A program made the translations under genes and the position numbers. From a virus: a stretch of DNA of 64,000 nucleotides. Position 1 is the stretch's first letter; each line of letters starts with the position of its first letter. Shown piece after piece: positions 1 through 64,000 of this stretch. The notes under the pieces were generated by a model. The model was not told where the DNA came from, searched no databases, and worked only from the letters and a program-made list of their open reading frames with translations. The stretch spans positions 49,337 to 113,336 of IMG/VR virus record IMGVR_UViG_3300047462_000282; one strand, written 5' to 3'.

Positions 1-258
1 TATTGTTCTTTGTGCGATGGAGAGCTGCCTAACATTACGCATTTCGTCAAAATACAGATGAAGAGCTTAAAACAATTTCGACAAAAATCTCCCAAGCCGT
101 TTGCAATCAAATGTCAAAAGTGCGAAAAAGAAGATCAGCCAGTGATATCTGGTGACGATATAGTGTGTCCAGGGTGCAACAAGCCACACTCTCATTTGAG
201 CGAGCCCTTCAAGATCATGTTGAGAGATAAATTAAGAACAGTAAATAAAGACGTGTAA
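1..258 (+). CDS. Zn-ribbon protein, probably truncated at the left window edge
   Basis: Frame is open from base 1 (YCSLCDGE...); Cys pairs CSLC, CQKC and CPGC. Confidence 0.55.
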   Translation, partial: YCSLCDGELPNITHFVKIQMKSLKQFRQKSPKPFAIKCQKCEKEDQPVISGDDIVCPGCNKPHSHLSEPFKIMLRDKLRTVNKDV

Positions 259-265
259 GAGGCAT

Positions 266-1042
266 ATGCTAGATAAAATTGTGGAGTCGTGCAGATTCCT
301 ACTCAACAATTTTCCAGAAGCACAAGAGAGCCTATCCTATTTAGATTCTCGTATTAATAAAGAAAGTCAAGAACTGTTTCAGTTTGGTTACTTTCCTGGA
401 ATTCATAATTTGCAAGCCCTGACCTCCCTGGTTGGTGAGGAAGAGCTGCAAAAAAATGGTCTCTTATATCATAAGACCATTGAGGATTCCCTTTGTCCAA
501 GAACAATAAGCTTTTGCTATTTTGAAGACCATCATTTAGTAATGCCCTTCCGTAACATCTATGGCAAGATTGTTGCTATGGTAGGCAGAAATTTACTGAC
601 GGATGAAGAAAGAAAAGTTGGTAAAATATCCAAATATAAGAATACAGCTGAATCTACTGAATTTAAGAAAGGTAATTTATTATTTGGTCTTTATGAAAAT
701 AAACAACATATTTTAGACCAAAACTGCGTCTATGTCGTAGAAGGTCAATTCGACGTCATTAAAGCTGTTGAAAAGGGATTTAGAAATGTGGTCGCATTAG
801 GAACTTCTAATATGACTGCCTATCAATTTTCTGTCATCAGCAGATACACCAATAACATATTTTTATTATTGGATAACGATGTTTCTGGTGAAAAGGGGAG
901 GAAAAAGATAATAGAAAACTTTGGCAAATTTGTCAATATTCGTAATTTTTACATACCTGAAAGCTATAATGACATTGATGAATACATTACCAAGGGTAAG
1001 ATTGGTAGTTATGAAGATATGTCTTTCGTTGTAAAGGACTAA
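266..1042 (+). CDS. dnaG: DnaG-type DNA primase catalytic core (TOPRIM), no N-terminal zinc-binding domain
   Basis: LVMPFRNIYGKIVAMVGR, SKYKNT..FKKGNLLFGL, VYVVEGQFDV and LLDNDVSG match DnaG core and TOPRIM motifs. Confidence 0.9.
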   Translation: MLDKIVESCRFLLNNFPEAQESLSYLDSRINKESQELFQFGYFPGIHNLQALTSLVGEEELQKNGLLYHKTIEDSLCPRTISFCYFEDHHLVMPFRNIYGKIVAMVGRNLLTDEERKVGKISKYKNTAESTEFKKGNLLFGLYENKQHILDQNCVYVVEGQFDVIKAVEKGFRNVVALGTSNMTAYQFSVISRYTNNIFLLLDNDVSGEKGRKKIIENFGKFVNIRNFYIPESYNDIDEYITKGKIGSYEDMSFVVKD

Positions 1043-1113
1043 GAATTTACTTTAATTCCAAACCCTTATCATTGATATATTCTGATTCAGTCTCTACTTT
1101 ATAGGGGTTCAAT

Positions 1114-1554
1114 ATGACCAAAAGACAAAATCGTTCAGATCGTTACCAGTGGGTGTTGTTAGAAACAGTTTGCTCAAATGACATGATGGAAGCGTTTTGT
1201 AACGAAGATAGTATCTACAATAGGTTAAATCCGTTTGAGTATAACGAAAACCTCATTGAACTGGAAGAACAACTAAAGAAAGAGTTTTGGAGAGTGGTAG
1301 ATACACTACTTACCCCAAGACAAAGAGAAGTAATCCGTCTTTATGCGGATGGCTATACCCAAATGGAAATAGCTAAGATGTTAAATGTTAATCAAAGTTC
1401 CATTACCAAGTCTTTGAATGGTAACGTGGACTATAAAAACGGTAAGAAGATTTACGGCGGAGCCCGTAAGAAAATTCGCAAGATCATCGAAAATGATGAG
1501 AAAATCAAGGAAATTCTCGCCAAAATGGCTGAGACTAGAGAAGAGAAATGGTAA
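1114..1554 (+). CDS. Sigma70 region-4 / LuxR-like HTH transcription factor
   Basis: LLTPRQREVIRLYADGYTQMEIAKMLNVNQSSITKSL. Confidence 0.75.
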   Translation: MTKRQNRSDRYQWVLLETVCSNDMMEAFCNEDSIYNRLNPFEYNENLIELEEQLKKEFWRVVDTLLTPRQREVIRLYADGYTQMEIAKMLNVNQSSITKSLNGNVDYKNGKKIYGGARKKIRKIIENDEKIKEILAKMAETREEKW

Positions 1555-1577
1555 AATTACCAGCATAGAATGTGTAA

Positions 1578-1614
1578 AGTGCCCAGTTTATTCGTAAGCT
1601 GGGCATTTTCTTTT
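1578..1614 (+). terminator. Rho-independent terminator separating the replication block from the head module
   Basis: Stem tgcccagttta / taagctgggca with TTCG loop, followed by ttttctttt. Confidence 0.85.
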
Positions 1615-1675
1615 GTCCATAATACTACCAATAATTCTCTATGTATGGTAAGGCATATTCTGTTCAACGGGAGAC

Positions 1676-2131
1676 GTGATGTCAAAAAATTCGATAGATT
1701 ACTCTGGTTTAGCACACAAAATCTACAAGAAAGCCTTTAAACTCAGCGAGGTTAAGGACCAGCTTGAGTCTGTGGCTTGGGATGTAGTTAGATTTAAGGA
1801 CGGGGATAAGGGTGCTGATTTATGGCAAGTCCAAAGCGCAGAAGATGGTGAATACATCGTTGCCCTATACCAACCTGAAGAAGAAGAAAAGACTGCTTGG
1901 GAAGTAACCGTTAGTAAGACTGCAAGCGACTTGCAAGTCTCTTACAAAGGCGATCCAATTGTCAGATTGGCTGCTGAAAAACTAGGAATCCCACGCGCAG
2001 AGTTGCATGCGGTTCCAGGATACTTACCTTCTAAATTAGCTGCTAACAAGAAATTGGTCAAGGCTTTATTAAATGAGCTTTCCGAATCAGCTAAAAAAGA
2101 GGTATTAAATAAATACCCTGAGTTGGTTTAA
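1676..2131 (+). CDS. Hypothetical protein, probable virion protein (GTG 1676 or ATG 1679)
   Basis: First ORF of the head operon; SD-like GGGAG; KTA motifs. Confidence 0.6.
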   Translation: MMSKNSIDYSGLAHKIYKKAFKLSEVKDQLESVAWDVVRFKDGDKGADLWQVQSAEDGEYIVALYQPEEEEKTAWEVTVSKTASDLQVSYKGDPIVRLAAEKLGIPRAELHAVPGYLPSKLAANKKLVKALLNELSESAKKEVLNKYPELV

Positions 2132-2152
2132 CATTATAGAATAGGTGTGTAA

Positions 2153-3760
2153 ATGAGCCTCGACAAAATTCAACAACTAGTAGGTTCTCTAGCAAAGTCC
2201 GTAGAAGATAACGAGAGAATAGCTACCCCAATTCTTGCCGCTAAGTTAGCCAAGGCAGTAGATGCTTACCCAAGTGACCACACTATCGGCGCAATGTCCA
2301 GAGTGGTTCACAAAATGGCATCCAATAACACCATGTTCATCCGCAAAGCGGAATTGAGAACGCTTTACAACAAACTGTATACTCGTAATACTAAGTTTGC
2401 TGAGTTGTTCCAAAATGAAATGGGTCAAGTAGAAGAGCTAAAAGGAGCTACTACTTATCAGAGAGACGAAGCAGTTCAAGTGAATCCATACGAAGTTGGT
2501 GACACTGTACTAGCCAACGCACTGCAAAGTGTATTCGACAAGCACCTACCAGTCAAGATGTACTCTCAACCACTAGCTGATAAGGCTATGGCATCTGTTG
2601 CTTCCACTTTGGATGCTTGGAATTTGAAGCCAAGTGCCATTGCAGTAAGTGATGGTAACGACAAGTTCATTGTAATTAAGGCTGATTACGAAACTCCAAA
2701 GGGAGTCACTAGCTTTTATGTTCCAGTAGAAGTCCAAAATAACAAGGTAGTTGAAGCCGAAGTTTTCATGGGAAATACTGGTCCACAAGAGTTGAACTAT
2801 ACCGCACTAAAGGCTTATCTAACTACTTTTGCTGGTAACAAGTTGTCAATCAGTGGCACCAGCATTTTGAGCGTACTAACCACCGCAGCTTCTGAGAATC
2901 GCGAAGTTAGTGATGCAGAAATTGCTTTGACTAAGCTAAATGCTACCAGACAAGGTAAAGCTGAATTCTTCCAGAATCAGATTGTTGGACAGAAAATTGC
3001 CGAGGCATCTAAGAAGGATGTTGAACTTCCAAAATACGATGAATTCGTTTCTTTTGAAAAGCAATTTACTTCCGCATATGGACAAGCAGCGTTCCAATTT
3101 GGTGCTGACAAGGTTAAAGTTGCCAGAGACCACATTGTTAGAGAGCTAACTGGTTATGGTCACAAGAACCCTCAAGTTAATGTTGCTAAGAGTGATGACC
3201 ATACTATTTTCTACAACGTCGCCTTAGACGCTGGCAGAGTTGGTTTCGTTGTTCCAGTCAAGCTAGCTGATGGTAAGATTACTAAGCCTAGCGTTATGTT
3301 GTGCAACGGCACCGTATCCTCATTCAACCAAGAAGGTATTAACGAGTTGTATGTCAGCAATGCCAGCGATTTCAAAGCTGCAGCAGCTGCATCTCCACAA
3401 TTCGAATTGAAGCCAAGTGATTTGTTAGCAAACATCAGAAAAGCACTTGCCGAAGGCAACCATGCTAGTGCAGAAGATGCTTTGAATGTGCTATCAAGCG
3501 CTGGAGATGAGAAGGCTTATGCCACTGGATTCCAGCTATTCATGCAATGTCTAGCTAATAAGAAGGAAGCAACTGCTCCATCTCAATGTTCTAAGATGGT
3601 TAGAAACGCAAGCAGCGAGCACCCAATTTGCAGCCATACCGGCTTGCCAGTTCACAAAGTATATCAAGACAAAGATGGTAACTGCCGTCCTCTTTACAGA
3701 AGAGGAATGGAAGAAACCTATGAGGGCGCGGTTTTCAATAACTCTAAGATCTTCGGGTGA
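2153..3760 (+). CDS. Hypothetical 535-aa probable virion protein with Cys/His-rich C-terminus
   Basis: Long ORF with highly-expressed-type codon bias; C-terminal CSKM..CSHTG..CRP. Confidence 0.65.
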   Translation: MSLDKIQQLVGSLAKSVEDNERIATPILAAKLAKAVDAYPSDHTIGAMSRVVHKMASNNTMFIRKAELRTLYNKLYTRNTKFAELFQNEMGQVEELKGATTYQRDEAVQVNPYEVGDTVLANALQSVFDKHLPVKMYSQPLADKAMASVASTLDAWNLKPSAIAVSDGNDKFIVIKADYETPKGVTSFYVPVEVQNNKVVEAEVFMGNTGPQELNYTALKAYLTTFAGNKLSISGTSILSVLTTAASENREVSDAEIALTKLNATRQGKAEFFQNQIVGQKIAEASKKDVELPKYDEFVSFEKQFTSAYGQAAFQFGADKVKVARDHIVRELTGYGHKNPQVNVAKSDDHTIFYNVALDAGRVGFVVPVKLADGKITKPSVMLCNGTVSSFNQEGINELYVSNASDFKAAAAASPQFELKPSDLLANIRKALAEGNHASAEDALNVLSSAGDEKAYATGFQLFMQCLANKKEATAPSQCSKMVRNASSEHPICSHTGLPVHKVYQDKDGNCRPLYRRGMEETYEGAVFNNSKIFG

Positions 3761-3763
3761 TCT

Positions 3764-4654
3764 ATGAGATTGGCAAGGCTCGCTAAACTCTACGCTTGGA
3801 AATACAAGATCGCTGCCTCCCCAGCTGATTTAGAGAACGACTTGCGCCGTAAAATCATTGTGTTGTGGACTTATCCAAACAAGAATTTCGGAATTCTTAA
3901 GGCATGCGCTGAATCTGGTGCGGCAAAACCACAAACACCAAATGAACGTAAAGCAGTAGCTGGATATCAATTCTGTAAACAATTATTGTCAATTATTGAT
4001 TATTTGAAAGTTAATTATCTAAATATTAGTTTGCCAGAAATTAGAGAAGTATTAACCGACTTAATTCAATTAATCAATTCTAATAAAGATATGAAATTTA
4101 GTTCTGATGGTGCGCCGTCTGAAGATGGAGAACCATCTGCAGTTCAATTTCCACATGTTTCTGAATTAATTTTTCAAATGGTACCTATTTCTAAGAAGCA
4201 TGATATGAAGCTTAGAAATGAACAGTTTGGCAAAGCTAAAACTGGTTTGGCTAGAATTATGAGTGTGGCTATTGGGATGATGGATGATATCCATGAACTA
4301 GAAAGAGTTGCTCCAGAAAAATTCCAAGGTTATCAACCACAAACAGAGGTTGATATTGACCAGCCAATGCCTGGAAGATTTGCTCCTCAAAGGGCACCAC
4401 TGTCTGAATATGATATCATTGACTTTATTAGGCAGCATGGCAGTGAATATGGCATCTCCTCTCAAGAGGATTGGGGCACTGTTTTCCGTGATGACCCTCA
4501 ATTAAAACAAGATATGACAACGGTTATTAATGCATTGAATAGAGGACATTATCCAAAGGATTCTGCAGATGTCAAGATGCAAATCGCTGAGATCATTAAG
4601 AATCACGAACAAAGAAAGTCTTCCAATGCCCCTCTTTTTGAGGACGTAGAATAA
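3764..4654 (+). CDS. Hypothetical protein
   Basis: 296-aa ORF tightly packed in the operon. Confidence 0.6.
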   Translation: MRLARLAKLYAWKYKIAASPADLENDLRRKIIVLWTYPNKNFGILKACAESGAAKPQTPNERKAVAGYQFCKQLLSIIDYLKVNYLNISLPEIREVLTDLIQLINSNKDMKFSSDGAPSEDGEPSAVQFPHVSELIFQMVPISKKHDMKLRNEQFGKAKTGLARIMSVAIGMMDDIHELERVAPEKFQGYQPQTEVDIDQPMPGRFAPQRAPLSEYDIIDFIRQHGSEYGISSQEDWGTVFRDDPQLKQDMTTVINALNRGHYPKDSADVKMQIAEIIKNHEQRKSSNAPLFEDVE

Positions 4655-4666
4655 ACAGAGGCACTT

Positions 4667-5386
4667 ATGAGAATCGCAGAAATGTTACAAGCTATCGCAT
4701 CTTGGCTGGAAAGTCCAGACAATGAGGCTTTGCTATTAGCCGAATATCACGACGACAGCATGAAAGTTGTTGCCGAGAATTGTGTTCTTGCTGCCGCTCT
4801 TTTAAAGAGTGCCGCTGAACAAGTATCCGAAATGGAACCACCTCCAGAATCCAATTTAACTCCTGAAAACATCCAGGAAATTGCTAATCTTGCCAATGCT
4901 TTCGACGCTTCCGGTGATCCAGGTCTAAAGAAGCAAGCTTCTGTACTTGACGAACTACTACTATCTATTGCAGCTCCGCCAAATGCTTATGCTGAGAGAA
5001 AAGATCTACAAGAGCAAAGATTAGTCGAACTAAAGAAAAAGTACGAGCAACCTCGTGAAGATTTGGCTGAAGCTAACTTGATTAACAAGTCAGAAAAGGC
5101 AATTGATAAAAGTGAGATGACCAAGAGATACAATATTTTGGAAGCTCCACTTAGCTCCAGATATTGTCCAGATCATCCAGGCGTTCAAATTGCTCGTGTG
5201 GGTGAACACATGTGGCAATGCGAGATGGATAAGAAAACCTATAACTTTGAGACCGGTTTCGAATTGAACAATGGTGCCAAGGTTCCAGGTGGTGACGTTG
5301 CTCAACAAACTCAGAACTCTCTTAACGTTCCATATCACGCTATCTTCGATACCCGTGAAGGCAGACTTGGTTACAACAAGCCATGA
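4667..5386 (+). CDS. Hypothetical protein with small Cys/His motif (YCPDH..WQC)
   Basis: 239-aa ORF with SD GAGG; carries the shared helical module LANAFDASG. Confidence 0.6.
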   Translation: MRIAEMLQAIASWLESPDNEALLLAEYHDDSMKVVAENCVLAAALLKSAAEQVSEMEPPPESNLTPENIQEIANLANAFDASGDPGLKKQASVLDELLLSIAAPPNAYAERKDLQEQRLVELKKKYEQPREDLAEANLINKSEKAIDKSEMTKRYNILEAPLSSRYCPDHPGVQIARVGEHMWQCEMDKKTYNFETGFELNNGAKVPGGDVAQQTQNSLNVPYHAIFDTREGRLGYNKP

Positions 5387-5395
5387 AGGATTTTA

Positions 5396-6154
5396 ATGAA
5401 CAAACCAGCTTACAAAAAAATTCTGGAGCATCCAGATAAGGATGAAATTATTGCTAAGTTGGTGACTGGTCAATCGCCTGCCGAGATACATGAATGGTTA
5501 AAAGCTAAATATACCAATGTAAGTGAATCGAAGTTTGTCTTAACTGAGAAACTTCTAAAGTCATTTCAAAATACATATTTAGATTTCTATAATGATATTC
5601 AAGAAGATTTAGCTAAAACTAAAACGGCTCTGGCAACCAACACCTCTGATCAGCTAGATTTAGCAGTCAAGGGCAATCCAGCATATAAAGATGCTATGCT
5701 CAAGCTTGCCAATGGAGAGCTAGATGTTGATAGAATTTTAGCTAATTTAGCTATTAATATAGAGACTCGTTTGTCTCAAATTTTTGATTATATTCAGGAA
5801 AATCCTAGGGATGTTAATACTAGAATAGACCGCTTGATCACAGAATATGCTGATACCTTGGGTAATTTATTAGATAAATACCATAAGTGGAAGGAAGTTC
5901 GCCCTGATCAAATCATCCAGCACAACGTGACTTTGCAGGTCGTAGACCAGCATATTTCGGTATTTCATGATGTAATCAAAGAGGTTTTATCTCAAATGGA
6001 TTTGGAAACTTCCCTATATTTCATGGAAGTATTCAATGAGAAAATGGCTAAGCTAAAGATGCCAACTCCAGAAGCTCCGCCATCAACTGAGATGAAACTT
6101 GCTGAAGCTAAATTGCTTAACGAGACCATCAATAAGAAGATTAACGAGTCATGA
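5396..6154 (+). CDS. Hypothetical protein, possible terminase small subunit
   Basis: N-terminal HPDKDEIIAKLVTGQSPAEIHEWLK looks like the HTH of Mu-gp27-like small terminases, followed by long helices; it lies 6 kb from terL. Confidence 0.3.
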   Translation: MNKPAYKKILEHPDKDEIIAKLVTGQSPAEIHEWLKAKYTNVSESKFVLTEKLLKSFQNTYLDFYNDIQEDLAKTKTALATNTSDQLDLAVKGNPAYKDAMLKLANGELDVDRILANLAINIETRLSQIFDYIQENPRDVNTRIDRLITEYADTLGNLLDKYHKWKEVRPDQIIQHNVTLQVVDQHISVFHDVIKEVLSQMDLETSLYFMEVFNEKMAKLKMPTPEAPPSTEMKLAEAKLLNETINKKINES

Positions 6155-8100
6155 CCAACAAACACCACTCACCAATTATCGATATGCCATCCAAGGAACA
6201 ATTGGAAATGGCTACTCGTCCATCTGATGAAGAATTGGTGTTGAATCCAGAAATGAAGACTAAGCTTGAAAAGTTGATGAAGTATTTTGATGAGGTGGGC
6301 ATCGACTACTCTAAATTTGATCCAGAGTCCATACCTCACCTAGATTTTAGCAAAAAGGACGCATATCCAAATTTCGACCAATACATGCACATCCCTGGGC
6401 AGCACAATACCCAAAAGTGGTTGGCAGCAGTTCGTTCTATTTATCAAACGGAGAAAAGTGGCAGTGGTCGTGTAGATGCTATTCGTAAAGCTACTTCAGG
6501 TTGGAATATCATGGAGACTTATGACTTCTTGAACTGGCTAAAATATCATGAATCAGGAGATCACTTGAAATACAAATTTGCACAACTATGGTATGAAAAC
6601 GGTGCTCCCGGTTATTTTTTACATGTGAAACCAGATCCAGTCAAAGAGCCAGAACCACAAGTTACTGGACGTGACATTGATTTCGCCAGAGACTCTGTTA
6701 CCGAAAAGACTGAGCGTAAACAAATTATCGAGAAGCAAAGAAATAAAATCATTGGACGCTTGGACTCAGCAGAAAAATTGCTAAGATCGCCTGATGGTCA
6801 AATCTTCTCTGGAAAAGAATTCGAATCACTACTGGAATCCATCTACGAATTAAAGAAGAGGATTCAGATGGTTAACAAGATTAGCTCTTCAACTAGATTG
6901 TATGAAGATATGATTGTGCGTCAAGCTAACGTACTTCAAAGGCAAGGTTTTACTAAGGCAGCATCTGTACTACATTCTTTGGCTCAAAGCCCAGCACAAT
7001 CTGGAGAAGAGGTAAAAGAGCAAGGTGAAGCAGGCGCTGGAAATGTAATTCCTCCAGCTACGCCACCAGACGATCCAACAGGTGCTGGTCATCCAGGCGC
7101 TCCAGGAGGATTGCCATCTATGGGTCCAGGTATGCCTCAAAACGCGCCTTCTGATAGCGTTCCAGAAACTGGTCCTAACGAAAATTTTCCAGGCAATCCA
7201 CAAGGTGGCGGAGGACAAGCTGCAACCACAACTCAAGCCCCAAACTCTTTGCCAGTAGAGCCACAAAAATCGAAAGGCATTAGTGAGTTTTTGGAAGGCA
7301 TGGAAACATCCAAGTTCACTACTGATGAGGGTGTAGCAGAAGATGATGGATTAGAAGTTGACGACAACATCAATGTAGCTGACGATGATATGCTATTGGT
7401 TACAGAGGCACAAGCAGCTCCACCAGGACCAATTGATGAGCCAATGACTACAGCTCCAGCACCAGCACCATTGGATCCCGCTCCGATCCCAACTCCAAAA
7501 GCACCTGTTGCACCAGATGCTCCCGCAACCGAAGAGCCCTTGGAAGTAACTGAAGATGATATTGCTGCTCCACCAGGAGAAGCTGCAGTGCCCGCTGCTA
7601 GCGACTTTGATAACAAAGTTGATGCAGTATTTGCAAACATCACTGTTGCTGACGTAGTTGCCAAACTAGAAGACTTAGCCAAAATTTACAAGACCAGAGA
7701 AGTTCCAAGACAACTTGGAATTGTAGATATGATGTTAGGCAGTCTTGGACTTGCCTCCTATTTCCCTTCTCTATCCGAAGCAACCAACAAAGCTCTTGAA
7801 TCAAATAACTATATCTCTACTCGTTTGGAAGACATTTTATCCAAGCTACGTGGTGGTATGGCTGGTAATGAAATTGATTTGAAGGGCGGAGAGACTACTG
7901 AAAAACCAGAGGTGGCTGCACTTAAGGGAAAATTGCAACAAGATGAAGATAAAGAAAAGGCTCGTAAGAAGATGAGAAAAGAACAAGAAGCCGCCGAATT
8001 AGCTGGTCCTGCCAAGGAAACTCCAGAAGTAGAAATCGCAGAAGATTTAGGCGCCCCTCCAGCAGCTGCACCTCGTCCGCCTGTCGCCCCAACCGTATAA
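6151..8100 (+). CDS. Large Pro/acidic-rich probable internal virion protein
   Basis: 649 aa with two Pro/Gly/Glu-rich low-complexity stretches; ATGA overlap with the previous gene. Confidence 0.65.
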   Translation: MTNKHHSPIIDMPSKEQLEMATRPSDEELVLNPEMKTKLEKLMKYFDEVGIDYSKFDPESIPHLDFSKKDAYPNFDQYMHIPGQHNTQKWLAAVRSIYQTEKSGSGRVDAIRKATSGWNIMETYDFLNWLKYHESGDHLKYKFAQLWYENGAPGYFLHVKPDPVKEPEPQVTGRDIDFARDSVTEKTERKQIIEKQRNKIIGRLDSAEKLLRSPDGQIFSGKEFESLLESIYELKKRIQMVNKISSSTRLYEDMIVRQANVLQRQGFTKAASVLHSLAQSPAQSGEEVKEQGEAGAGNVIPPATPPDDPTGAGHPGAPGGLPSMGPGMPQNAPSDSVPETGPNENFPGNPQGGGGQAATTTQAPNSLPVEPQKSKGISEFLEGMETSKFTTDEGVAEDDGLEVDDNINVADDDMLLVTEAQAAPPGPIDEPMTTAPAPAPLDPAPIPTPKAPVAPDAPATEEPLEVTEDDIAAPPGEAAVPAASDFDNKVDAVFANITVADVVAKLEDLAKIYKTREVPRQLGIVDMMLGSLGLASYFPSLSEATNKALESNNYISTRLEDILSKLRGGMAGNEIDLKGGETTEKPEVAALKGKLQQDEDKEKARKKMRKEQEAAELAGPAKETPEVEIAEDLGAPPAAAPRPPVAPTV

Positions 8101-8113
8101 TTGAAACAAATGA

Positions 8114-8887
8114 ATGAAACTCCGAGAACTACTCCACACGATGCAGGAAGTACAAAAGAAAATAGGGTCAGCTAAACCCTATATTTGTGGTGGTACGCCC
8201 CGCGATAAGTATATGGGGCACTTAGAGAATATTTCAGATTTGGATATTACTACAGGCGATAAGACTGTAGACTATTTGTCTCAAGAATTTGCTATTGAAC
8301 TAAAAAAGAAGTACAACATCACCAGAAAAACTATGGAAGATGGTCATAGCACTATCTTTGTGGGTACTCTGAAAATGGACTTCTCATCTAATTTTAATGT
8401 CCCAGGCATCGAACAAATTTTAGCTGCTCGTGGCATTCCCAATGCTACCGATATGCAAAAAGAGATGTTTAGTCGTGACTTCACATGTAACGCTTTACTA
8501 CTATCAATGGACCTAAAAAATATTGTAGATCCAACCAATAGAGGGTTTAAAGACATCAAAGAAAGAAAAATCAGAACTTGTTTAGATCCAAAAACCACAC
8601 TCACTTCCAATAGAAATAGAGTGATTCGAGCCATTTATTTAGCTGCTAAGTTGGATTTTGATTTAGATGATGCTATTGTTGAATTTGTACAAAAGAATCC
8701 AGAATCGGTTAAAATTTCCACTGAGAAGTCCATGGTAGAAAAGCTAAATGAAGCCTTCAAGCGTGATGCCGATAAATCTAGCTATTTAATTACTAAATTA
8801 GGTCTATGGAATCATATTCCTATTACCGAAGCCGTATATCCTTACTATATGAAAGCAGTTAAAGGGAAAACCAATGTGCCCAAATAA
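8114..8887 (+). CDS. Divergent class II nucleotidyltransferase (poly(A) polymerase / CCA-adding family)
   Basis: YICGGTPRD, DLDITTG, SRDFTCNALL, RVIRAIYLAAKLDF. Confidence 0.85.
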   Translation: MKLRELLHTMQEVQKKIGSAKPYICGGTPRDKYMGHLENISDLDITTGDKTVDYLSQEFAIELKKKYNITRKTMEDGHSTIFVGTLKMDFSSNFNVPGIEQILAARGIPNATDMQKEMFSRDFTCNALLLSMDLKNIVDPTNRGFKDIKERKIRTCLDPKTTLTSNRNRVIRAIYLAAKLDFDLDDAIVEFVQKNPESVKISTEKSMVEKLNEAFKRDADKSSYLITKLGLWNHIPITEAVYPYYMKAVKGKTNVPK

Positions 8888-9980
8888 AAAAGCATATTTT
8901 CAAGGCGACGGCGGACCTAATGAACCAACACCTGGAAAAAAGAAATACAAATCAGATCCTGCAATCGTGGTGCAACCTCGTTTCGAGGAACCATTTTATC
9001 GCAACTACGATTTGTATACAATTCCGGGAATGGAGCACGTCGGTCCAGGAACTGGCTGGCATGGTCTGCAAAATTACAAAAGTGTTAAAGAGTTTTTGGA
9101 TGCCCGTCGTGAACGTCTAAAACCACGTTATGTTGCCGATGATTCTTGGCAAATGGATAATGGTAATCGTGTAAAGAAAAATCCTGAACGTCAAGCTAGG
9201 GCTTCCATTTTTGAAAAAATTATTAAACAAGCCCGTATGCCAGGCATGAGTCTGGTTCATAAGTTAAATGACAAGTTTAAGGGCGATGACAATGATGGTC
9301 CAAACTTTGATTATGGTGATGGTGCCTATACTGCGATGAGTGAAGGTAAGAAGATAAAGACTATTACAGATGCTCCACATAAGAGCCCAGGCGCTTTCTT
9401 TGCTGACGATAATGAAGATCATATGCTGCCTCCCAAAGAGCATGGAACTTCAATCTATGACTGGAAGAATAGCCCATATCAAGGAGTGCCTAAGGCTCCT
9501 AAGAAGAAACATGATGTGCATTCTATAGATTATCCAATTGATGAAAATATTGGGTCAGGTCCTATCTTGGGAGATTCCGAGTCCTACAACAGCCCTATTC
9601 AGTTAGGTCCTACTGGCGAACCAGATACCTCAATTTCTCCTGAATCAGTTAATTTAGGAGATTCCGAGAGCTATCCTTACTCTGCCCAGATAGGCGGCTT
9701 GCTAGACAAGTACCTGCCTCAAAATGACTCCGAGGATAAAACCCCGGCTGAGCTAGATTTCGGGCGCGATTATACTGGCGATGAGCCTAAGATGGATTCT
9801 GAAAAAGTTAAGAATTTAATAGATAAGTATTTGAATCCAGCCCCTACCTCTGGCTTGTTTGGATTGCCAGATGGAGTAGACTTGCCAGATGAAGATTTAG
9901 GAAATCCAACGAATATTAACCCAGATTACGGCACAACAGATGTCGGAATCACTATGTATGAAGATAAATGGAATATTTAA
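8874..9980 (+). CDS. Acidic Gly/Pro-rich hypothetical virion protein
   Basis: Starts KKAYFQGDGGPNEPTPG, a motif shared with the scaffold protein; internal LGDSESY repeat. Confidence 0.6.
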   Translation: MCPNKKAYFQGDGGPNEPTPGKKKYKSDPAIVVQPRFEEPFYRNYDLYTIPGMEHVGPGTGWHGLQNYKSVKEFLDARRERLKPRYVADDSWQMDNGNRVKKNPERQARASIFEKIIKQARMPGMSLVHKLNDKFKGDDNDGPNFDYGDGAYTAMSEGKKIKTITDAPHKSPGAFFADDNEDHMLPPKEHGTSIYDWKNSPYQGVPKAPKKKHDVHSIDYPIDENIGSGPILGDSESYNSPIQLGPTGEPDTSISPESVNLGDSESYPYSAQIGGLLDKYLPQNDSEDKTPAELDFGRDYTGDEPKMDSEKVKNLIDKYLNPAPTSGLFGLPDGVDLPDEDLGNPTNINPDYGTTDVGITMYEDKWNI

Positions 9981-10044
9981 CCTACGGCTATTATTACATA
10001 TAAAGGCATACAGATATATGAAAACCCGTTCTAGAGGTATCTAA

Positions 10045-10989
10045 ATGTCACTACAGTCAGAAGCACAATTACTAGTTGTTGACCCATCAGGTGGAATGCC
10101 AATGGGCGGAAGTCCTATGGAACTGGTACCATTGGAAGTTTCCGAGGTACATCCAGATCATCCAGCTGAGGCTACCATGTCTCCACTTGAAGTAGGCGAA
10201 CCGGGCGAAATTTCTATTGTAATTGAAGATCTTCCCGGCGCTCCTCCAGGCACCCATGACCCTGAGCCAGAGCCACACATTGAAGTTCACGAAGACGATA
10301 AAGACAATATCGATGACAATGATGCTAAGAAATCCAAAAAGGATCCTAAGTGGGATTGGGAATCTAGAGGCGCCAAAGGTTTTATTGCTTGGGTTAAAGA
10401 ACGTTGTGATGATGTTCCAAAGCATTCCGGTTATGATACCGCAGGACTTGAGAGAGCAGTCGCTTATCTAGACAGACTAGATAACGAAATTTCCAAGGCA
10501 ATGAGATTGGATTTGGATGGCGAATTAGATGCAGACCAAATTGAAAAAGTCAGAGCCACCATTGATAATGGTATTGAGAGACTACACGATCGTCTTGACA
10601 AAGTAAAGAAACACAAGAAGACCAGCCGCAAGAAGAAGTCCGAGTTCGAGCCTGATGGCATTGTTAAAGAAGCACAAAAGGTAACCGGAGTTCAGGGCAT
10701 CTACATCGTGGCACCACTATTGACTTCAAGAATTGCCCGAGTCTGTATTAACGGAATGGTTTCTGCAGGTCATGACATTGAGGATTTGTTTGACAGACAA
10801 GTCAAGTACTATAATCTAAACAAGCGCGAACAAGCTGAAGTAATGCAACTTTTGATGGACATGGGTTATGCCGTTCGTCAAGACAGAGGCTTCATGCCAG
10901 ATCAAGATTTGCATGTTGAGGATAGCGACAATATGGATTGGGCAGCTAATTACAACAACGGCGCAAACATTTGGGGCGAGAAGAAATAA
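10045..10989 (+). CDS. Hypothetical probable virion protein
   Basis: 314 aa, SD GAGG; acidic N-terminus and helical C-terminus. Confidence 0.6.
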   Translation: MSLQSEAQLLVVDPSGGMPMGGSPMELVPLEVSEVHPDHPAEATMSPLEVGEPGEISIVIEDLPGAPPGTHDPEPEPHIEVHEDDKDNIDDNDAKKSKKDPKWDWESRGAKGFIAWVKERCDDVPKHSGYDTAGLERAVAYLDRLDNEISKAMRLDLDGELDADQIEKVRATIDNGIERLHDRLDKVKKHKKTSRKKKSEFEPDGIVKEAQKVTGVQGIYIVAPLLTSRIARVCINGMVSAGHDIEDLFDRQVKYYNLNKREQAEVMQLLMDMGYAVRQDRGFMPDQDLHVEDSDNMDWAANYNNGANIWGEKK

Positions 10990-11642
10990 TGTCCAAGTAT
11001 ACCAGACACCAACCAGTAGTTTCGAGAGAGGCTGATTCCAGCATTGATGAGGATCACTGGCTTCGCCAATTTCAAAGAAAGTTGGAGAAGGGTGCTGTAC
11101 AACCTCGCACTATTGAGAACTCTTTGTTTGATCAAATTAATTCCATCATGAATGGAAAATCAAAGTATCCTTCTGTAGAGGCAGCAGTAGAAGATATGAA
11201 GGAAAGAAGTGGATTGTCTGCTTATCTAGACAAAATCAAGCAATCTGCTGATGAGAATGTATCTGTCAAAACTAAAGTAGCATCGGATCAAAATGATGCT
11301 ATGGAAAAGAAAGTTGACATGATTCCAATCGTTCTCAAGAAGATGCCACAGATTCACAAAACTTTAGAGAACTATATTAGAGACAGCAAGGGCAATTTAC
11401 CAGTTCCAGCAATCATTGAGAAAATCAGATCCATTCACAAATCTGACGTCTCTGATGCCAAGGATTGGGACGACGATAATTTAATTAGATTGGTTAGTAA
11501 GATGAATTTAGAGGCTAAGAAGAACAACCCAGCAAGTTATGAAAGCTACAGTAACTTAGGCTCTCGTGATACTGGATCTGATACAGAGATTGACCCATCT
11601 AATACTGATGCGTTTCACGCTCTGACCCCAGTGAAGGATTAA
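10989..11642 (+). CDS. Hypothetical probable virion protein
   Basis: Start reassigned to the ATG in the TAATG stop/start overlap at 10989 (MSKYTRHQ). Confidence 0.6.
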   Translation: MSKYTRHQPVVSREADSSIDEDHWLRQFQRKLEKGAVQPRTIENSLFDQINSIMNGKSKYPSVEAAVEDMKERSGLSAYLDKIKQSADENVSVKTKVASDQNDAMEKKVDMIPIVLKKMPQIHKTLENYIRDSKGNLPVPAIIEKIRSIHKSDVSDAKDWDDDNLIRLVSKMNLEAKKNNPASYESYSNLGSRDTGSDTEIDPSNTDAFHALTPVKD

Positions 11643-12132
11643 TCTTCTTCCTAGTTACTCTAATAATAACTTCTGGCTTCTTATGTGGACAATATCCAAA
11701 GAAACCTTTTGCACAATTGCAATTAAAACAAAGCAATTGGTATTTATCTTTAGGAAAATTATTTTGAATTAGCCAACGATAAAGTTTGCCGCCCGTTTTC
11801 TTTCCATTCTTTTTTCTATCTTCCGCCCCATCATTATGAGTGTGATCAATTGTTAAAAATTCTAAAATAGTTTCGCCACAACAAGTGCACATGCTACCAT
11901 AAGCTTCTATGACCTTTCTTTTATTTTCAAGATCGTATTCTCTTTGCTGCTCTCTAATTAACTCTTTTCTTTCAAAATATCTGCGTTTACCTTTAGCTTT
12001 AGTGCAGCTAATACATAAATAATTAGCCTGTTGTATATCACTTGGTCTGGTGTTATCTTTTGTTAAAGGTCTAAGACAATGTATACAGTCTTTTCCTTCA
12101 TAGGTGTAAGGTCCACGTTTTTTCTTGTCCAT
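11599..12132 (-). CDS. HNH homing endonuclease, antisense, immediately upstream of terL
   Basis: CTCCGE..FLTIDH..YQLLCFNCNCAK; start taken at ATG 12132 (MDKKKRG), which removes the overlap with terL. Confidence 0.8.
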   Translation of the reverse strand: MDKKKRGPYTYEGKDCIHCLRPLTKDNTRPSDIQQANYLCISCTKAKGKRRYFERKELIREQQREYDLENKRKVIEAYGSMCTCCGETILEFLTIDHTHNDGAEDRKKNGKKTGGKLYRWLIQNNFPKDKYQLLCFNCNCAKGFFGYCPHKKPEVIIRVTRKKINPSLGSERETHQY

Positions 12133-12160
12133 GGCAATATTCTGAAATATTGCCATGGAC
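12127..12160. repeat. Perfect 15-bp inverted repeat containing the divergent start codons of the HNH gene and terL
   Basis: gtccatggcaatatt-ctga-aatattgccatggac. Confidence 0.9.
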
Positions 12161-14017
12161 GATAAAGAGCTTTTTGAAAAACTTAAGAAACAACTTCTCA
12201 GTCTTGACCCAGTAACATTTTGCCAGCTCAATTTAACATTAGATGGTAAACCATTTAGATTAGAGGGCAATGGCTATCGACCTTTTGCCGACATTTATCG
12301 TTACATTGGAATTAAAGCTTTAGAGCCTAACGCCAAGCCAGTTATCATGGTTAAAGGTCGTCAGGTCGGAGCTACTACTATGGCAAGCGCCCTTGAAATG
12401 TATTTCATGGGCTCAGGAATTTTTGGTATTGGCGAGAAACCTCCAATTAGAGTTATCCATGCCTTTCCTCAATTAGAATTGGCTGCCGCTTACTCTAAAA
12501 CTAAACTTAATCAAATCATCGTTACTGCTGTTCCTGCTGTTGGTCAAGAGAAGAAGACTGGTAAAGCCAAGTCTTGTATGCAGGTTCTACTAGATCAATC
12601 TACGGCTACTAGCGACTCTTTGCACTTCAAGCAATTTGTTGGCGGCAACCATTTGTGGGTAGAATCGGTTGGACTTGACGGCGACCGCATCATGGGTCGT
12701 ACTGCTGACGTTATTTTCTTTGACGAAGTTCAGAAGACTACTGGAATGGCAATCGGTAACTCCCTCAAAGTTCTTACCACTGCTAAGTATGGTAAGCCAT
12801 CTAAGGGTGTGCAGGTGTATTTTGGAACGCCACGTCGTAAGGGTTCCGATTTCTACAAGATGTGGCAAACATCTTCCCAACAGTATTATTACTTAGGCTG
12901 TGAGCAATGTAAAGAGCATTTCCCACTTTATACTCCTGGCTCTGATGATTGGCAGAAAATTTGGTTGCATGGCTTCGTCGTCAAATGCACTCACTGTGGA
13001 CATGAACAAGATAAGCGCGAAGCTGCCGAGCGCGGTAAGTGGGTTGCTCTTAAGAATTCTGACGATGAAGATTGTTTAATGATTGGGTTTCATATAAACC
13101 AGCTTTACATGCCTATGTTCAGTAAAGAAGATATCTTGAATGAAATGCCTGGCGTTCATCCAATCAATACTGAACGCGTATTTCAAAACGAAGTGTTGGG
13201 TGAGTTCTTTCAGGGAGATTCTAGCCCTATTACTCCAGAAGAAATTAGAGATAAATGTGCTGATGTTGGTAGAAAATTTTCCGCCCGCATTGAGAAGTCT
13301 CAAGATAATATCATCGTCGTTGGAATAGACTATGGCGCACGTTCCGACTTGGAACAACTAGCTAATCCAGATAAAGTTAAAGCTGTAGGACAATCTTACA
13401 GTACTGCCGTAGTTTTGCAGGTATCTGGTCCTGGACTACTATCTATTGAGTTTGCAACTAAGTTTAGGCGTAATGATTTGGAAAGTAAAAAGGGAATCAT
13501 CGATCAGATTATGAGGCAGTACAGCATTCAGTTGGCAGTAGGAGATATTGGTTACTCTAATGACTTTTCTGCAATTTTACATAATACCTATGGCGACCGC
13601 TATCTAGTTTCTCGCGCTCATAATAGAGTTAATGGTCACGTTAAGTATACTGAAGAGGCATTTCCAAAAGAAATAGTTTTTGAAAGAGATTATTATATTG
13701 GTGAATTATATGAACAAATGAAAAAGGGAATGATTAGATTTCCATTTGGAGATTATGAAAAAGTAGCTTGGTTAATTGAGCATTGTACTAGTATGGAGAT
13801 TAAACCAGCAATTTCAAGGGGCGGAGATCCAAGTGTTCATTATGTTAAAGGAAGTACTCCAAACGATGGTTTTATGGCATTATTGAATGCATACATTGCT
13901 TATAAATTCCTAATAACAAACGGATTTAGCAATAATAATCCAATTCTTCAGCAACAAAACTATCAACAAATCAAAAAACCACTTGTAGCTAGCGGGTATA
14001 TGCCTCGTAAGTTTTAA
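12155..14017 (+). CDS. terL: Terminase large subunit
   Basis: ATPase motif VKGRQVGATT, Walker B IFFDEVQ, GTP coupling motif, CEQC..CTHCG insert, RNase H-like VVGIDYG, C-terminal NDGFMAL. Confidence 0.9.
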   Translation: MDDKELFEKLKKQLLSLDPVTFCQLNLTLDGKPFRLEGNGYRPFADIYRYIGIKALEPNAKPVIMVKGRQVGATTMASALEMYFMGSGIFGIGEKPPIRVIHAFPQLELAAAYSKTKLNQIIVTAVPAVGQEKKTGKAKSCMQVLLDQSTATSDSLHFKQFVGGNHLWVESVGLDGDRIMGRTADVIFFDEVQKTTGMAIGNSLKVLTTAKYGKPSKGVQVYFGTPRRKGSDFYKMWQTSSQQYYYLGCEQCKEHFPLYTPGSDDWQKIWLHGFVVKCTHCGHEQDKREAAERGKWVALKNSDDEDCLMIGFHINQLYMPMFSKEDILNEMPGVHPINTERVFQNEVLGEFFQGDSSPITPEEIRDKCADVGRKFSARIEKSQDNIIVVGIDYGARSDLEQLANPDKVKAVGQSYSTAVVLQVSGPGLLSIEFATKFRRNDLESKKGIIDQIMRQYSIQLAVGDIGYSNDFSAILHNTYGDRYLVSRAHNRVNGHVKYTEEAFPKEIVFERDYYIGELYEQMKKGMIRFPFGDYEKVAWLIEHCTSMEIKPAISRGGDPSVHYVKGSTPNDGFMALLNAYIAYKFLITNGFSNNNPILQQQNYQQIKKPLVASGYMPRKF

Positions 14018-14075
14018 ATAACTCGATATATTATTAGTTGAGTATAGTATAGGGTATAGTGGAAAATGAGGTTCC

Positions 14076-15935
14076 ATGTCTGGTTTAAAAAAGTCCAAGT
14101 CAGAACAGTATTTAGAAAACAGATCGACTGTTCCGCAAGTAAGTGCCCTTATGGCTCAAGGCGTATCACAATTTAGAAGAGACGGATTATCTGAAGAAGT
14201 AGAGCAAGGTCTATTTAGAGATGGTTCTGGACCTAATGTTAAAGAATTTGGTCAGACTGCTAATTCAGTAGTTGCTGCTTCTGTTGGTATGAAAAAGTAC
14301 GGTCAAGCTGTCAGCAGTGTCGGCGGCATGTTCCGTGGCATTCATGGCGATTCTATCAAACAAACACCAGAAGTATATTCTCCACTATGGCTTAACAGCA
14401 ACCTCAATCTTCCTCGTGATAGAGCTACTATCAACGCCTGGTGCCGTAGCTTTTATGCTTTGAATCCATTCGTTCATAACGCTATCAATCTTCACAGCAC
14501 ATACCCAATCAGCAAGCTTAACATAAAGTGCCCTAACAAAGAAATTGAGAAATTCTTCAATGACATGATTGAAGAGATTGACTTGATGAACATTTGCGTT
14601 CAAATTGCGCAGGAATATTGGTTGTTAGGTGAAGCATTTGTTTATGCTGAGCTAGATGAAAGCCGTGGCAAGTGGAGCCGTGTTCTTATTCAAAACCCAG
14701 ACTATATGATTGTAAAACGCACAGTGGTAGCCAATGAGCCAATCATCATGTTGCGTCCCGACGAAAATTTGAAGAAGATCATTTTCTCCAATCGCACAAC
14801 TGATATTGAACAACGCAAACAACTTAACAATCATATCATTGATTCGGTTAAGCGTGGCGAAAACATTCCACTAGATAATTTCCATGTCAGTCATTTGGCA
14901 CGTAGAATTAGCCCATATGAAATCAGAGGAACTGGTCTTCCAGTCTGTATTTTCCGCCAATTGATGTTATTCGACAAGCTTAGAGAATCCAAGTATGCTC
15001 AAGCTGACAACATGATTAATCCATTGACTTTGGTTAAGATTGGATCAGAAAACTATAAGCCAACCTTTGCTGACATTGAAGCTTGGAGAAATGTTTTCGA
15101 AGAAGCTCAATATGACAAGGACTTCAAAATTTTCACCCATGAGGGTGTAGCTGTAGAAAGAGTTGGTTACGGTCAAGGTATTTACGATATTTCTGGTGAT
15201 ATCACTCAAATCATCAAGGAAATCTATGTTGGTTTACAAGTTCCACCAGTATTGATGGATGGTGGAGCTGATACTACCTATGCAAACGGCGGTGTTGCTC
15301 TAGACGTTTTGAGACAACGTTACATGCAATTCCGTAACATGATGTCTCAATGGCTAAAGAGAAAAGTCTTTGCGCCAATCTCTAAGATTCAAGGATTCTA
15401 CGACTACTCTGGTGGCGAAAAGCAATTAATCGTTCCAGATATTGACTGGAATCATATGTCCTTGTTCGATGCAGGAGACTACATCAACACTTTGGTTACT
15501 CTAACTCAAGGAGATGAAAAGTCCAAGAGAGCATCTTTGCATACCTTGTATCGCTCTATGGGTCTAGAATTCGAAGATGAAGTAAGGAAGATGCGCAAGG
15601 AAGCTATTCAACAAGCTATCACTAACAAGGAAAAAGTGGCTTTGGATGCTATGGATTTGACCTCTCTAAGAGCTTTGGATGAGGAAGATGAAATTCCAGA
15701 ACCAGAAGGCGGCATTCCAGGACAAGCTCCACCAGGTGAAGGTGGCGTACCAGGAGAAGTTCCAGGTGGCGGCGGAGCCCCACCACCTCCTCCAACAGGC
15801 TTACCAGGATTAGATTTAGGCGGACCTCCAGGCGGTGGTGGCGGAGCACCTCCTCCCCCAGCACCTCCTCCAGGCGGCGGAGAGGCAGCACCTCCTCCAG
15901 GCGGACCTCCACCAGCAGTCCCACCTCCAGCCTAA
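14076..15935 (+). CDS. Portal protein with Pro/Gly-rich C-terminal tail
   Basis: Directly follows terL; ~620 aa, mostly helical; patterns NPFVHNAINLH, GEAFVY and EIYVGLQVPPVLM are typical of portal proteins. Confidence 0.8.
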   Translation: MSGLKKSKSEQYLENRSTVPQVSALMAQGVSQFRRDGLSEEVEQGLFRDGSGPNVKEFGQTANSVVAASVGMKKYGQAVSSVGGMFRGIHGDSIKQTPEVYSPLWLNSNLNLPRDRATINAWCRSFYALNPFVHNAINLHSTYPISKLNIKCPNKEIEKFFNDMIEEIDLMNICVQIAQEYWLLGEAFVYAELDESRGKWSRVLIQNPDYMIVKRTVVANEPIIMLRPDENLKKIIFSNRTTDIEQRKQLNNHIIDSVKRGENIPLDNFHVSHLARRISPYEIRGTGLPVCIFRQLMLFDKLRESKYAQADNMINPLTLVKIGSENYKPTFADIEAWRNVFEEAQYDKDFKIFTHEGVAVERVGYGQGIYDISGDITQIIKEIYVGLQVPPVLMDGGADTTYANGGVALDVLRQRYMQFRNMMSQWLKRKVFAPISKIQGFYDYSGGEKQLIVPDIDWNHMSLFDAGDYINTLVTLTQGDEKSKRASLHTLYRSMGLEFEDEVRKMRKEAIQQAITNKEKVALDAMDLTSLRALDEEDEIPEPEGGIPGQAPPGEGGVPGEVPGGGGAPPPPPTGLPGLDLGGPPGGGGGAPPPPAPPPGGGEAAPPPGGPPPAVPPPA

Positions 15936-16001
15936 TTTGAGGCTGCCACTTATGTATAATCCTGTATTTATTTACTGATTCCACATAGTGAAGGGTATAC
16001 C

Positions 16002-17291
16002 ATGCAGAAAACTGCTCAAAAAAGAAGCATTCTCAATAAATTAAGGGAAATGACCAACGTCAGCGGTATTGCTGCCGAAAAGTTTTTCAACCCTGAATTT
16101 AAGCAGGTGATGGAAAGTTTGCGCGAAAAAGACAATTCTATCAGGGCTTTAGTCTCCGGTAAAGAAATTGAAGGCGCAGATCCTGGTCCCGATCCAGTTA
16201 GTCTAAAAGACTTATTGAAGTCTGCAAGATCCAATCTTAATAGACGTGAATATATGACTGCCGTAGCTGAGCTTGGCAGATTTCATAAAAAATTATTTGA
16301 TGTAGCCCAGGCTTTGAAGGCTTTGGAATTCGATGTAGACAAAGTACATCATGAATTTTTATTCAAAGATTTGAGCGAAGAACACAAACAGCAATTAGCT
16401 GATTTGAAGACCAGATTTGCAACTGCTAATCGTCAAACTATAGTTAAAGAAGCAAGTATTATGGACTTCTTTTACAATATCGGTACCAAGAGAGGCAGAG
16501 CCCTTGCCGCTTGGGAGAAGAGATATCCTAAGCAAGTCAATAAACTAAAGAAAGATACTGCAAGCTTACTAACAAGATCAGAGGCTATCTTAGGTCAATT
16601 ATTGGGAGCGTTAAAAGAAATGGCAAGCGCCCGTGCTACTCGTAATGTAGATAACTACATGAAGGCTGCTGACAAAGTTACTAAGAGCTATCAAGTTTAT
16701 GATAAGAGTTTTAAGGACTACTACATCTCTAATATCGAAGGATTTTTGAAGAGACCAGAAGTATTAGGTCCTATTGAGAATGTACCCGATGCAAAGCAGA
16801 TGGGTAAGGAAGAAATTCCAGTGGCTACTAAGAGTGAATTGCCACCAGTTAGCGTTACTACGCCATCTCCGCCACCTGATATGACTGTCCCTCCTGCAAC
16901 GCCAGTTCCATCTTTGCCTGCAGGAACTCCAGCAGCGGGTCCATCTGAGACTGTTGCTCCACATTCTCCAACCGCTTTGGCACCAGAAAAAATGCCATCT
17001 ATCCCTGGCGCTCCAGCTGCCCCAACTGGAATTCCAGCAACAGCACCTAACACAATTCCAGCTGGACCACCATCTATGGCTCCAGAATCAGAATTCCCAA
17101 GTGACATGTTAGCCAAACAAATGTGGGGCAAACATAGTCACAAACAATTCCTAGCTTCTTTAGAGGCTTTGGCTGGCGAAGACCCTCGTATATTGGCATC
17201 TTACATTAATAAGTATGCTGCCAAAATTCAGGGCGTTGATCCAGAACTTTCTATTAGTCTGTTCAAAATCTCAAAATCTATTAGAGGTTAA
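16002..17291 (+). CDS. Hypothetical virion protein with Pro-rich linker
   Basis: 429 aa, begins MQKTAQ. Confidence 0.6.
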   Translation: MQKTAQKRSILNKLREMTNVSGIAAEKFFNPEFKQVMESLREKDNSIRALVSGKEIEGADPGPDPVSLKDLLKSARSNLNRREYMTAVAELGRFHKKLFDVAQALKALEFDVDKVHHEFLFKDLSEEHKQQLADLKTRFATANRQTIVKEASIMDFFYNIGTKRGRALAAWEKRYPKQVNKLKKDTASLLTRSEAILGQLLGALKEMASARATRNVDNYMKAADKVTKSYQVYDKSFKDYYISNIEGFLKRPEVLGPIENVPDAKQMGKEEIPVATKSELPPVSVTTPSPPPDMTVPPATPVPSLPAGTPAAGPSETVAPHSPTALAPEKMPSIPGAPAAPTGIPATAPNTIPAGPPSMAPESEFPSDMLAKQMWGKHSHKQFLASLEALAGEDPRILASYINKYAAKIQGVDPELSISLFKISKSIRG

Positions 17292-17293
17292 TC

Positions 17294-18391
17294 GTGTCTA
17301 AAAAAGTAGAACGAACTAAAACCTCAGTATCGATTCCGGAGCTTGTTCATTCATTTGCACGAGCATGGCAGTCTTTACTTGGAAAAGCTCCTACCAAGGA
17401 GCAATTGGCTATGTTCGTTGCTCAAAATTCTATTGAAACTGGCAACCGTAAAGCTATGTTTAATTACAACATAGGAAACATCATTCACATCCCAAATGTT
17501 GATAATTTCGATTATTTTGAGAATATGGATAGTTCTGGAGGCAAGCCATTCCTATCCAAATTTAGAGCATATAATTCATTGGATGAGGGAACTTTGGATT
17601 ATCTAAAATTGTTGTACAAAGGATACCCCCAATCATTTCAAGCAGCCAGTGGAGGAAATCCTAAGGAATATGCGCACTCTTTGATCGCAAATCCAAAACA
17701 TCAGTACTATGATCCTACTGTCGAAAAAAATTATGCATCTGGAATGTCTAATCTGTATACGCAATATATGAAATCTAATGAGTTCAATGAGGCTTATAAT
17801 AGTGCAGTTGGAGGCGCATCTGCGCCATCGGAACATGATGAGCTTTTAAGAAAATATATTGCTCGCATAAAAGAGAAAGGCGATGATGTGTACAGTCAAC
17901 TTGGTGGCGAAAAACCTACTGTTACACCAGCCAAAACTACTCAACCATCTGCGGGTTTAGATAGCATTTTAAACAAATACTTGCAACAAGTCTCGGCTTC
18001 TGAAAGACATAGCAAGAAATTATACAACAAGCTATTACCAACCAATCATATGGTGATTCGTTTGTCCTCAGATGACTATACTAATACGGTAGAGTTTGCT
18101 CGTATTTTATGCGCAGCACTTGATGAAGAGTTGTTAGCCACTGCATTTACTCATACAGACGGTAATGAAGTAGAGGTCGAATGTTCTATTGCAGGTCCAG
18201 CAGAGGAATGCACGGCAACAGTTAAACAATTAACTGCTGCTATTTCAGAAACATTTCAGCTAGCCACTGCTAAAGCTGGCGGCATCGTGGTAAAAGCCGA
18301 CTGTATTACCAATAAAAAGTCATCTTATCAGCAAATGGACCTAAAATCCGCTAGCACACAATACAGGAAGTTCCTGCTCAAATTTATTTAA
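17294..18391 (+). CDS. Protein with N-terminal GH73/FlgJ-like peptidoglycan hydrolase domain
   Basis: FVAQNSIETG (catalytic Glu position), YNIGNI and FRAYNSLDEG..DYLKLL resemble GH73 motifs; GTG start. Confidence 0.65.
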   Translation: MSKKVERTKTSVSIPELVHSFARAWQSLLGKAPTKEQLAMFVAQNSIETGNRKAMFNYNIGNIIHIPNVDNFDYFENMDSSGGKPFLSKFRAYNSLDEGTLDYLKLLYKGYPQSFQAASGGNPKEYAHSLIANPKHQYYDPTVEKNYASGMSNLYTQYMKSNEFNEAYNSAVGGASAPSEHDELLRKYIARIKEKGDDVYSQLGGEKPTVTPAKTTQPSAGLDSILNKYLQQVSASERHSKKLYNKLLPTNHMVIRLSSDDYTNTVEFARILCAALDEELLATAFTHTDGNEVEVECSIAGPAEECTATVKQLTAAISETFQLATAKAGGIVVKADCITNKKSSYQQMDLKSASTQYRKFLLKFI

Positions 18392-18400
18392 GGAAAAGCA

Positions 18401-18799
18401 ATGGTAACAGAACAAGACGTTGAATATGTAGTGCGCGAGAGTAATAAAGACAGAAAGAATACGTTTGCTGAATTTATTGCCGAGCTTTTTAAAGGTAAAT
18501 ACATTGAAATTTATCTCGGTGATTCTTATGAAGAAGTGAGCACTGAACAAATTTCGACAGCTTACCCTGCTGTTTTTTGTGGAAAGGTAGTTACTGCTTA
18601 CCGCGAATGTTTAGTTTTAAACTCAGTTTACATTAATTCCGTTACCAAAAAAATGGAAACTGGAAATCTGGTTTTCATTAGTGAAAGAGCTATTAGAGGA
18701 CTAAACGAAATCGATGGCAATGGAGTCATCGAAGATATGTTCTTGAGAAGCAAAGAGTCTTTCGATATCTTAGAAAATTTTGTTCGCAGAAATAGATAA
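18401..18799 (+). CDS. Hypothetical protein
   Basis: 132 aa, SD AGGA. Confidence 0.55.
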   Translation: MVTEQDVEYVVRESNKDRKNTFAEFIAELFKGKYIEIYLGDSYEEVSTEQISTAYPAVFCGKVVTAYRECLVLNSVYINSVTKKMETGNLVFISERAIRGLNEIDGNGVIEDMFLRSKESFDILENFVRRNR

Positions 18800-18806
18800 A
18801 TGTACC

Positions 18807-19544
18807 ATGCACGATACCCAACACATCTTACAACTAGCTGACAGTTATCAAAAAACCTGTCTACAAGGCTTGGTCAAGCTTGCCCGTATTAGGAAGCTTC
18901 CAGGCGGTAAGTATCGTGTATTGTCTGAAAAGGGCAAAAATCTTGGCACTTCCGATACAAAGGGCGAAGCTGTCAAAAGATTGCGTCAAGTTGAGTGGTT
19001 CAAGCATCATGACAAAAATAAAGCGGAAGACAAGGTAATTGATTTGACCGGTGCTCCTGAGTTAGCTTATTCCGCTATCATGCGTGAAATGAGACAAAAA
19101 GCTGAGCCACAACAGATTAGAGCTTTCTTAAAAATATACAAACAACATTTTGATAATGCAGTTAAAGATGAGCTGCAAAAGCCAGAAAAGGTAGCTCTTC
19201 AAAATGCTTTAGTTCAATTTAATAAAAGATTCAAGATCAAGGTAGATAAGAAGTTGATTAAGAATGCAGCTATTAGTGAATTAGGTGATCCAGCTATAGT
19301 TGGTAAATATCTTTCTGATATTGTTAAATTTACTTTGAACAGAATAGAACCAGAAAAAAGAGTTGCTACAATTGATAAATTGAGACAAAAGTTTTACTCT
19401 TTTAATGCTGATGAAATTGCAGCAAAGACCATGCCACCTACTTCGGCTATTGGACAGTCTATTACCTTCGTAAAACACGTTTTATTCAATCACGAGCCAA
19501 CTTATGTTAGAGAGGTTCTCAAGAGCTTGGTAAGGAATTTGTAA
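18807..19544 (+). CDS. Hypothetical virion protein
   Basis: Start reassigned to ATG 18807; basic segment IRKLPGGKYRVLSEKGKNLG..AVKRLRQVEWFKH. Confidence 0.55.
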   Translation: MHDTQHILQLADSYQKTCLQGLVKLARIRKLPGGKYRVLSEKGKNLGTSDTKGEAVKRLRQVEWFKHHDKNKAEDKVIDLTGAPELAYSAIMREMRQKAEPQQIRAFLKIYKQHFDNAVKDELQKPEKVALQNALVQFNKRFKIKVDKKLIKNAAISELGDPAIVGKYLSDIVKFTLNRIEPEKRVATIDKLRQKFYSFNADEIAAKTMPPTSAIGQSITFVKHVLFNHEPTYVREVLKSLVRNL

Positions 19545-20314
19545 TGATTCAAAGGCTCAGAGAAATTACTAAGGGTTTGTACCGTGGCAGTGCCCCATCC
19601 CCACAAGATGTTGTGCAGTTAAAAGAACAACTAGGTATCAATAAAATTGTTAGCTTAGATAAAGCTGCCGGTGATAGAATTGATCGTACCTGCAAATTAT
19701 TAGGTATCGAGCATATTAAATTGTATCTTGATGAAAAACCATCTTCACTTCGCAGGCTATTCGAATATAATTTAAAAAAGCTTCTAATAGATGGTGGTCC
19801 AACTTATTTACATTGTCATTTTGGTAAAGATAGAACGGGTCTAGTTACGGCTCTTTTCAAATGTAAATATATGGGAGAAAGTCCACAAAGAGCTATCGAA
19901 GAAGCCAAGGCTTTAGGTTTTGGTGTTGGAGTAGATCCTCATATAGTCAGATTGTATGAAGAAATAATCAAGGCTTGCAAATCATCCAAAGATGAAAATG
20001 CAGCTGATATAGTTTCTAATGAGCGAGAGTATATTGGAGATAATCGAGATACTTATCTAGATGAGAGTCGTCAAGATTCTTTTGCGCCGTATTTAGATCA
20101 TACTAAGCAAAATCCGGCAGATGCGTTGTATACATATATTAATGATCAGTCTCCGACTCGTCAGAATTACGATCCTGATAGACCAATAACGCCGTATGAT
20201 CAAGAGAAAACAGATGTTGTCCCAATGGTGGGAGAATTTGATAATGATGCGGGTCAAAGAGGTTTTGGTCCAACAGAAAACTATGGTGGATTCTTTTCAG
20301 AAATAGGTCACTAA
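19544..20314 (+). CDS. Cys-dependent protein-tyrosine / dual-specificity phosphatase family protein
   Basis: LYRGSAP, IVSL and catalytic loop HCHFGKDRTG (CX5R). Confidence 0.85.
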   Translation: MIQRLREITKGLYRGSAPSPQDVVQLKEQLGINKIVSLDKAAGDRIDRTCKLLGIEHIKLYLDEKPSSLRRLFEYNLKKLLIDGGPTYLHCHFGKDRTGLVTALFKCKYMGESPQRAIEEAKALGFGVGVDPHIVRLYEEIIKACKSSKDENAADIVSNEREYIGDNRDTYLDESRQDSFAPYLDHTKQNPADALYTYINDQSPTRQNYDPDRPITPYDQEKTDVVPMVGEFDNDAGQRGFGPTENYGGFFSEIGH

Positions 20315-20964
20315 TGATTAAAAGGGCATATAGCGTTCAAATGACTTATGACGTCTCTGATGCTGAAAAAGCAGAGGCAGATAAGGCTTTGATCTATTTT
20401 AATCATGCACTTAAACTATTGACAATGGCATCAGAACATTTGAATATTATGAAGACTCCTTTCAAAAATAATCCAGATGTTCCATCTGAAGAAATTATGA
20501 AAGCAAGAGCTGCTATCAGAAGATTTAGAGACAAATCTATTGATAATTTCAATGATTTCAAAAAGGTAGCATTTAAGTGTGTTAACATTATGCAAAATTT
20601 TGCTTCTGATACGCAGACTGTTAAATTAATGAAATCATTTATTACATCTATTGATGATTTAGAGATTAAAGTAAATGAATTTGCTGATTTATTTGCTGAT
20701 TTAGAATCAAAAGACTTTGCAAGTAAAGTAGTCACTAATATTGAGGGTATTCAAGCAGAATGTGAAGATATTGAAGAGATTATTGATGAAAGAATTAAGA
20801 AACATATTCAAAACAATATCTTGGCTACAAGTTGGGTAGACTCAGTAAGTAACGAATTGCAGATGAAAATTGAACAAAAGACACCATTGATACTAGATTT
20901 GTTCAATAAAAGACAAGATCAACTAAATGACACGGTAAAAGAGAGGACCACGTTAGGTAACTAA
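20314..20964 (+). CDS. Helical / coiled-coil hypothetical virion protein
   Basis: 216 aa, TAATG overlap, begins MIKRAY. Confidence 0.6.
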   Translation: MIKRAYSVQMTYDVSDAEKAEADKALIYFNHALKLLTMASEHLNIMKTPFKNNPDVPSEEIMKARAAIRRFRDKSIDNFNDFKKVAFKCVNIMQNFASDTQTVKLMKSFITSIDDLEIKVNEFADLFADLESKDFASKVVTNIEGIQAECEDIEEIIDERIKKHIQNNILATSWVDSVSNELQMKIEQKTPLILDLFNKRQDQLNDTVKERTTLGN

Positions 20965-21087
20965 TTTTGGCTATTATAATGGAATAATAGCGTATATGAA
21001 TGAAGTTACTGCCAGAATTCACAAAATTGTGGCAATATTACATTATAATTTGTAGATCTAATTGTGATTCTCCCACTTGGAGACTAA

Positions 21088-21249
21088 ATGTTTATAAAAC
21101 ATGGTGACGGAAAAATAATGTCAGTTCTTGATGAAGAAGAATTGACCGACGCGCAGAAAAAAGCTGCTAAGGATTTGTCTAAACAAGTCGTTAAGCAATC
21201 TGCGGAGAATAATGCTGATACTTCTACAACGAAGCAATCAGGGAGATAA
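21088..21249 (+). CDS. 53-aa small protein missing from the supplied ORF track (MFIKHGDG...)
   Basis: SD GGAG 5 nt upstream; ends 3 nt before the protease gene and shares its N-terminus. Confidence 0.65.
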   Translation: MFIKHGDGKIMSVLDEEELTDAQKKAAKDLSKQVVKQSAENNADTSTTKQSGR

Positions 21250-21252
21250 TGC

Positions 21253-24200
21253 ATGTTTATCAAACAAGGTGAACTCATAGAGATTAACAGGATTGAAAAT
21301 ACAGCATCCTGTATTCCTGCCGTTAATCCAGAAATTCTAGAGAACTTTAGAAAAGTAGCTGCGAATCTAAAAAAGATTGCCCCTAAAGCTGAAGATTTCC
21401 TTTATTTTTCTGCTGTTATGATGCATGCTGCTGAAGCTGCCGCGCTTAATGACGATGGCACTCCTAAGCTAAACGCCAAGGGCGAACACGTTGAAGTGGG
21501 CTGGAATAAGCAGGATGGCTCATGGCGCTGGATGAGTAATGATCCAAGCATTAAGCCTTATAAGAATTCTAATGGCGACATATTCCCCGAGGAAGAACTC
21601 GTAAAAGCATATAAGAAGTGGGTAGGCAAGCCTCTTTGCATCGATCATAAATCCAGCTCGGTAGATCATGTAAGAGGCTTTATTGTTGATACCTACTACG
21701 ATCGCGGGCTCAAGAGGGTTATCGCGCTATGTGCATTAGATAAACATAATTACCCAGATTTGGCTCGTAAGGTTGCCACTGGATATTCTAACTGTGTTTC
21801 TATGGGTACTGCTGTCGGACGCGCTATTTGCTCTGATTGTGGACGTGTTGCCCGTGCCGAACAAGACTTCTGCACCCATATGAAGACCAAGAGCTGCTAC
21901 GGCGAAATTAACGTAGACTTAAATCCAATTGAACTATCCATTGTTGTTAATGGTGCCGATCCAAAAGCTAGCATCAAACACATCATTGCAGCCGCTAACA
22001 CTCTTAATAGCTATGTTGAAACAAAGCAAAAAGAGCTAGAAAAATTGGCTGAAGATACTTATGTAGCCAATCTCTCTTTTGAAAATAAGGGTGGCGACGG
22101 GTTTTCTAAAGATCCAGGAAAAGTAACCAATGTAAGCGTTACTGCTAAAGATCTTGAAAGCTTTAAAAAGGATGTTGATAAGGCAATCGAGGACTTCCAA
22201 AAACTTCAATCTTCTATTTCAAATGAAGAAAATATGGAAGAACCTGGTAATCAACTGGCATCTGATCAAATGACCGGTCCTGGTTTAACTGGACCTGCAG
22301 CCGATTCAGGATTGGCTCCTCCAACTGCAAGATATGCCTCTGCCAATGTTGGAGCAGATACTATCGCCGAGCTTCGCGAGGTCACCAAGACCATTGAAGC
22401 TAAATTGAGCCAAATGAAACAAACCTTGGATAAGTTAGCAAACACTTCTACAAAACAAACACAAGAGGAAACTATGTCTGGAACACAAGATCTAAATAAA
22501 AAGGGTTACTACCAGGGTGCTGGCGGCGTTAACGAGCCTACTCCAGGTCAACCAAAATATACTAAGGACCCACTAAATGAAGAGCTTCGCGAAAAAGAAG
22601 ACAAGCAAATGGTTGGTCAATCTCCGTTCCCAGGCGTAGGTCCTGTTGATGGAATGCATCCAAGCCCAGAGTCTGCTGACCCTGCAAACGAGTTAGAGCG
22701 TAAAAAGATGCTTGCTCGCGCAGAAGCAGAAGAGAGAGCAATTCGCCGTCAAGCAATTGTTAACTTAGCTAAGGGTGCTTTAGAAAACAAGCAAGCTTAT
22801 TTCCAGAATGGTTTGGAAAAGGGTAATGTTAACACCCCAACTCCTGGTCAAGTTAAGTATCCAAAAGACAAGCTTAACGAACAACTTCGTGATTACGAAG
22901 ACAAGCAAATGGTCGGACAAAAGCCATTCCCAGGCGTCGGACCAGTTGATGGAATGCATCCATCTCCAGCTTCCGCAGAAACTCCTGACGAAAAGAAGCG
23001 TAAGGAAATGCTACAAAGAGCATCCTTGAGAGCAAGATTCGTCAAGGCAGCAAACGAAGACGGAACTCAGAACCTAGCTAAGAGCGCATGGGAAGTATTC
23101 CTAGGCGACAAGCTTCTTCTTACCGCATCTGTTGACGAGCTTTCTGGTGGACGTACTGAACTAATGTACGACCACATTGCAACCAAGGAATTTGGTAGCA
23201 CTTTGATTGCTAAGGTCAAGAAGGAAGGCGCTGAGAAAGTTGCCAAACTATACAAGACCGCACAAGCTGAGCCTGCTGCTCCAGCACCAGAGGCTGGTCC
23301 ATCTGGTGAGCCTATGCCCCAAGCAGAAGACACTGGCAAGTCTGGTGATCCAAAGGAAAACGTACTAAGTCTAGCTGAAAAAGTTAGAGACCTATCTTCT
23401 GACCTAGTTGAAGGCGTTAGAGCCTTGACTGGTGAGCAAGCAGAAATGGGCGCAATGGAAGGTGGAGAAATTCCAGAAATGGGCGCAACCACAGCTTCTG
23501 ATAGCTTTAGCACTGCCACTCTAAACACTCTAAGAAAGCAATTGAACGGAGCCCTTACAGACGCTATGAAGGAAGCCGTTGCAGAGCTTAACGATCATCA
23601 ATCTGAACTTGAAATGATCGCAGGTCTTTACGATAAAGGCGCTGTCAGCCCGTCCAATACGGAATTAGTTGGCACCCTCGTACAAGATGCAATGAACGAA
23701 GCCAAGACCGCTGTTGCTGACGGATTCCAGCTTATGACTGCTTTCGTCAAGTATGCTCGTGGTACCCAGGCTATCGTCAAGCGCGCCGAAATGGAAGCAG
23801 AACTTGAAGCACTAGCTGAGGGAGAAACTATGACAACCGAACACGATAGTCATTCGGATGATGACTTGATGAATCTAGTCCAAGAGACCAATGCTGACTT
23901 GGATGCAGTTAAGGATTTGATGAGCGACGAGCACTCTGTTGATGCAGACCCTGCTCTTGATTTGGATGCTGCATTGCCAACCGACGATGCTAACGAAGTA
24001 AACGTTGACATTAAGGATCCAAAGGCTCTAGACATGCTACCAAAGGGAACTGCAGTTGTTACTGCCTCCTACGATAGCAAAGAAGGTCGTGCCGCTCTTC
24101 GTGCTAAGCTAGCAGCTGATGCTCTTGGCAAAGAAGACGATGGCGAAATTCAAGATATGTCCAAGGCTAAGTTCAGCGATATGTTGCAAGAAGCAGATCG

Positions 24201-24831
24201 CCTTGCTGATGGTCAGACCCAGCTTGACACCAAGCCATCTGACAGCCTAGGAAAAGTTGAAACTCTTCCAGAAATCAACAAGCAAATGATGGACGTCGCT
24301 AAAGCTCCACCTAAGGTACGTAAGGAAGCAGAAGCCATTTACAAGCTTGTCTCTGAAGGCAAGCTAGATCCTAAGGACCTAGATGCTCTAGTAGCAGAAG
24401 GTTTGGATAAGGATGCAGTTGCTTACTACAAGAAGTACTTCGGTGAAGTTGATGGTGGTGGCGAATTCGCAACCGAATTGGTCAAGGAACACGTCAAGGC
24501 TCAATTGGAAGCAGAGCTTGGCAAGTACAGAGTCAAGTTGGCACGTTCTTACGAGCTAGCATATGACATGGTTGAACGTGGTTTGTGCCACAGTGATAGA
24601 GCCGCAGTCTCTTCTCAGGTCGATGAAATCATGAAGTTTAATGATGATAGCTTCGAGTCCTTGAAGAGAGTAGTTGCAAAGCATGCTCCAGTGCTACGCA
24701 AGGAAGCTGGTCGCCTACCACTAGTTGGTATGCTAGGTTCTGGTGAAGTTAATGGCGCTGCTCCAACTGAGTCTGATGATTGGAATCAATTGTCCGCAGC
24801 ATTTGCTAAGACCTCTAAGAGACTGTTCTAA
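21253..24831 (+). CDS. Prohead protease fused to a scaffold / internal core protein
   Basis: N-terminal DIFPEEEL..GKPLCIDH..RGFIVD..VSMG..ELSIVVNGADPKA fits the HK97/assemblin-type protease (His and Ser); long acidic coiled-coil C-terminus; lies upstream of the capsid genes. Confidence 0.75.
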   Translation: MFIKQGELIEINRIENTASCIPAVNPEILENFRKVAANLKKIAPKAEDFLYFSAVMMHAAEAAALNDDGTPKLNAKGEHVEVGWNKQDGSWRWMSNDPSIKPYKNSNGDIFPEEELVKAYKKWVGKPLCIDHKSSSVDHVRGFIVDTYYDRGLKRVIALCALDKHNYPDLARKVATGYSNCVSMGTAVGRAICSDCGRVARAEQDFCTHMKTKSCYGEINVDLNPIELSIVVNGADPKASIKHIIAAANTLNSYVETKQKELEKLAEDTYVANLSFENKGGDGFSKDPGKVTNVSVTAKDLESFKKDVDKAIEDFQKLQSSISNEENMEEPGNQLASDQMTGPGLTGPAADSGLAPPTARYASANVGADTIAELREVTKTIEAKLSQMKQTLDKLANTSTKQTQEETMSGTQDLNKKGYYQGAGGVNEPTPGQPKYTKDPLNEELREKEDKQMVGQSPFPGVGPVDGMHPSPESADPANELERKKMLARAEAEERAIRRQAIVNLAKGALENKQAYFQNGLEKGNVNTPTPGQVKYPKDKLNEQLRDYEDKQMVGQKPFPGVGPVDGMHPSPASAETPDEKKRKEMLQRASLRARFVKAANEDGTQNLAKSAWEVFLGDKLLLTASVDELSGGRTELMYDHIATKEFGSTLIAKVKKEGAEKVAKLYKTAQAEPAAPAPEAGPSGEPMPQAEDTGKSGDPKENVLSLAEKVRDLSSDLVEGVRALTGEQAEMGAMEGGEIPEMGATTASDSFSTATLNTLRKQLNGALTDAMKEAVAELNDHQSELEMIAGLYDKGAVSPSNTELVGTLVQDAMNEAKTAVADGFQLMTAFVKYARGTQAIVKRAEMEAELEALAEGETMTTEHDSHSDDDLMNLVQETNADLDAVKDLMSDEHSVDADPALDLDAALPTDDANEVNVDIKDPKALDMLPKGTAVVTASYDSKEGRAALRAKLAADALGKEDDGEIQDMSKAKFSDMLQEADRLADGQTQLDTKPSDSLGKVETLPEINKQMMDVAKAPPKVRKEAEAIYKLVSEGKLDPKDLDALVAEGLDKDAVAYYKKYFGEVDGGGEFATELVKEHVKAQLEAELGKYRVKLARSYELAYDMVERGLCHSDRAAVSSQVDEIMKFNDDSFESLKRVVAKHAPVLRKEAGRLPLVGMLGSGEVNGAAPTESDDWNQLSAAFAKTSKRLF
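22498..23030 (+). repeat. Tandem duplication of an ~80-aa unit inside the scaffold protein
   Basis: Units start at 22498 and 22789; both contain EDKQMVGQxPFPGVGPVDGMHPSP with clear nucleotide similarity. Confidence 0.9.
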
Positions 24832-24855
24832 GCAACTAAAAATAAGGATACTATA

Positions 24856-25677
24856 ATGACTAACAAAAGTGTATCAGATTTCGTAGCTGCAACAATGGAT
24901 GCAGTTCTTAAGAGTGAAGCTCACAAGTCTTTGTTTGGCGAACAATACAAGACTGCTTCTGCTAAGTGCTCAAAGTGCAGCAAAGAAAGCTGTTCCTGCG
25001 ACTCTTCAATGGCAGATGACGACAACGATGCTCGTGGTGGCAAGAAGTGCGACGAGTGCGGCAAACCAAAGAACTTCTGCAAATGTGACAGTGGTTCAGC
25101 AGATGCTAACGATGCACGTAAGAAGAAGGAAGAATCCTCTTCTGGTGACAGCAGTTCAGCTTCTGACATGAACGATGCTCGCAAGAAGAAGGAAGAGTCC
25201 TCTTCTGACAGCAGTTCTGCTGACGACGATAACGATGCCCGTAAGGCAAAGTCCTCCTCTGACAGCGACTCTAGCAGCGCAGACGACAACGATGCCCGCA
25301 AGGCAAAGAAAGATTCCTCTTCCGACAGCTCTGACAGCAGCTCCGCAGACGATGAAGTAGTAGTTGATGCAGCATTTGATCTTGCTATCGACAGCCTACT
25401 TACCGCCTCCGCCGCTCTTGACAAAGTTGGAATGGAAAAGTCCTCTAGCTTCAGCCTAAAACTTGCCTCTCTAGTTGTAGAAGCCAAGAAGAAGGAAAAA
25501 GAAACTAAGAAGAGCAAGAAAGACTCTAAGAGCGATTCTCAATCTGCTAAGGACAAGGCTTCCAAGGAAAAAGAAAAGGCAGCTAAGGAAAAAGCTAAGG
25601 AAAAGGCAGCCAAGGAAAAAGAGAAAGAAAAAGCTGCTAAGGAAAAAGCCAAAGCTAAGTCTTCTTCAAAGAAATAA
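24856..25677 (+). CDS. Low-complexity Ser/Asp/Lys-rich protein with two Cys clusters and a KEKAA-repeat tail
   Basis: CSKCSKESCSC, CDECGKPKNFCKC, five D-x-NDAR units, Lys-rich C-terminus. Confidence 0.7.
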   Translation: MTNKSVSDFVAATMDAVLKSEAHKSLFGEQYKTASAKCSKCSKESCSCDSSMADDDNDARGGKKCDECGKPKNFCKCDSGSADANDARKKKEESSSGDSSSASDMNDARKKKEESSSDSSSADDDNDARKAKSSSDSDSSSADDNDARKAKKDSSSDSSDSSSADDEVVVDAAFDLAIDSLLTASAALDKVGMEKSSSFSLKLASLVVEAKKKEKETKKSKKDSKSDSQSAKDKASKEKEKAAKEKAKEKAAKEKEKEKAAKEKAKAKSSSKK

Positions 25678-25693
25678 TTCAAAGTAGGATACA

Positions 25694-25939
25694 ATGTTCA
25701 AAACCGCTAGCTTTGAAGACGAGATCTATCGTTCTATGGAAAATAAACTTGTAGAAGCACAAGTTGAAAACAAGCATGGATTCAATAAGCTAGCACAAGC
25801 AGTTAATTGTTTAAATGCTGCTGCTGAGATCTTTGAACAAGCTGGTATGCCAGCAGAAGCCGCAGAAATTACCGAAGTCTTGCAAGGATTGGCTAAAGAC
25901 CTATCCGGCAAGACTTCTTCTGTTTCAGGATCCAAATGA
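25694..25939 (+). CDS. Small probable internal head protein
   Basis: Begins MFKTASFEDE; SD AGGA. Confidence 0.65.
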   Translation: MFKTASFEDEIYRSMENKLVEAQVENKHGFNKLAQAVNCLNAAAEIFEQAGMPAEAAEITEVLQGLAKDLSGKTSSVSGSK

Positions 25940-26487
25940 TTAAGAAAAGTGTATTTGAAGATGAATTAATTGCTGGAATGCAGCGTGAACTAAAAACTCA
26001 TGCAGAGAAACAAGGTATGGAAAATCTTGTTAAGGCAGCAGATTATCTTCATTCCGCTATGGATATCCTAGATGAAGCAGGATTAACTGCCCATTCTGAT
26101 CGTATTCTTAAACTTTTAGCTAAAATTGCTCGTGATGGTATTGAGCCAGGTGACGTAATTGAATTTAAAAGTTTGTTAGAAGAGCCAAAGGAGTCCAAGG
26201 AGCTTCCTAAGGAGGAAATCTCGTTTAAGAGCCTATTGGACGGCGACGAGGACGATGCTAGGGGAAAGCCTCCACATCCAAAGAACCCTACCAAGATTCA
26301 TGATCCTCATACCCATGGATTAACGCCTGAAAAACAGGTTAAAAATCTTTTGGAACATGGAACTCCATTCAATATGGCAGATGATGGCAAAGCTGATGAT
26401 TTGCTGGATGTTGATATTGATGATGAAGCAATTGAGATTGTTGAACATCCATTAGGTCAATCTGATTTTGAGGATGAAAAAGATTAA
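25936..26487 (+). CDS. Probable internal head protein, paralog of 25694..25939
   Basis: Begins MIKKSVFEDE; shares the helical module. Confidence 0.65.
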   Translation: MIKKSVFEDELIAGMQRELKTHAEKQGMENLVKAADYLHSAMDILDEAGLTAHSDRILKLLAKIARDGIEPGDVIEFKSLLEEPKESKELPKEEISFKSLLDGDEDDARGKPPHPKNPTKIHDPHTHGLTPEKQVKNLLEHGTPFNMADDGKADDLLDVDIDDEAIEIVEHPLGQSDFEDEKD

Positions 26488-26618
26488 TAATTAGTTGTGC
26501 GTGCTTTAGCTATAGTTTTCGCAATCTTCTCCATAAATAGATATATAATATCAGTGAGACGGTAATAGTGGCTAAGGATATTCATGAAAACAGATTCTAA
26601 CAAGCAAGGGTGGCAATA

Positions 26619-27308
26619 ATGTTGCGCTTAGTACAAGTGGGCAATACGCTCCCCGCCAGTTTTATTTGTGACCCGTCTACCGAATTTCAACCAGGAATGA
26701 TTGCCGAACTAACTGTTATTGGTAATCAAGTAATGGCAACTGTTAGCAATGGTACCGCTCCCCTTGGTATCATTGATGATATCAAAACCAGGGCTTTTAC
26801 TAACGTTTCTTGGAACGAAGTTGTTATTGTTCCTGCTATTGGTGTTCCTGGACCTGGTGGTCAGTTAGTGACCCCTATTGACATTAAAGCAGAATTAAGA
26901 AAGCCTAATATAGTATCTAGTAGTTTTAATTCTACTATTGATGTAGTGCTTAACCCTAACAATGGTGTTATCACCTTCTTAGCGGGTACGCTATTGAATT
27001 TTGATTTAACTGGTACTGGTCAGCCAAATGCTATCAGAACCATAGTTAACTATACCTATCAAGTGGCTAATATTCCGGGTGATGATAGCACCCAGGGTTC
27101 TGGCAGAATGACAGTTTGGTTTAATAGAATGTTTTTCCAAACTGATCAATATGAAACTAATCAGCAATATCCAGTTCGTGCTAATTTGTATGTTAGCGAA
27201 AATGGATTTTTGACTACTAGACGCCCAAGTTCTATTCATCCAGCTGTTGCTATGGTGACGGCACCACCAACTCCAATGAACCCAATGTTGGAAGTTTTGT
27301 GGTTCTGA
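26619..27308 (+). CDS. Capsid decoration/cement-like protein, paralog of 34441..35151
   Basis: Beta-rich, Gly/Pro-rich; aligns by eye with 34441..35151 (GSGRMTVW vs GSGKVTCW); start at ATG 26619. Confidence 0.5.
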   Translation: MLRLVQVGNTLPASFICDPSTEFQPGMIAELTVIGNQVMATVSNGTAPLGIIDDIKTRAFTNVSWNEVVIVPAIGVPGPGGQLVTPIDIKAELRKPNIVSSSFNSTIDVVLNPNNGVITFLAGTLLNFDLTGTGQPNAIRTIVNYTYQVANIPGDDSTQGSGRMTVWFNRMFFQTDQYETNQQYPVRANLYVSENGFLTTRRPSSIHPAVAMVTAPPTPMNPMLEVLWF

Positions 27309-27377
27309 ACCCGATGATTGAAGTGCTCTGGTTGGTCAAAAGGAAACGAGCTGATATGTAGTGTTTTGGAGTCAAGT

Positions 27378-28151
27378 ATGCTGACAAACGAACAAAACAC
27401 TACAATTCACTATCTTTATCGTATTACTAATAAAATTAATGGAAAAATTTATATCGGGCAAACGGTGGAGCCAGATAAACGATGGTATCGACATAAATAT
27501 ATGGCTACACAAGATCAGCCTTCTATGGTAATTTCGCGTGCCATTAAAAAATATGGTAGTGATACTTTTGATTTTGAAATTATAGCAGCATGTACATCAT
27601 GGGAAGATGTTAATGATACAGAAACTGTATTAGTTTCTCAATATGATTGTTTAGTTCCTAAGGGCTATAATGTTGCTCTTGGAGGATTTAATGCACCTAA
27701 ATCGGAAGCCTGGTTGAAAGCTATGCGAGATTGGCACGCCTCACTTTCTGTAGAGAAAAGGGCTGAAATTAGTAAAAAACAATCAGAAGCCACTCAACAA
27801 CAAATCTTTGAAAAGGGTCATCCTGCCCAGGGTCGCATCGTAACAGAAGAAGAAAAAGAATTGCATCGTAAAGCACGTCTTGAGAACCCTATCGAATATA
27901 CTGAAGAGTTAAGACAAAAAATGTCCGAATCTCATATCGGCATCAAAGACACAGAAGATACCAAACAAAAGAAATCAGAAAGCGCCAAGGAAGCATGGGA
28001 TAAACGAATTGATTATTCTCGCAAGTGCTCCGTTGATGGTTGCGACGTATCTGGTAAGGCAAAGTATAAGATTATCGATGGCATCAGATATTGCAACAAG
28101 CATGGTTTGCGTATGTTGAGGTATGGGCGATTGAATGCGCTAACTGAGTAA
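27378..28151 (+). CDS. GIY-YIG homing endonuclease with NUMOD3-like repeats
   Basis: YLYRITNKINGKIYIGQT, E in DTETVLV, GYN, repeats TEELRQKMSESH and TEDTKQKKSES. Confidence 0.85.
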   Translation: MLTNEQNTTIHYLYRITNKINGKIYIGQTVEPDKRWYRHKYMATQDQPSMVISRAIKKYGSDTFDFEIIAACTSWEDVNDTETVLVSQYDCLVPKGYNVALGGFNAPKSEAWLKAMRDWHASLSVEKRAEISKKQSEATQQQIFEKGHPAQGRIVTEEEKELHRKARLENPIEYTEELRQKMSESHIGIKDTEDTKQKKSESAKEAWDKRIDYSRKCSVDGCDVSGKAKYKIIDGIRYCNKHGLRMLRYGRLNALTE

Positions 28152-28255
28152 AACAGCTGCATATTCTTTTATTTAGTTGAGGGTTGATTAATAAATCAAC
28201 CGGAAGCTTTCTATATTCTGGCATAATGTAGAATAATGCGATCATTGAGGCAACC

Positions 28256-29410
28256 ATGAGTTTTAAACATACCAATTTTGAAGATTCTGTCACTATGCGT
28301 TCTTTAGAGAAGCTCGCTAGAGACAAGGGATTGGTCAAGGACCAGCCTATGACTAAAGTAGCAGCTGCCTCTGAATTGGATCTATCTCCTTCTGAGAGCT
28401 TAACTGAAAATGTACTCAAGCTATGTTCTGGTTTGAGACACGCCGGTTTTGATAAGTATGCTACTGAGCTAGAAGGAAAACTACTTGCATACAAACAGGT
28501 ACAAACTCTTTATGAAGTAAATAAAGAAACTGGTGATGACTTGGTGCATGCCGCACATCCCAAGGGAAGCCACAAACTAGAAGACGTTGATAGTAGCGAA
28601 GCCGTCTTTGAAGATATCTTAGATCAGCACTTGAAGCATGTCACAATGGTAGAGAAGGATCCAACTGGTAAACTATCTTCTGCTTCCGAAGTGCTTTCGG
28701 CTGTCAAGAATGTTTTTGCACAATCAGCATCACTTGCCGAAGTCAATCGCTTAGCTAATGGTATTGTGAATCAAGTAAATGCAATTGCTAAGGCATCTAA
28801 TCCTGAGCTTACTTTTTCTATTAACAATTGGGTCAACAGCATCTCAAGCCTTGCAGGAGATCCTACCGTTTACAATATCAATGAAATTAAAAAGCAACTA
28901 AAGATATTATATGAGAGATTGGATCCATCTATTTTAAGTGGTGGAACTTATGGATTGGGAGGACTTTCTGATTATACTTGGAGTAGAGTTCAGGGCGCTT
29001 TCCGTCAAGCAAACACTTTGGCAGATCAAGCCATTGCTAAACGCAGAGATGTTGATGCTGGTACTCCGGTGGAAAATGACACTGGTACTGAGCAGGATAA
29101 ACCTTCTGTCACTCAGCAAATGAAAGAGTATACTCCAGAAGCTTCTCCTCTATCAAGTCTTTATAAGAGAATTGGAACTCTAAGACAAAAATTACAGTCA
29201 GCAGGATTGATAGGATCGGTTGCTCGTAATTCGTCCGCAATGGCTTGGATTAAAGAAGAGTCAGCTAGTTTAACTGATCTTGCCAATAGAATGGGTAAGG
29301 TTCCAGAAACTCAAGAAGCTCAGATGGCAACTATCTTGGAAAAAGAGTTGGCTACTTATGAACAAGAGGTTGAGCAGTTTTACAATCAATGGGTTCAGAC
29401 AAAGGCATAA
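28256..29410 (+). CDS. Probable internal virion protein
   Basis: Begins MSFKHTNFEDS; carries the shared helical module. Confidence 0.6.
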   Translation: MSFKHTNFEDSVTMRSLEKLARDKGLVKDQPMTKVAAASELDLSPSESLTENVLKLCSGLRHAGFDKYATELEGKLLAYKQVQTLYEVNKETGDDLVHAAHPKGSHKLEDVDSSEAVFEDILDQHLKHVTMVEKDPTGKLSSASEVLSAVKNVFAQSASLAEVNRLANGIVNQVNAIAKASNPELTFSINNWVNSISSLAGDPTVYNINEIKKQLKILYERLDPSILSGGTYGLGGLSDYTWSRVQGAFRQANTLADQAIAKRRDVDAGTPVENDTGTEQDKPSVTQQMKEYTPEASPLSSLYKRIGTLRQKLQSAGLIGSVARNSSAMAWIKEESASLTDLANRMGKVPETQEAQMATILEKELATYEQEVEQFYNQWVQTKA

Positions 29411-29412
29411 AT

Positions 29413-30411
29413 ATGACTTCGCCTAAAAAAGACTTTAAAAAAATAGTGCAGGAGATTCAGAAGATTGCTGCTCCTCCACCTCCACCACCAACTGGTTACA
29501 GCGCAACTTCCTATCATCCAGGAACTACTGCACCTGCTGGTCATGCTGGTGGTGGTGTCGTTGGTGATCCTACTGTTAAAGCCATGCAACAGGAACTCAT
29601 TAATTTGGGTCAAGCGGTTACTCAGCAAATTCATTTAGAAGGTCTTACTGGTGATAAAAGACAACAACAGGAAGCTGTTGGCAGAGATTCGTTCGGAGAT
29701 TTCATTACCAAGAACTATCTTAGAAACTCTGATGTACCAGGAGTTGAGTTCAATCCAGATCCTACTAAGCAAAATTTGAATCAAAAGAAGCCATCCGATC
29801 CAACTCGTCTAAGTGTAGTTATGGACACTATGAAGAGAATTGGTAACCCTAAGGGCGGCGAACTTACCGCTGATGGATCGTGGGGTCCTCGTACGAACGC
29901 AGCTCTTCACAATGCTTATGCATTTGCATTTGCTATGTTGAATCTAGCAAGAGATTTTAACTTGCCAGTGAAGTCATATACAGAGTCCAATCTTGAAGGT
30001 CTTAAGAATGAAGTTCCAGAAGATGCTAACGACATTAATGCTGCAGAAAAAGCTGAACTAGCTCCCCGCATCGCTAAGCACTTAAGAGCAATTCAGAGAA
30101 TGTACAAAGAAATCAAAGATGGCATTTTGGAAAAGCCTGCCTACAGAGCTTTTATTGAATCTGATAAGCCATTTGTTACTTACAAAAAGCAAGCCCCTAA
30201 GTTGACTGAAGCTCAGCTTGCTGGATTGTCACAAGCCTTTGCCAACGGTTTTCAGGTAAGATCCAAAGATAAGGCAGCTGTTATCAACGTCAAAGATCTT
30301 GTTAGTATGGATGCTTTGAAAAAATGGCAGCAACAAAATTTGCCAGAGCTACCTCTTCAAATGATTATCGCCCAGCTTAGACAACAAGTTCATCCCGCAG
30401 CAAACCAATAA
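29413..30411 (+). CDS. Virion protein with split peptidoglycan-binding-like motif
   Basis: VKAMQQELINLG and ADGSWGPRTNAAL match the two halves of PG_binding_1, separated by an insertion; start at ATG 29413. Confidence 0.55.
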   Translation: MTSPKKDFKKIVQEIQKIAAPPPPPPTGYSATSYHPGTTAPAGHAGGGVVGDPTVKAMQQELINLGQAVTQQIHLEGLTGDKRQQQEAVGRDSFGDFITKNYLRNSDVPGVEFNPDPTKQNLNQKKPSDPTRLSVVMDTMKRIGNPKGGELTADGSWGPRTNAALHNAYAFAFAMLNLARDFNLPVKSYTESNLEGLKNEVPEDANDINAAEKAELAPRIAKHLRAIQRMYKEIKDGILEKPAYRAFIESDKPFVTYKKQAPKLTEAQLAGLSQAFANGFQVRSKDKAAVINVKDLVSMDALKKWQQQNLPELPLQMIIAQLRQQVHPAANQ

Positions 30412-30419
30412 GGAATACG

Positions 30420-31913
30420 ATGTCTATCATTTATGATGACCAAAAATTAATCGACCAACTAGTCAAACATGCTGAGGACTTTGAGAACAAATTCTCAAAG
30501 AAGGGTCAAGCTGCGCCTGACAACCAATCTCTTGTTACTTTGAGATCGCTACTAGATAGTTTGGCAGATCAAATTCCTGGTACCAAAGATCCAAATGCTC
30601 CAGCCGAAATTTCTCATGAAAAGGGATTCAATGAAGGCGATCCACAGTTGACTGTAGTCAATCTAGAGGGACTTGGTGCGCTAACAGATTTCTTGATGCA
30701 AAACAAGATAACCGTAGATGGTCAGAGAGTTGCTTATGACTTGGCTGAAGATCCAAATAGCGAAGACTATCAACTTTATCAACTAGAGCCAAACGCTGGC
30801 TTGTTGGAAGTAGAGGATAGAAGTCGTGTTACCAGAGGATTTTACGTAAACAAAGACCTACTTAATAAGTACATTCAGTCTTTGCAGGCTCAGTTGGCAG
30901 CTAGACCAAATCCAGTTATGGATGTGCAGTTGCGCAAAATTATTCAGCAAGCCAACACTCAATTAGAATCTGGTTTAAGTGAGAAGTACACTCCACCAGA
31001 AAAAACGTTGCCAGCTAATGAAGTTTTGACTAATTTTCCACAAGTTCTAGATTACAAGTATTACAACAAAGATGGAGATAAGGTTCTAACTTTTGGAGAC
31101 GTCTCTACTGCTGCTGGAATCAAAGCTTGGGTGAATAATAATGGTATTTCCGTTGAGATTCCTGGACGTGAGGGCGGACCATTGGGAATCAATCATCCGC
31201 AATTCGACTTCTGTGTAGTTGCAAGAACATTATATGCTAAGGCACAATGGTTGCTAAGAACCAAGGCTACCACCCCAGAGTTGGAGAAAAAATACACTGC
31301 TTTCGTTAAGAAAATTACTGAAGTGGCTCCAACATTGCAGGGACCTGATGGAAAAGCTTGTTCACTAGCAGCAGGAACAACCACAACAGCTCCAGCCGGG
31401 AAAGACAAGCAAACACAACAGGCAGGCGCCGGTGCCCAAAAGGTGTCCCCACAAATTCTGAACAACATCATTAGTACTTTGCCGTTTTCCATTAGAGATA
31501 TCAATTTCGACAGAATTGATAGCTTCTTTGGATTAGTACAGCAAATTATGAGCAACAATGGCACCGCAATGCAACAAATAGGATCAACTGATGGTTCTAT
31601 GAGAAGATTTAGTTCGACCTATATGCGTCAGGGCGAAAAAATAATTCCTCTTGGTATGTATCCTCGTCAATTTTTCAGCATGCTTAAAGATCCTGGTAAG
31701 CAATTCATGCCAGCATTGGATGAACTAAATGATATTCTTGATACCACGCGTAGCGTTGTAGAGGCATTTTATGCAACCTATGTTGGTCAGTTAGATGATA
31801 ACCAAAAGGCTTATGTATTAGGTCAAATTGGAAGAACACCAAATGATCGTTCTATATACACAAGAAACTCTGGCGACTTGCAAAATCTTAGACAGGCAGT
31901 TAACGTAAAATGA
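30420..31913 (+). CDS. Probable internal virion protein
   Basis: 497 aa, SD AGGA. Confidence 0.6.
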   Translation: MSIIYDDQKLIDQLVKHAEDFENKFSKKGQAAPDNQSLVTLRSLLDSLADQIPGTKDPNAPAEISHEKGFNEGDPQLTVVNLEGLGALTDFLMQNKITVDGQRVAYDLAEDPNSEDYQLYQLEPNAGLLEVEDRSRVTRGFYVNKDLLNKYIQSLQAQLAARPNPVMDVQLRKIIQQANTQLESGLSEKYTPPEKTLPANEVLTNFPQVLDYKYYNKDGDKVLTFGDVSTAAGIKAWVNNNGISVEIPGREGGPLGINHPQFDFCVVARTLYAKAQWLLRTKATTPELEKKYTAFVKKITEVAPTLQGPDGKACSLAAGTTTTAPAGKDKQTQQAGAGAQKVSPQILNNIISTLPFSIRDINFDRIDSFFGLVQQIMSNNGTAMQQIGSTDGSMRRFSSTYMRQGEKIIPLGMYPRQFFSMLKDPGKQFMPALDELNDILDTTRSVVEAFYATYVGQLDDNQKAYVLGQIGRTPNDRSIYTRNSGDLQNLRQAVNVK

Positions 31914-33022
31914 GTCATGCACAAGACCGCATCAGTTTGTATGTAGACATAATGATAGTGGAGGCACTAGCATATGGTGATGGTCTATCTAAAAGTGCCC
32001 AAACTGGCGGCGTTATGTCAGATCTTGTTGGTAAGGTAAAGCAATACGCTGATAACTCAATCGATCCAAATGATAAGACCAATAGTTTGTTAAAACTATT
32101 GGCACCTGGTCTAATATTCACAACACTTAGAATGATTGGGTTGCCATGGTGGTTTACTGCGCTGTTAAGCTTAGCAGCAGCCGTTTTCCATATCGATGTT
32201 TTCGGAATTTTAAAATCCATTTATGAAAAAGTTAAGAGCGCTATCGGATTGGGGAAACCACTATCCTCTTCACAAGTAGATGAAATGGTTTCCAGCTCGG
32301 TACAAGAACATGCAAAGCCAGCTACTGAGGAAGAGGCAGCCGAAGCTCAAAAGGAATTAGAATCAAAGTCATATGTTCTTATTAGAGAAGCGAAGCATTT
32401 AAAATTAGCTTTGAATGAGTACGATCAGTTGTTGAAAAGTGGTCAACAACGTCGAGGCATGAATCTGGGATCTATATTCTCCAGGTACTCAGTTAAAAAG
32501 AGCGCGACGAGCAGTATTTTGTCTAGAGTTCTAGGGCTAATTTTCAAAGTATTGTTAGCATCTGCTGGGTTCATGGTAGCTGGTGACATGATTAATCATT
32601 TATTGGGCAGACCAAACGCATTAGACAATACTATGCAAAAAGGAAAACCAGTTGCACAAACTTCTGCTCCAACTACAACCGCACCAACCATAACTGCCAA
32701 GCAAACTAAGTTCCCACTCAACCCATCTTATCATGAAGAGAATTTTAATGGTACTGATAATAATTGGATAGAAAATATTCCAAATAATAAAGAAAGCGTT
32801 GAGAATATGCTGGTTAACTTTGCAAAAGAAGTTTACGGTGGATTAGATGGTCAAGAGTCTAATATCAGAAGTACGGCAGGATTTCAAGCTATTACGGATG
32901 CTATTGATTGGTATAACCATACATCTGCTGGTGGACCTATAGTTTTCATTCCTAGAATGTTTACTTCTAAGAAAAAAATAGTAGACCATTTTATCGATGA
33001 TGTGGCGGCAAAGGCTCCATAA
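31910..33022 (+). CDS. Probable virion protein with hydrophobic, possibly membrane-inserting helices
   Basis: LIFTTLRMIGLPWWFTALLSLAAAVFHIDVFGIL and VLGLIFKVLLASAGFMVAG. Confidence 0.55.
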   Translation: MSHAQDRISLYVDIMIVEALAYGDGLSKSAQTGGVMSDLVGKVKQYADNSIDPNDKTNSLLKLLAPGLIFTTLRMIGLPWWFTALLSLAAAVFHIDVFGILKSIYEKVKSAIGLGKPLSSSQVDEMVSSSVQEHAKPATEEEAAEAQKELESKSYVLIREAKHLKLALNEYDQLLKSGQQRRGMNLGSIFSRYSVKKSATSSILSRVLGLIFKVLLASAGFMVAGDMINHLLGRPNALDNTMQKGKPVAQTSAPTTTAPTITAKQTKFPLNPSYHEENFNGTDNNWIENIPNNKESVENMLVNFAKEVYGGLDGQESNIRSTAGFQAITDAIDWYNHTSAGGPIVFIPRMFTSKKKIVDHFIDDVAAKAP

Positions 33023-33040
33023 ACCTATACATTATAAGGT

Positions 33041-34300
33041 ATGAATAATATGAAAAGCGACGTCTTCGACAGTTTTGTCAAAATAGCCCAAGAAAAGGGA
33101 ATGATCTCGAACGATTCTGAGGATTCTAAGAAGAAATTAGAGAAAACTCATCGAGCCGATTCATTAGACATTTCTGCTATCGAAGCTCTGTATGGCGTAA
33201 AACCAAACACTCCTAAAGACATGGAATATGAGCACAATATTATGGAAGACGCTCATCCAAACTCTGTGGTTATTTTACCTTCCTACGACAAACTTAATGG
33301 TTTAGTAGAGAACGAAAACGAGCGCCAGAACATCAATATTCATATCGTAATGAAAACTCCAGATGGTTTATCTACGCAGCGCAAATACGCTCAGGAATTG
33401 GTGCTGTCTTTGGTTAGAGTCGCTAACGATTTAGATAACAAGAATCAAGATAAGTTAATGGCATTAGCTGACTTGTGCTTACTACAAGCTAGCCAGCCAC
33501 TTACTAAGACAGCTGTTGCTCCTTTAGTTATTGCTGGTGTTGCAGCAGCTGCCGCCCTTATTGGCGGAATTTATCTCAAGAATCATATGGCATTTTTTAG
33601 TGATGGTTTCGAGCAAGACTATCAAAAATTAGTTGCCGAAATTGACGATTTGATTGAATCAAACGATTCAATTCAGACTAGTGTTGGTGCGGGCTACAAT
33701 TATAGACCAGAGTTTATTCAAGAGATGCAAAATTTCAAGAACAAACTAGCCGGTTACTATAATTTGTATAAGTCAATTGAGCCATATATTGATCAGCTAG
33801 AAAAACCAAAAGATGCTGGTGAATTGCTAGAAGCTATCAAGAAGCCAGAAACAAACGCAATTGTTAATGCATATAAATCTTTCCGTAGCGCTACCGACAA
33901 AATTCTTCCATATTTCCAGAAGATTGAACAAGATTTTGATAACCCAAGCTACAAGCAAAGACAGATTGTAGAAAAGGGTTGGGCAATGAAGGTTGTCGAT
34001 CCATTTCTTCATGGTGGCAAGGGATTGGTAGCAGACGATTTTGACGATGTTGCTCATGCCCTTAAGACCTTTATGGGTGATATGCAAAATATCAATAAAG
34101 CACTCAAAGAGGCGAAATCACATGAAGATTCTCTTACCAAGGATCTTACTGAGGCATCTTATAAGAGCCAGGAAATGTTTGGTTCAGAGGAAGAGGGCGG
34201 CACAGCCTCAACTACTGGAAAACCACCTACATCCAAAGAGCAGATTGATCAAGGAGCCGAAGACCTAGAAAAACAACTAGGAGAAATCGGACTAATATAA
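33041..34300 (+). CDS. Probable internal virion protein with one hydrophobic helix
   Basis: KTA is followed directly by VAPLVIAGVAAAAALIGGIYL. Confidence 0.55.
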   Translation: MNNMKSDVFDSFVKIAQEKGMISNDSEDSKKKLEKTHRADSLDISAIEALYGVKPNTPKDMEYEHNIMEDAHPNSVVILPSYDKLNGLVENENERQNINIHIVMKTPDGLSTQRKYAQELVLSLVRVANDLDNKNQDKLMALADLCLLQASQPLTKTAVAPLVIAGVAAAAALIGGIYLKNHMAFFSDGFEQDYQKLVAEIDDLIESNDSIQTSVGAGYNYRPEFIQEMQNFKNKLAGYYNLYKSIEPYIDQLEKPKDAGELLEAIKKPETNAIVNAYKSFRSATDKILPYFQKIEQDFDNPSYKQRQIVEKGWAMKVVDPFLHGGKGLVADDFDDVAHALKTFMGDMQNINKALKEAKSHEDSLTKDLTEASYKSQEMFGSEEEGGTASTTGKPPTSKEQIDQGAEDLEKQLGEIGLI

Positions 34301-34440
34301 ACAAATATGGGCATAGGCTTGTATTTTGTTCATAAGACCATAATTTTCTATCAATAAGAAAATATGTTCTCTAGATTTTGTAAGTTAAGGTGTAAGTAAC
34401 TATGCCGCTAAACGGCATTTAAGATTCACAGGATAATAAA

Positions 34441-35151
34441 ATGTCTTTAAAACTTCTACAACCAGGTACACAACCACTTGGACAATTTGATGGTTATGAT
34501 AGCGATTACTTGACCCTAAAGGGTGGCGAAATCGTTACTTTGATTTCTGTCCCTGTTCCAGGTGACAAGTCAGCTGCTGACTCTCTTGACGGTTATGTTA
34601 ACCCATCAGGCGTTCAAAAGCGTCCAGTAGTAACTCACTCTAACCTTTTGAGCACTTCCCGCCCATTGTTCCTTGCAGATGAAGGTATCACTGGATATGG
34701 AACCCTATTCGGCTCTGTCGTAGGTGGTGTTGTTGGACAAACCTCATACGGACCAGCATCTTCCATTCCTTCCACTGCTCTTCTAGGACCTCACACCGCA
34801 ACCGGCTCTGGCAAGGTAACTTGCTGGGACAAGCCAGGCTTGTACGCAGTATCTCTTGATGCATGCGATACCGCAACTTCTACCGGCTTGCAACCAACCA
34901 ACACCACTTTGGACGTTGGAACTCAGCTAACCTACACCTCTACTGGTCTTCTAACCCCAGTTGGTTCTCCAGCAGCAGTAGGTGGCGCTCCAGCAGTAGC
35001 ACGTTTCGTTGACTTCGAGTCCAACGGTTCTCTAGTAACCACCCCTAACAGACTAGTTGCAGCTCTAAACAGCCCATCTGGTAACGTTAGCTCAGTTGGC
35101 CCTCGTCAGTTTGCATTCGCAACCTTCTGGTTCAGCCCTCCATCACTATAA
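34441..35151 (+). CDS. Capsid decoration/cement-like protein
   Basis: Immediately upstream of MCP; codon bias as strong as MCP; small-residue, beta-rich. Confidence 0.6.
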   Translation: MSLKLLQPGTQPLGQFDGYDSDYLTLKGGEIVTLISVPVPGDKSAADSLDGYVNPSGVQKRPVVTHSNLLSTSRPLFLADEGITGYGTLFGSVVGGVVGQTSYGPASSIPSTALLGPHTATGSGKVTCWDKPGLYAVSLDACDTATSTGLQPTNTTLDVGTQLTYTSTGLLTPVGSPAAVGGAPAVARFVDFESNGSLVTTPNRLVAALNSPSGNVSSVGPRQFAFATFWFSPPSL

Positions 35152-35291
35152 TCTAGTGAATTAAACTAAGCCTAGCCGGGTGGCTGGGTGAGACGTGATG
35201 TCTCGAATCCCCTTAAAAGGAACCGCTCACCTTTTACGTAAGTAACTTTCAGCTGGTAAAACTGGCAAATAATTCTATTAGGAGAACGTTT

Positions 35292-36305
35292 ATGAATATG
35301 TTCAACAACCAAGGCGCAATGAATGCCTCATCCCTTAAGGATGCACTACAGACTCTAGTTAAGTACGCAGCAGTTCTTGAAGAGAACACTCCAGCTAACA
35401 TGGGTCTTGCTGGTCAACCATCCTTGAGCGACGAAAAGCGTGATGAGCTAATCTCCCGCGCTATTATGACCCAAGACGGAAAGATTGCTCTTGCTCAGGC
35501 AATGGCAAACCCAATCCGTAGAAACCTTGATTACCACGGTATCGCACGTCGTGCCTTGGTTGTCGATCCTCTTCCACAAGGTGCTATGCCAACTTACGAT
35601 AGAGATATCGATGTTGCCGCAGTTGTCATCTCCTCCAACGGTGCTGGTCCAGAATCCAGAGTATTCGGTGACCGTGTAGTCGTTCCTGAATTCGAAATTT
35701 ACGCAAACCCAACCGTCCGTATCGCTGAAGTCAAGCGTCGTAGATTCAACGTTATCGACCGTTCCGTTCAGAAGGCTCGTCAAGAAATCATGGCTCAAGA
35801 AGATGCAAACATCTTCGCAGCTCTTGATGCAGCAGCTTCTGTCGAAAACGTCCTAACCGATATCGCAGACGCAGGTCTTCTAAAGAGAGATCTTGTCGAA
35901 ATCAAGCAACAGATTGATCGTTGGGACTTGGTAACCACCAAGTACTTCATGAACATCAACGAGTTCACTGATATCCTTAAGTGGGGTTCAGGCGGTGGAC
36001 AAGGCGTAGGCGGCGGAGATTTCGATCCTGTCACCATGCGTGAAGTTCTACAAACTGGTCTTTACGCCCACATCTGGGGTACTGACATCATGGTATCTAA
36101 GATCGTTCCACCTGGAACCATCTATGGTGCTGCAGATCCTGAGTTCGTTGGTGTTATGCCAATCCGCCAGGACATCGAAGTTCTTCCAGCAGACGAACCA
36201 AAGCAACTAAAGTTGGGCTGGGTAGTAAGCGAAATAATTGGTATAGCAATTGTGAACCCTCGTGGTTGTGCAGCGGGCAGAAAATCGGTCGTAATTGGTG
36301 CATGA
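35292..36305 (+). CDS. Major capsid protein (HK97 fold)
   Basis: 337 aa, strong SD AGGAG, strongest codon bias in the window; LAQAMANPIRRNLDY..PEFVGVMP..GWVVSE..NPRG resembles my recollection of mycobacteriophage Bxz1-type MCP (not searched). Confidence 0.85.
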   Translation: MNMFNNQGAMNASSLKDALQTLVKYAAVLEENTPANMGLAGQPSLSDEKRDELISRAIMTQDGKIALAQAMANPIRRNLDYHGIARRALVVDPLPQGAMPTYDRDIDVAAVVISSNGAGPESRVFGDRVVVPEFEIYANPTVRIAEVKRRRFNVIDRSVQKARQEIMAQEDANIFAALDAAASVENVLTDIADAGLLKRDLVEIKQQIDRWDLVTTKYFMNINEFTDILKWGSGGGQGVGGGDFDPVTMREVLQTGLYAHIWGTDIMVSKIVPPGTIYGAADPEFVGVMPIRQDIEVLPADEPKQLKLGWVVSEIIGIAIVNPRGCAAGRKSVVIGA

Positions 36306-36348
36306 TCTTAAGTGATCCTCACTAGTTAGCGATGACTAACTGAAATTT

Positions 36349-36376
36349 GAAAAAGCTACCGAAAGGTAGCTTTTTC
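36349..36376 (+). terminator. Strong, probably bidirectional terminator after MCP
   Basis: gaaaaagctacc-GAAA-ggtagctttttc, a perfect 12-bp stem; two smaller hairpins precede it at 36311-36341. Confidence 0.9.
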
Positions 36377-36419
36377 GTTGTTATATAGCAGGTGTATATG
36401 CATAATCTGGACTATAATT

Positions 36420-37301
36420 ATGAGCCTAACATCCATCAAACAACGAAACACCAAGAATAATGTTCTCATTGACGCCAAAATTGACGAGATTAATCGTCTC
36501 TATCAGGAAGGCGTGTCTATGACAAAAATTGGACAGCAACTCGATATTCACCGTAAAGCACTAACCAGGTTATTTAAGAATAACCACGTTGAGTCTAGGA
36601 GGGGATTTTCTTATACTCGCAAATACAATCTCAACGAGCATTACTTCGATATCATCGATACTGAAGAGAAGGCGTATATCCTAGGTTTTATTTATGCGGA
36701 TGGTAACAATTTATTTCGCACCAATAGGATATCTATTCATTTAGCGAAGAGGGATGAAGAAATACTGAAAAAAATGTCGCACATCTTCTATGGTGAAGAG
36801 ATACTCAAGTATAATGTGCGTAAGAATGATAAGGGCGAGACATTCCACTATGTGTGGCTTAACCTTTATAGCAAACATATGAGCCAACATCTCGCAACAC
36901 TTGGCGTTGTTGAGAATAAGTTGTACAAAATAGTTTTCCCAGAATGGCTAGACAAATCCATGTATCGCCACTTCATTCGAGGGTTAATTGATGGAGATGG
37001 TTGGATTTATCTACCTAATAACAATCGAGATAGTCCTAATATAGGATTAATTTGCACCCGTCAAGTTAATGATTTTCTAAAAAACTATTTTGAGGAAGAG
37101 TTGGGGCTCAAATCCTATTTGGTTAAAGCACATAAACAAGATATTGATATTATGTGCGAAATTAGAGTTAAAAACTATCACCAATGCAAAATTTTTTTGG
37201 ATTGGCTTTATAAAGATGCCACTATCCATTTACAAAGGAAACATAATTTGTATCTTAATTTCCTCAATCGATACGAAAACCTTCGAGAGCAAAACAAATA
37301 A
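36420..37301 (+). CDS. LAGLIDADG-family homing endonuclease with N-terminal HTH
   Basis: AYILGFIYADGN and HFIRGLIDGDG; start at ATG 36420. Confidence 0.85.
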   Translation: MSLTSIKQRNTKNNVLIDAKIDEINRLYQEGVSMTKIGQQLDIHRKALTRLFKNNHVESRRGFSYTRKYNLNEHYFDIIDTEEKAYILGFIYADGNNLFRTNRISIHLAKRDEEILKKMSHIFYGEEILKYNVRKNDKGETFHYVWLNLYSKHMSQHLATLGVVENKLYKIVFPEWLDKSMYRHFIRGLIDGDGWIYLPNNNRDSPNIGLICTRQVNDFLKNYFEEELGLKSYLVKAHKQDIDIMCEIRVKNYHQCKIFLDWLYKDATIHLQRKHNLYLNFLNRYENLREQNK

Positions 37302-37318
37302 TTTTCTAGCATACTAAT

Positions 37319-37885
37319 ATGGATCCTAAGAAACTTCGCAAAGAATATATGAAGCTCCAGCCCAAGCTAAGAAAAGTTATGGAGCACGTTACTACTCAAC
37401 TGGCCGATTTGCCGCCAGATGATTTTATATTGGAAACCAATGTAAAGCCATACACTAGTATCAAACGTAAAATGGAAACGGATGATATTAGGAACCCAGA
37501 AGAATTATCTGACCTAATCAGAGGTCGCATTTTCTATTCTCCAGGATTTAATGCCAATGATATTGTTGGTATCTTGAAAAAGCTATTTGGTAAGTCAATC
37601 AAAGATATTGACAACAATAAACGTCGTTCACCAGAACATGGATTAGACTATCATGGAATAGTTCATGTAGATTTAAATTTTGATGGCACTAATTTCGAAT
37701 TGCAATTGATACCACTTGAATTCAAGCCATACAAAGAATTTCTACATCAGATTTATGAGAAGTTTCGCAATGAAAAAGATCGTGACAAAATGTCAGATCA
37801 CCAAAAAAAGTTCTTGCGCAAAATTCATAACAAGATGTACAAAAAACTAGATGATGAAGCTCAAAAGAACAGAGAAGATAATTAA
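37319..37885 (+). CDS. Stand-alone RelA/SpoT synthetase-like (small alarmone synthetase family) protein
   Basis: VKPYTSIKRKM, SDLIRGRI, DYHGIVHV, FELQL and HQIYEK correspond to SYNTH motifs with substitutions. Confidence 0.7.
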   Translation: MDPKKLRKEYMKLQPKLRKVMEHVTTQLADLPPDDFILETNVKPYTSIKRKMETDDIRNPEELSDLIRGRIFYSPGFNANDIVGILKKLFGKSIKDIDNNKRRSPEHGLDYHGIVHVDLNFDGTNFELQLIPLEFKPYKEFLHQIYEKFRNEKDRDKMSDHQKKFLRKIHNKMYKKLDDEAQKNREDN

Positions 37886-39117
37886 AGCTTCTTAGTCACT
37901 TCTAGCAAATAAGACTTGGTATTGTGTTCGGGATGACGCAAAATTTCATTGTAGCATTCATCTAAAGCTATTTTCAACTTAGGACCGGCAGGAATACCCG
38001 CTTCCATCAAATCATTTCCATTTATCTGCATTTCCTTCTTTGAATACACGATTTCTGTCTTGTACTTGGCGAGGAGCGCCCTAGATGGGGTGCCAAGGAC
38101 TTCAGACAACTCTATAAATTGCTCTAGTACCTGTTGCCAGGGCTCAGGAGCATGATTTTTGATGACTGCCATAAAGCTCTTATAGGCTAACGGCGTGTCT
38201 TTAGCTTGAAAAGTAGCAAACCGCTCCAAAATTTCCAATAAAAAGACCACCTTTTTGATTTCCTTATTAGAAAGTTTTAGATTAAACAGCTCTGCATTGA
38301 CTTCATGTGCCGGAATCTTGTTGTACAGGAAGGCAAGGCGAGTTTCTAGCTCACCTTTAACACGATCCTGATGAGCTAACAGAGGTAATTGTCGTCCTGC
38401 CAGCAAAGGACAAGCAATATCTAAAGCACCCGACTTCAAAAGCAGTTGTAAACCATAAGATGGTTGAGCTGTCATCAAAGTCTTACACAATTCATCGCTA
38501 ATTCTCTCTTTAGAGACCTTTTCGAGAGTTTCTAAGCTCTCTTCCATACCTTTAAACGTTTCTCCATCTACGCTGTAACCAAAACGTGCAGCAAATCTAG
38601 CTACACGCATGATTCTAAGTCCATCTTCTTGAAATCTGGATTTAGGATTACCAACAGCTTTGATTATTTTTCGTTTTAAATCTTCAACGCCTTGATAAGG
38701 ATCAACAATTTCATGTGACAATGGATCATAAGCAATGGCATTGATGGTTAAGTCTCGTCTTGCTAAATCTTGCTCGACATTCATCACGAAAAACACTTCT
38801 TCTGGACGTCTTCCGTCTTTGTATTCTCCTTCAATTCGAAATGTGGTCACTTCGAAATGATTTTGAACACCTTCACCCATGGCAACTGTGATAGTACCAT
38901 GCTGTAATCCAGTAGGATATGTTTTAGGAAATAGGCTCAGTACTTTTTGAGGGCTTGCATCTGTTGTAATATCCCAGTCTTTTGGTTGAACACCTAAGAA
39001 CAAATCGCGCACACAACCACCTACTAGGTAGGCTTGATGCCCCGCCTCGTTAAGTATGCGACATACTTCAATAGCCTGAGGATGAATCAGATTTTGAAAA
39101 AGTTTAGAATTTAACAT
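37882..39117 (-). CDS. cca: tRNA nucleotidyltransferase (CCA-adding enzyme, class II)
   Basis: LVGGCVRD, DWDITT, EVTTFR, YKDGRRPEEV, DLARRDLTINA, FQEDGLRIMR, C-terminal INGNDLM..GIPAGP. Confidence 0.9.
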   Translation of the reverse strand: MLNSKLFQNLIHPQAIEVCRILNEAGHQAYLVGGCVRDLFLGVQPKDWDITTDASPQKVLSLFPKTYPTGLQHGTITVAMGEGVQNHFEVTTFRIEGEYKDGRRPEEVFFVMNVEQDLARRDLTINAIAYDPLSHEIVDPYQGVEDLKRKIIKAVGNPKSRFQEDGLRIMRVARFAARFGYSVDGETFKGMEESLETLEKVSKERISDELCKTLMTAQPSYGLQLLLKSGALDIACPLLAGRQLPLLAHQDRVKGELETRLAFLYNKIPAHEVNAELFNLKLSNKEIKKVVFLLEILERFATFQAKDTPLAYKSFMAVIKNHAPEPWQQVLEQFIELSEVLGTPSRALLAKYKTEIVYSKKEMQINGNDLMEAGIPAGPKLKIALDECYNEILRHPEHNTKSYLLEVTKKL

Positions 39118-39123
39118 GGCGCC

Positions 39124-39151
39124 ATCATAAATCCTAAAAAATTGTAGTCAA
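39124..39151 (-). promoter_or_regulatory. Sigma70-type promoter giving a probably leaderless cca transcript
   Basis: Minus strand TTGACT-N16-TATGAT-N6-ATG; no SD sequence. Confidence 0.7.
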
Positions 39152-39223
39152 GGGGCGTAATTACAGGGTATGAGTGTATAATGGCGCATAAATAATGACA
39201 CCTAGCTGCGAAAGTGTACTAAT

Positions 39224-40063
39224 ATGAAACTAGACACAATTTTAGAACTATACGATTTGATTTCTAGAGGAACGCAAAATGTTCAGTCTAGAAAACAAAC
39301 GTTTGAGTTGAGAAAATTGATCCTAACAGCCATAACTTCTGAAGATGGTTTCAAAAAATTAGCTTTTGATACTAGACGTATTGATCAAGAAGTTGAATAC
39401 ATTCCTAGACGTGGACTTCAAAATTATCACAGAAGTGAAAAGTTTGTTTCCGATGCAATGGCAAATAAAGTTTCAGCTTTTTCGAAACTAGCAAAAATGT
39501 TAAATCAGTTAAAGCTAGAATATGGTAAAGAGCCAGAATGGCAAGACAGCTATACTCGTGTTTTAGCATCTGCAGTAAGCAGAGGTTTGAGAACAGAAGA
39601 GTTAGATGGAGACTTCAGTGATTCTCAACCATCTATGGCAAGCATGGGTTATTTAGAAGAACTTATGTATGTTAGATACAGACTAACTCCAGATAATTTA
39701 ATGTCTATGTCTGAACAAGAAATGCGTACTGTGATTTTGAGCAAAGATGAAGTGCTAGTCAGAAAAGGAATGGTATCACCTTCCGCAAACATTACTCCAC
39801 AAGATGTTTCTAAGTATAGTTATGATGGTATGGTTGATAAAATGTTAGCTACAATGGCACAAGTAATGACAACTTACAAACCACCTCAGCCAGATGATAA
39901 TTTAACTACTAAACTATTTGATGTGAAAGCAACTCCAGATAGTCCAGAAATCGAGAGGACGGTCACTATTACTATCAAAGATAAAATTGTGGATTCTTCC
40001 GAGTCTCAAAGTATAAAGACATCAACTGAAAAAAGTGCTGTTCCAGAAATAATTAAGGAGTAA
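39224..40063 (+). CDS. Hypothetical protein
   Basis: 279-aa ORF. Confidence 0.55.
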   Translation: MKLDTILELYDLISRGTQNVQSRKQTFELRKLILTAITSEDGFKKLAFDTRRIDQEVEYIPRRGLQNYHRSEKFVSDAMANKVSAFSKLAKMLNQLKLEYGKEPEWQDSYTRVLASAVSRGLRTEELDGDFSDSQPSMASMGYLEELMYVRYRLTPDNLMSMSEQEMRTVILSKDEVLVRKGMVSPSANITPQDVSKYSYDGMVDKMLATMAQVMTTYKPPQPDDNLTTKLFDVKATPDSPEIERTVTITIKDKIVDSSESQSIKTSTEKSAVPEIIKE

Positions 40064-40067
40064 GGAT

Positions 40068-40667
40068 ATGGGAATGGATGAATTTGCGCCCTATCTAAAA
40101 CTAAACGGCACATTTATAGTTTTAAATCAATCTCCTCAAGTTAAGACCATTAAAATTTTCAACTATCCAATCCCTTATGGTCAAACCAGAGATTTATTAC
40201 AAATTCCTGGAGTTGCTGAACAGGATATTAGAGCGTCCTTGTTGAAGGGAGAGCTACAACATAAAATTCTTGCCCAAGATATTGTAATTGTAAGCAGCGA
40301 TATTGACTTGTTGCAGTTTAATGATGATCAGAAACAATTTTTGCGTAATGCCGGTATTGTTGATGGCTTGCAAGTCACTTCCACAAACTTTGCAGTTCTA
40401 AGAAAAGAAGATATCCAATTAATGGGAAATGTAGATGGAATCAATACTGTCTTTAGTATTCCTTCTGGTACTTTTATTGAGAACCCTACCTACAATATCA
40501 TAGTTTATAAAAACGGAGTCAAGCAAGTTTTTGCTGATGACTATTTCATTGCTGAAAGTGGAGGACCTGGTACAGGCTACGACACAGTAATCATGGTTGT
40601 ACCACCTACAACTACGCCTGCACCAGTAGACGTTATTACTGCTGACTACTATGTATTTAATCCATAA
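40068..40667 (+). CDS. Hypothetical probable structural protein (possible fibre base or adaptor)
   Basis: 199 aa; beta-rich C-terminus IVYKNGVKQ..DDY; directly precedes the collagen gene. Confidence 0.5.
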   Translation: MGMDEFAPYLKLNGTFIVLNQSPQVKTIKIFNYPIPYGQTRDLLQIPGVAEQDIRASLLKGELQHKILAQDIVIVSSDIDLLQFNDDQKQFLRNAGIVDGLQVTSTNFAVLRKEDIQLMGNVDGINTVFSIPSGTFIENPTYNIIVYKNGVKQVFADDYFIAESGGPGTGYDTVIMVVPPTTTPAPVDVITADYYVFNP

Positions 40668-40677
40668 GGTCTAAATA

Positions 40678-43600
40678 ATGAGTAAAATAAACGCCAGCCA
40701 AATCAAAGGAGTGCCATCAGGTTCTGATGGTGGCGGCGGTGTTTCGTCTGGAATTTACGTTCTAAATAACGGTGTTACTCTCGGACTATTTGATTCAATC
40801 AATTTTCATGGTAATGGTGTAACCACTGTTGGAACAGGCATTACTGCTGATATTCTAATTAACACCTCAGCAACTGGTACTGCAGGACCTCAGGGACCTA
40901 CAGGTCCAACAGGTCCTGCTGGTGCAACCGGACCTACCGGACCTCAAGGTCCAACTGGATCAATCGGTCCAACAGGAACTATTGGTGCTACAGGACCAAC
41001 AGGTCCTCAAGGTCCAACCGGAACTATAGGAGCTACGGGTCCTACAGGACCGCAAGGTCCAACAGGAAGTGTTGGTACTACGGGAGCACAAGGTCCAACT
41101 GGATCAATCGGTCCAACAGGAACTATAGGAGCTACTGGACCTACAGGACCTCAAGGTCCAACAGGAAGTGTTGGTACTACGGGAGCACAAGGTCCAACTG
41201 GATCAATCGGTCCAACAGGAACTATAGGAGCTACTGGACCTACAGGATCTCAAGGTCCAACCGGAACTATTGGTGCTACAGGACCAACAGGAAGTGTTGG
41301 AGCAACCGGACCTACAGGTCCTGCGGGAGCAACTGGTCCTCAAGGTGCAACAGGTCCTGCTGGTGTCAATGCTTTTTCTAATACGCCAACATTCATTCAG
41401 CCACTAGTTGGAACTACTGTTATTATTAGTATCGCAACCGGAATTGGTTGGGCACAAAATCAACAAACAGTCTTCGTATCTGGTGGTGGTTATTATCAAA
41501 TAGCAACTGCTGCAGGCGCAACACTTACTCTCCAAAATCTTGGTTATCAAGGAAATGCACCAGTTGGTAGTGCAATCAATCCAGCATTCTTATCACCAGC
41601 AGGTATCGCAGGACCAACAGGATTAACTGGAGCTACAGGTCCTGGAGGTCCACAAGGAGCAACAGGTCCAACTGGTCCTCAAGGTCCAACTGGCGCACAA
41701 GGTCCAACTGGTCCAGCTGGTGGCGGCTCACAAGGATCACCGGGTCCTACAGGAGCGCCAGGAATCAATGCTTATTCTACTTCGGCAGGCTTCACTCAGC
41801 CAGCTGTTGGTGCAGCAATAGCTATTCAAGTCCCAAGCGGCTACTGGATGCAACAAGGTCAATATGTCTTTATCCCAAGTGGTGGATACTATGTTGTAGC
41901 CTCTGGAAGTGTACCAACCTTCTCGATACAAAACTTAGGTTATTCTGGCGTTAACATTCCAGTTGGTAGTACTGTTGCAGCCGCCTTTATTTCTCCAGGA
42001 GGAGTAGCAGGAGCGACGGGAGCAACTGGTATACAAGGAACTACGGGTCCTACAGGTCCTCAAGGACCAACTGGCACCATTGGAGCAACAGGTCCTACTG
42101 GTCCTCAAGGCGCTACAGGACCAACAGGTCCTCAAGGTCCAACCGGCTCAATAGGCACTACAGGACCAACTGGTCCGCAAGGTCCAACTGGAACTATAGG
42201 CACTACAGGTCCAACAGGTCCTCAAGGTCCAACTGGAACTATAGGTGCTACAGGACCAACTGGTCCGCAAGGAGCTACAGGACCAACAGGTCCTCAAGGT
42301 CCAACTGGAACTATAGGTGCTACAGGACCAACAGGTCCTCAAGGTCCAACTGGAACTATAGGTGCTACAGGACCAACTGGTCCGCAAGGAGCTACAGGAC
42401 CAACAGGTCCTCAAGGTCCAACCGGCTCAATAGGCACTACGGGACCAACAGGTCCTCAAGGTCCAACAGGCACTATAGGCGCCACAGGACCAACGGGTGC
42501 ACCAGGTATCAATGCTTACTCTACTTCGGCAGGATTTACTCAACCTGCAGTAGGTGCAGCTATTGCTATTCAGATTCCATCTGCCTATTGGATGCAGGCT
42601 GGTCAATATGTATTTATTCCATCTGGCGGTTATTACACAGTAGCTTCTGGATCTGTGCCAACATTTAGTTTACAGAATCTTGGATATTCTGGCGTCAACA
42701 TTCCAGTCGGATCTACAGTCGCTGCTGCCTTTGTATCACCTGGAGGAGTTGCAGGCGCTACTGGCGTAACAGGATCTCAAGGTCCAACCGGAACTATTGG
42801 TGCGACAGGACCTACAGGACCTCAAGGTCCAACAGGAACTATTGGTGCGACAGGACCTATTGGTGCGACAGGACCTACAGGACCTCAAGGTCCAACCGGA
42901 ACTATAGGAGCTACGGGTCCTACAGGACCTCAAGGTCCAACAGGCACTATCGGCGCTACTGGTCCTACAGGACCTCAAGGTCCAACCGGAACCATTGGAG
43001 CTACAGGTCCTACAGGACCTCAAGGTCCAACAGGAACTATTGGTGCTACAGGTCCTACAGGACCTCAAGGTCCAACGGGAACTATAGGAGCTACTGGACC
43101 TACCGGACCTCAAGGTCCAACCGGAACTATAGGAGCTACGGGTCCTACAGGACCTCAAGGTCCAACAGGCACTATCGGCGCTACTGGTCCTACAGGACCT
43201 CAAGGTCCAACAGGCACTATCGGCGCTACTGGTCCTACAGGACCTCAAGGTCCAACGGGAACTATTGGTGCGACAGGACCTACTGGACCTCAGGGTCCAA
43301 CAGGATCTGTTGGTCCAACTGGATCAATTGGAGCAACCGGACCAACTGGAGCGCCAGGCATTAATGCATACTCTACTTCTGCAGGTTTCACTCAACCTGC
43401 TGTTGGAGCTGCAATTGCAATTCAAGTGCCAAGTGGTTATTGGATGCAGCAAGGTCAATATGTATTTATCCCTTCTGGTGGATATTATGTTGTTGCTTCT
43501 GGCAGTGTGCCAACCTTCTCGCTACAGAATTTAGGTTACTCTGGTGTAAATATTCCGGTAGGATCCACAGTTGCTGCTGCGTTTGTTTCTCCAGGAGGAG

Positions 43601-46600
43601 TAGCAGGAGCTACTGGCGTAACGGGTCCAACTGGACCTCAAGGTCCAACCGGAACTATTGGTGCGACAGGACCTACAGGACCACAAGGTCCAACAGGAAG
43701 TGTTGGTGCAACAGGTCCTACAGGACCTCAGGGTCCAACAGGAACTATTGGTGCGACAGGACCTACAGGACCACAAGGTCCAACAGGAACTATAGGAGCT
43801 ACTGGACCTACTGGACCTCAAGGTCCAACTGGCACTATCGGCGCTACAGGACCTACAGGACCACAAGGTCCAACTGGCACTATAGGAGCTACTGGACCTA
43901 CTGGACCTCAAGGTCCAACCGGAACTATAGGAGCTACTGGACCTACAGGACCTCAAGGTCCAACCGGAACTATAGGAGCTACTGGACCTACAGGACCTCA
44001 AGGTCCAACAGGAAGTGTTGGTGCAACAGGTCCTACCGGACCTCAGGGTCCAACAGGAAGTGTTGGTGCAACAGGTCCTACCGGACCTCAGGGTCCAACT
44101 GGCACTATCGGCGCTACTGGACCTACCGGACCTCAGGGTCCAACAGGAAGTGTTGGTGCAACAGGTAATCCGGGAATAAACGCTTACTCTACTTCTGCAG
44201 GTTTCACTCAACCAGCTGTAGGTGCAGCTATAGCAATACAAGTTCCATCTGCTTATTGGTTGCAAGTTGGACAGCACGTCTTCATTGCTTCTGGAGGCGC
44301 TTATGTAGTAGTCTCGGGTGCAGTGCCAACTTTCTCTATTCAAAATCTTGGACTATCTGGCGTAAACATTCCTGTAGGCAGTACAGTTGCTGCATCATTT
44401 GTTTCTCCTGATGGTATCCCTGGCGTTACCGGCGTAACAGGTCCTCAAGGACCAACTGGCACCATAGGTGCTACAGGTCCAACAGGTCCTGCTGGTGCAA
44501 CCGGCTCAATAGGCACTACAGGTCCAACAGGTCCTCAAGGACCAACTGGCAGCGTTGGAGCAACAGGTCCAACAGGTCCTGCTGGTGCAACCGGCTCAAT
44601 AGGCACTACAGGTCCAACAGGTCCTCAAGGACCAATTGGCACCATAGGTGCTACAGGCAACCCAGGTATTAATGCTTATTCAACCTCTGCTGGTTTCACA
44701 CAGCCTGCTGTTGGTGCTGCTATAGCAATTCAGATTCCTTCTGCTTATTGGCTGCAGGTAGGACAATATGTTTTTATCGCAAGTGGTGGAGCTTATGTAG
44801 TAGCATCAGGTGCAGTTCCAACCTTCTCGATTCAGAATCTTGGATTGTCTGGTGTAAACATTCCTGTAGGCAGTACAGTTGCTGCAAGCTTTGTATCCCC
44901 AGACGGGATACCAGGAGTAACTGGTGTAACAGGTCCACAGGGACCAACTGGAACCATTGGAGCTACAGGTCCTACAGGACCTCAAGGTCCAACAGGAACT
45001 ATTGGTGCGACAGGACCTACAGGACCACAAGGTCCAACTGGCACTATCGGCGCTACAGGACCTACAGGACCACAAGGTCCAACTGGCACTATAGGAGCTA
45101 CTGGACCTACTGGACCTCAAGGTCCAACCGGAACTATAGGAGCTACTGGACCTACCGGACCTCAGGGTCCAACAGGAAGTGTTGGTGCAACAGGACCTAC
45201 TGGACCTCAAGGTCCAACAGGAAGTGTTGGTGCAACAGGTAATCCGGGAATAAACGCTTACTCTACTTCTGCAGGTTTCACTCAACCAGCTGTAGGTGCA
45301 GCTATAGCAATACAAGTTCCTTCCGCATATTGGATGCAGATTGGTCAATATGTGTTCATTCCATCTGGCGGCGCTTATGTTGTCGCATCTGGTTCTGTTC
45401 CAACATTCAGTTTGCAGAATCTTGGAATCAGCGGAGTTAATATTCCTGTTGGAAGTTTGGTATCTGCAGCCTTTATATCTCCAGATGGTGTACCAGGAGT
45501 AACTGGCGTAACAGGTCCACAAGGACCAACTGGAACCATTGGAGCTACAGGACCTACAGGACCACAAGGTCCAACCGGAACTATAGGAGCTACTGGACCT
45601 ACAGGACCTCAAGGTCCAACAGGAACTATTGGTGCGACAGGACCTACTGGACCTCAAGGTCCAACAGGAACTATAGGAGCTACGGGTCCTACAGGACCTC
45701 AAGGTCCAACAGGAACTATTGGTGCGACAGGACCTACAGGACCACAAGGTCCAACAGGAACTATAGGAGCTACGGGTCCTACAGGACCACAAGGTCCAAC
45801 CGGAACTATAGGAGCTACTGGACCTACAGGACCTCAAGGTCCAACCGGAACTATTGGTGCGACAGGACCTACTGGACCTCAAGGTCCAACAGGAACTATA
45901 GGAGCTACGGGTCCTACAGGACCACAAGGTCCAACTGGCACTATCGGCGCTACAGGACCTACAGGACCACAAGGTCCAACTGGCACTATCGGCGCTACAG
46001 GACCTACAGGACCTCAAGGTCCAACAGGACCTCAGGGAGCTACGGGACCTCAAGGACCTGCCGGTACTCCTGGCTCGTTATTAACTAACGTTCCTTCGGG
46101 TTTCGTTTCTCCTGTTCTATCAATCCACATTTTGGGTGATAATTATAATGCCGCACCTACTGGACCAAACTTCTTAGATACATATCTTGTTGCTTCTGGT
46201 GCTACAGGTGGTTGGACTGGAATGGATGGACATTTACTTCAGTTCGGTTATTCTGCAGTAGGCGCCTCTGGATGGACCGATATTACTGGGTCTATAATTC
46301 AGACCGGTCAAATTTTTGTTATTGGAGCCACTGGTCCAAGAGGAAATCCTACATCATATTTACCAACTGGTTCATTTGCTAACAAAACGGGACAAATTGT
46401 TCAGATGAACAGCAATGCACCTGGTGCGTCCTATACTTTCATGGTTCCAACAACTGGTGTTCAAGTAATGGTTGCGGGACAGAATGCAGTGTCACAAGAT
46501 TTTGGATATGTATACGATGCAACGAACGGCGGTTGGAGAAAGCCACAAACAATGGCTTATTACTCTAATATTAAGACTGCCAACTATACTATTAACGTTA

Positions 46601-47454
46601 ATGATTATTTGATTGCAGTCGGACCATTGACACAAGCAATTACAATTACATTGCCAGATAATCCAACTATTGGAGATACCTATGGTGTTAAGGATGCTTT
46701 GGGTAGCGCTAGAACATTCAATATTACTGTTTCTGGTAACGGAAAAAATATTGATGCAGCTACCACATTCGTGATCACTAAACCGTATGCATCTTATTAC
46801 TTTGGTTACAATGGAACTCAATGGGGAATTGTAAGTGACTATGGTGTAGCAACTACCAGCGTGCCTATTTATGCTGGCGGCTCTCTTATAAATGCTGGAA
46901 CTGCTAACATTAACTTGCTTGGTGGATTGTTAGGTACAACCGGTCCAGCAAATACCATTAATATAAACTCCCTAAATGATTTCGTTCAAGTTGGTGTAAC
47001 TGGTGCTAACTTAAATGCTTCTGGTGCAGGAGCATCTGGTGGTATGATTCAATGGAATAGCGCGCAATATCTTCAAGGATTACTTGGACATACTACTATT
47101 GGAACGGCAGCAGGATGGATTACTGTTCAAAAATCTGGATACTGGGAAGTTAACTATAGTGTTGCTTTTACTGGAATGCCAAGTGGAGTAGCAGTTGAAG
47201 TTACACAATTCTTAGGAGCTACTGGTGGAAACGGACAATTTGGATATGGATCAGGAACTCCAATTGCGCAATCTCTTGCTTATTTAACTAATACTTCAAA
47301 TACAAATGTTCAATCACTAGATAAAAGCTACATAGTATATATTCCTTCTGGAACTAGTATTGAAACATATTATAGAAAAGTTGGTGCAGCTATCGCTACT
47401 GGATTAGCCGTATCACCAACTGGAAGCATGTTCTTCTTACAGTGTGTTGGCTAA
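40678..47454 (+). CDS. 2258-aa collagen-like fibre protein
   Basis: Long Gly-X-Y arrays (GPT, GPQ, GTI, GAT); seven interspersed ~83-aa domains; fibre-type [12 protein letters not shown] domain; C1q/BclA-like terminal beta domain. Confidence 0.9.
40885..46070 (+). repeat. Collagen tandem repeats (45-nt unit encoding [15 protein letters not shown]) interrupted by seven copies of an ~250-nt domain
   Basis: Domain copies start at about 41362, 41761, 42505, 43357, 44173, 44665 and 45247 ([17 protein letters not shown]...; the first copy is more divergent). Confidence 0.9.
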
Positions 47455-47515
47455 TTAATATTTATAGGTATAATTAAATATATTAATTTAAGCTACCAAT
47501 CGAGCGGGAGATTAC

Positions 47516-48295
47516 ATGCCATTTACAACTGTTTATTTTTCAAGCCACGGAACTTGGACTTGTCCAGGAGGAATAACTAATGTTTTAGTAGTTGGAGCTG
47601 GAGGTGCAGGAGGAGGCGGCGGCGGCTCCTCAGCCTGGGGCGGCGGCGGCGGTGGTGGCGCTGCCTTACAACAATCTGACTATTTATCAGTTACTTCTGG
47701 GAAAGTTTATACTATCAACATTGGGGCAGGAGGAGCTGGCGGATATTATGATGGAAGTAATTTATTCAGTGGCTATGGGGGAGACGGATATTCTACTACA
47801 ATAGTTAACTCACTTTCCGTCATAAGATTCAATGCGTTGGGTGGTGGTGGTGCTGGATCAGAAACTCAAGATTATAGTTTATCACCAATGTATGGTGGAA
47901 CGCCATTTGCAAAATCTAATGGTTTTGATACCTATATTAAAAGTGTAATATCAGCTGGCGGCGAAACATTTTATACTTTTCCTGGCAGCGGCGGCGCTGG
48001 CAGTAGCCTTATTTCTGGAATTGGCTCAGCACCAAGCGTTAATGGAATGATGAATTTTCTTGGTACATTTGCAGCTGGTATGGGTGGACATGACGGAGGC
48101 TGTTACGGTGGCGGTGGTGGTGCAGGTCCTAAAGGTATTGGTGGAAATGGCGGCGCAGGAATTACTAATGGTAATGGCATCGATGCAGCATCAAACAGCA
48201 GTGCAGGCGGCGGCGGTGCAGGAAGCGACGGAACTACGCTAATTGGCGGCAAAGGCGGAAATGGTGGTTCAGGTTATCTTTATCTTATTTACTAA
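47516..48295 (+). CDS. Glycine-rich protein, probably fibre-associated
   Basis: FSSHGTWTCPGGITNVLVVGAGGAGGGGGG...GGNGGSGYLYLIY is a typical phage glycine-rich domain. Confidence 0.7.
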   Translation: MPFTTVYFSSHGTWTCPGGITNVLVVGAGGAGGGGGGSSAWGGGGGGGAALQQSDYLSVTSGKVYTINIGAGGAGGYYDGSNLFSGYGGDGYSTTIVNSLSVIRFNALGGGGAGSETQDYSLSPMYGGTPFAKSNGFDTYIKSVISAGGETFYTFPGSGGAGSSLISGIGSAPSVNGMMNFLGTFAAGMGGHDGGCYGGGGGAGPKGIGGNGGAGITNGNGIDAASNSSAGGGGAGSDGTTLIGGKGGNGGSGYLYLIY

Positions 48296-48390
48296 ATAGA
48301 ACAGACAGTCCGATACAATTGGTAAGCGCTTAATTTTGATGATATAATACATTATATCGGACTGACTCTATTTCATAATCAAGGAAAGAT

Positions 48391-51300
48391 ATGCCTAAAG
48401 CCAATGTAAGTGTCTGCATCATCGTTAAAAACGAGCCCCTTTTAGAAAATTGTCTAAAATCTATTCGTGATTATGTGGAAGAAATTGTAATAGTAGATAC
48501 TGGCTCTACTGACAATACCCCAGAAGTTGCTAAGAGATACGCGAATATTTTTGAAGTTTATAGAGACTGTAATGATCCTCAAACAGGATTAATTGCAAAT
48601 TTTTCTAAGGCACGTCAGCGCTCTTTTGATTTAGCAACCAAAAAATGGGTTATGTGGGCTGATGCTGATGATACTATTGTTGGAATTGAAAATTTACATC
48701 AAATAATTGAAGATTTCGAAAAATCTAATTCAGAATTAGATGCAATTTCTTATTTATTTCCATATGAGTATGCATATGATGCAAATAATCGATGTACATG
48801 TTTACATTACAGAGAAAGAGTATTCTCTAATAAGAAGTTTTTCCGATGGCTTGGACCAGTGCATGAAGTTGCTGTACCAAATGAGGGCGCTAGAGTTTCT
48901 TTAGTTACTAGAGAAGATATTATATGGAAACATAATCGTCAATATAGTCCAAAAGCGCCAGAGCCCGGTCGTAATCTACGTATTTTAAGAAAATATTTTG
49001 AGGAAGTTGGTGGCAGTGATGCTCGCCAAATGTATTATCTTGGTCTTGAGTGCTGTAATGCTGGATTAATCGATGAAGCCATTGGTCATCTTTCAAAGTA
49101 TGTAGATATTTCTGGATGGGACGACGAGCGCGCCATGGCATGCCTAAAGTTAGTAGATATTTACTATGCTAGAGGTGATTGGGAAAATGGGCTCAAGTGG
49201 GCATTCAAAACTGTTGCTATTCAAGAAAATTGGGGTGAGGGTTATTTCGCTTTAGCTAAAATGTTTTATCACTTAGCATCAGCTGGAGGACCCAATGAAA
49301 GAAGAAATTGGGAGCGCTGCGTTCATTTTGCAAGAACTGGTCTAAGATTGCCTCCTACCAAAACTTTATTGTTTGTCAATCCAAATGAAAGAGAAGTTGA
49401 CATACATAAATACTTAAATTTAGCACTTAATAAGATAGGTGATGTCAAAGCTGCTCTGGCTAGTGTTATGATTGCCTTGCAAAAGCAACCTAATGACACA
49501 ATGTTGGCTAACAACAGAAAATTATATGAAGATTTCTTGGCACGCCAAGAAATCGTTAAGTTTCTTGGAGCTATGAGGGACAACGGTACGATAAATCAAG
49601 CCTCAGTTGAAGCTGTTTCTGCCATCATAAACAATCTTCCAGTGCCTGGTAATTTGATAAATAGTACGCCTCCAACTGGTAGCACTCCAGTTGTTGTAGA
49701 TAATCAGTTTCCAATAGCTGGCACAACCTCTAATGGACAAGAGTGGGCTATCCCGAACACATATGATTTTTCTGGTTTCCCAATTAAGATGACAGATGAA
49801 CAGCTGCAAGCAGCAGTCATCATGATTTGGAAACAATACATGTTACATGATGAAGTGTTGTCAGCCATTTCATTCTTAGAAAATGCGCCATATAATGTAC
49901 GCCACTCGGTTGCAACAGAGAAAGCCCTAAGTCTTACTAAGGGATGTCTCGAATGGATGGGAACAGACGAAGCATTTGAGAAAGTGAACTCTCCAGGTTT
50001 AGATAGAGAGGCTGGAACTCCATTACCACTTCAATTAAGAGATTCTGCCGAAGCACATCGTTTTGATTTGATGATGGCTCATATGAAGCCAAGTTCCTCA
50101 ATAGTAGACTTTGGTAGCATGGATGGCTGTTTCACAAACCGTTATGGCATGGCAGGACACAAACCAGTTGGATTAGATGGCTGTGATCACACGGTCAAAT
50201 TAGCCAATAGAAAGGCGGCTGAATTCAACACTGGTGCGCAACACATTCACACCTATTTTAGTGAGGCAGAGAATAAGGTTCCTGCACATTCTTTCGATTA
50301 CGCAACAAGTACTGATACCTATGAGCACATAAAAGACCCAGTAAAAGAAATGTTTGTTCCTGCCAAGAAAATGCTCAAGGAAGATGGTACATTTTTGCTT
50401 GCAACGCCATATGGTGCGTGGATGCGTGGACAATATATCCCTTGGGCACATCCTTGGAATTGGACGCATACCGGAGAGAGCTGGCTGAAAGTCACTCCAA
50501 GAGCACACTTAATTGCCCCTACACCTTGGACAGTTGCTGCTGATTTCCAAAAGGCAGGTTATTGGGTCAAAAATAGTTATGCTGACTTGTGTGCAGATAG
50601 CTTTAAGAGTGTCGAGGATCAGGGAAACATTTTCGCAGAGGCTTGCGTTAAGCCGCCATCAAACTATCCTGGACTTGATATCGTATTCTTCATCGGTGAT
50701 GGAGTTGAGCAGTGGACACCAGAAACAGTTAAGAAAACTGGCATTGGTGGCAGCGAACTAATGGCTATAGAAATGACTAAACGTTTAGCAGCGCTGGGTC
50801 ACAAAGTTAGGGCATATAATAGCTGCGGCAAAAATGGAGAAGGAATTTATGATGGTGTCGAATATAGATTCACTAACAAGTTCCAAGATCTTAAGTGTGA
50901 CGTACTAGTTGTGTCTCGCCGCGCCGATATGTTGGATGATAAATACAACATCCAAGCCAGCCTAAAGTTACTTTGGGTTCATGATGTATTTGCAATCAAT
51001 GCATCTAATAAATTACTACTAAAGGCAGATAAGATTCTTGCCCTTTCAGAATGGCATAAGCAATTTCTGATTAGTTATCATAATGTTCATCCAGAACACA
51101 TCTTAGTAACTAGAAATGGTATTAATTTGTCTAGATTTGAAAAGTCCGTTCCAAGAAACAGATTCAAAACTGTTAATTCTAGTAGTCCAGATAGATCTTG
51201 GCCAGTTCTATTAGATGTTTGGCCAGAAATTAAAGCAAAAGTTCCTCAAGCCGAATTACACTTGTATTATGGTTTCAAAAATTGGGAATTTTCAGCTCAA

Positions 51301-51795
51301 TATCAGCCAGGACATATGGATTTGATTAATAGATTAAAACAACAAATAAAGGATTTGGAAGGTCAAGGAGTTGTCTATCATGATAGAGTGACCCAGGAAA
51401 AATTGGCAGAAGAATTCCTGTCTGCTGGCGCATGGATTTATCCAACTTGGTTCTCCGAGACCTCTTGTATTACTGGAATGGAAGTCCAAGCAGCTGGTTT
51501 AAGACCTATTACATCAAGCATTGCTGCGCTTAATGAAACCATTGCTGATAGGGGTGTTAGAATTGATGGGGATTGGACCACACCAGAGTATAAGAAAAAG
51601 TTTGTAGATTCTGTAGTTGCAGCACTTCAAAAGGAAGACAATAGCGACCGAGTTGCACTTCAACAATATGCTAAAGAACATTTTAGCCTGGATATATTAG
51701 CATCAGACTGGGGAAAGATGTTTGAACAGTTAATAGATTCTAAAAAATCTAATCCTGTCATTCCATATCAACCAACGAAAGAGTATACGAAATGA
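48391..51795 (+). CDS. Multidomain glycosyltransferase: GT2 + TPR + SAM methyltransferase + GT-B (GT4-like)
   Basis: VCIIVKNE, IVDTGSTD, WADADD; TPR-like QMYYLGLEC; IVDFGSMDG; SSSPDRS and YPTWFSETSCITGMEVQAAG. Confidence 0.85.
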   Translation: MPKANVSVCIIVKNEPLLENCLKSIRDYVEEIVIVDTGSTDNTPEVAKRYANIFEVYRDCNDPQTGLIANFSKARQRSFDLATKKWVMWADADDTIVGIENLHQIIEDFEKSNSELDAISYLFPYEYAYDANNRCTCLHYRERVFSNKKFFRWLGPVHEVAVPNEGARVSLVTREDIIWKHNRQYSPKAPEPGRNLRILRKYFEEVGGSDARQMYYLGLECCNAGLIDEAIGHLSKYVDISGWDDERAMACLKLVDIYYARGDWENGLKWAFKTVAIQENWGEGYFALAKMFYHLASAGGPNERRNWERCVHFARTGLRLPPTKTLLFVNPNEREVDIHKYLNLALNKIGDVKAALASVMIALQKQPNDTMLANNRKLYEDFLARQEIVKFLGAMRDNGTINQASVEAVSAIINNLPVPGNLINSTPPTGSTPVVVDNQFPIAGTTSNGQEWAIPNTYDFSGFPIKMTDEQLQAAVIMIWKQYMLHDEVLSAISFLENAPYNVRHSVATEKALSLTKGCLEWMGTDEAFEKVNSPGLDREAGTPLPLQLRDSAEAHRFDLMMAHMKPSSSIVDFGSMDGCFTNRYGMAGHKPVGLDGCDHTVKLANRKAAEFNTGAQHIHTYFSEAENKVPAHSFDYATSTDTYEHIKDPVKEMFVPAKKMLKEDGTFLLATPYGAWMRGQYIPWAHPWNWTHTGESWLKVTPRAHLIAPTPWTVAADFQKAGYWVKNSYADLCADSFKSVEDQGNIFAEACVKPPSNYPGLDIVFFIGDGVEQWTPETVKKTGIGGSELMAIEMTKRLAALGHKVRAYNSCGKNGEGIYDGVEYRFTNKFQDLKCDVLVVSRRADMLDDKYNIQASLKLLWVHDVFAINASNKLLLKADKILALSEWHKQFLISYHNVHPEHILVTRNGINLSRFEKSVPRNRFKTVNSSSPDRSWPVLLDVWPEIKAKVPQAELHLYYGFKNWEFSAQYQPGHMDLINRLKQQIKDLEGQGVVYHDRVTQEKLAEEFLSAGAWIYPTWFSETSCITGMEVQAAGLRPITSSIAALNETIADRGVRIDGDWTTPEYKKKFVDSVVAALQKEDNSDRVALQQYAKEHFSLDILASDWGKMFEQLIDSKKSNPVIPYQPTKEYTK

Positions 51796-52913
51796 AGATT
51801 GCTTTCTTATTCAGTCCTTGGGGAGCTGGCAACAGACCGCTAGATTTTAAAGAGCTTTGGACAAGTTCCAGAGGCTTGACTGGCAGCGATCTTGGCATTG
51901 CCATTATTGCAAAAGAAATGGTTAAACGTGGACATGAGGTTTCTCTGTTTACTTTCCATACTGACCCAGCTAACAAGCTAGAATCATGGGAAGGCGTTAA
52001 GCTATATAATTTCGAAGATGCTGCAACAGTCATTAAGCCAGATTGGGATGCCGTTATCAGTTGGAACGAACCAGACGCTCTTCGAGGAATATCTAAGAAG
52101 CCTCTTCGTATTTGCAATCAGATGTTAAATGATTTTACTTACTGCAAGCCTGGCTTTGATGATTTTGTTGATGTTTGGTGTTCCCCATGTCAAATGCATA
52201 TGGAACATCTTAAAAAAACCGCTCCAGACCCAAAGAAATGGACTGTGCTACCTCTTGGCTGTGAACCATCTTGGTACAAAGACGGACCAAGAGTTCCTGG
52301 TAGAGTAGTTTGGACGTCTTCTGCTGATCGTGGGCTTCATTTGCTATTACAAGAATGGCCAAAAATTAAAGCAGCTGTTCCAGAAGCTCATTTGAAAGTA
52401 TTCTATAATTTCAACTACTCCCATATAGAAAATCTTGAATTCAATGATCAAAATACTCATCCACATGTAAAGGAAATTGCTAATAGAGCAAGATACATGA
52501 TGGAAATGATGAAAAGACTGAAACCATTGGGCGTGGAGCATGTGGGTTCTATTAGTCGCGCACGCATGGAACAAGAATTGAGTGAGGCTATGGTACTAGC
52601 TTATCCTGTTTCAACTGTAGCGTTTACCGAAGGATTTTCCATTTCAATAATGGAATCATGTGCAGCTGGAGTATTTCCTGTTATTTCTGATGCCGATTGT
52701 TTAGGAAGCATTTATGGAGGAACAGTACCTATGGTTAAGTCTCCTGCTGGGGAACATATGGCTGAATTTGATTCTTTAGTAATTAAAGGATTAACTGATT
52801 CATCTTATCGTTCAGAAGTTATAGATAAGTGCAAGAAGTTTTCTCTAAACTATACTTGGACTAGTATTGCTGAAAAACTAGAAACACTAATCAAAAAATA
52901 TCCGGAAATATAA
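51792..52913 (+). CDS. GT-B (GT4-like) glycosyltransferase
   Basis: TSSADRGL; AYPV..TEGFSISIMESCAAG (EX7E). Confidence 0.85.
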   Translation: MKIAFLFSPWGAGNRPLDFKELWTSSRGLTGSDLGIAIIAKEMVKRGHEVSLFTFHTDPANKLESWEGVKLYNFEDAATVIKPDWDAVISWNEPDALRGISKKPLRICNQMLNDFTYCKPGFDDFVDVWCSPCQMHMEHLKKTAPDPKKWTVLPLGCEPSWYKDGPRVPGRVVWTSSADRGLHLLLQEWPKIKAAVPEAHLKVFYNFNYSHIENLEFNDQNTHPHVKEIANRARYMMEMMKRLKPLGVEHVGSISRARMEQELSEAMVLAYPVSTVAFTEGFSISIMESCAAGVFPVISDADCLGSIYGGTVPMVKSPAGEHMAEFDSLVIKGLTDSSYRSEVIDKCKKFSLNYTWTSIAEKLETLIKKYPEI

Positions 52914-53332
52914 TGAAAAATAAAGAATATACCAGTTTAGTTAATGAGGGTAAATTTCCAAGTGAACTTCGTGTTCCATTGGATAAACCATTCGAAGATG
53001 CTAGGGGCAAAATCCAAAATCTTGTGCTAGATCCAATTACTAGCGTTGCAATCATTACCAGTAAAGCTGGAACGGTTAGATCGAATCATTATCATAAGAC
53101 TGATTGGCATTATTTATATGTTATTTCTGGCTCTATGAAATATTATGAGCGAGATGTTGACTCTGATAATCAAATTGAGCCTATTGTTGTAAAAGCAGGC
53201 GAAATGGTATTTACAGGACCAATGAAAGTTCACAAAACAGAGTTTTTAGAAGATACCGTGATGATGAGCTTTGCAAAGAATGTCAGAGATCATGAGCATC
53301 ACGAAGAGGATGTTGTTCGCGTGGAGTTCTAA
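52913..53332 (+). CDS. RmlC-like cupin (NDP-sugar epimerase / ketoisomerase)
   Basis: FEDARGKI; SKAGTVRSNHYHK..YLYVISGS; GPMKVH. Confidence 0.75.
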   Translation: MKNKEYTSLVNEGKFPSELRVPLDKPFEDARGKIQNLVLDPITSVAIITSKAGTVRSNHYHKTDWHYLYVISGSMKYYERDVDSDNQIEPIVVKAGEMVFTGPMKVHKTEFLEDTVMMSFAKNVRDHEHHEEDVVRVEF

Positions 53333-54528
53333 TGAAAGTATTTGAATGCAGACTGTGTAAGGGAAGACTAAGTGAGCCCAAGATAAATCTTGGGAAAACT
53401 CCGCTTGCTAATGAGTTTGTAAAAACTAAAGAGCCTCAGGACTTGTTTCCGCTGGAAGTATGTGTTTGCGAGTCTTGTGAACACTATCAGTTAAATGAGC
53501 AAGTAGAGCCCGAAAGAATGTTTAGAAACTATCTTTTCGTTGCTGGGACATCTCCAGTTAATGTTGAACATTTCAGACAATACGCCCTCCAAATGGTTGA
53601 AAGATTTGATTTACAATCTGATAGTAAAGTGCTAGATATCGCCAGCAATGATGGTACCTTATTGAAGCACTTCAAAGATTTAGGTTTGCAAATACTTGGC
53701 ATTGACCCGGCTGTAAATTTAGCCGAAAAAGCTACTAAAAATGGCATAGAGACGATTGCGGAATTTTTTACCGAACAATATGCTGATGTTATGCTGGAGA
53801 AATATGGTCAATTTGATTTGATTACAGCAAACAATGTGTTTGCTCATGTGCCCGATATGATTGGATTTGCAAAGGGTGTAAAAAAACTTCTCAAACCAAA
53901 TGGAGTTTTTACTTTTGAAGTATCTTATTTTGGCGATGTATGTGATAAAACTTTATTTGATACTATTTATCATGAACATACCAGTTATCATACGGTGAAA
54001 CCACTAATATCATTTTTCAATCAATATCAAATGGAAGTATTTGATATTGAGCCTATAACTAATCATGGCGGCTCTATTCGTGTATATGTTGAAAATGCAT
54101 ATGGAGATTACTCTGCTTTGAGTCTTGACTCTTTTATTCATTCGAAATATTATATGGAAAATAAAGTAGCTAGATTACAAAAAGATATCAAGCTGCTTGG
54201 ATATGAATTAAGAGAAAAATTACAAGAGCTAAAGTCACAAGGAAAATCTATTGCCATCTATGGGGTACCAGCAAAAGCAACCACGCTCATGTATGCTTTG
54301 AATATCGATGAAAATATGATTGATTTTGCTGTGGATGATGCACCTTTAAAGCAAGGAACATTTACACCGGGCAAACACATTCCAGTTTTCCCAACTAAAA
54401 TGATTTATGCTAAGCATCCTGACTATCTTCTAGTTTTAGCGTGGAATTTTGCCGATTCTATCATTGAAAGACATCGCAATTTTGGTGGCAAGTTCATCGT
54501 TCCAATTCCGGAACTAAAGGAAGTTTGA
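53332..54528 (+). CDS. NDP-hexose C-methyltransferase
   Basis: Zn-binding CRLC..CESC, VLDIASNDGTLL, ANNVFAH, IYHEHTSY, YGVPAKATT, LAWNF; same layout as EryBIII/TcaB9/NovU-type enzymes. Confidence 0.85.
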   Translation: MKVFECRLCKGRLSEPKINLGKTPLANEFVKTKEPQDLFPLEVCVCESCEHYQLNEQVEPERMFRNYLFVAGTSPVNVEHFRQYALQMVERFDLQSDSKVLDIASNDGTLLKHFKDLGLQILGIDPAVNLAEKATKNGIETIAEFFTEQYADVMLEKYGQFDLITANNVFAHVPDMIGFAKGVKKLLKPNGVFTFEVSYFGDVCDKTLFDTIYHEHTSYHTVKPLISFFNQYQMEVFDIEPITNHGGSIRVYVENAYGDYSALSLDSFIHSKYYMENKVARLQKDIKLLGYELREKLQELKSQGKSIAIYGVPAKATTLMYALNIDENMIDFAVDDAPLKQGTFTPGKHIPVFPTKMIYAKHPDYLLVLAWNFADSIIERHRNFGGKFIVPIPELKEV

Positions 54529-55442
54529 TGTTTTATTTTAGACACGTTAATAGGATGACTTATCCACAAAAGCACGTATTAGTTTGTGAGGATGATCTTA
54601 CACAGCAAAAAAGAATAGCAGAACATTTTAGTTCGGTATTTGATACTCAAGGAATAGTTCAGTTCAGTTTTGTACCTGGTGCTGTGGCAGCCGCATCAAT
54701 CATTAGCAGCTGTAAAATTGATTTGGTAATTTTAGATCATGACATGCCTGAGGGCAATGGGGCTGATTTGATAGCTTGGATGAAAGAAAATAAGAAGGAT
54801 ATCCCAATAATTACCTTTTCTGGAATTGCTCAGAATAATGCTAACATGATGGCTGCGGGCGCCACTCATCTAGCCGGGAAAGAAGAAGTTATTAGAGGGC
54901 AAGTCGATGATCTTATTAAAACAATACTTGGATTAAAACAAGCTAATGTTGGAATTGCTGAAACATACGTTAATACTGTTTGTATCAACACACCTACTGC
55001 TACTAGATATTGGGTCATGCCAAATATAATGGTTGGTGGCAGTGTGACAAGCAAAGAAGACTGGGAACATTTGCAAAAAGCCTACAATATGGGCGCCGTT
55101 ATCAACGTTGAAACAGAGCATTCTGATGTTGGTAAAGGAATTGATAAACTTCTAGAAATTCAAGTTCCAGATAATGGTACGCCATTTCCATTTGATGTCG
55201 TTAAAAAGGCAGTGCTATTTTCTAAAAATAACATGGATAAAAACATCTATGTGCACTGCCAAATGGGAGCTTCACGTAGCCCAGCATTTGCATATGCGGT
55301 TTTAAGATACTGTTATAATATGACCCCTCAGCAAGCTTTAGAAAAAATAAATGAGAGCTATCCATCTCACAATTATGGTTATCACGGCTATCATCAAACC
55401 TATATTGGATCAATAGAACAAGCTTTAGCTGAATTGATATAA
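54525..55442 (+). CDS. Receiver (REC) domain fused to a dual-specificity phosphatase
   Basis: VLVCEDD, VILDHDMP, ITFSG, conserved Lys; C-terminal VHCQMGASRS (CX5R); start may be ATG 54556. Confidence 0.8.
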   Translation: MMFYFRHVNRMTYPQKHVLVCEDDLTQQKRIAEHFSSVFDTQGIVQFSFVPGAVAAASIISSCKIDLVILDHDMPEGNGADLIAWMKENKKDIPIITFSGIAQNNANMMAAGATHLAGKEEVIRGQVDDLIKTILGLKQANVGIAETYVNTVCINTPTATRYWVMPNIMVGGSVTSKEDWEHLQKAYNMGAVINVETEHSDVGKGIDKLLEIQVPDNGTPFPFDVVKKAVLFSKNNMDKNIYVHCQMGASRSPAFAYAVLRYCYNMTPQQALEKINESYPSHNYGYHGYHQTYIGSIEQALAELI

Positions 55443-55449
55443 AGGTTAT

Positions 55450-56415
55450 ATGAAGAAAATACTTGTAACAGGCTCATGTGGATTCATTTTCTCTAATTTT
55501 ATGAGAAAAGTAATACGAGAGACTGCCTATTACGATTTTGTTAGTGTAGATAAAGTAATTGCTCCATATAATCGTTATAATGTGGAAATTAATCAAGACC
55601 ACAATTTTTACATGGGTGACATTGCTGATGAAATGTTTATGAATAATGTATTTAGCATTGAAAAGCCAGATATTATCATTCATGGTGCAGCAGAAAGTTT
55701 TGTAGACGATTCCATTAGAAGTGCAGGACCATTTATTCATTCCAATGTTGTTGGAACGCAGGTTATGGTAGACCTGGCACTCAAACATGGAGTAGAGCGT
55801 TTTGTGTATGTTAGCACTGACGAAGTATATGGACAACTAACTAGTGACAAAGATGAATCTTGGACCGAAAAGTCTCCACTCAGCCCTAGAAATCCATACT
55901 CAGCATCTAAAGCAGCTGGGGAGCTAATTGTTAAGGCAGCCAACCAAACTCACGGTTTAAATTATAACATTACCAGGTGCTGCAATAACTACGGACCTAG
56001 CCAACCGCCCCGTAACTTAATTCCTAAAGCCATTTCCTGCATACTAAACGGGACGCCCATTCCTATCCATGGAAATGGAAAGCAGTTCCGTGAATGGATT
56101 TATGTAGAGGATCATTGCTCTGCTATCATGAAGATTGTAAAAGATGCTCCATTGAATGAGACATACAACATTGGTTCGGGTATTGAGTCCACCAATCTTA
56201 AAATGGTACATAAAATTTCCAAATTAATTGGAAATGAAGGTGCTGTGGTCAATTTTGTCAAGGACCGTCCTGGACATGATTTCAGATACTCGGTTGATTG
56301 TGCCAAAATACACAATTTAGGCTGGTTCCCAAGTTTTGATTTTGATGCAGGCATGAATAAATGTGTTGATTGGTATCTTAACAATAAGTGGTATTTAGAT
56401 TCAGTCAAATTATGA
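55450..56415 (+). CDS. rfbB: dTDP-glucose 4,6-dehydratase
   Basis: ILVTGSCGFI, AAESFVD, STDEVYG, PYSASK, NNYGP, DRPGHDFRY. Confidence 0.9.
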   Translation: MKKILVTGSCGFIFSNFMRKVIRETAYYDFVSVDKVIAPYNRYNVEINQDHNFYMGDIADEMFMNNVFSIEKPDIIIHGAAESFVDDSIRSAGPFIHSNVVGTQVMVDLALKHGVERFVYVSTDEVYGQLTSDKDESWTEKSPLSPRNPYSASKAAGELIVKAANQTHGLNYNITRCCNNYGPSQPPRNLIPKAISCILNGTPIPIHGNGKQFREWIYVEDHCSAIMKIVKDAPLNETYNIGSGIESTNLKMVHKISKLIGNEGAVVNFVKDRPGHDFRYSVDCAKIHNLGWFPSFDFDAGMNKCVDWYLNNKWYLDSVKL

Positions 56416-57203
56416 AAAATTTATTGTTAATTGGTAATGGTAAATGGGGACAAAAATATATCTCTACTTTATCTGCATTTCCAAATGTAAAATTACAAGT
56501 TGCTACTCGTAGTAATTGGAAATCTCTTGTAGATGAGCGTCCCGATGGTGTAATGGTATGCACTCCACCAGAGTCTCATGTAGAGTTAGCGGCTTATTCT
56601 CTTGAAAAAGACATTCCAACTATGATAGAAAAACCACTCAGCCTATCAGTTGCAGAGGCAAGTATACTACAGAAATTCTCAGCACCTATCCTTGTTAATC
56701 ATATTCATCTTTTCTCTACTGCTTATCAAAATTTACAAAGAATGATTAAGCCACACACTATTGATAAAATAGTTTCGTTAGGCTATAACAATGGACCCAT
56801 TAGAAGTTATTCTAGTCTTTGGGATTATGGCTGTCATGATTTATCTATGATTTTAGATTTAACTAGAACTTTTCCATTTGGAATCCAAGCTAATCAAATT
56901 TCTACTGATACTGGAAGTTTGTTTAATATAAAATTAGATTTTGTAACCTTTTCTGCAGAGAGTCTTGTAGGAAATGGTGGGCAAAAGCCAGTCAGGAAGC
57001 TAAAGGTGGAGTGTGGTGGTCTTAAAATAGCCTATGATGATAAAATGCGCTCACCTAATCACTCTCCTCCTTTAACAAACGCCCTCAATACCTTTATTAG
57101 AGCAATTGATGGGGAGAAAGATTATAGATTAGGTTTAGACTTATCAATAAAAGTCATTAAAATACTAGAATCTTGTCACAATCTGCTGAATTTGCCTCAT
57201 TAA
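56412..57203 (+). CDS. Gfo/Idh/MocA-family NAD(P)-dependent oxidoreductase
   Basis: LLIGNGKWG, VCTPPESH, IEKPL, WDYGCHD; ATGA overlap start at 56412. Confidence 0.8.
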   Translation: MKNLLLIGNGKWGQKYISTLSAFPNVKLQVATRSNWKSLVDERPDGVMVCTPPESHVELAAYSLEKDIPTMIEKPLSLSVAEASILQKFSAPILVNHIHLFSTAYQNLQRMIKPHTIDKIVSLGYNNGPIRSYSSLWDYGCHDLSMILDLTRTFPFGIQANQISTDTGSLFNIKLDFVTFSAESLVGNGGQKPVRKLKVECGGLKIAYDDKMRSPNHSPPLTNALNTFIRAIDGEKDYRLGLDLSIKVIKILESCHNLLNLPH

Positions 57204-57241
57204 TTTGGTATATCTCTTATAAGACCTATGCTGGAGGTTGA

Positions 57242-57973
57242 ATGAGTAAGTATTATGTTTATGTGGTCATCAACCAGATAAATAATAAATTATATGTGGG
57301 TAAAACCAATAATCCAACGGTAAGATGGCATGACCACAAAAAAGTAGCACTTGGAGGTCGGGAAAAATATCCAGAAGACTTCTTTGCTATCCATGCCGCC
57401 TTACACAAGTATGGCATCTATAATTTTATATTTAAAATTATAGATGAATTCGATGATGAGAACGAGGCTTATCGAGCTGAGACGCAGTATATTTTACTAT
57501 CGTGTTCTAACCTTAAAAAATTTGGATACAACTGCAATCTTGGCGGTGAGGGAGGTATTTCGCCAAGTCCCGAGACCAGGCAGAAGTTGATTGCTGCTGC
57601 CAACAAGCCAGAAAAGATAAAACTATCATCAGATATGATGAAGAAACGACATCAGGACAATCCTGGATTTTTATCAAATGTTCATAAGGGCAATCAGTAT
57701 ACTAAGGGACGAAAACTACCTCAAAAAGAAAAAGACCATCTGTCAAAAATGATGAAAGGACGATTTGTTTCGGATGAAACAAAAAAGAAAATGTCCGAAG
57801 CTCAAACTGGTGAAAAAAGTTCACGGGCTAAACTAACAGAAAAAGAAGTTCTAGAAATTAGATCCAAATACATTCCTGGCAAATATGGGTATGTCAAATT
57901 ATCAAAAGAATATGGTGTCCACGATGAAACGATACGTAGTATTATTAAGAGAACATCGTGGAGTCACATATGA
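57242..57973 (+). CDS. GIY-YIG homing endonuclease with NUMOD3-like repeats and C-terminal HTH
   Basis: YVYVVINQINNKLYVGKT, GYNC, SDETKKKMSEA, KLTEKEVLEIR. Confidence 0.85.
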   Translation: MSKYYVYVVINQINNKLYVGKTNNPTVRWHDHKKVALGGREKYPEDFFAIHAALHKYGIYNFIFKIIDEFDDENEAYRAETQYILLSCSNLKKFGYNCNLGGEGGISPSPETRQKLIAAANKPEKIKLSSDMMKKRHQDNPGFLSNVHKGNQYTKGRKLPQKEKDHLSKMMKGRFVSDETKKKMSEAQTGEKSSRAKLTEKEVLEIRSKYIPGKYGYVKLSKEYGVHDETIRSIIKRTSWSHI

Positions 57974-58830
57974 GGGCTCTTGTACTCAGTGGAGGAGGAT
58001 CGAAAGGTAGTTATCAATCCGGTGCATTACAATATATACTTGGTGAACTTGAGATTAAATATGACATTTTATGTGGAGTATCAGTTGGTGCAATAAACAC
58101 AGCTTTCCTAGCAATGTATAAGCATGGAGACGAAAAAGAGTCAGCTATCACTCTTAAAAATATGTGGAGTAAATTAGATAACAGTAAAATATACAAAAGA
58201 CATTTTCCATTCGGCAGATGGCATGCCATTTGGAAGAAAAGCTTTTATGACAGCTCCCCACTTGGTGATCTGTTAAGAAGTCATTTGTCATTAGAAAAAA
58301 TTAGACAGAGTGGCAAAGACATCAATGTAGGTACAGTTTCTCTTAGTTCTGGCAAATACACACTTTTCAACCAGCATTCAGATTATTTTATCGAAGCAGT
58401 AATCGCCTCTGCATCTTTTCCGGGTATGTTGACACCAGTGTCTTTTCTAGGACAACTCTGGACAGATGGTGGTGTAAAAGAAATCTCTCCAATTAAGAAG
58501 GCAGTAGAGATGGGCGCTGATGAAATTGATGTTATTATCACGTCGCCGCAAACTCGTGTTGTTCGTTTTATAGAAAATCCTACCACTGTTGATATTCTCA
58601 AGCGCAGTGTCGATTTATCTACAGATAAAATTATGGCAAATGATATTGAGAAAGTACAAATGCACAATAAAATGGCAGAGGCAGGATTTGAAGGCTATAA
58701 GTATGTAAAAATTAATATTTTACGTCCGGACTACAATCTGATTGAGGATCTCCTTGATTTTAGACCAGAAAAAATCAAGGAAATGATGGAAAAAGGCTAC
58801 ACAGACGCCAAATACAAGTACATAATGTAA
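57970..58830 (+). CDS. Patatin-like phospholipase
   Basis: LVLSGGGSKG, GVSVG (GxSxG), ASASFP, DGG. Confidence 0.9.
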   Translation: MRALVLSGGGSKGSYQSGALQYILGELEIKYDILCGVSVGAINTAFLAMYKHGDEKESAITLKNMWSKLDNSKIYKRHFPFGRWHAIWKKSFYDSSPLGDLLRSHLSLEKIRQSGKDINVGTVSLSSGKYTLFNQHSDYFIEAVIASASFPGMLTPVSFLGQLWTDGGVKEISPIKKAVEMGADEIDVIITSPQTRVVRFIENPTTVDILKRSVDLSTDKIMANDIEKVQMHNKMAEAGFEGYKYVKINILRPDYNLIEDLLDFRPEKIKEMMEKGYTDAKYKYIM

Positions 58831-58859
58831 TAATTACATATAGTAAAAGGAGACTATCA

Positions 58860-59189
58860 ATGCCTAATTTTGCCGATCCAAACGCCGCTAAAGACTATGG
58901 TTATGACTTTAACTTTTTTCAAAAAGTAGTCGTTACAGCTGGTAATTTTAATACTGATTGTGATGTTCTCATTAACATGAAAGCTCCTACCTATACTGTA
59001 ACTTTCCAGCTAGAAGCTGGTAGTTCAGTCCAATATTCTTTCAATGGAACCACTGTACACGGCGATATGCAGCAAGGTACAACTGGCTATATTACAAGCA
59101 ACAGTTTGGTCTTCCAAAATCGCACCATTTCTAAAATTTGGTTTAAAGGATCTGGAACTGTTCGTATTGAGGCATGGGCAATTCGTTAA
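58860..59189 (+). CDS. Hypothetical beta-rich protein, probably structural
   Basis: 109 aa, SD AGGAG, candidate late promoter upstream. Confidence 0.55.
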   Translation: MPNFADPNAAKDYGYDFNFFQKVVVTAGNFNTDCDVLINMKAPTYTVTFQLEAGSSVQYSFNGTTVHGDMQQGTTGYITSNSLVFQNRTISKIWFKGSGTVRIEAWAIR

Positions 59190-59237
59190 ATGAACTATTG
59201 CGCCTAATTAGCCAATAATATGATATAGGTATGGAAG

Positions 59238-59558
59238 ATGAGAAAGAGCAAGTTAGTTAAGAACAAGTGTGAAATCGAGACATGCAATGTTTCGGAGCCT
59301 AAGCTACTACATTTCCATCATATTATTGAAAGAACGGAAGTAAATACCAACAATCATGATTTCAATTTAGCCATCCTTTGTGCCAACTGCCACGCTTTAA
59401 CGCATACTGGCAAACTAAAGATCATTGGAGTATTTCCTTCAACAAAATTACCAAATAAAAGAGTTTTAGTATATGAGTTGGATGGTAAAAGGAATATAGA
59501 TGGAGTTGATTTTCCATATGTCCAATTTGTAAACAAATCTTTTAAACTACATGGGTGA
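59238..59558 (+). CDS. Small HNH nuclease
   Basis: CEIETC..LHFHHII..NLAILCANCHALTH. Confidence 0.8.
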   Translation: MRKSKLVKNKCEIETCNVSEPKLLHFHHIIERTEVNTNNHDFNLAILCANCHALTHTGKLKIIGVFPSTKLPNKRVLVYELDGKRNIDGVDFPYVQFVNKSFKLHG

Positions 59559-59561
59559 TGA

Positions 59562-59837
59562 ATGAGTTATAAAATTGATGCAAGTGATCCTACAAATTTG
59601 AGTGCCAAAATTTTACCTGAGCGAGAATCTCGCCGTAGAGTTTTGAATTTGGCTCGTGAAATGGGTTGCGAAAAAGACATGCTCCTACTTTTCGCAAAGT
59701 ATGACAGAATGATGAAAGCCTGCACTGATGATAAAGAAAGATCGGATATTGGTAAGTTAGCCAATGTAGAAGTTTACAAGCTACTCGGCGGCGGTGGTGA
59801 GTTAGTTGTTGATGGACAGATAGTCTGCAAAGGCTAA
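59562..59837 (+). CDS. Hypothetical protein
   Basis: 91-aa ORF in operon context. Confidence 0.55.
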   Translation: MSYKIDASDPTNLSAKILPERESRRRVLNLAREMGCEKDMLLLFAKYDRMMKACTDDKERSDIGKLANVEVYKLLGGGGELVVDGQIVCKG

Positions 59838-59853
59838 AATAAAAGGAAATGTA

Positions 59854-60090
59854 ATGAGTAATGATAGCAAGTTTGTTGGTGAAGTATTGTGGTTCGATCC
59901 TAAGAGAGGATTTGGATTTATTGGCTGGGAAAAAGAGGGAGTGAAACAGAAAGATCTGTTCGTTCATTTCTCCGATATTTCTTGTGAAGGCTTTAAAACC
60001 TTATACAAGAGTCAGAAAGTGTCGTTTGGTCTCGGTACCAACGTTCGCGGCGATCCAAAAGCCACAGAAGTAACAGTTCTTAAGAACTAA
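59854..60090 (+). CDS. Cold-shock domain (CspA family) protein
   Basis: GEVLWFDPKRGFGFI (RNP1), DLFVHFSDI (RNP2), GFKTL. Confidence 0.9.
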   Translation: MSNDSKFVGEVLWFDPKRGFGFIGWEKEGVKQKDLFVHFSDISCEGFKTLYKSQKVSFGLGTNVRGDPKATEVTVLKN

Positions 60091-60372
60091 TTACTTCTTT
60101 ATAAACATCTCAATTATTTGAACAATCAGGGATAACAATCCTGTGACGAATAACACTTGAATTCTGAATAGATCTTTACTGGTCCGTTCAGAGTTAGTGA
60201 CCAGTTTTTCCATCTTTTCTTCCATGTCGGCATCTCTTTTAGCGCCATCTTCTAGATGTGTAATAATTTCTTCATTTTGCTCCGCTACCGCAGTTTCGAT
60301 TTCGATAGCCTTTCTATTAACTTCTAGAATAATTTCCATGTCTCTTTTTTTGATATTGTCGTCGTTTGCCAT
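60091..60372 (-). CDS. Coiled-coil protein with C-terminal transmembrane helix (possibly holin- or XhlA-like)
   Basis: IQVLFVTGLLSLIVQIIEMF. Confidence 0.5.
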   Translation of the reverse strand: MANDDNIKKRDMEIILEVNRKAIEIETAVAEQNEEIITHLEDGAKRDADMEEKMEKLVTNSERTSKDLFRIQVLFVTGLLSLIVQIIEMFIKK

Positions 60373-60391
60373 AAATCCCTCAAAATAGAAA

Positions 60392-60565
60392 TTATTTTTT
60401 AGCTTGAGTTTTCTTTTCCTTACGAGTTTTTATCTTAGTGATTACCTTGTCACACTTTTCATTCAACTCTTTATATTCGTTGAGCGTTTTCTCTTCAACA
60501 TTATCTGTTTCAGATTCAAGTAAAGATAGTTCTTCGGCGGCAGCGGTCTTGTGATTACTGTGCAT
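60392..60565 (-). CDS. 57-aa small protein missing from the ORF track (MHSNHKTAAAEE...)
   Basis: Fills the gap between two minus-strand genes; upstream aaggga. Confidence 0.5.
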   Translation of the reverse strand: MHSNHKTAAAEELSLLESETDNVEEKTLNEYKELNEKCDKVITKIKTRKEKKTQAKK

Positions 60566-60570
60566 AGCAG

Positions 60571-60966
60571 TTATCCCTTTTTTGTGATGAGTGGCATGGT
60601 ATCCAACTCTGCGGTATCGGCATTTTCTTTGGCAAAATCTTCATCCGATACATTTAGTTCTTCGTACTTTTCTTCTTTAATGACTAGCACTGATCGCTCG
60701 CGACTTGGAATAAATGTCTCGCGAGTCATTGGTACGTTCGCTTTAAAAATTTCTGGTTCCAATTTACGAACAATGATTTTGTCTCTTTTCTTCCAAATAG
60801 AGCCTGACTCTACTGATTTTGTTAACTGCTCAGCGGTGTATTGGTAATGTCTTTTATCCAATAAATTGACAGAGGAATAAGCCTTAATGGTCAGATTTAG
60901 ATCTGCCAAGCTAACATTCCTTGCCGAAATATTGGTCACCCAAAAGGTGGGCTGAGCTATTTTCAT
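60571..60966 (-). CDS. Hypothetical protein
   Basis: 131-aa ORF, first gene of a three-gene minus-strand unit. Confidence 0.55.
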   Translation of the reverse strand: MKIAQPTFWVTNISARNVSLADLNLTIKAYSSVNLLDKRHYQYTAEQLTKSVESGSIWKKRDKIIVRKLEPEIFKANVPMTRETFIPSRERSVLVIKEEKYEELNVSDEDFAKENADTAELDTMPLITKKG

Positions 60967-61013
60967 AATAATATGCTGGCATATTCATAAATTGCCATAC
61001 AAATAGAGGCATC

Positions 61014-61349
61014 ATGATCACGGTCTTATCTTACTTTCCAGGAAACAAAGTCACTCTTTTTCTAGAGGTTGTAGATGGTTATGGCAGAGTAAATAGCATT
61101 ACCACACCTCAAATAGATGGTATTTTACTGCCCACTTTTACAGCAGCTCCTGGATATCCACAACCTATGTCACAATTAGACATTGGTCTATATTACTACC
61201 AATTTGTATTGCCTCAAGGCGCCTCTGCAGTAGGCAGCTATTTAGTTGAAGCCTCTTATACTTATCAAGATGGATATGTAAATAGTCAATTATATCAAAT
61301 TGTAGTGCTTGCTCCATTCGGTAACTTCAGCACAACGGTGGTGGGTTAA
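61014..61349 (+). CDS. Hypothetical Ig-like / beta-rich structural protein
   Basis: IGLYYYQF resembles VGQYSFIY in the next gene's N-terminal domain. Confidence 0.5.
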   Translation: MITVLSYFPGNKVTLFLEVVDGYGRVNSITTPQIDGILLPTFTAAPGYPQPMSQLDIGLYYYQFVLPQGASAVGSYLVEASYTYQDGYVNSQLYQIVVLAPFGNFSTTVVG

Positions 61350-61350
61350 A

Positions 61351-62250
61351 ATGGTAATTAAAGCTCGTGGCGAATTACTAGACGTAACAGATCAGGTTAA
61401 CTTAACTGTTCAATTCAAAGACCAGTTTGGTAATCCTATCGATACGGATTCTTTTCCACAAATTACTATCATTCAGCCAAGTGGTTTAGTTGCATTGGCG
61501 CCGACTTCTACTGGTGTAGCTCGCACTGGCGTCGGACAGTACTCTTTTATTTACACTATTCCTATCAACGGTCCATATGGTGTGTTCGCTGATGTTTGGG
61601 TTGGCTATATCGGTGGGTTTAGAGTAGAAACTACTTTTCAGTTTGTGGTATCCCACACTGATCTTCCAGCCCTTAATACAGACGGTTACGTTCATTTGGG
61701 TGACGATCCGGGTTTCCAATACTCTCAAATTGCTATTAAGAACATCAACAAGCTCATCAAGTCACTAAAAGCAAGACTTAATAGTGCTGGCAAAGCTAAG
61801 GCTGCCGATGCCTATGGAAATGTTATCTATGTAGACTGCGATATCTTCTCAGTTGATATGCTAACTACGTTTATTGCTACATCATTATGGGATTTCAACC
61901 AAGTTCCATATTTTACGTTCTTTGACTTCGACGACTCCGATTTCATCGAGCAATTTGGAGAAATATTGGTAGAGGGTGCAACCCTATATGCATTAGCATC
62001 TAAGGCTTTGATTGAGCGTGGTCGTGAATTTCAAATCACTGATAATGGTGTCAATTTCAATCCACCAACTGTGTCTGAGTTAATGCAAACTCAATATAGT
62101 ACGCTACTAGCCCATTACTGGGAAAAATTAAAATACATCAAGAACAGCCTACGTCCGTCACCAAGAGGTTTGGGTGTGTTCAGCATGAATAGCGGTATTA
62201 ACCCAGCCTTTGCAAGATTACGCCACCTCCGCGCGAGACGCCTCATTTGA
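61351..62250 (+). CDS. Probable neck / head-tail connector protein with N-terminal Ig-like domain
   Basis: Start at ATG 61351; helical C-terminus with EFQITDNGVNF resembles connector proteins. Confidence 0.4.
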   Translation: MVIKARGELLDVTDQVNLTVQFKDQFGNPIDTDSFPQITIIQPSGLVALAPTSTGVARTGVGQYSFIYTIPINGPYGVFADVWVGYIGGFRVETTFQFVVSHTDLPALNTDGYVHLGDDPGFQYSQIAIKNINKLIKSLKARLNSAGKAKAADAYGNVIYVDCDIFSVDMLTTFIATSLWDFNQVPYFTFFDFDDSDFIEQFGEILVEGATLYALASKALIERGREFQITDNGVNFNPPTVSELMQTQYSTLLAHYWEKLKYIKNSLRPSPRGLGVFSMNSGINPAFARLRHLRARRLI

Positions 62251-62290
62251 GGGCATGAAGGTTTGTTCAAGTGCTGATATATAAGTCAGT

Positions 62291-63283
62291 ATGAAAAACA
62301 AACTCCTTTCCCAAATCAGCCCCGAACAACTCATTCAAGATTTTCAACAATTAGGTTCTGCCCACAAAATTGCAGCCAAATATGGCATCAATGTGGCAAC
62401 CGTTTACACGGCATTCAAAATCATAAATTACGATTGCTCTGTTCGCCAGGATGTGTCATCAATGGTAACCAAAGAAATTTTGGAAGAAGCTTATGCTCGA
62501 TTGAAAACATTGAAAGGGGTAGGGCGCGAACTAAAAATTGATTCCGAAAGCGTTGCCCTTTACATGGATAAATTCGGGCTAGAGTACCAAAAGCAAATCA
62601 TCTACAATTGCGATCATGAATTCTTTTCACGAGATAACGAAGAGACATTCTATGTGGCTGGCTTTATTGCAGCAGATGGTTGCGTCAAAGATAGAAAAAA
62701 TAGCTCTGGAAATACAAGATATGAATTGGGGATAGGTTTATCGAAAGAAGACAAAGATTTTCTTGAGCAACTTCGTCAAATAATGAAAGCGGAAACACCT
62801 ATTAGAGATTTTATTGTCAAAAATTCCAAACGCAATCCAGAATGGAATGATTGTTGGAAAAGCGAAATAATTATCACATCAAAACAAATGTGCGAGGATC
62901 TTGGACGCTTCAACATTGTTCCACGCAAAAGTCTTATCTATACTTTTCCAGAATGGATGAAAACGCACCCACTCAAGCATCATTTTATTCGTGGCTACAA
63001 CGATGGTGATGGTAGCTTCTACATACCCAAGTTAAAAGACGGTAGAAAATCTGAACAAATCTACTTTTCCATGCGTGGAACGCCTGCTTTTTTAGCAGAT
63101 GTAAGATATATATTAGAACAAGAATGCGGTCTTGACGAAAGAGATAAACCAATCAGAATTTCATCCGGTCATGGATGTTTAGAATATGGTGGAAATGGAA
63201 TTGTCAAAAAGATCACAGATTATTTGTATCGAGATGCAACCATTTATCTTCCACGCAAACAAGAAATTGCAATTAAAGTTTAA
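62291..63283 (+). CDS. LAGLIDADG-family homing endonuclease with two N-terminal HTH repeats
   Basis: FYVAGFIAADGC and HFIRGYNDGDG. Confidence 0.85.
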   Translation: MKNKLLSQISPEQLIQDFQQLGSAHKIAAKYGINVATVYTAFKIINYDCSVRQDVSSMVTKEILEEAYARLKTLKGVGRELKIDSESVALYMDKFGLEYQKQIIYNCDHEFFSRDNEETFYVAGFIAADGCVKDRKNSSGNTRYELGIGLSKEDKDFLEQLRQIMKAETPIRDFIVKNSKRNPEWNDCWKSEIIITSKQMCEDLGRFNIVPRKSLIYTFPEWMKTHPLKHHFIRGYNDGDGSFYIPKLKDGRKSEQIYFSMRGTPAFLADVRYILEQECGLDERDKPIRISSGHGCLEYGGNGIVKKITDYLYRDATIYLPRKQEIAIKV

Positions 63284-63293
63284 TTCCAATTAA

Positions 63294-63911
63294 TCAGTGT
63301 TCTGTTTTTCTTCTTTCAAAAGAAGGTGTCAAAAACTCTTGCGGGTTGCTTGCTAGTTTACAGAATACTTCTGCCTTTTGCAGGAGAAGAGAATGCTTTT
63401 GTTTTTCCGGTCCCTTGAGTGGGAACGTAATGAAGATTCGATCATCGCCATTGTCTCCGCCCCACAAGACTACCTCTTGGACAGCAAACTCTATGACTGG
63501 ATCAATTTTAAACTTGTCTATCGACTCTTTAGCATAAGCTAGAGTGATGTGCGGCTTGAAGTCCTTAAAGATTTTAGAAAAATCGATTCCACACTTATCA
63601 AATTCTTTGGCAAGCTCATCGCGCATGTCGTGTAAGTCATCTGATTTTACTTTAGCAACAATAGGGACAGGTTTATCTTCTCTTGCAGGAAAAGAAAAGA
63701 CATCTTCGACCTTAACAGTGAATGGTTTAATCTTACAGATAACATCGTAAGTTGCCTCTAAGGCTTTAGCAATCTCAGAAACTGGCCAATTATCTTCAAA
63801 ACATAGAAGGGTAATATGATACTCTGAAGCCCCTTCTTTTTCACCGGGAACTTCAATACCTTTTAGCAATCTTCCTGTCTCAATGGGAACTCTAATTCCA
63901 AGAAAAGCCAT
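63294..63911 (-). CDS. 2H phosphoesterase (LigT / 2'-5' RNA ligase family)
   Basis: Two HxT motifs: YHITLL and PHITLAY. Confidence 0.85.
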   Translation of the reverse strand: MAFLGIRVPIETGRLLKGIEVPGEKEGASEYHITLLCFEDNWPVSEIAKALEATYDVICKIKPFTVKVEDVFSFPAREDKPVPIVAKVKSDDLHDMRDELAKEFDKCGIDFSKIFKDFKPHITLAYAKESIDKFKIDPVIEFAVQEVVLWGGDNGDDRIFITFPLKGPEKQKHSLLLQKAEVFCKLASNPQEFLTPSFERRKTEH

Positions 63912-63919
63912 GCTGCCCT

Positions 63920-63948
63920 ATCTTATATCTGATTGTTGTGTCTGTCAA
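63920..63948 (-). promoter_or_regulatory. Sigma70-type promoter for the 2H phosphoesterase, nearly leaderless
   Basis: Minus strand TTGACA-N17-TAAGAT-N8-ATG. Confidence 0.7.
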
Positions 63949-64000
63949 GATGTAAAATTATGCGGATATGACTATTTTATCATAAAGTTATGGCTTCCGA

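Follow-up and report, generated by a model that had tools for sequence, protein, structure and literature searches.

A head-and-neck-only class II nucleotidyltransferase family of huge phages and its fusion, in relatives, at a peptide shared with a prohead-protease ORF

Enzymes of the CCA-adding and poly(A) polymerase family (class II) are the classical example of polymerisation templated by protein, and the template, EDxxR, whose Asp and Arg read the base of CTP or ATP, is regarded as almost unchangeable. The body and tail of the class II enzymes bind the acceptor and T arms of the tRNA, and in the A-adding enzyme of A. aeolicus Glu74 is the third catalytic carboxylate (PMC3925840). When EDxxR of the human enzyme was randomised and selected in vivo, with Asn among the residues allowed, no variant in which the Asp or the Arg was replaced was ever obtained, and DDxxR supported A-addition only (PMC11784652). 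Surveys of huge phages report only canonical CCA-adding enzymes (PMC7162821, PMC7824862), and nucleotidyltransferases of RNA repair are common in jumbo phages (PMC7824862). A short CCA-like nucleotidyltransferase of 182 aa, Gp22 of Klebsiella phage fHe-Kpn01, was toxic in E. coli and was among the hypothetical proteins that remained once the virion-associated proteins had been excluded (PMC7291057).

Our literature search found no paper describing the nucleotidyltransferase family reported here. In phage T4, Alt and the internal proteins are packaged, processed by a protease and go in with the DNA. The ejection proteins of SPN3US and phiKZ are processed by the prohead protease (PMC5694885, PMC7411985, PMC10052503).

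Gene context and synteny

The stretch of DNA analysed (the window, 64,000 nt) is part of an IMG/VR virus record of 193.5 kb, which is 45% complete by the CheckV estimate. In addition to the features listed here, the window also encodes a primase fragment and a sigma-like protein.

1576..1609, plus strand: strong terminator-like hairpin (15-bp stem and T run) ahead of the gene block that holds the nucleotidyltransferase gene
4667..8100, plus strand: three genes upstream (239, 252 and 649 aa) that keep their order relative to the nucleotidyltransferase gene (tblastn to loci L001, L005, L007, L009 and L010)
8114..8887, plus strand: 257-aa class II nucleotidyltransferase consisting of head and neck only (mini-NTase, below NTase; ORF, PF01743, AlphaFold2 and Foldseek)
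8874..9980, plus strand: 368-aa partner protein, mostly disordered (AlphaFold2 pLDDT 51.7), whose gene overlaps the NTase stop by 14 nt
12155-14017, plus strand: terL (PHROG 675 at 7e-55), downstream of the NTase block
14076-15935, plus strand: portal (PHROG 16240 at 1.6e-51), downstream of the NTase block
35292-36305: major head protein
37882..39117, minus strand: canonical full-length CCA-adding enzyme (cca, 410 aa; NCBIfam CCA equivalog, PF01743, PF12627 and PF13735)

The NTase gene lies in a co-directional gene block (1676-11642), and terL starts 3.3 kb downstream of it. After the hairpin at 1576, no comparable plus-strand terminator was found ahead of terL. A scan for sigma-70 promoters remained at chance level, with 33 found and 31 expected.

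The original prediction described the gene as tightly coupled to structural neighbours within a head operon. The coupling was borne out by a gap of only 13 nt after the 649-aa gene and by the 14-nt overlap with the next gene, but the structural nature of the neighbours was not. The genes at 4667, 5396, 6151, 8874, 10045 and 10971 had no reliable Pfam or PHROG family, and the few Pfam matches obtained for neighbours (Baculo_PEP_C, DUF5105) were below the cut-offs. Atlas gave only a weak, sub-threshold lead to a small terminase for the 252-aa protein; for those of 649 aa and 239 aa it had no lead that could be used. The block is therefore one of unknown genes, for which "head operon" is an overstatement, and what stands is that the gene keeps its place in the late region, immediately ahead of the packaging genes. 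The block order was identical in contigs of 465 kb, 479 kb and 65 kb, and the core order of the 239-aa, 252-aa and 649-aa genes and the NTase gene upstream of terL and portal was kept in genomes whose NTase was only 33-37% identical. The synteny with terL and portal that had been proposed for homologs is thus conserved down to 33% NTase identity.

Deletion of one A at the 14-nt overlap would fuse the NTase and partner frames. The same overlap, with the start codon in the same place, was present in a genome that is 72% identical, indicating that the split form in the window is not an assembly slip, and the overlap is kept in L001. Since the start codon is conserved and no known slippery motif fits, the overlap was taken as translational coupling; a programmed +1 frameshift at this site is a minor possibility.

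No phage record was matched by megablast with window positions 6000-12000. Using the NTase as the tblastn query, only seven remote metagenomic or cyanophage matches (25-28% identity) were obtained, and with terL the search found no more than small Bacillus phages at about 24% identity. None of these searches gave a close match, so that no cultured phage related to this one, with a proteome to consult, was found. Relatives of the NTase gene sit on contigs of 255-480 kb, which, together with the lack of a close cultured phage, indicates an uncultured huge-phage lineage.

Fold, catalytic residues and altered motifs

The NTase matched the PolyA_pol head domain of Pfam (PF01743) with 52.1 bits (cut-off 23, E 1e-13) and the tRNA nucleotidyltransferase family PHROG 2244; PHROG 24229 was matched at 2.9e-9 over aa 113-222 only. 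The AlphaFold2 model, made from 105 family sequences, had a pLDDT of 95.9. Its top Foldseek matches in the PDB were all class II CCA-, A- or CC-adding enzymes or PAP (TMq 0.65-0.71, probability 1.0), with approximately 240 of the 370-420 target residues aligned and only the head and neck covered. In the Pfam search the NTase gave no match to PF12627 or PF13735, both of which are present in the phage's own Cca, and no RNA-binding domain match was found in it. As far as the sequence and the predicted model tell, the protein ends at 257 aa and is without the tRNA-binding body and tail, and an enzyme of this build could not hold tRNA in the canonical manner. Class II CCA-adding enzymes have a flexible loop between the third-carboxylate strand and motif B, which they need for the switch from C to A; in the model of the NTase aa 99-105 and 113-119 of the probable corresponding segment are helices (pLDDT 97-98), and a disordered loop is not evident.

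Pfam, PHROG and the source annotations all label the NTase tRNA nucleotidyltransferase/poly(A) polymerase, which would suit an ordinary, divergent duplicate of a CCA-adding enzyme, an A-adding enzyme or a poly(A) polymerase. Such a duplicate is extremely unlikely. The NTase scored far under every curated equivalog cut-off (63.4 vs 290 for NF009814, 41.5 vs 438.8 for TIGR02692, and 43.5 bits against a cut-off of 305.65 for the PcnB model TIGR01942) and has no tRNA-binding half. The phage already has a canonical cca, which lies about 30 kb away as originally noted and reached 316.9 bits in the NCBIfam CCA equivalog (cut-off 290 bits) with PF12627 and PF13735 present as well. In addition, the template Asp, which tolerated no replacement in the selection with the human enzyme (PMC11784652), is replaced in the NTase.

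The catalytic signature had been predicted to be kept, and EDxxR and RRD to be changed to SNRNR and SRD. These observations were confirmed by alignment and extended by a further carboxylate:

8189..8245, plus strand: motif A, GGTPRD (aa 26-31), with the catalytic carboxylates of D42-L-D44 (invariant residues)
8378..8380, plus strand: D89, the probable third catalytic carboxylate, in the family-specific strand D-F-S-S-N-F (HMMER alignment)
8471..8479, plus strand: motif B, S120-R121-D122 and not RRD (alignment)
8606..8620, plus strand: motif D position, S165-N166-R167-N168-R169 and not E-D-x-x-R (BLASTP alignment)

BLASTP against the window's own cca placed FSRD opposite RRD and TSNRNR opposite QEDGLR, and in the HMMER alignment to 4wby D89 stood opposite Glu74 of the A. 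aeolicus A-adding enzyme. The NTase has lost the first arginine of motif B (RRD to SRD), the Arg that follows the third-carboxylate strand and the motif E Arg, which is now Tyr; the second Arg and the Asp of motif B and the Arg of motif D were retained. Judged by these residues, the NTase appears catalytically intact and is probably active. The missing body and tail, taken together with the several lost arginines, argue against a tRNA-shaped substrate.

A search of 5.8 billion proteins returned 776 NTase homologs, and when representatives at 50% identity were searched exhaustively with HMMER, 211 clusters were obtained at E<1e-10. The family has hundreds of head-and-neck-only members, which come from huge phages in metagenomes of wetlands, freshwater and other sources. 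The best 120 of the 776 homologs (cluster representatives) were all 242-260 aa long and 68-96% identical. Among these 120, x-N-[RK]-N-R and SRD were each present in 119, GGTPRD in 117 and DFSSN[FY] in all. The motif changes are kept in 117-120 of the best 120 near homologs and are therefore not due to chance.

Across a wider set of 105-109 representatives (25-80% identity), G26, G27, R30, D42, D44, S91, R121 and R172 were invariant, and H78, E117, S120 and N126 were near-invariant. D89 was likewise invariant in the set of 105, and among the 109 representatives a single one had E at this position and the other 108 had D; R169 was retained in 107 of 109, and D122, D139, D147 and R169 were each present in at least 90% of 105 sequences. 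This is the pattern expected of an active enzyme, and it does not fit a dead scaffold. Co-option as a structural protein, which had been raised as one outcome, would agree with the position in the late-gene block and with the change of some canonical motif residues. Retention of a catalytically dead domain for structure or assembly is nevertheless very unlikely, because all three carboxylates, the GG pair, R30, R121, D122 and R169 were invariant or nearly so in the 105 sequences, down to 25% identity.

The Ser of motif B and the Asn at the motif D position differed in their distribution. Position 120 was S in 107 of 109 representatives. At position 166, where the templating Asp stands in canonical enzymes, D was found in 59, N in 28, S in 9 and Q in 5 of the 109, and the Asp-to-Asn change was fixed only in the subclade of the window (119/120). 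The Ser is thus kept throughout the family, whereas the Asn is not, and the family-wide hallmarks are S-R-D and the D-F-S strand. When the motif states were mapped on a quick maximum-likelihood tree (IQ-TREE), the basal clades carried DDP[RK]R and the derived clade containing the window's protein carried x-N-x-N-R, with an occasional S, Q, K, M or D at the templating position. In view of the selection with the human enzyme (PMC11784652), the basal state is compatible with A-addition, while the motif state in the window makes ordinary CCA- or A-addition unlikely. The drift of the template from DDPxR to x-N-x-N-R in a protein lacking the tRNA-binding half provides a natural experiment on the determinants of specificity in this fold. 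The Asp position is variable in sister lineages (N, S, Q, K, M, D), which could mean relaxed constraint and not a new specificity.

Partner protein, shared peptide and fusions

Most of the partner is predicted to be disordered, and its two ends are conserved (low-confidence AlphaFold2 model). It had 358 homologs, and 27 of the 119 examined were at least 480 aa long. A complex prediction for the NTase and the 368-aa partner with custom alignments scored 0.00, which weighs neither way. The N-terminus of the partner carries a peptide that recurs in a second ORF of the window:

8883..8948, plus strand: peptide N-K-K-A-YFQGDGGPNEPTPGKKKY, N-terminal in the partner; fused relatives are joined exactly here
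21253..24831, plus strand: ORF of 1192 aa whose N-terminal domain is that of a prohead (capsid maturation) protease (match to PHROG 18299, head maturation protease, at 1.1e-15)
22495..22560, plus strand: first copy of the shared peptide in the protease ORF (aa 415-436), conserved in homologs
22786..22860, plus strand: second copy in the protease ORF (aa 512-536), found by pattern scan

By tblastn, the N-terminal domain of ORF 21253 matched the prohead protease gp77 of Rhodococcus phage E3, the capsid maturation protease gp13 of Gordonia phage Stormageddon and, in Bacillus phage G (497 kb), gp19, at 5e-23. Comparison of the partner N-terminus with this ORF gave 18 of 26 identical residues at aa 415-440 and a further match at aa 512-536. 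In a scan of all six frames of the window the peptide pattern occurred only at 8883, 22495 and 22786. Of 120 homologs of the protease ORF, 112 had the peptide, with its conserved Tyr, Thr and Lys, and 74 had it twice; among 119 homologs of the partner it was present in 103. In the prohead-protease ORF it marks two domain boundaries.

The NTase was fused to the N-terminus of the partner in 22 of 104 scorable partner homologs. The join was always at K-x-A/G-YFQGGGGVNEPTPG..KY, within the context ...PYYxK...K-x-A/G-YFQGGGG, and the split forms of the partner begin M-x-x-N-K-K-A-YFQGGGG. One fused gene was recovered on five contigs, two of them from different sources (ENA and JGI). When the fused state was mapped on the partner tree (FastTree), at least 8 fusion or fission changes were needed, at least 4 of which were forced by well-supported branches. 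The window itself has them as two separate genes, and its NTase is not covalently joined to the peptide. Since they are fused in many relatives, the NTase and its partner probably work as one unit.

The peptide sits at domain boundaries of the protease ORF and at the boundary between NTase and partner, and for this reason it may be a site for the maturation protease or a capsid-docking element. The role given to the peptide is read from its position only, and the immediate neighbours of the NTase are without a recognised structural family; both points count against a link to the capsid.

Because the enzyme directly adjoins a peptide with a conserved Tyr in the fusions, and because it lacks arginines with which canonical enzymes bind the RNA primer, the NTase might instead be a protein nucleotidyltransferase. 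It would then NMPylate a hydroxyl residue of the partner, of the protease/scaffold ORF or, after injection, of a host protein. Enzymes of the Pol-beta fold, namely GlnE, DrrA and the MNT antitoxins, do AMPylate proteins. On the other hand, we know of no member of the class II CCA family that modifies proteins, and the adjacency to the peptide is equally well explained by cleavage or docking. We regard protein modification as improbable.

More distant members of the family carry other fusions. In one protein (P0200) the NTase is joined to a Phage_lysozyme2 domain (39 bits vs 28) in the same gene order, with a near-threshold M15 peptidase in addition, and another (P0231) has a Peptidase_M15_3 domain (27 bits, cut-off 23). 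These cell-wall hydrolase fusions favour a link to the capsid, as they are typical of virion-borne proteins. In P0239 the NTase is joined to a phosphatase of the HAD_SAK/polynucleotide-kinase type (Pnk-like), and in P0262 an SRD-type domain is joined to a canonical CCA domain; these two favour repair of RNA ends in the cytoplasm. As far as domain matches go, the distant fusions therefore support both readings. Two long proteins matched by the query (P0261 and P0267) proved to be tandem canonical RRD-type enzymes and do not belong to the NTase family.

The phosphatase and CCA fusions are part of the case for an enzyme that repairs or tails RNA 3' ends in the cytoplasm, being co-transcribed with the late genes but not packaged. 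Such an enzyme would work beside the canonical CCA enzyme and the phage's other RNA-end enzymes, for example to mend or tag ends after attack by host nucleases, or would tail host RNA. Descent from tRNA nucleotidyltransferases and the DDPxR template of the basal members, compatible with A-addition (PMC11784652), agree with this account, as do the frequency of RNA-repair nucleotidyltransferases in jumbo phages (PMC7824862) and the example of the 182-aa Gp22, which is toxic in E. coli and is not among the virion proteins (PMC7291057). Against it stand the lack of a body, a tail and any RNA-binding domain match in the NTase, as well as the loss of several arginines that contact RNA or NTP. It also leaves unexplained the recurrent fusion to a partner bearing the protease-ORF peptide, the hydrolase fusions and the position ahead of terL. 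We consider cytoplasmic RNA repair possible but less likely than the reading preferred below.

Proposed function and comparison with known systems

The reading that we prefer, although tentatively, is that of an active transferase of a non-tRNA type that forms one unit with its disordered partner, is loaded or processed in the capsid and is probably injected with the DNA. The NTase would be a template-independent nucleotidyltransferase that arose within the class II CCA/poly(A) polymerase family by reduction to head and neck, and would most likely pass nucleotides to another acceptor, its choice of base being altered or relaxed. If the shared peptide is a maturation-protease site or a docking element, the enzyme would be brought into the procapsid or processed there, and would probably be injected together with the DNA, as T4 Alt and the SPN3US ejection proteins suggest by analogy. 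A more specific form of this proposal is doubtful: it would make the NTase the first class II nucleotidyltransferase to serve as a capsid-loaded, injected effector, in phages of approximately 0.45 Mb, with the peptide carried on the partner, release by the protease, a target other than tRNA (host RNA ends, DNA ends or protein) and a pocket rewritten by the Asn. Should the link to the capsid be true, a nucleotidyltransferase would join the few enzymes pre-loaded and injected by phages, and the K-x-A/G-YFQGGGGVNEPTPG..KY tag would serve to predict which proteins lie inside the capsid in an uncultured megaphage lineage.

T4 Alt and the SPN3US and phiKZ ejection proteins follow the same logic as that proposed here, that is, prohead targeting, a protease cut and delivery with the DNA. 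They belong to another enzyme class and have no homology to the NTase, and their packaging and cleavage are experimental results, whereas for the NTase both are proposed. As judged from sequence comparison, what is new here is the fusion of the NTase to its partner at a peptide in common with the prohead-protease ORF.

The short CCA-like nucleotidyltransferases of small phages (PHROG 24229) are also phage-encoded, truncated and class II-like. In contrast to the NTase, neither a capsid-assembly peptide nor a link to terL has been reported for Gp22 (PMC7291057). PcnB (PDB 3aqk-3aqn) has the same head, neck and Pfam family as the NTase and was weakly matched, but it has C-terminal RNA-binding domains and keeps EDxxR (PMC2532741).

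The head-and-neck fold of the NTase is common to the class II CCA-, A- and CC-adding enzymes of A. aeolicus (4wby/1vfg), G. stearothermophilus (1miv), T. maritima (3h39) and P. halocryophilus (6qy6) and to the phage's own Cca, at an identity of only 18-24%. The positions of GGxxRD, DxD, the third carboxylate, xRD, the motif C Asp and the motif D Arg are retained. Unlike these enzymes, the NTase has no body or tail, SRD in place of RRD and SNRNR in place of EDxxR. The E-V-T-T-F-R strand of the class II enzymes is D-F-S-S-N-F in the NTase, the motif E Arg is Tyr, and the segment where their flexible loop lies is modelled as two confident helices.

Overlap of the nucleotidyltransferase and partner genes

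The stop codon of the nucleotidyltransferase gene, which carries SRD in motif B, was found in a 14-nt overlap with the start of the gene for its mostly disordered 368-aa partner (..AAA TAA.. / ..A AAT AAA.. at 8870-8895). The same 14-nt overlap was also present at 10755-10780 of L001, a relative with the same gene order whose genome is 72% identical. The overlap probably serves translational coupling of the two genes. Deletion of one A from the A-run at the overlap would produce exactly the fused nucleotidyltransferase-partner frame of the relatives, and a low-level product of +1 frameshifting at this site is a minor possibility.

The partner ends in a conserved tail:
9858-9980, partner C-terminal tail, ..LFGLPDGVD..YGTTDxGxTMYEDKWNI

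This motif was invariant or near-invariant in 43 homologs and was not found elsewhere in the 64-kb window. It constitutes a second short linear motif of the partner.

SRD-type domains also occurred in P0251, a giant metagenomic protein of 7704 aa. It contained at least three such mini-nucleotidyltransferase domains, whose motif B reads ..SSRDFTINSLY and lies near aa 1570, 3370 and 5160, and additional GGAVRD motifs.

Start of the gene block

1576-1609, strong terminator-like hairpin (15-bp stem and T run), directly 3' of a sigma-like gene
5396-6154, 252-aa protein with an HTH-like N-terminus, conserved upstream of the nucleotidyltransferase

The hairpin marks the start of a gene block extending through the nucleotidyltransferase toward terL. 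For the 252-aa protein, the sole leads were sub-threshold Atlas feature matches (score 0.89) to the small-terminase families Terminase_5 and Phage_Mu_Gp27. If it were TerS, the nucleotidyltransferase would lie between terS and terL.

Enzymes and endonucleases among the late genes

11599-12270 (-), HNH/Endo VII-like gene, antisense, immediately upstream of terL
19544-20314, 256-aa protein within the head gene block
21253-24831, 1192-aa ORF with a prohead-protease domain near its start (about aa 105-213)
27318-28151 (+), GIY-YIG homing endonuclease
36378-37301 (+), endonuclease directly 3' of the major head protein

The late region was interrupted by three endonuclease genes. TerL was 620 aa long in the window, compared with 776 aa in one relative. 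The 256-aa protein matched tyrosine-phosphatase families (PF13350, 2e-6), with a weak additional match (0.002) to PF22784, the 'Swiss Army Knife' RNA-repair DSP-PTPase domain. It represents a further predicted enzyme, phosphatase-like, among the structural genes.

In the protease ORF, the two copies of the peptide shared with the partner N-terminus begin near aa 415 and aa 512 and resemble boundaries within a polyprotein. Among cultured phages, the closest homolog of the protease domain was gp19 from Bacillus phage G, which has a 497-kb genome (37.7% identity, 5e-23).

Follow-up and report, generated by a model that had tools for sequence, protein, structure and literature searches.

A megaphage gene cluster that may glycosylate its own collagen-like fibre with a branched deoxysugar

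Here we describe a phage gene cluster that, on balance, probably directs the cytoplasmic O-glycosylation of a collagen-like fibre, the attached glycan being methylated and including a C-methyl-6-deoxyhexose made by the phage. The cluster occupies positions 40678–57203 of the 64,000-nucleotide stretch of viral DNA analysed here (the window), in which a threonine-rich collagen-like fibre is encoded beside soluble rare-sugar enzymes resembling protein-glycosylating ones; the phage therefore most likely sugar-coats its own fibre. An earlier note on this DNA had proposed such a system, and all the elements that it listed in the block are present, on the plus strand, at the positions given below. 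Its gene list was incomplete in that it left out a gene encoding a receiver–phosphatase fusion.

The collagen-like fibre and its genomic setting

The window belongs to a 193.5-kb IMG/VR contig of a megaphage from moss metagenomes, judged to be 45% complete. Terminase, portal and major head protein genes lie upstream of the cassette, the head protein gene only 4.4 kb away, and the cassette and the genome have the same GC content. Relatives of 240–480 kb carry the conserved cassette, always behind Thr-rich collagen genes.

The fibre gene (40678–47454) encodes a Thr-rich collagen-like protein of 2258 residues (PF01391, E = 1.5e-153), as the earlier note had recognized. The protein comprises a 66-residue N-terminal head, eight collagen runs, seven globular knots of 77 residues and a 457-residue non-collagen C-terminus. 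The runs hold 394 Gly-X-Y (GXY) triplets, including 134 GPT and 72 GAT, and 281 threonines, 223 of them at Y and 58 at X. Features shared with BclA-type proteins are a long GXY region, a dominance of GPT-type triplets and Thr at the Y position. The C-terminal part matches phrog_972, annotated as 'tail fiber protein proximal subunit' (E = 4e-13), and the Pfam scan yielded no match to PF18573 (BclA-C) or C1q and no exosporium leader. If fully triple-helical, the fibre would be ~330 nm long (rise per residue from PMC12357932), a length that is uncertain because the gene is highly repetitive and the assembly is from short reads.

The next gene (47516–48295) encodes a Gly_rich_2 domain protein (PF21722, E = 2.7e-13), a module of fibre or receptor-binding type. 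Atlas clusters of this domain consist almost entirely of phage proteins, tail-fibre proteins included, and homologues come after collagen genes in three loci (L005, L007 and L043). On the other side of the fibre gene lie two conserved plus-strand genes, both of which have correspondingly placed homologues in five loci (L003, L005, L006, L010 and L011). The more distal one (39224–40063), found ahead of the fibre gene across the clade, encodes a 279-residue protein of unassigned function with no match in Pfam, NCBIfam or PHROG (homologues with 37–48% identity). The other (40068–40667), immediately 5′ of the fibre gene, encodes a 199-residue protein with no family match, whose homologues (52–78% identity) are encoded directly before the collagen gene. 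Downstream, the cassette is flanked by a plus-strand gene for a patatin-like phospholipase (57958–58830; PF01734, E = 2.5e-29), which directly follows the Gfo/Idh/MocA gene in L003, L005, L007, L010 and L011 and precedes the glycosyltransferase (GT) gene in L017.

The block may form the single operon described earlier; its genes from 51792 to 57203 overlap or are 7 bp apart, and sigma-70-like sites lie 5′ of both 47516 and 48391. No terminators are evident, and none of the RNA runs searched for the cassette sequence holds it.

Glycosyltransferases and branched-sugar enzymes

The gene at 48391–51795 encodes a GT2–TPR–methyltransferase–GT4 fusion, as revealed by Pfam, profile searches and fold comparison. 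The GT-A (GT2) domain (residues 1–185; 48391–48945; PF00535, E = 1.4e-15) has an alpha/beta architecture in the AF2 model and an acidic motif, D91/D93/D94, that is invariant in 20 homologues; it is predicted to be the initiating protein O-glycosyltransferase. The adjoining TPR/helical-repeat domain (residues 194–413; 48970–49629), the predicted substrate-recognition module, is all-helical in the model and has TPR profile matches at residues 201–296 and weak matches to P3H1/CRTAP at residues 337–393. The TPRs mentioned in the earlier note, barely seen by Pfam alone, are thereby borne out by profile search and fold. The closest solved relatives of the GT-A/TPR module in profile searches are GmaR (E = 8.4e-29), SunS (E = 3e-17) and ThuS (E = 3.7e-15). 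Foldseek matched it to ThuS, SunS, SPY and OGT, with ThuS and SunS aligning over ~300–400 columns (TM-score 0.57–0.65 by target). The module resembles protein and peptide glycosyltransferases, and transfer to Ser/Thr (or Cys) is predicted from these comparisons. As a stand-alone unit, it also matches GT2+TPR proteins of ~357 residues from Peptostreptococcaceae (E about 1e-34 to 1e-38), and for one of these a gene for a Thr-rich collagen-like protein lies 4 kb away. A search of 185,579 species-representative bacterial and archaeal genomes gave no relative of the fusion.

The third module (residues 553–735; 50047–50595; PF13489, E = 6.8e-10) is a class I SAM methyltransferase domain that keeps D573, G575 and D596 and weakly matches the WbdD methyltransferase (E = 2e-5); it is a predicted glycan O-methyltransferase, and is encoded by a separate gene in relatives (L003). 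The GT-B (GT4) domain that ends the fusion (residues 760–1120; 50668–51750; PF13439 and PF13692) has conserved E1023 and E1031, and its Foldseek matches are MshA, PimA and GlgM (TM-score 0.65–0.71 by target). MshA/PimA-type GT4 enzymes frequently use lipid or small-molecule acceptors, a point against the fibre as the target. A second GT-B (GT4-like) glycosyltransferase of 373 residues follows (51792–52913), with PF13692/PF00534 matches just below the cutoff and a match to phrog_2170, 'glycosyltransferase'; its orthologues (37–56% identity) are present in every clade locus.

Four enzymes with predicted functions in branched-sugar synthesis are encoded downstream. The cupin protein (52913–53332; PF14667, Cupin_2) looks like a 3,4-ketoisomerase of the FdtA/QdtA type or a C3-epimerase of the CapF type, an option that the earlier note had not considered. 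Among solved structures, its profile agrees best with the cupin domain of CapF (E = 1.3e-6; QdtA only E = 0.18), and the Pfam scan returned PF14667, the CapF/WbcJ C-terminal domain, as the best family and no match to PF05523 (FdtA). Its AF2 model (pLDDT 93.7) is closest in Foldseek to FdtA (2pa7; TM-score 0.70/0.72, 24% identity), followed by FdtD, CapF, QdtA, WlaRA/B, RmlC and StrM, and CapF, FdtD, QdtA and WlaRA/B fill the top 40 matches. H59, H61, H66 and H107 are invariant, and H59-x-H61 may correspond to the catalytic His49/His51 pair of FdtA.

The next protein (53332–54528) belongs to the NDP-hexose 3-C-methyltransferases (TylC3/TcaB9/MtmC/KijD1 family) and shows their three-domain architecture (PF08421, E = 6e-17; PF13489, E = 7e-17; PF08484, E = 5e-38), with full-length matches to MtmC (4rv9, E = 2.5e-74), TcaB9 (E = 1e-58) and KijD1. 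A Cys4 zinc motif is kept, its cysteines aligning with those of TcaB9 and MtmC, and the FAHVP and IYHEH motifs align with LCHIP and IYDEH of TcaB9; from the TcaB9 literature, we take the His of AHVP and the Y-x-E-H residues to be catalytic. The enzyme is of the 3-C type and is predicted to act on C3 of an NDP-4-keto-6-deoxyhexose. Of the "virenose/noviose type" of sugar proposed earlier, which stands as one option, noviose (5-C-methyl) is less likely because the methyltransferase is of the 3-C type.

The gene at 55450–56415 encodes a dTDP-glucose 4,6-dehydratase (RmlB), which scores 350.5 bits against TIGR01181 (below the trusted cutoff of 365.1), the next family being GalE at 123 bits. All ten of its best solved matches are dTDP-glucose 4,6-dehydratases, led by 2hun (E = 1.9e-80), with which its VSTDEVYG and YSASK motifs align. 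The last enzyme (56388–57203; PF01408, E = 1.9e-10) is a compact Gfo/Idh/MocA NAD(P) oxidoreductase and a predicted sugar ketoreductase, matching 3c1a (E = 5.8e-21) and, weakly, a UDP-GlcNAc 3-dehydrogenase family in NCBIfam; its GxGxWG, EKP and HD motifs are invariant in seven orthologues. Profile, motif and fold evidence bear out the enzyme assignments of the earlier note and with its pathway logic, in which 4,6-dehydration is followed by C-methylation and then by isomerase or reductase steps.

The overlooked gene (54525–55442) encodes a fusion of a receiver (REC) domain with a dual-specificity phosphatase (DSP; PF00072, E = 3e-11; PF00782, E = 4.5e-9). It is a variable insert of the cassette, absent from L003, L005, L006 and L007, with a REC-only counterpart (63% identity) at the same position in L010 and a DSP-only one in L017; in L024, a REC gene lies between GT genes. 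RmlA is absent from the window, as had been stated, and an aminotransferase from the contig. However, an RmlA-like nucleotidyltransferase and an RmlD-like reductase, both missed earlier, are encoded 86 kb upstream in the same genome (G000:C1:3895-5589), and this pair also occurs in a complete 428-kb relative. A search for a 2,3-dehydratase gave no match, and the control genomes gave none either. A second GT/RmlB cluster, likewise missed earlier, lies downstream in the genome, and the C-methyl sugar could therefore feed another product.

None of the cluster proteins contains a 19-residue window with transmembrane-like hydrophobicity (≥1.8). The 193-kb contig (~45% complete) encodes no Wzx/Wzy-like protein and none with more than five hydrophobic segments. 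The membrane-embedded initiating transferase, flippase, polymerase or transporter expected of a surface polysaccharide pathway dependent on Wzx/Wzy or an ABC transporter was not found in this incomplete contig.

Pairing with collagen genes and alternative targets

The fusion gene is directly preceded by a co-oriented Thr-rich collagen-like gene in nine distinct clade loci (L003, L005, L006, L007/L016, L010, L011/L012, L014, L017 and the window), with fusion identities of 47–73%, and sugar genes lie downstream wherever that flank is present, except in the rearranged L017. Throughout this low-GC megaphage clade, wherever an upstream flank is present, it holds the collagen gene as the immediate partner; these loci are not independent observations, because the synteny is largely inherited. 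Differently built GT4–GT2(–FkbM methyltransferase) fusions are encoded beside collagen-like genes in at least seven further viral contig groups, mostly in divergent orientation. The co-occurrence of collagen and GT genes that the earlier note had suggested looking for is thus found both in clade loci and in unrelated phage contigs. Together with the homology of the GT-A/TPR module, this synteny and pairing favour action of the transferases on the neighbouring fibre; glycosylation of the fibre, Thr as the acceptor and the presence of the C-methyl sugar in that glycan are predictions.

The cassette might instead glycosylate another virion protein, such as the major head protein, Gly_rich_2 or the large downstream fibre proteins, with the collagen gene a mere neighbour, which we consider rather unlikely. 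Proven phage virion glycosylation affects capsid and tail-tube subunits, according to the summary of Freeman et al. 2023 in PMC12619734, and the head protein gene is close by in this genome. Sister GT2–TPR–GT4 enzymes of ~760 residues are encoded after the capsid gene of small phages (L018–L025, L041 and MW202524) that have no neighbouring collagen gene, so a link to collagen is no general property of this enzyme type. In the high-GC relatives L013 and L015, only Gly-rich proteins with few short GXY runs are encoded nearby. Against this reading, the 281 repeat threonines of the fibre mirror the proven SgtA/BclA3 acceptor (PMC7157674). The constant upstream position of the collagen gene in the clade, and the likewise collagen-paired fusions of unrelated phages, also argue for the fibre as the target.

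Bacterial O-antigens contain C-methyl deoxysugars, and GT4 enzymes commonly make cell-surface glycans, both in keeping with an auxiliary metabolic island whose products would alter the envelope of the infected host (O-antigen, capsule, teichoic acid or S-layer glycan), for instance as a barrier to superinfection. Sugar and GT clusters of jumbo phages, cyanophages and pelagiphages are usually read in this way (PMC7824862; PMC7029224), and membrane steps missing from the incomplete contig could come from host enzymes. We nevertheless hold it to be quite unlikely here: neither the cluster nor the ~45%-complete 193-kb contig was found to encode an initiating phosphoglycosyl transferase, flippase, polymerase or membrane-spanning protein, the closest relatives of the GT-A/TPR module are protein and peptide glycosyltransferases, and the fusion lacks relatives in the cellular genomes searched. 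The genes are, furthermore, co-oriented between head and fibre genes and conserved beside collagen genes.

Hypermodification of phage DNA bases with sugars as a defence against restriction is highly improbable, as no homologue of a hydroxymethylase-type thymidylate synthase was found in the contig, the genes lie in the structural region beside fibre genes, and we know of no DNA glycosylation system that features a GmaR/SunS-type TPR GT-A enzyme or a branched deoxysugar pathway; in its favour, the second GT cluster adjoins an Fpg/Nei DNA glycosylase gene, and known phage glycosyltransferases place diverse glycans on 5hmC/5hmU DNA (bioRxiv 10.1101/2023.12.21.572611).

A proposed pathway and its relation to known systems

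From gene content, domain architecture, catalytic motifs, folds, conserved synteny and the absence of membrane segments, we infer a pathway for fibre glycosylation, including its step order, the sugar identity, the sugar added by each transferase, the acceptor protein and residue, and the benefit to the phage. The distal RmlA-like nucleotidyltransferase and RmlB would produce dTDP-4-keto-6-deoxyglucose, which the TcaB9/MtmC-type enzyme would methylate at C3 to form the branch. Next, the FdtA/CapF-like cupin would shift the keto group or epimerize the sugar, and the Gfo/Idh/MocA enzyme and/or the RmlD-like SDR would reduce the keto group, yielding an NDP-C-methyl-6-deoxyhexose of unassigned stereochemistry. 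The GT-A/TPR module would bind newly made fibre protein and attach the first sugar to Thr (or Ser) of the GPT/GAT triplets, a step modelled on SgtA with BclA3 and GmaR with flagellin. The two GT-B domains would extend the chain, which the fused methyltransferase would O-methylate, and the glycosylated fibre would trimerize and be mounted on the virion.

The closest precedents are bacterial. In vitro, Clostridioides difficile SgtA attaches GlcNAc to the threonines of GPT repeats (PMC7157674); like the phage module, SgtA is a soluble GT-A + TPR enzyme encoded next to a GPT-rich collagen-like protein, BclA3; the likeness runs through the ~357-residue Peptostreptococcaceae proteins, SgtA itself being compared by description. 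The phage enzyme differs in being virus-encoded and four-module, with an additional methyltransferase and GT-B. In Bacillus BclA, the short O-glycans on the collagen regions include a rare sugar, either anthrose or cereose (PMC12357932), but the phage fibre has seven knots and a tail-fibre-type end in place of the C1q-like C-terminal domain and exosporium leader, and, in contrast to both systems, the phage is predicted to make its sugar through dTDP intermediates, using a cupin and a Gfo/Idh/MocA enzyme. Listeria GmaR, a flagellin O-GlcNAc transferase with GT and TPR domains (PMC9638930), and SunS/ThuS likewise place a TPR/helical substrate-binding domain after a GT-A domain and modify proteins or peptides in the cytoplasm. 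The phage module matches them best in both sequence and fold (~15–19% identity in structural alignments), but they glycosylate flagellin or small bacteriocin peptides and lack the fused methyltransferase, the GT-B and a dedicated sugar pathway.

Among viruses, the mycobacteriophages Che8, Corndog and Myrna glycosylate their virions with phage GTs (Freeman et al. 2023, PMC10527164, cited in PMC12619734); set beside the present phage by description, they also encode GTs within the structural gene region, whereas their targets are capsid and tail-tube C-termini, and the summary of that work reports no collagen-like fibre or branched-sugar pathway. Mimivirus fibrils and chlorovirus capsid glycans exemplify autonomous virus glycosylation (PMC9614988, PMC4691112), and Mimivirus has collagen-like genes and collagen-modifying enzymes (PMC9546862). 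These giant viruses similarly encode nucleotide-sugar synthesis and multi-domain GT/methyltransferase enzymes for their own surface, but they have eukaryotic hosts and other enzyme families, and their collagen is glycosylated on hydroxylysine, not Thr.

The predicted sugar pathway parallels bacterial branched 6-deoxysugar pathways (mycarose, MtmC/TylC3; tetronitrose, TcaB9; kijanose, KijD1; Bacillus cereus cereose) in its course from a 4,6-dehydratase through a zinc- and SAM-dependent 3-C-methyltransferase to ketoreduction. It departs from them in that the FdtA/CapF-like cupin and the Gfo/Idh/MocA enzyme replace the usual RmlC/RmlD-type partners, in having neither an aminotransferase in the contig nor a 2,3-dehydratase match (a search likewise negative in control genomes), and in the presumed acceptor of its product, a protein in place of an antibiotic aglycone.

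Virion glycosylation and BclA-type glycosylation are already known; our analysis adds a dedicated branched-sugar pathway, and our literature search found no published account of a phage sugar-coating its own collagen fibre. The glycan may, speculatively, serve in stability, shielding or adhesion. More tentatively than the pathway itself, we raise the possibility that such 'glyco-fibres' are a trait of the entire clade of ~400-kb phages and, in simpler form, of many unrelated phages: very long beaded filaments (~330 nm in the present phage) with Thr-borne methylated glycans, made by all-viral enzymes through what would be the first virus-encoded C-branched deoxysugar pathway and, in some members, tied by a receiver-domain phosphatase to host two-component signalling.

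A Thr-rich collagen-like fibre in a large phage genome

The source contig (193.5 kb, IMG/VR; approximately 45% complete according to CheckV) encodes the large terminase, the portal and a protease-containing giant protein upstream of the fibre gene and the enzyme cassette, and a major head protein at window 35292-36305 (phrog_2522, E = 1e-76). The terminase shares only approximately 24% identity with those of Bacillus phages, and the enzyme block had no megablast match among 50,697 phage records, indicating that a close cultured relative is absent. In a search of sequencing runs, the stretch was present at full length only in moss metagenome runs and as fragments in peat runs, and no RNA-labelled run containing it is on record. 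The GC content of the cluster (0.37-0.39) equals that of the genome (0.397), and the value of 0.49 for the collagen gene is due to its Gly, Pro and Thr codons. No tRNA genes were found. Homing endonuclease genes (LAGLIDADG and GIY-YIG) lie on either side of the module (window 36378-37301 and 57242-57973).

The fibre protein (P0001, 2,258 residues; window 40678-47454, + strand) consists of an N-terminal head of 66 residues, eight collagen runs with 394 GXY triplets in total, seven globular inserts of 77 residues each, six of which are 84-100% identical to one another, and a non-collagen C-terminal region of 457 residues that matches the PHROG 'tail fiber protein proximal subunit' (E = 4e-13). 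The most frequent triplets are GPT (134), GAT (72), GPQ (66) and GTI (48), and over all 394 triplets Pro occupies position X in 210, whereas Thr occupies Y in 223 and X in 58. With a rise of 0.28 nm for each residue (PMC12357932), a length of approximately 330 nm is predicted for the collagen parts alone, the assembled length of the gene being uncertain owing to its long, near-identical DNA repeats. ESM Atlas look-alikes of the C-terminal region (lambda Stf-like and DUF2793 proteins) all score below 0.9 and serve only as leads. The next gene (window 47516-48295) encodes a Gly_rich_2 domain; nearly all Atlas proteins with this domain come from phages, and tail-fibre proteins are among them. An N-terminal motif, (V/I)N(A/S)(S/D)QIKG, is common to several collagen-like proteins of the related phages (the window and loci L006 and L007) and may be a virion-attachment or enzyme-recognition element. 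A second collagen-like protein of 706 residues (87 GXY triplets, Thr at Y in 36) is encoded outside the window at G000:C1:186718-188838, approximately 90 kb downstream of the first and distant from both glycosyltransferase (GT) clusters of the contig.

A predicted sugar pathway and a four-module glycosyltransferase

All of the genes named in the earlier note proved to be real open reading frames on the + strand, although its list missed a receiver (REC) domain fused to a dual-specificity phosphatase (window 54525-55442) inside the sugar cassette. The enzyme genes at window 51792-57203 overlap their neighbours or are separated from them by 7 bp. Promoter-like sites are mildly above the shuffled expectation (62 versus a mean of 46.5, s.d. 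7.1), and terminators are at the shuffled level.

The RmlB protein scores 350 bits on the dTDP-glucose 4,6-dehydratase equivalog (cutoff 365). Both STDE and YSASK are present, and each of the ten solved structures that match it best is an RmlB enzyme. The C-methyltransferase can be aligned over its full length with MtmC, TcaB9 and KijD1 and retains the zinc cysteines, the active-site His and Y-x-E-H. The cupin has four invariant His residues, and its predicted model (pLDDT 93.7) most closely resembles FdtA, QdtA, FdtD and WlaRA/B, which are dTDP-4-keto-6-deoxyglucose 3,4-ketoisomerases, with RmlC and StrM further down. By sequence profile its nearest match is the C3-epimerase cupin domain of CapF. 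The Gfo/Idh/MocA protein is short, and the GxGxxG, EKP and HD motifs are present in seven orthologues. A PF03559 search for a 2,3-dehydratase gave no hit, but gave none in the control genomes either and so carries no weight. The window contains no nucleotidyltransferase, in line with the earlier note, which had listed no RmlA; elsewhere in the genome, however, an RmlA-like gene (TIGR01208, 197 bits) lies side by side with an RmlD-like SDR gene (G000:C1:3895-5589), 86 kb upstream of the cassette and beside an IS200/IS605-type transposase gene (G000:C1:2663-5589, locus L002). The complete 428-kb relative carries the same pair (L008; 47-48% identity), likewise far from its cassette.

Together with RmlB, the C-methyltransferase, the cupin and the Gfo protein, this distal pair would provide all steps from glucose-1-phosphate to a reduced, C-methylated 6-deoxyhexose, as predicted from sequence. 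We also considered a rhamnose pathway completed by the cupin and the RmlD-like SDR, but did not adopt it because the cupin resembles FdtA and CapF rather than RmlC; a route to a 6-deoxy-L-hexose may still apply. The cassette probably makes an NDP-C-methyl-6-deoxyhexose. Of the sugar types named in the earlier note (virenose/noviose), the noviose-like form with a 5-C-methyl group is less likely than a 3-C-methyl branch, since the enzyme is of the 3-C type. In the 428-kb relative, a DegT/DnrJ/EryC1 sugar aminotransferase gene adjoins another SDR epimerase/dehydratase gene (L046; G001:C1:302831-306937); together with an FdtA-like cupin, an aminotransferase would allow 3-amino-3,6-dideoxy sugars; no homologue was found in the 193-kb contig, which may simply be missing that part of the genome.

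The cassette opens with a four-module fusion (window 48391-51795) in which Pfam identifies GT2, class I methyltransferase and GT4 domains. The AlphaFold model (mean pLDDT 86) resolves a GT-A domain (residues 1-185), an all-helical repeat (194-413), a disordered linker, a methyltransferase (553-735) and a GT-B domain (760-1120), and among 20 aligned homologues (47-73% identity) the acidic motif of GT-A, the residues that bind SAM and the glutamates of GT-B are invariant. A profile search of the PDB returned GmaR at the top (E = 8e-29), followed by the peptide S-glycosyltransferases SunS and ThuS, with TPR proteins matching residues 201-296 and the methyltransferase WbdD matching weakly. A Foldseek search returned SPY, ThuS, SunS and OGT, which are all protein glycosyltransferases with TPRs, together with GT-B enzymes of the MshA/PimA type. 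The top PDB match, GmaR, transfers O-GlcNAc to flagellin in Listeria and likewise combines GT and TPR domains (PMC9638930).

Searched alone, the GT-A/TPR module has thousands of matches, including a large set of GT2+TPR proteins of 355-362 residues (E approximately 1e-34 to 1e-38), several of which carry Peptostreptococcaceae or Paraclostridium labels. The Paraclostridium gene is 4 kb from a collagen-like gene of 64 triplets, with Thr at Y in 41. To our knowledge, glycosylation of bacterial collagen-like repeats has been proven for a single enzyme, SgtA of C. difficile. SgtA has 358 residues, with a GT-A domain (1-260) and four TPRs, is encoded next to bclA3, and adds beta-O-GlcNAc in vitro to Thr of GPT-repeat peptides (PMC7157674). 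The matches to GmaR, SunS and ThuS, the fold and the SgtA-sized proteins place the phage module, by all appearances, in the same broad class as SgtA, the comparison running through those SgtA-sized proteins and the published description of SgtA.

The cassette in related phages

The fusion family comprises 798 database relatives at an E cutoff of 1e-5. Many of them are on 240-480 kb contigs, and more than 100 are near full length with at least 47% identity, so a single biochemical test would annotate hundreds of genes. No relative turned up among 185,579 species-representative genomes of bacteria and archaea scanned with a few peptide patterns drawn from the alignment. Some homologues contain intein and LAGLIDADG domains, as expected of a conserved, important gene.

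We examined nine distinct loci of the clade of large phages with a related cassette (the window, L003, L005, L006, L007/L016, L010, L011/L012, L014 and L017). In all nine, at least one Thr-rich collagen-like gene (58 to 691 triplets) immediately precedes the fusion in the same orientation. The same pair of unknown proteins is usually encoded before the collagen-like genes, and Gly-rich proteins are often encoded after them. In loci with a downstream flank, the fusion is succeeded by GT4, cupin, C-methyltransferase, dehydratase and Gfo genes and, usually, a patatin gene; the exception is L017, where the cassette is rearranged and has no recognizable cupin, C-methyltransferase or Gfo gene. In the window, the patatin-like phospholipase gene (57958-58830) is directly 3′ of the cassette, as in most clade members. 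The methyltransferase is a separate gene in L003, and in L007/L016 (16293-17339) an SDR only 25% identical to RmlB occupies the dehydratase position, which points to a non-orthologous replacement and possibly another nucleotide carrier. Across the clade, the enzymes are conserved and fibre length is highly variable, a pattern that fits a fibre with enzymes devoted to modifying it.

Judged by eye, the window's REC-phosphatase seems to have kept both its acidic pocket and its phospho-acceptor motif, 'ILDHDMP'. The REC half alone occupies the same site in L010 (19310-19726; 63% identity), the phosphatase half occurs alone in L017 (23518-24024), and a REC domain lies between GT genes in L024 (4496-5056), a distribution that suggests a recurrent, optional regulatory add-on to the cassette.

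The co-occurrence of collagen and GT genes extends beyond the clade, with limits. At least seven further viral contig groups (L026-L038, L042-L044) have differently ordered GT4-GT2(-FkbM methyltransferase) fusions adjoining collagen-like genes, mostly divergently transcribed. By contrast, GT2-TPR-GT4 enzymes of approximately 760 residues follow the capsid gene in small phages (L018-L025, L041 and MW202524), and approximately 170 kb of flanking sequence contains no collagen gene; in two high-GC relatives, nearby GXY sequence is limited to a few short runs in Gly-rich proteins. The small phages, including MW202524.1 (L009:3147-5432), are podovirus-like and encode further GTs and methyltransferases.

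The contig itself has a second glycosylation-type cluster outside the window (L049; G000:C1:161072-168706, window coordinates 111736-119370). Preceded by three giant proteins (1370, 2384 and 1179 residues), it encodes a GT4, a GT2, an opposite-strand LAGLIDADG endonuclease, an Fpg/Nei DNA glycosylase, an unknown protein, a GT2 and an RmlB paralogue 53% identical to the cassette RmlB, next to a TubZ/PhuZ-like tubulin gene.

The proposed target of glycosylation and its implications

The earlier note proposed that the phage decorates its fibre with a self-made C-methylated deoxysugar. This interpretation is supported in part. The sugar cassette holds up best; the transferases probably act on protein, and the fibre is only modestly favoured as their substrate. 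A predicted complex of the GT-A/TPR module (residues 1-415) with the fibre N terminus (residues 1-110) scored 0.00, with the fibre partner poorly folded, and so counts neither for nor against the fibre. Another virion protein is a possible target: the enzymes of the small phages may glycosylate the capsid instead of a fibre. Phage sugar clusters are usually interpreted as remodelling the host envelope (PMC7824862, PMC7029224), and on this incomplete contig some steps of such a pathway could fall to host enzymes; however, the cluster proteins have no membrane-like segments and the contig encodes no flippase- or polymerase-like protein, which argues against a self-contained envelope-polysaccharide pathway. 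DNA glycosylation is unlikely given the enzyme types and the search for a hydroxymethylase-type thymidylate synthase, which found none in this contig and one of ordinary appearance in the complete relative; that search result counts only weakly against DNA modification.

Virion glycosylation has been reported for mycobacteriophages (Freeman et al. 2023, as cited in PMC12619734) and giant viruses (PMC9614988), and our literature search found no paper on glycosylation of phage collagen-like fibres. Fibre glycosylation here would be a variant of known virion and BclA-type glycosylation, to which the window adds conservation in a megaphage clade and, within one block, a dedicated pathway for a C-methyl deoxysugar that is predicted to be complete. 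Were this reading correct, large environmental phages would put rare sugars of their own making on fibres that recognize the host or cover the surface, extending virion glycosylation beyond mycobacteriophages and giant viruses and bringing BclA-type collagen O-glycosylation into the virus world. It would also offer a compact, soluble, membrane-free enzyme set for attaching branched and methylated glycans to peptides as simple as (GPT)n, warn against annotating phage sugar clusters by default as host-surface remodelling, and provide a testable explanation for the recurrent pairing of collagen-like fibre genes and glycosyltransferases in phages.
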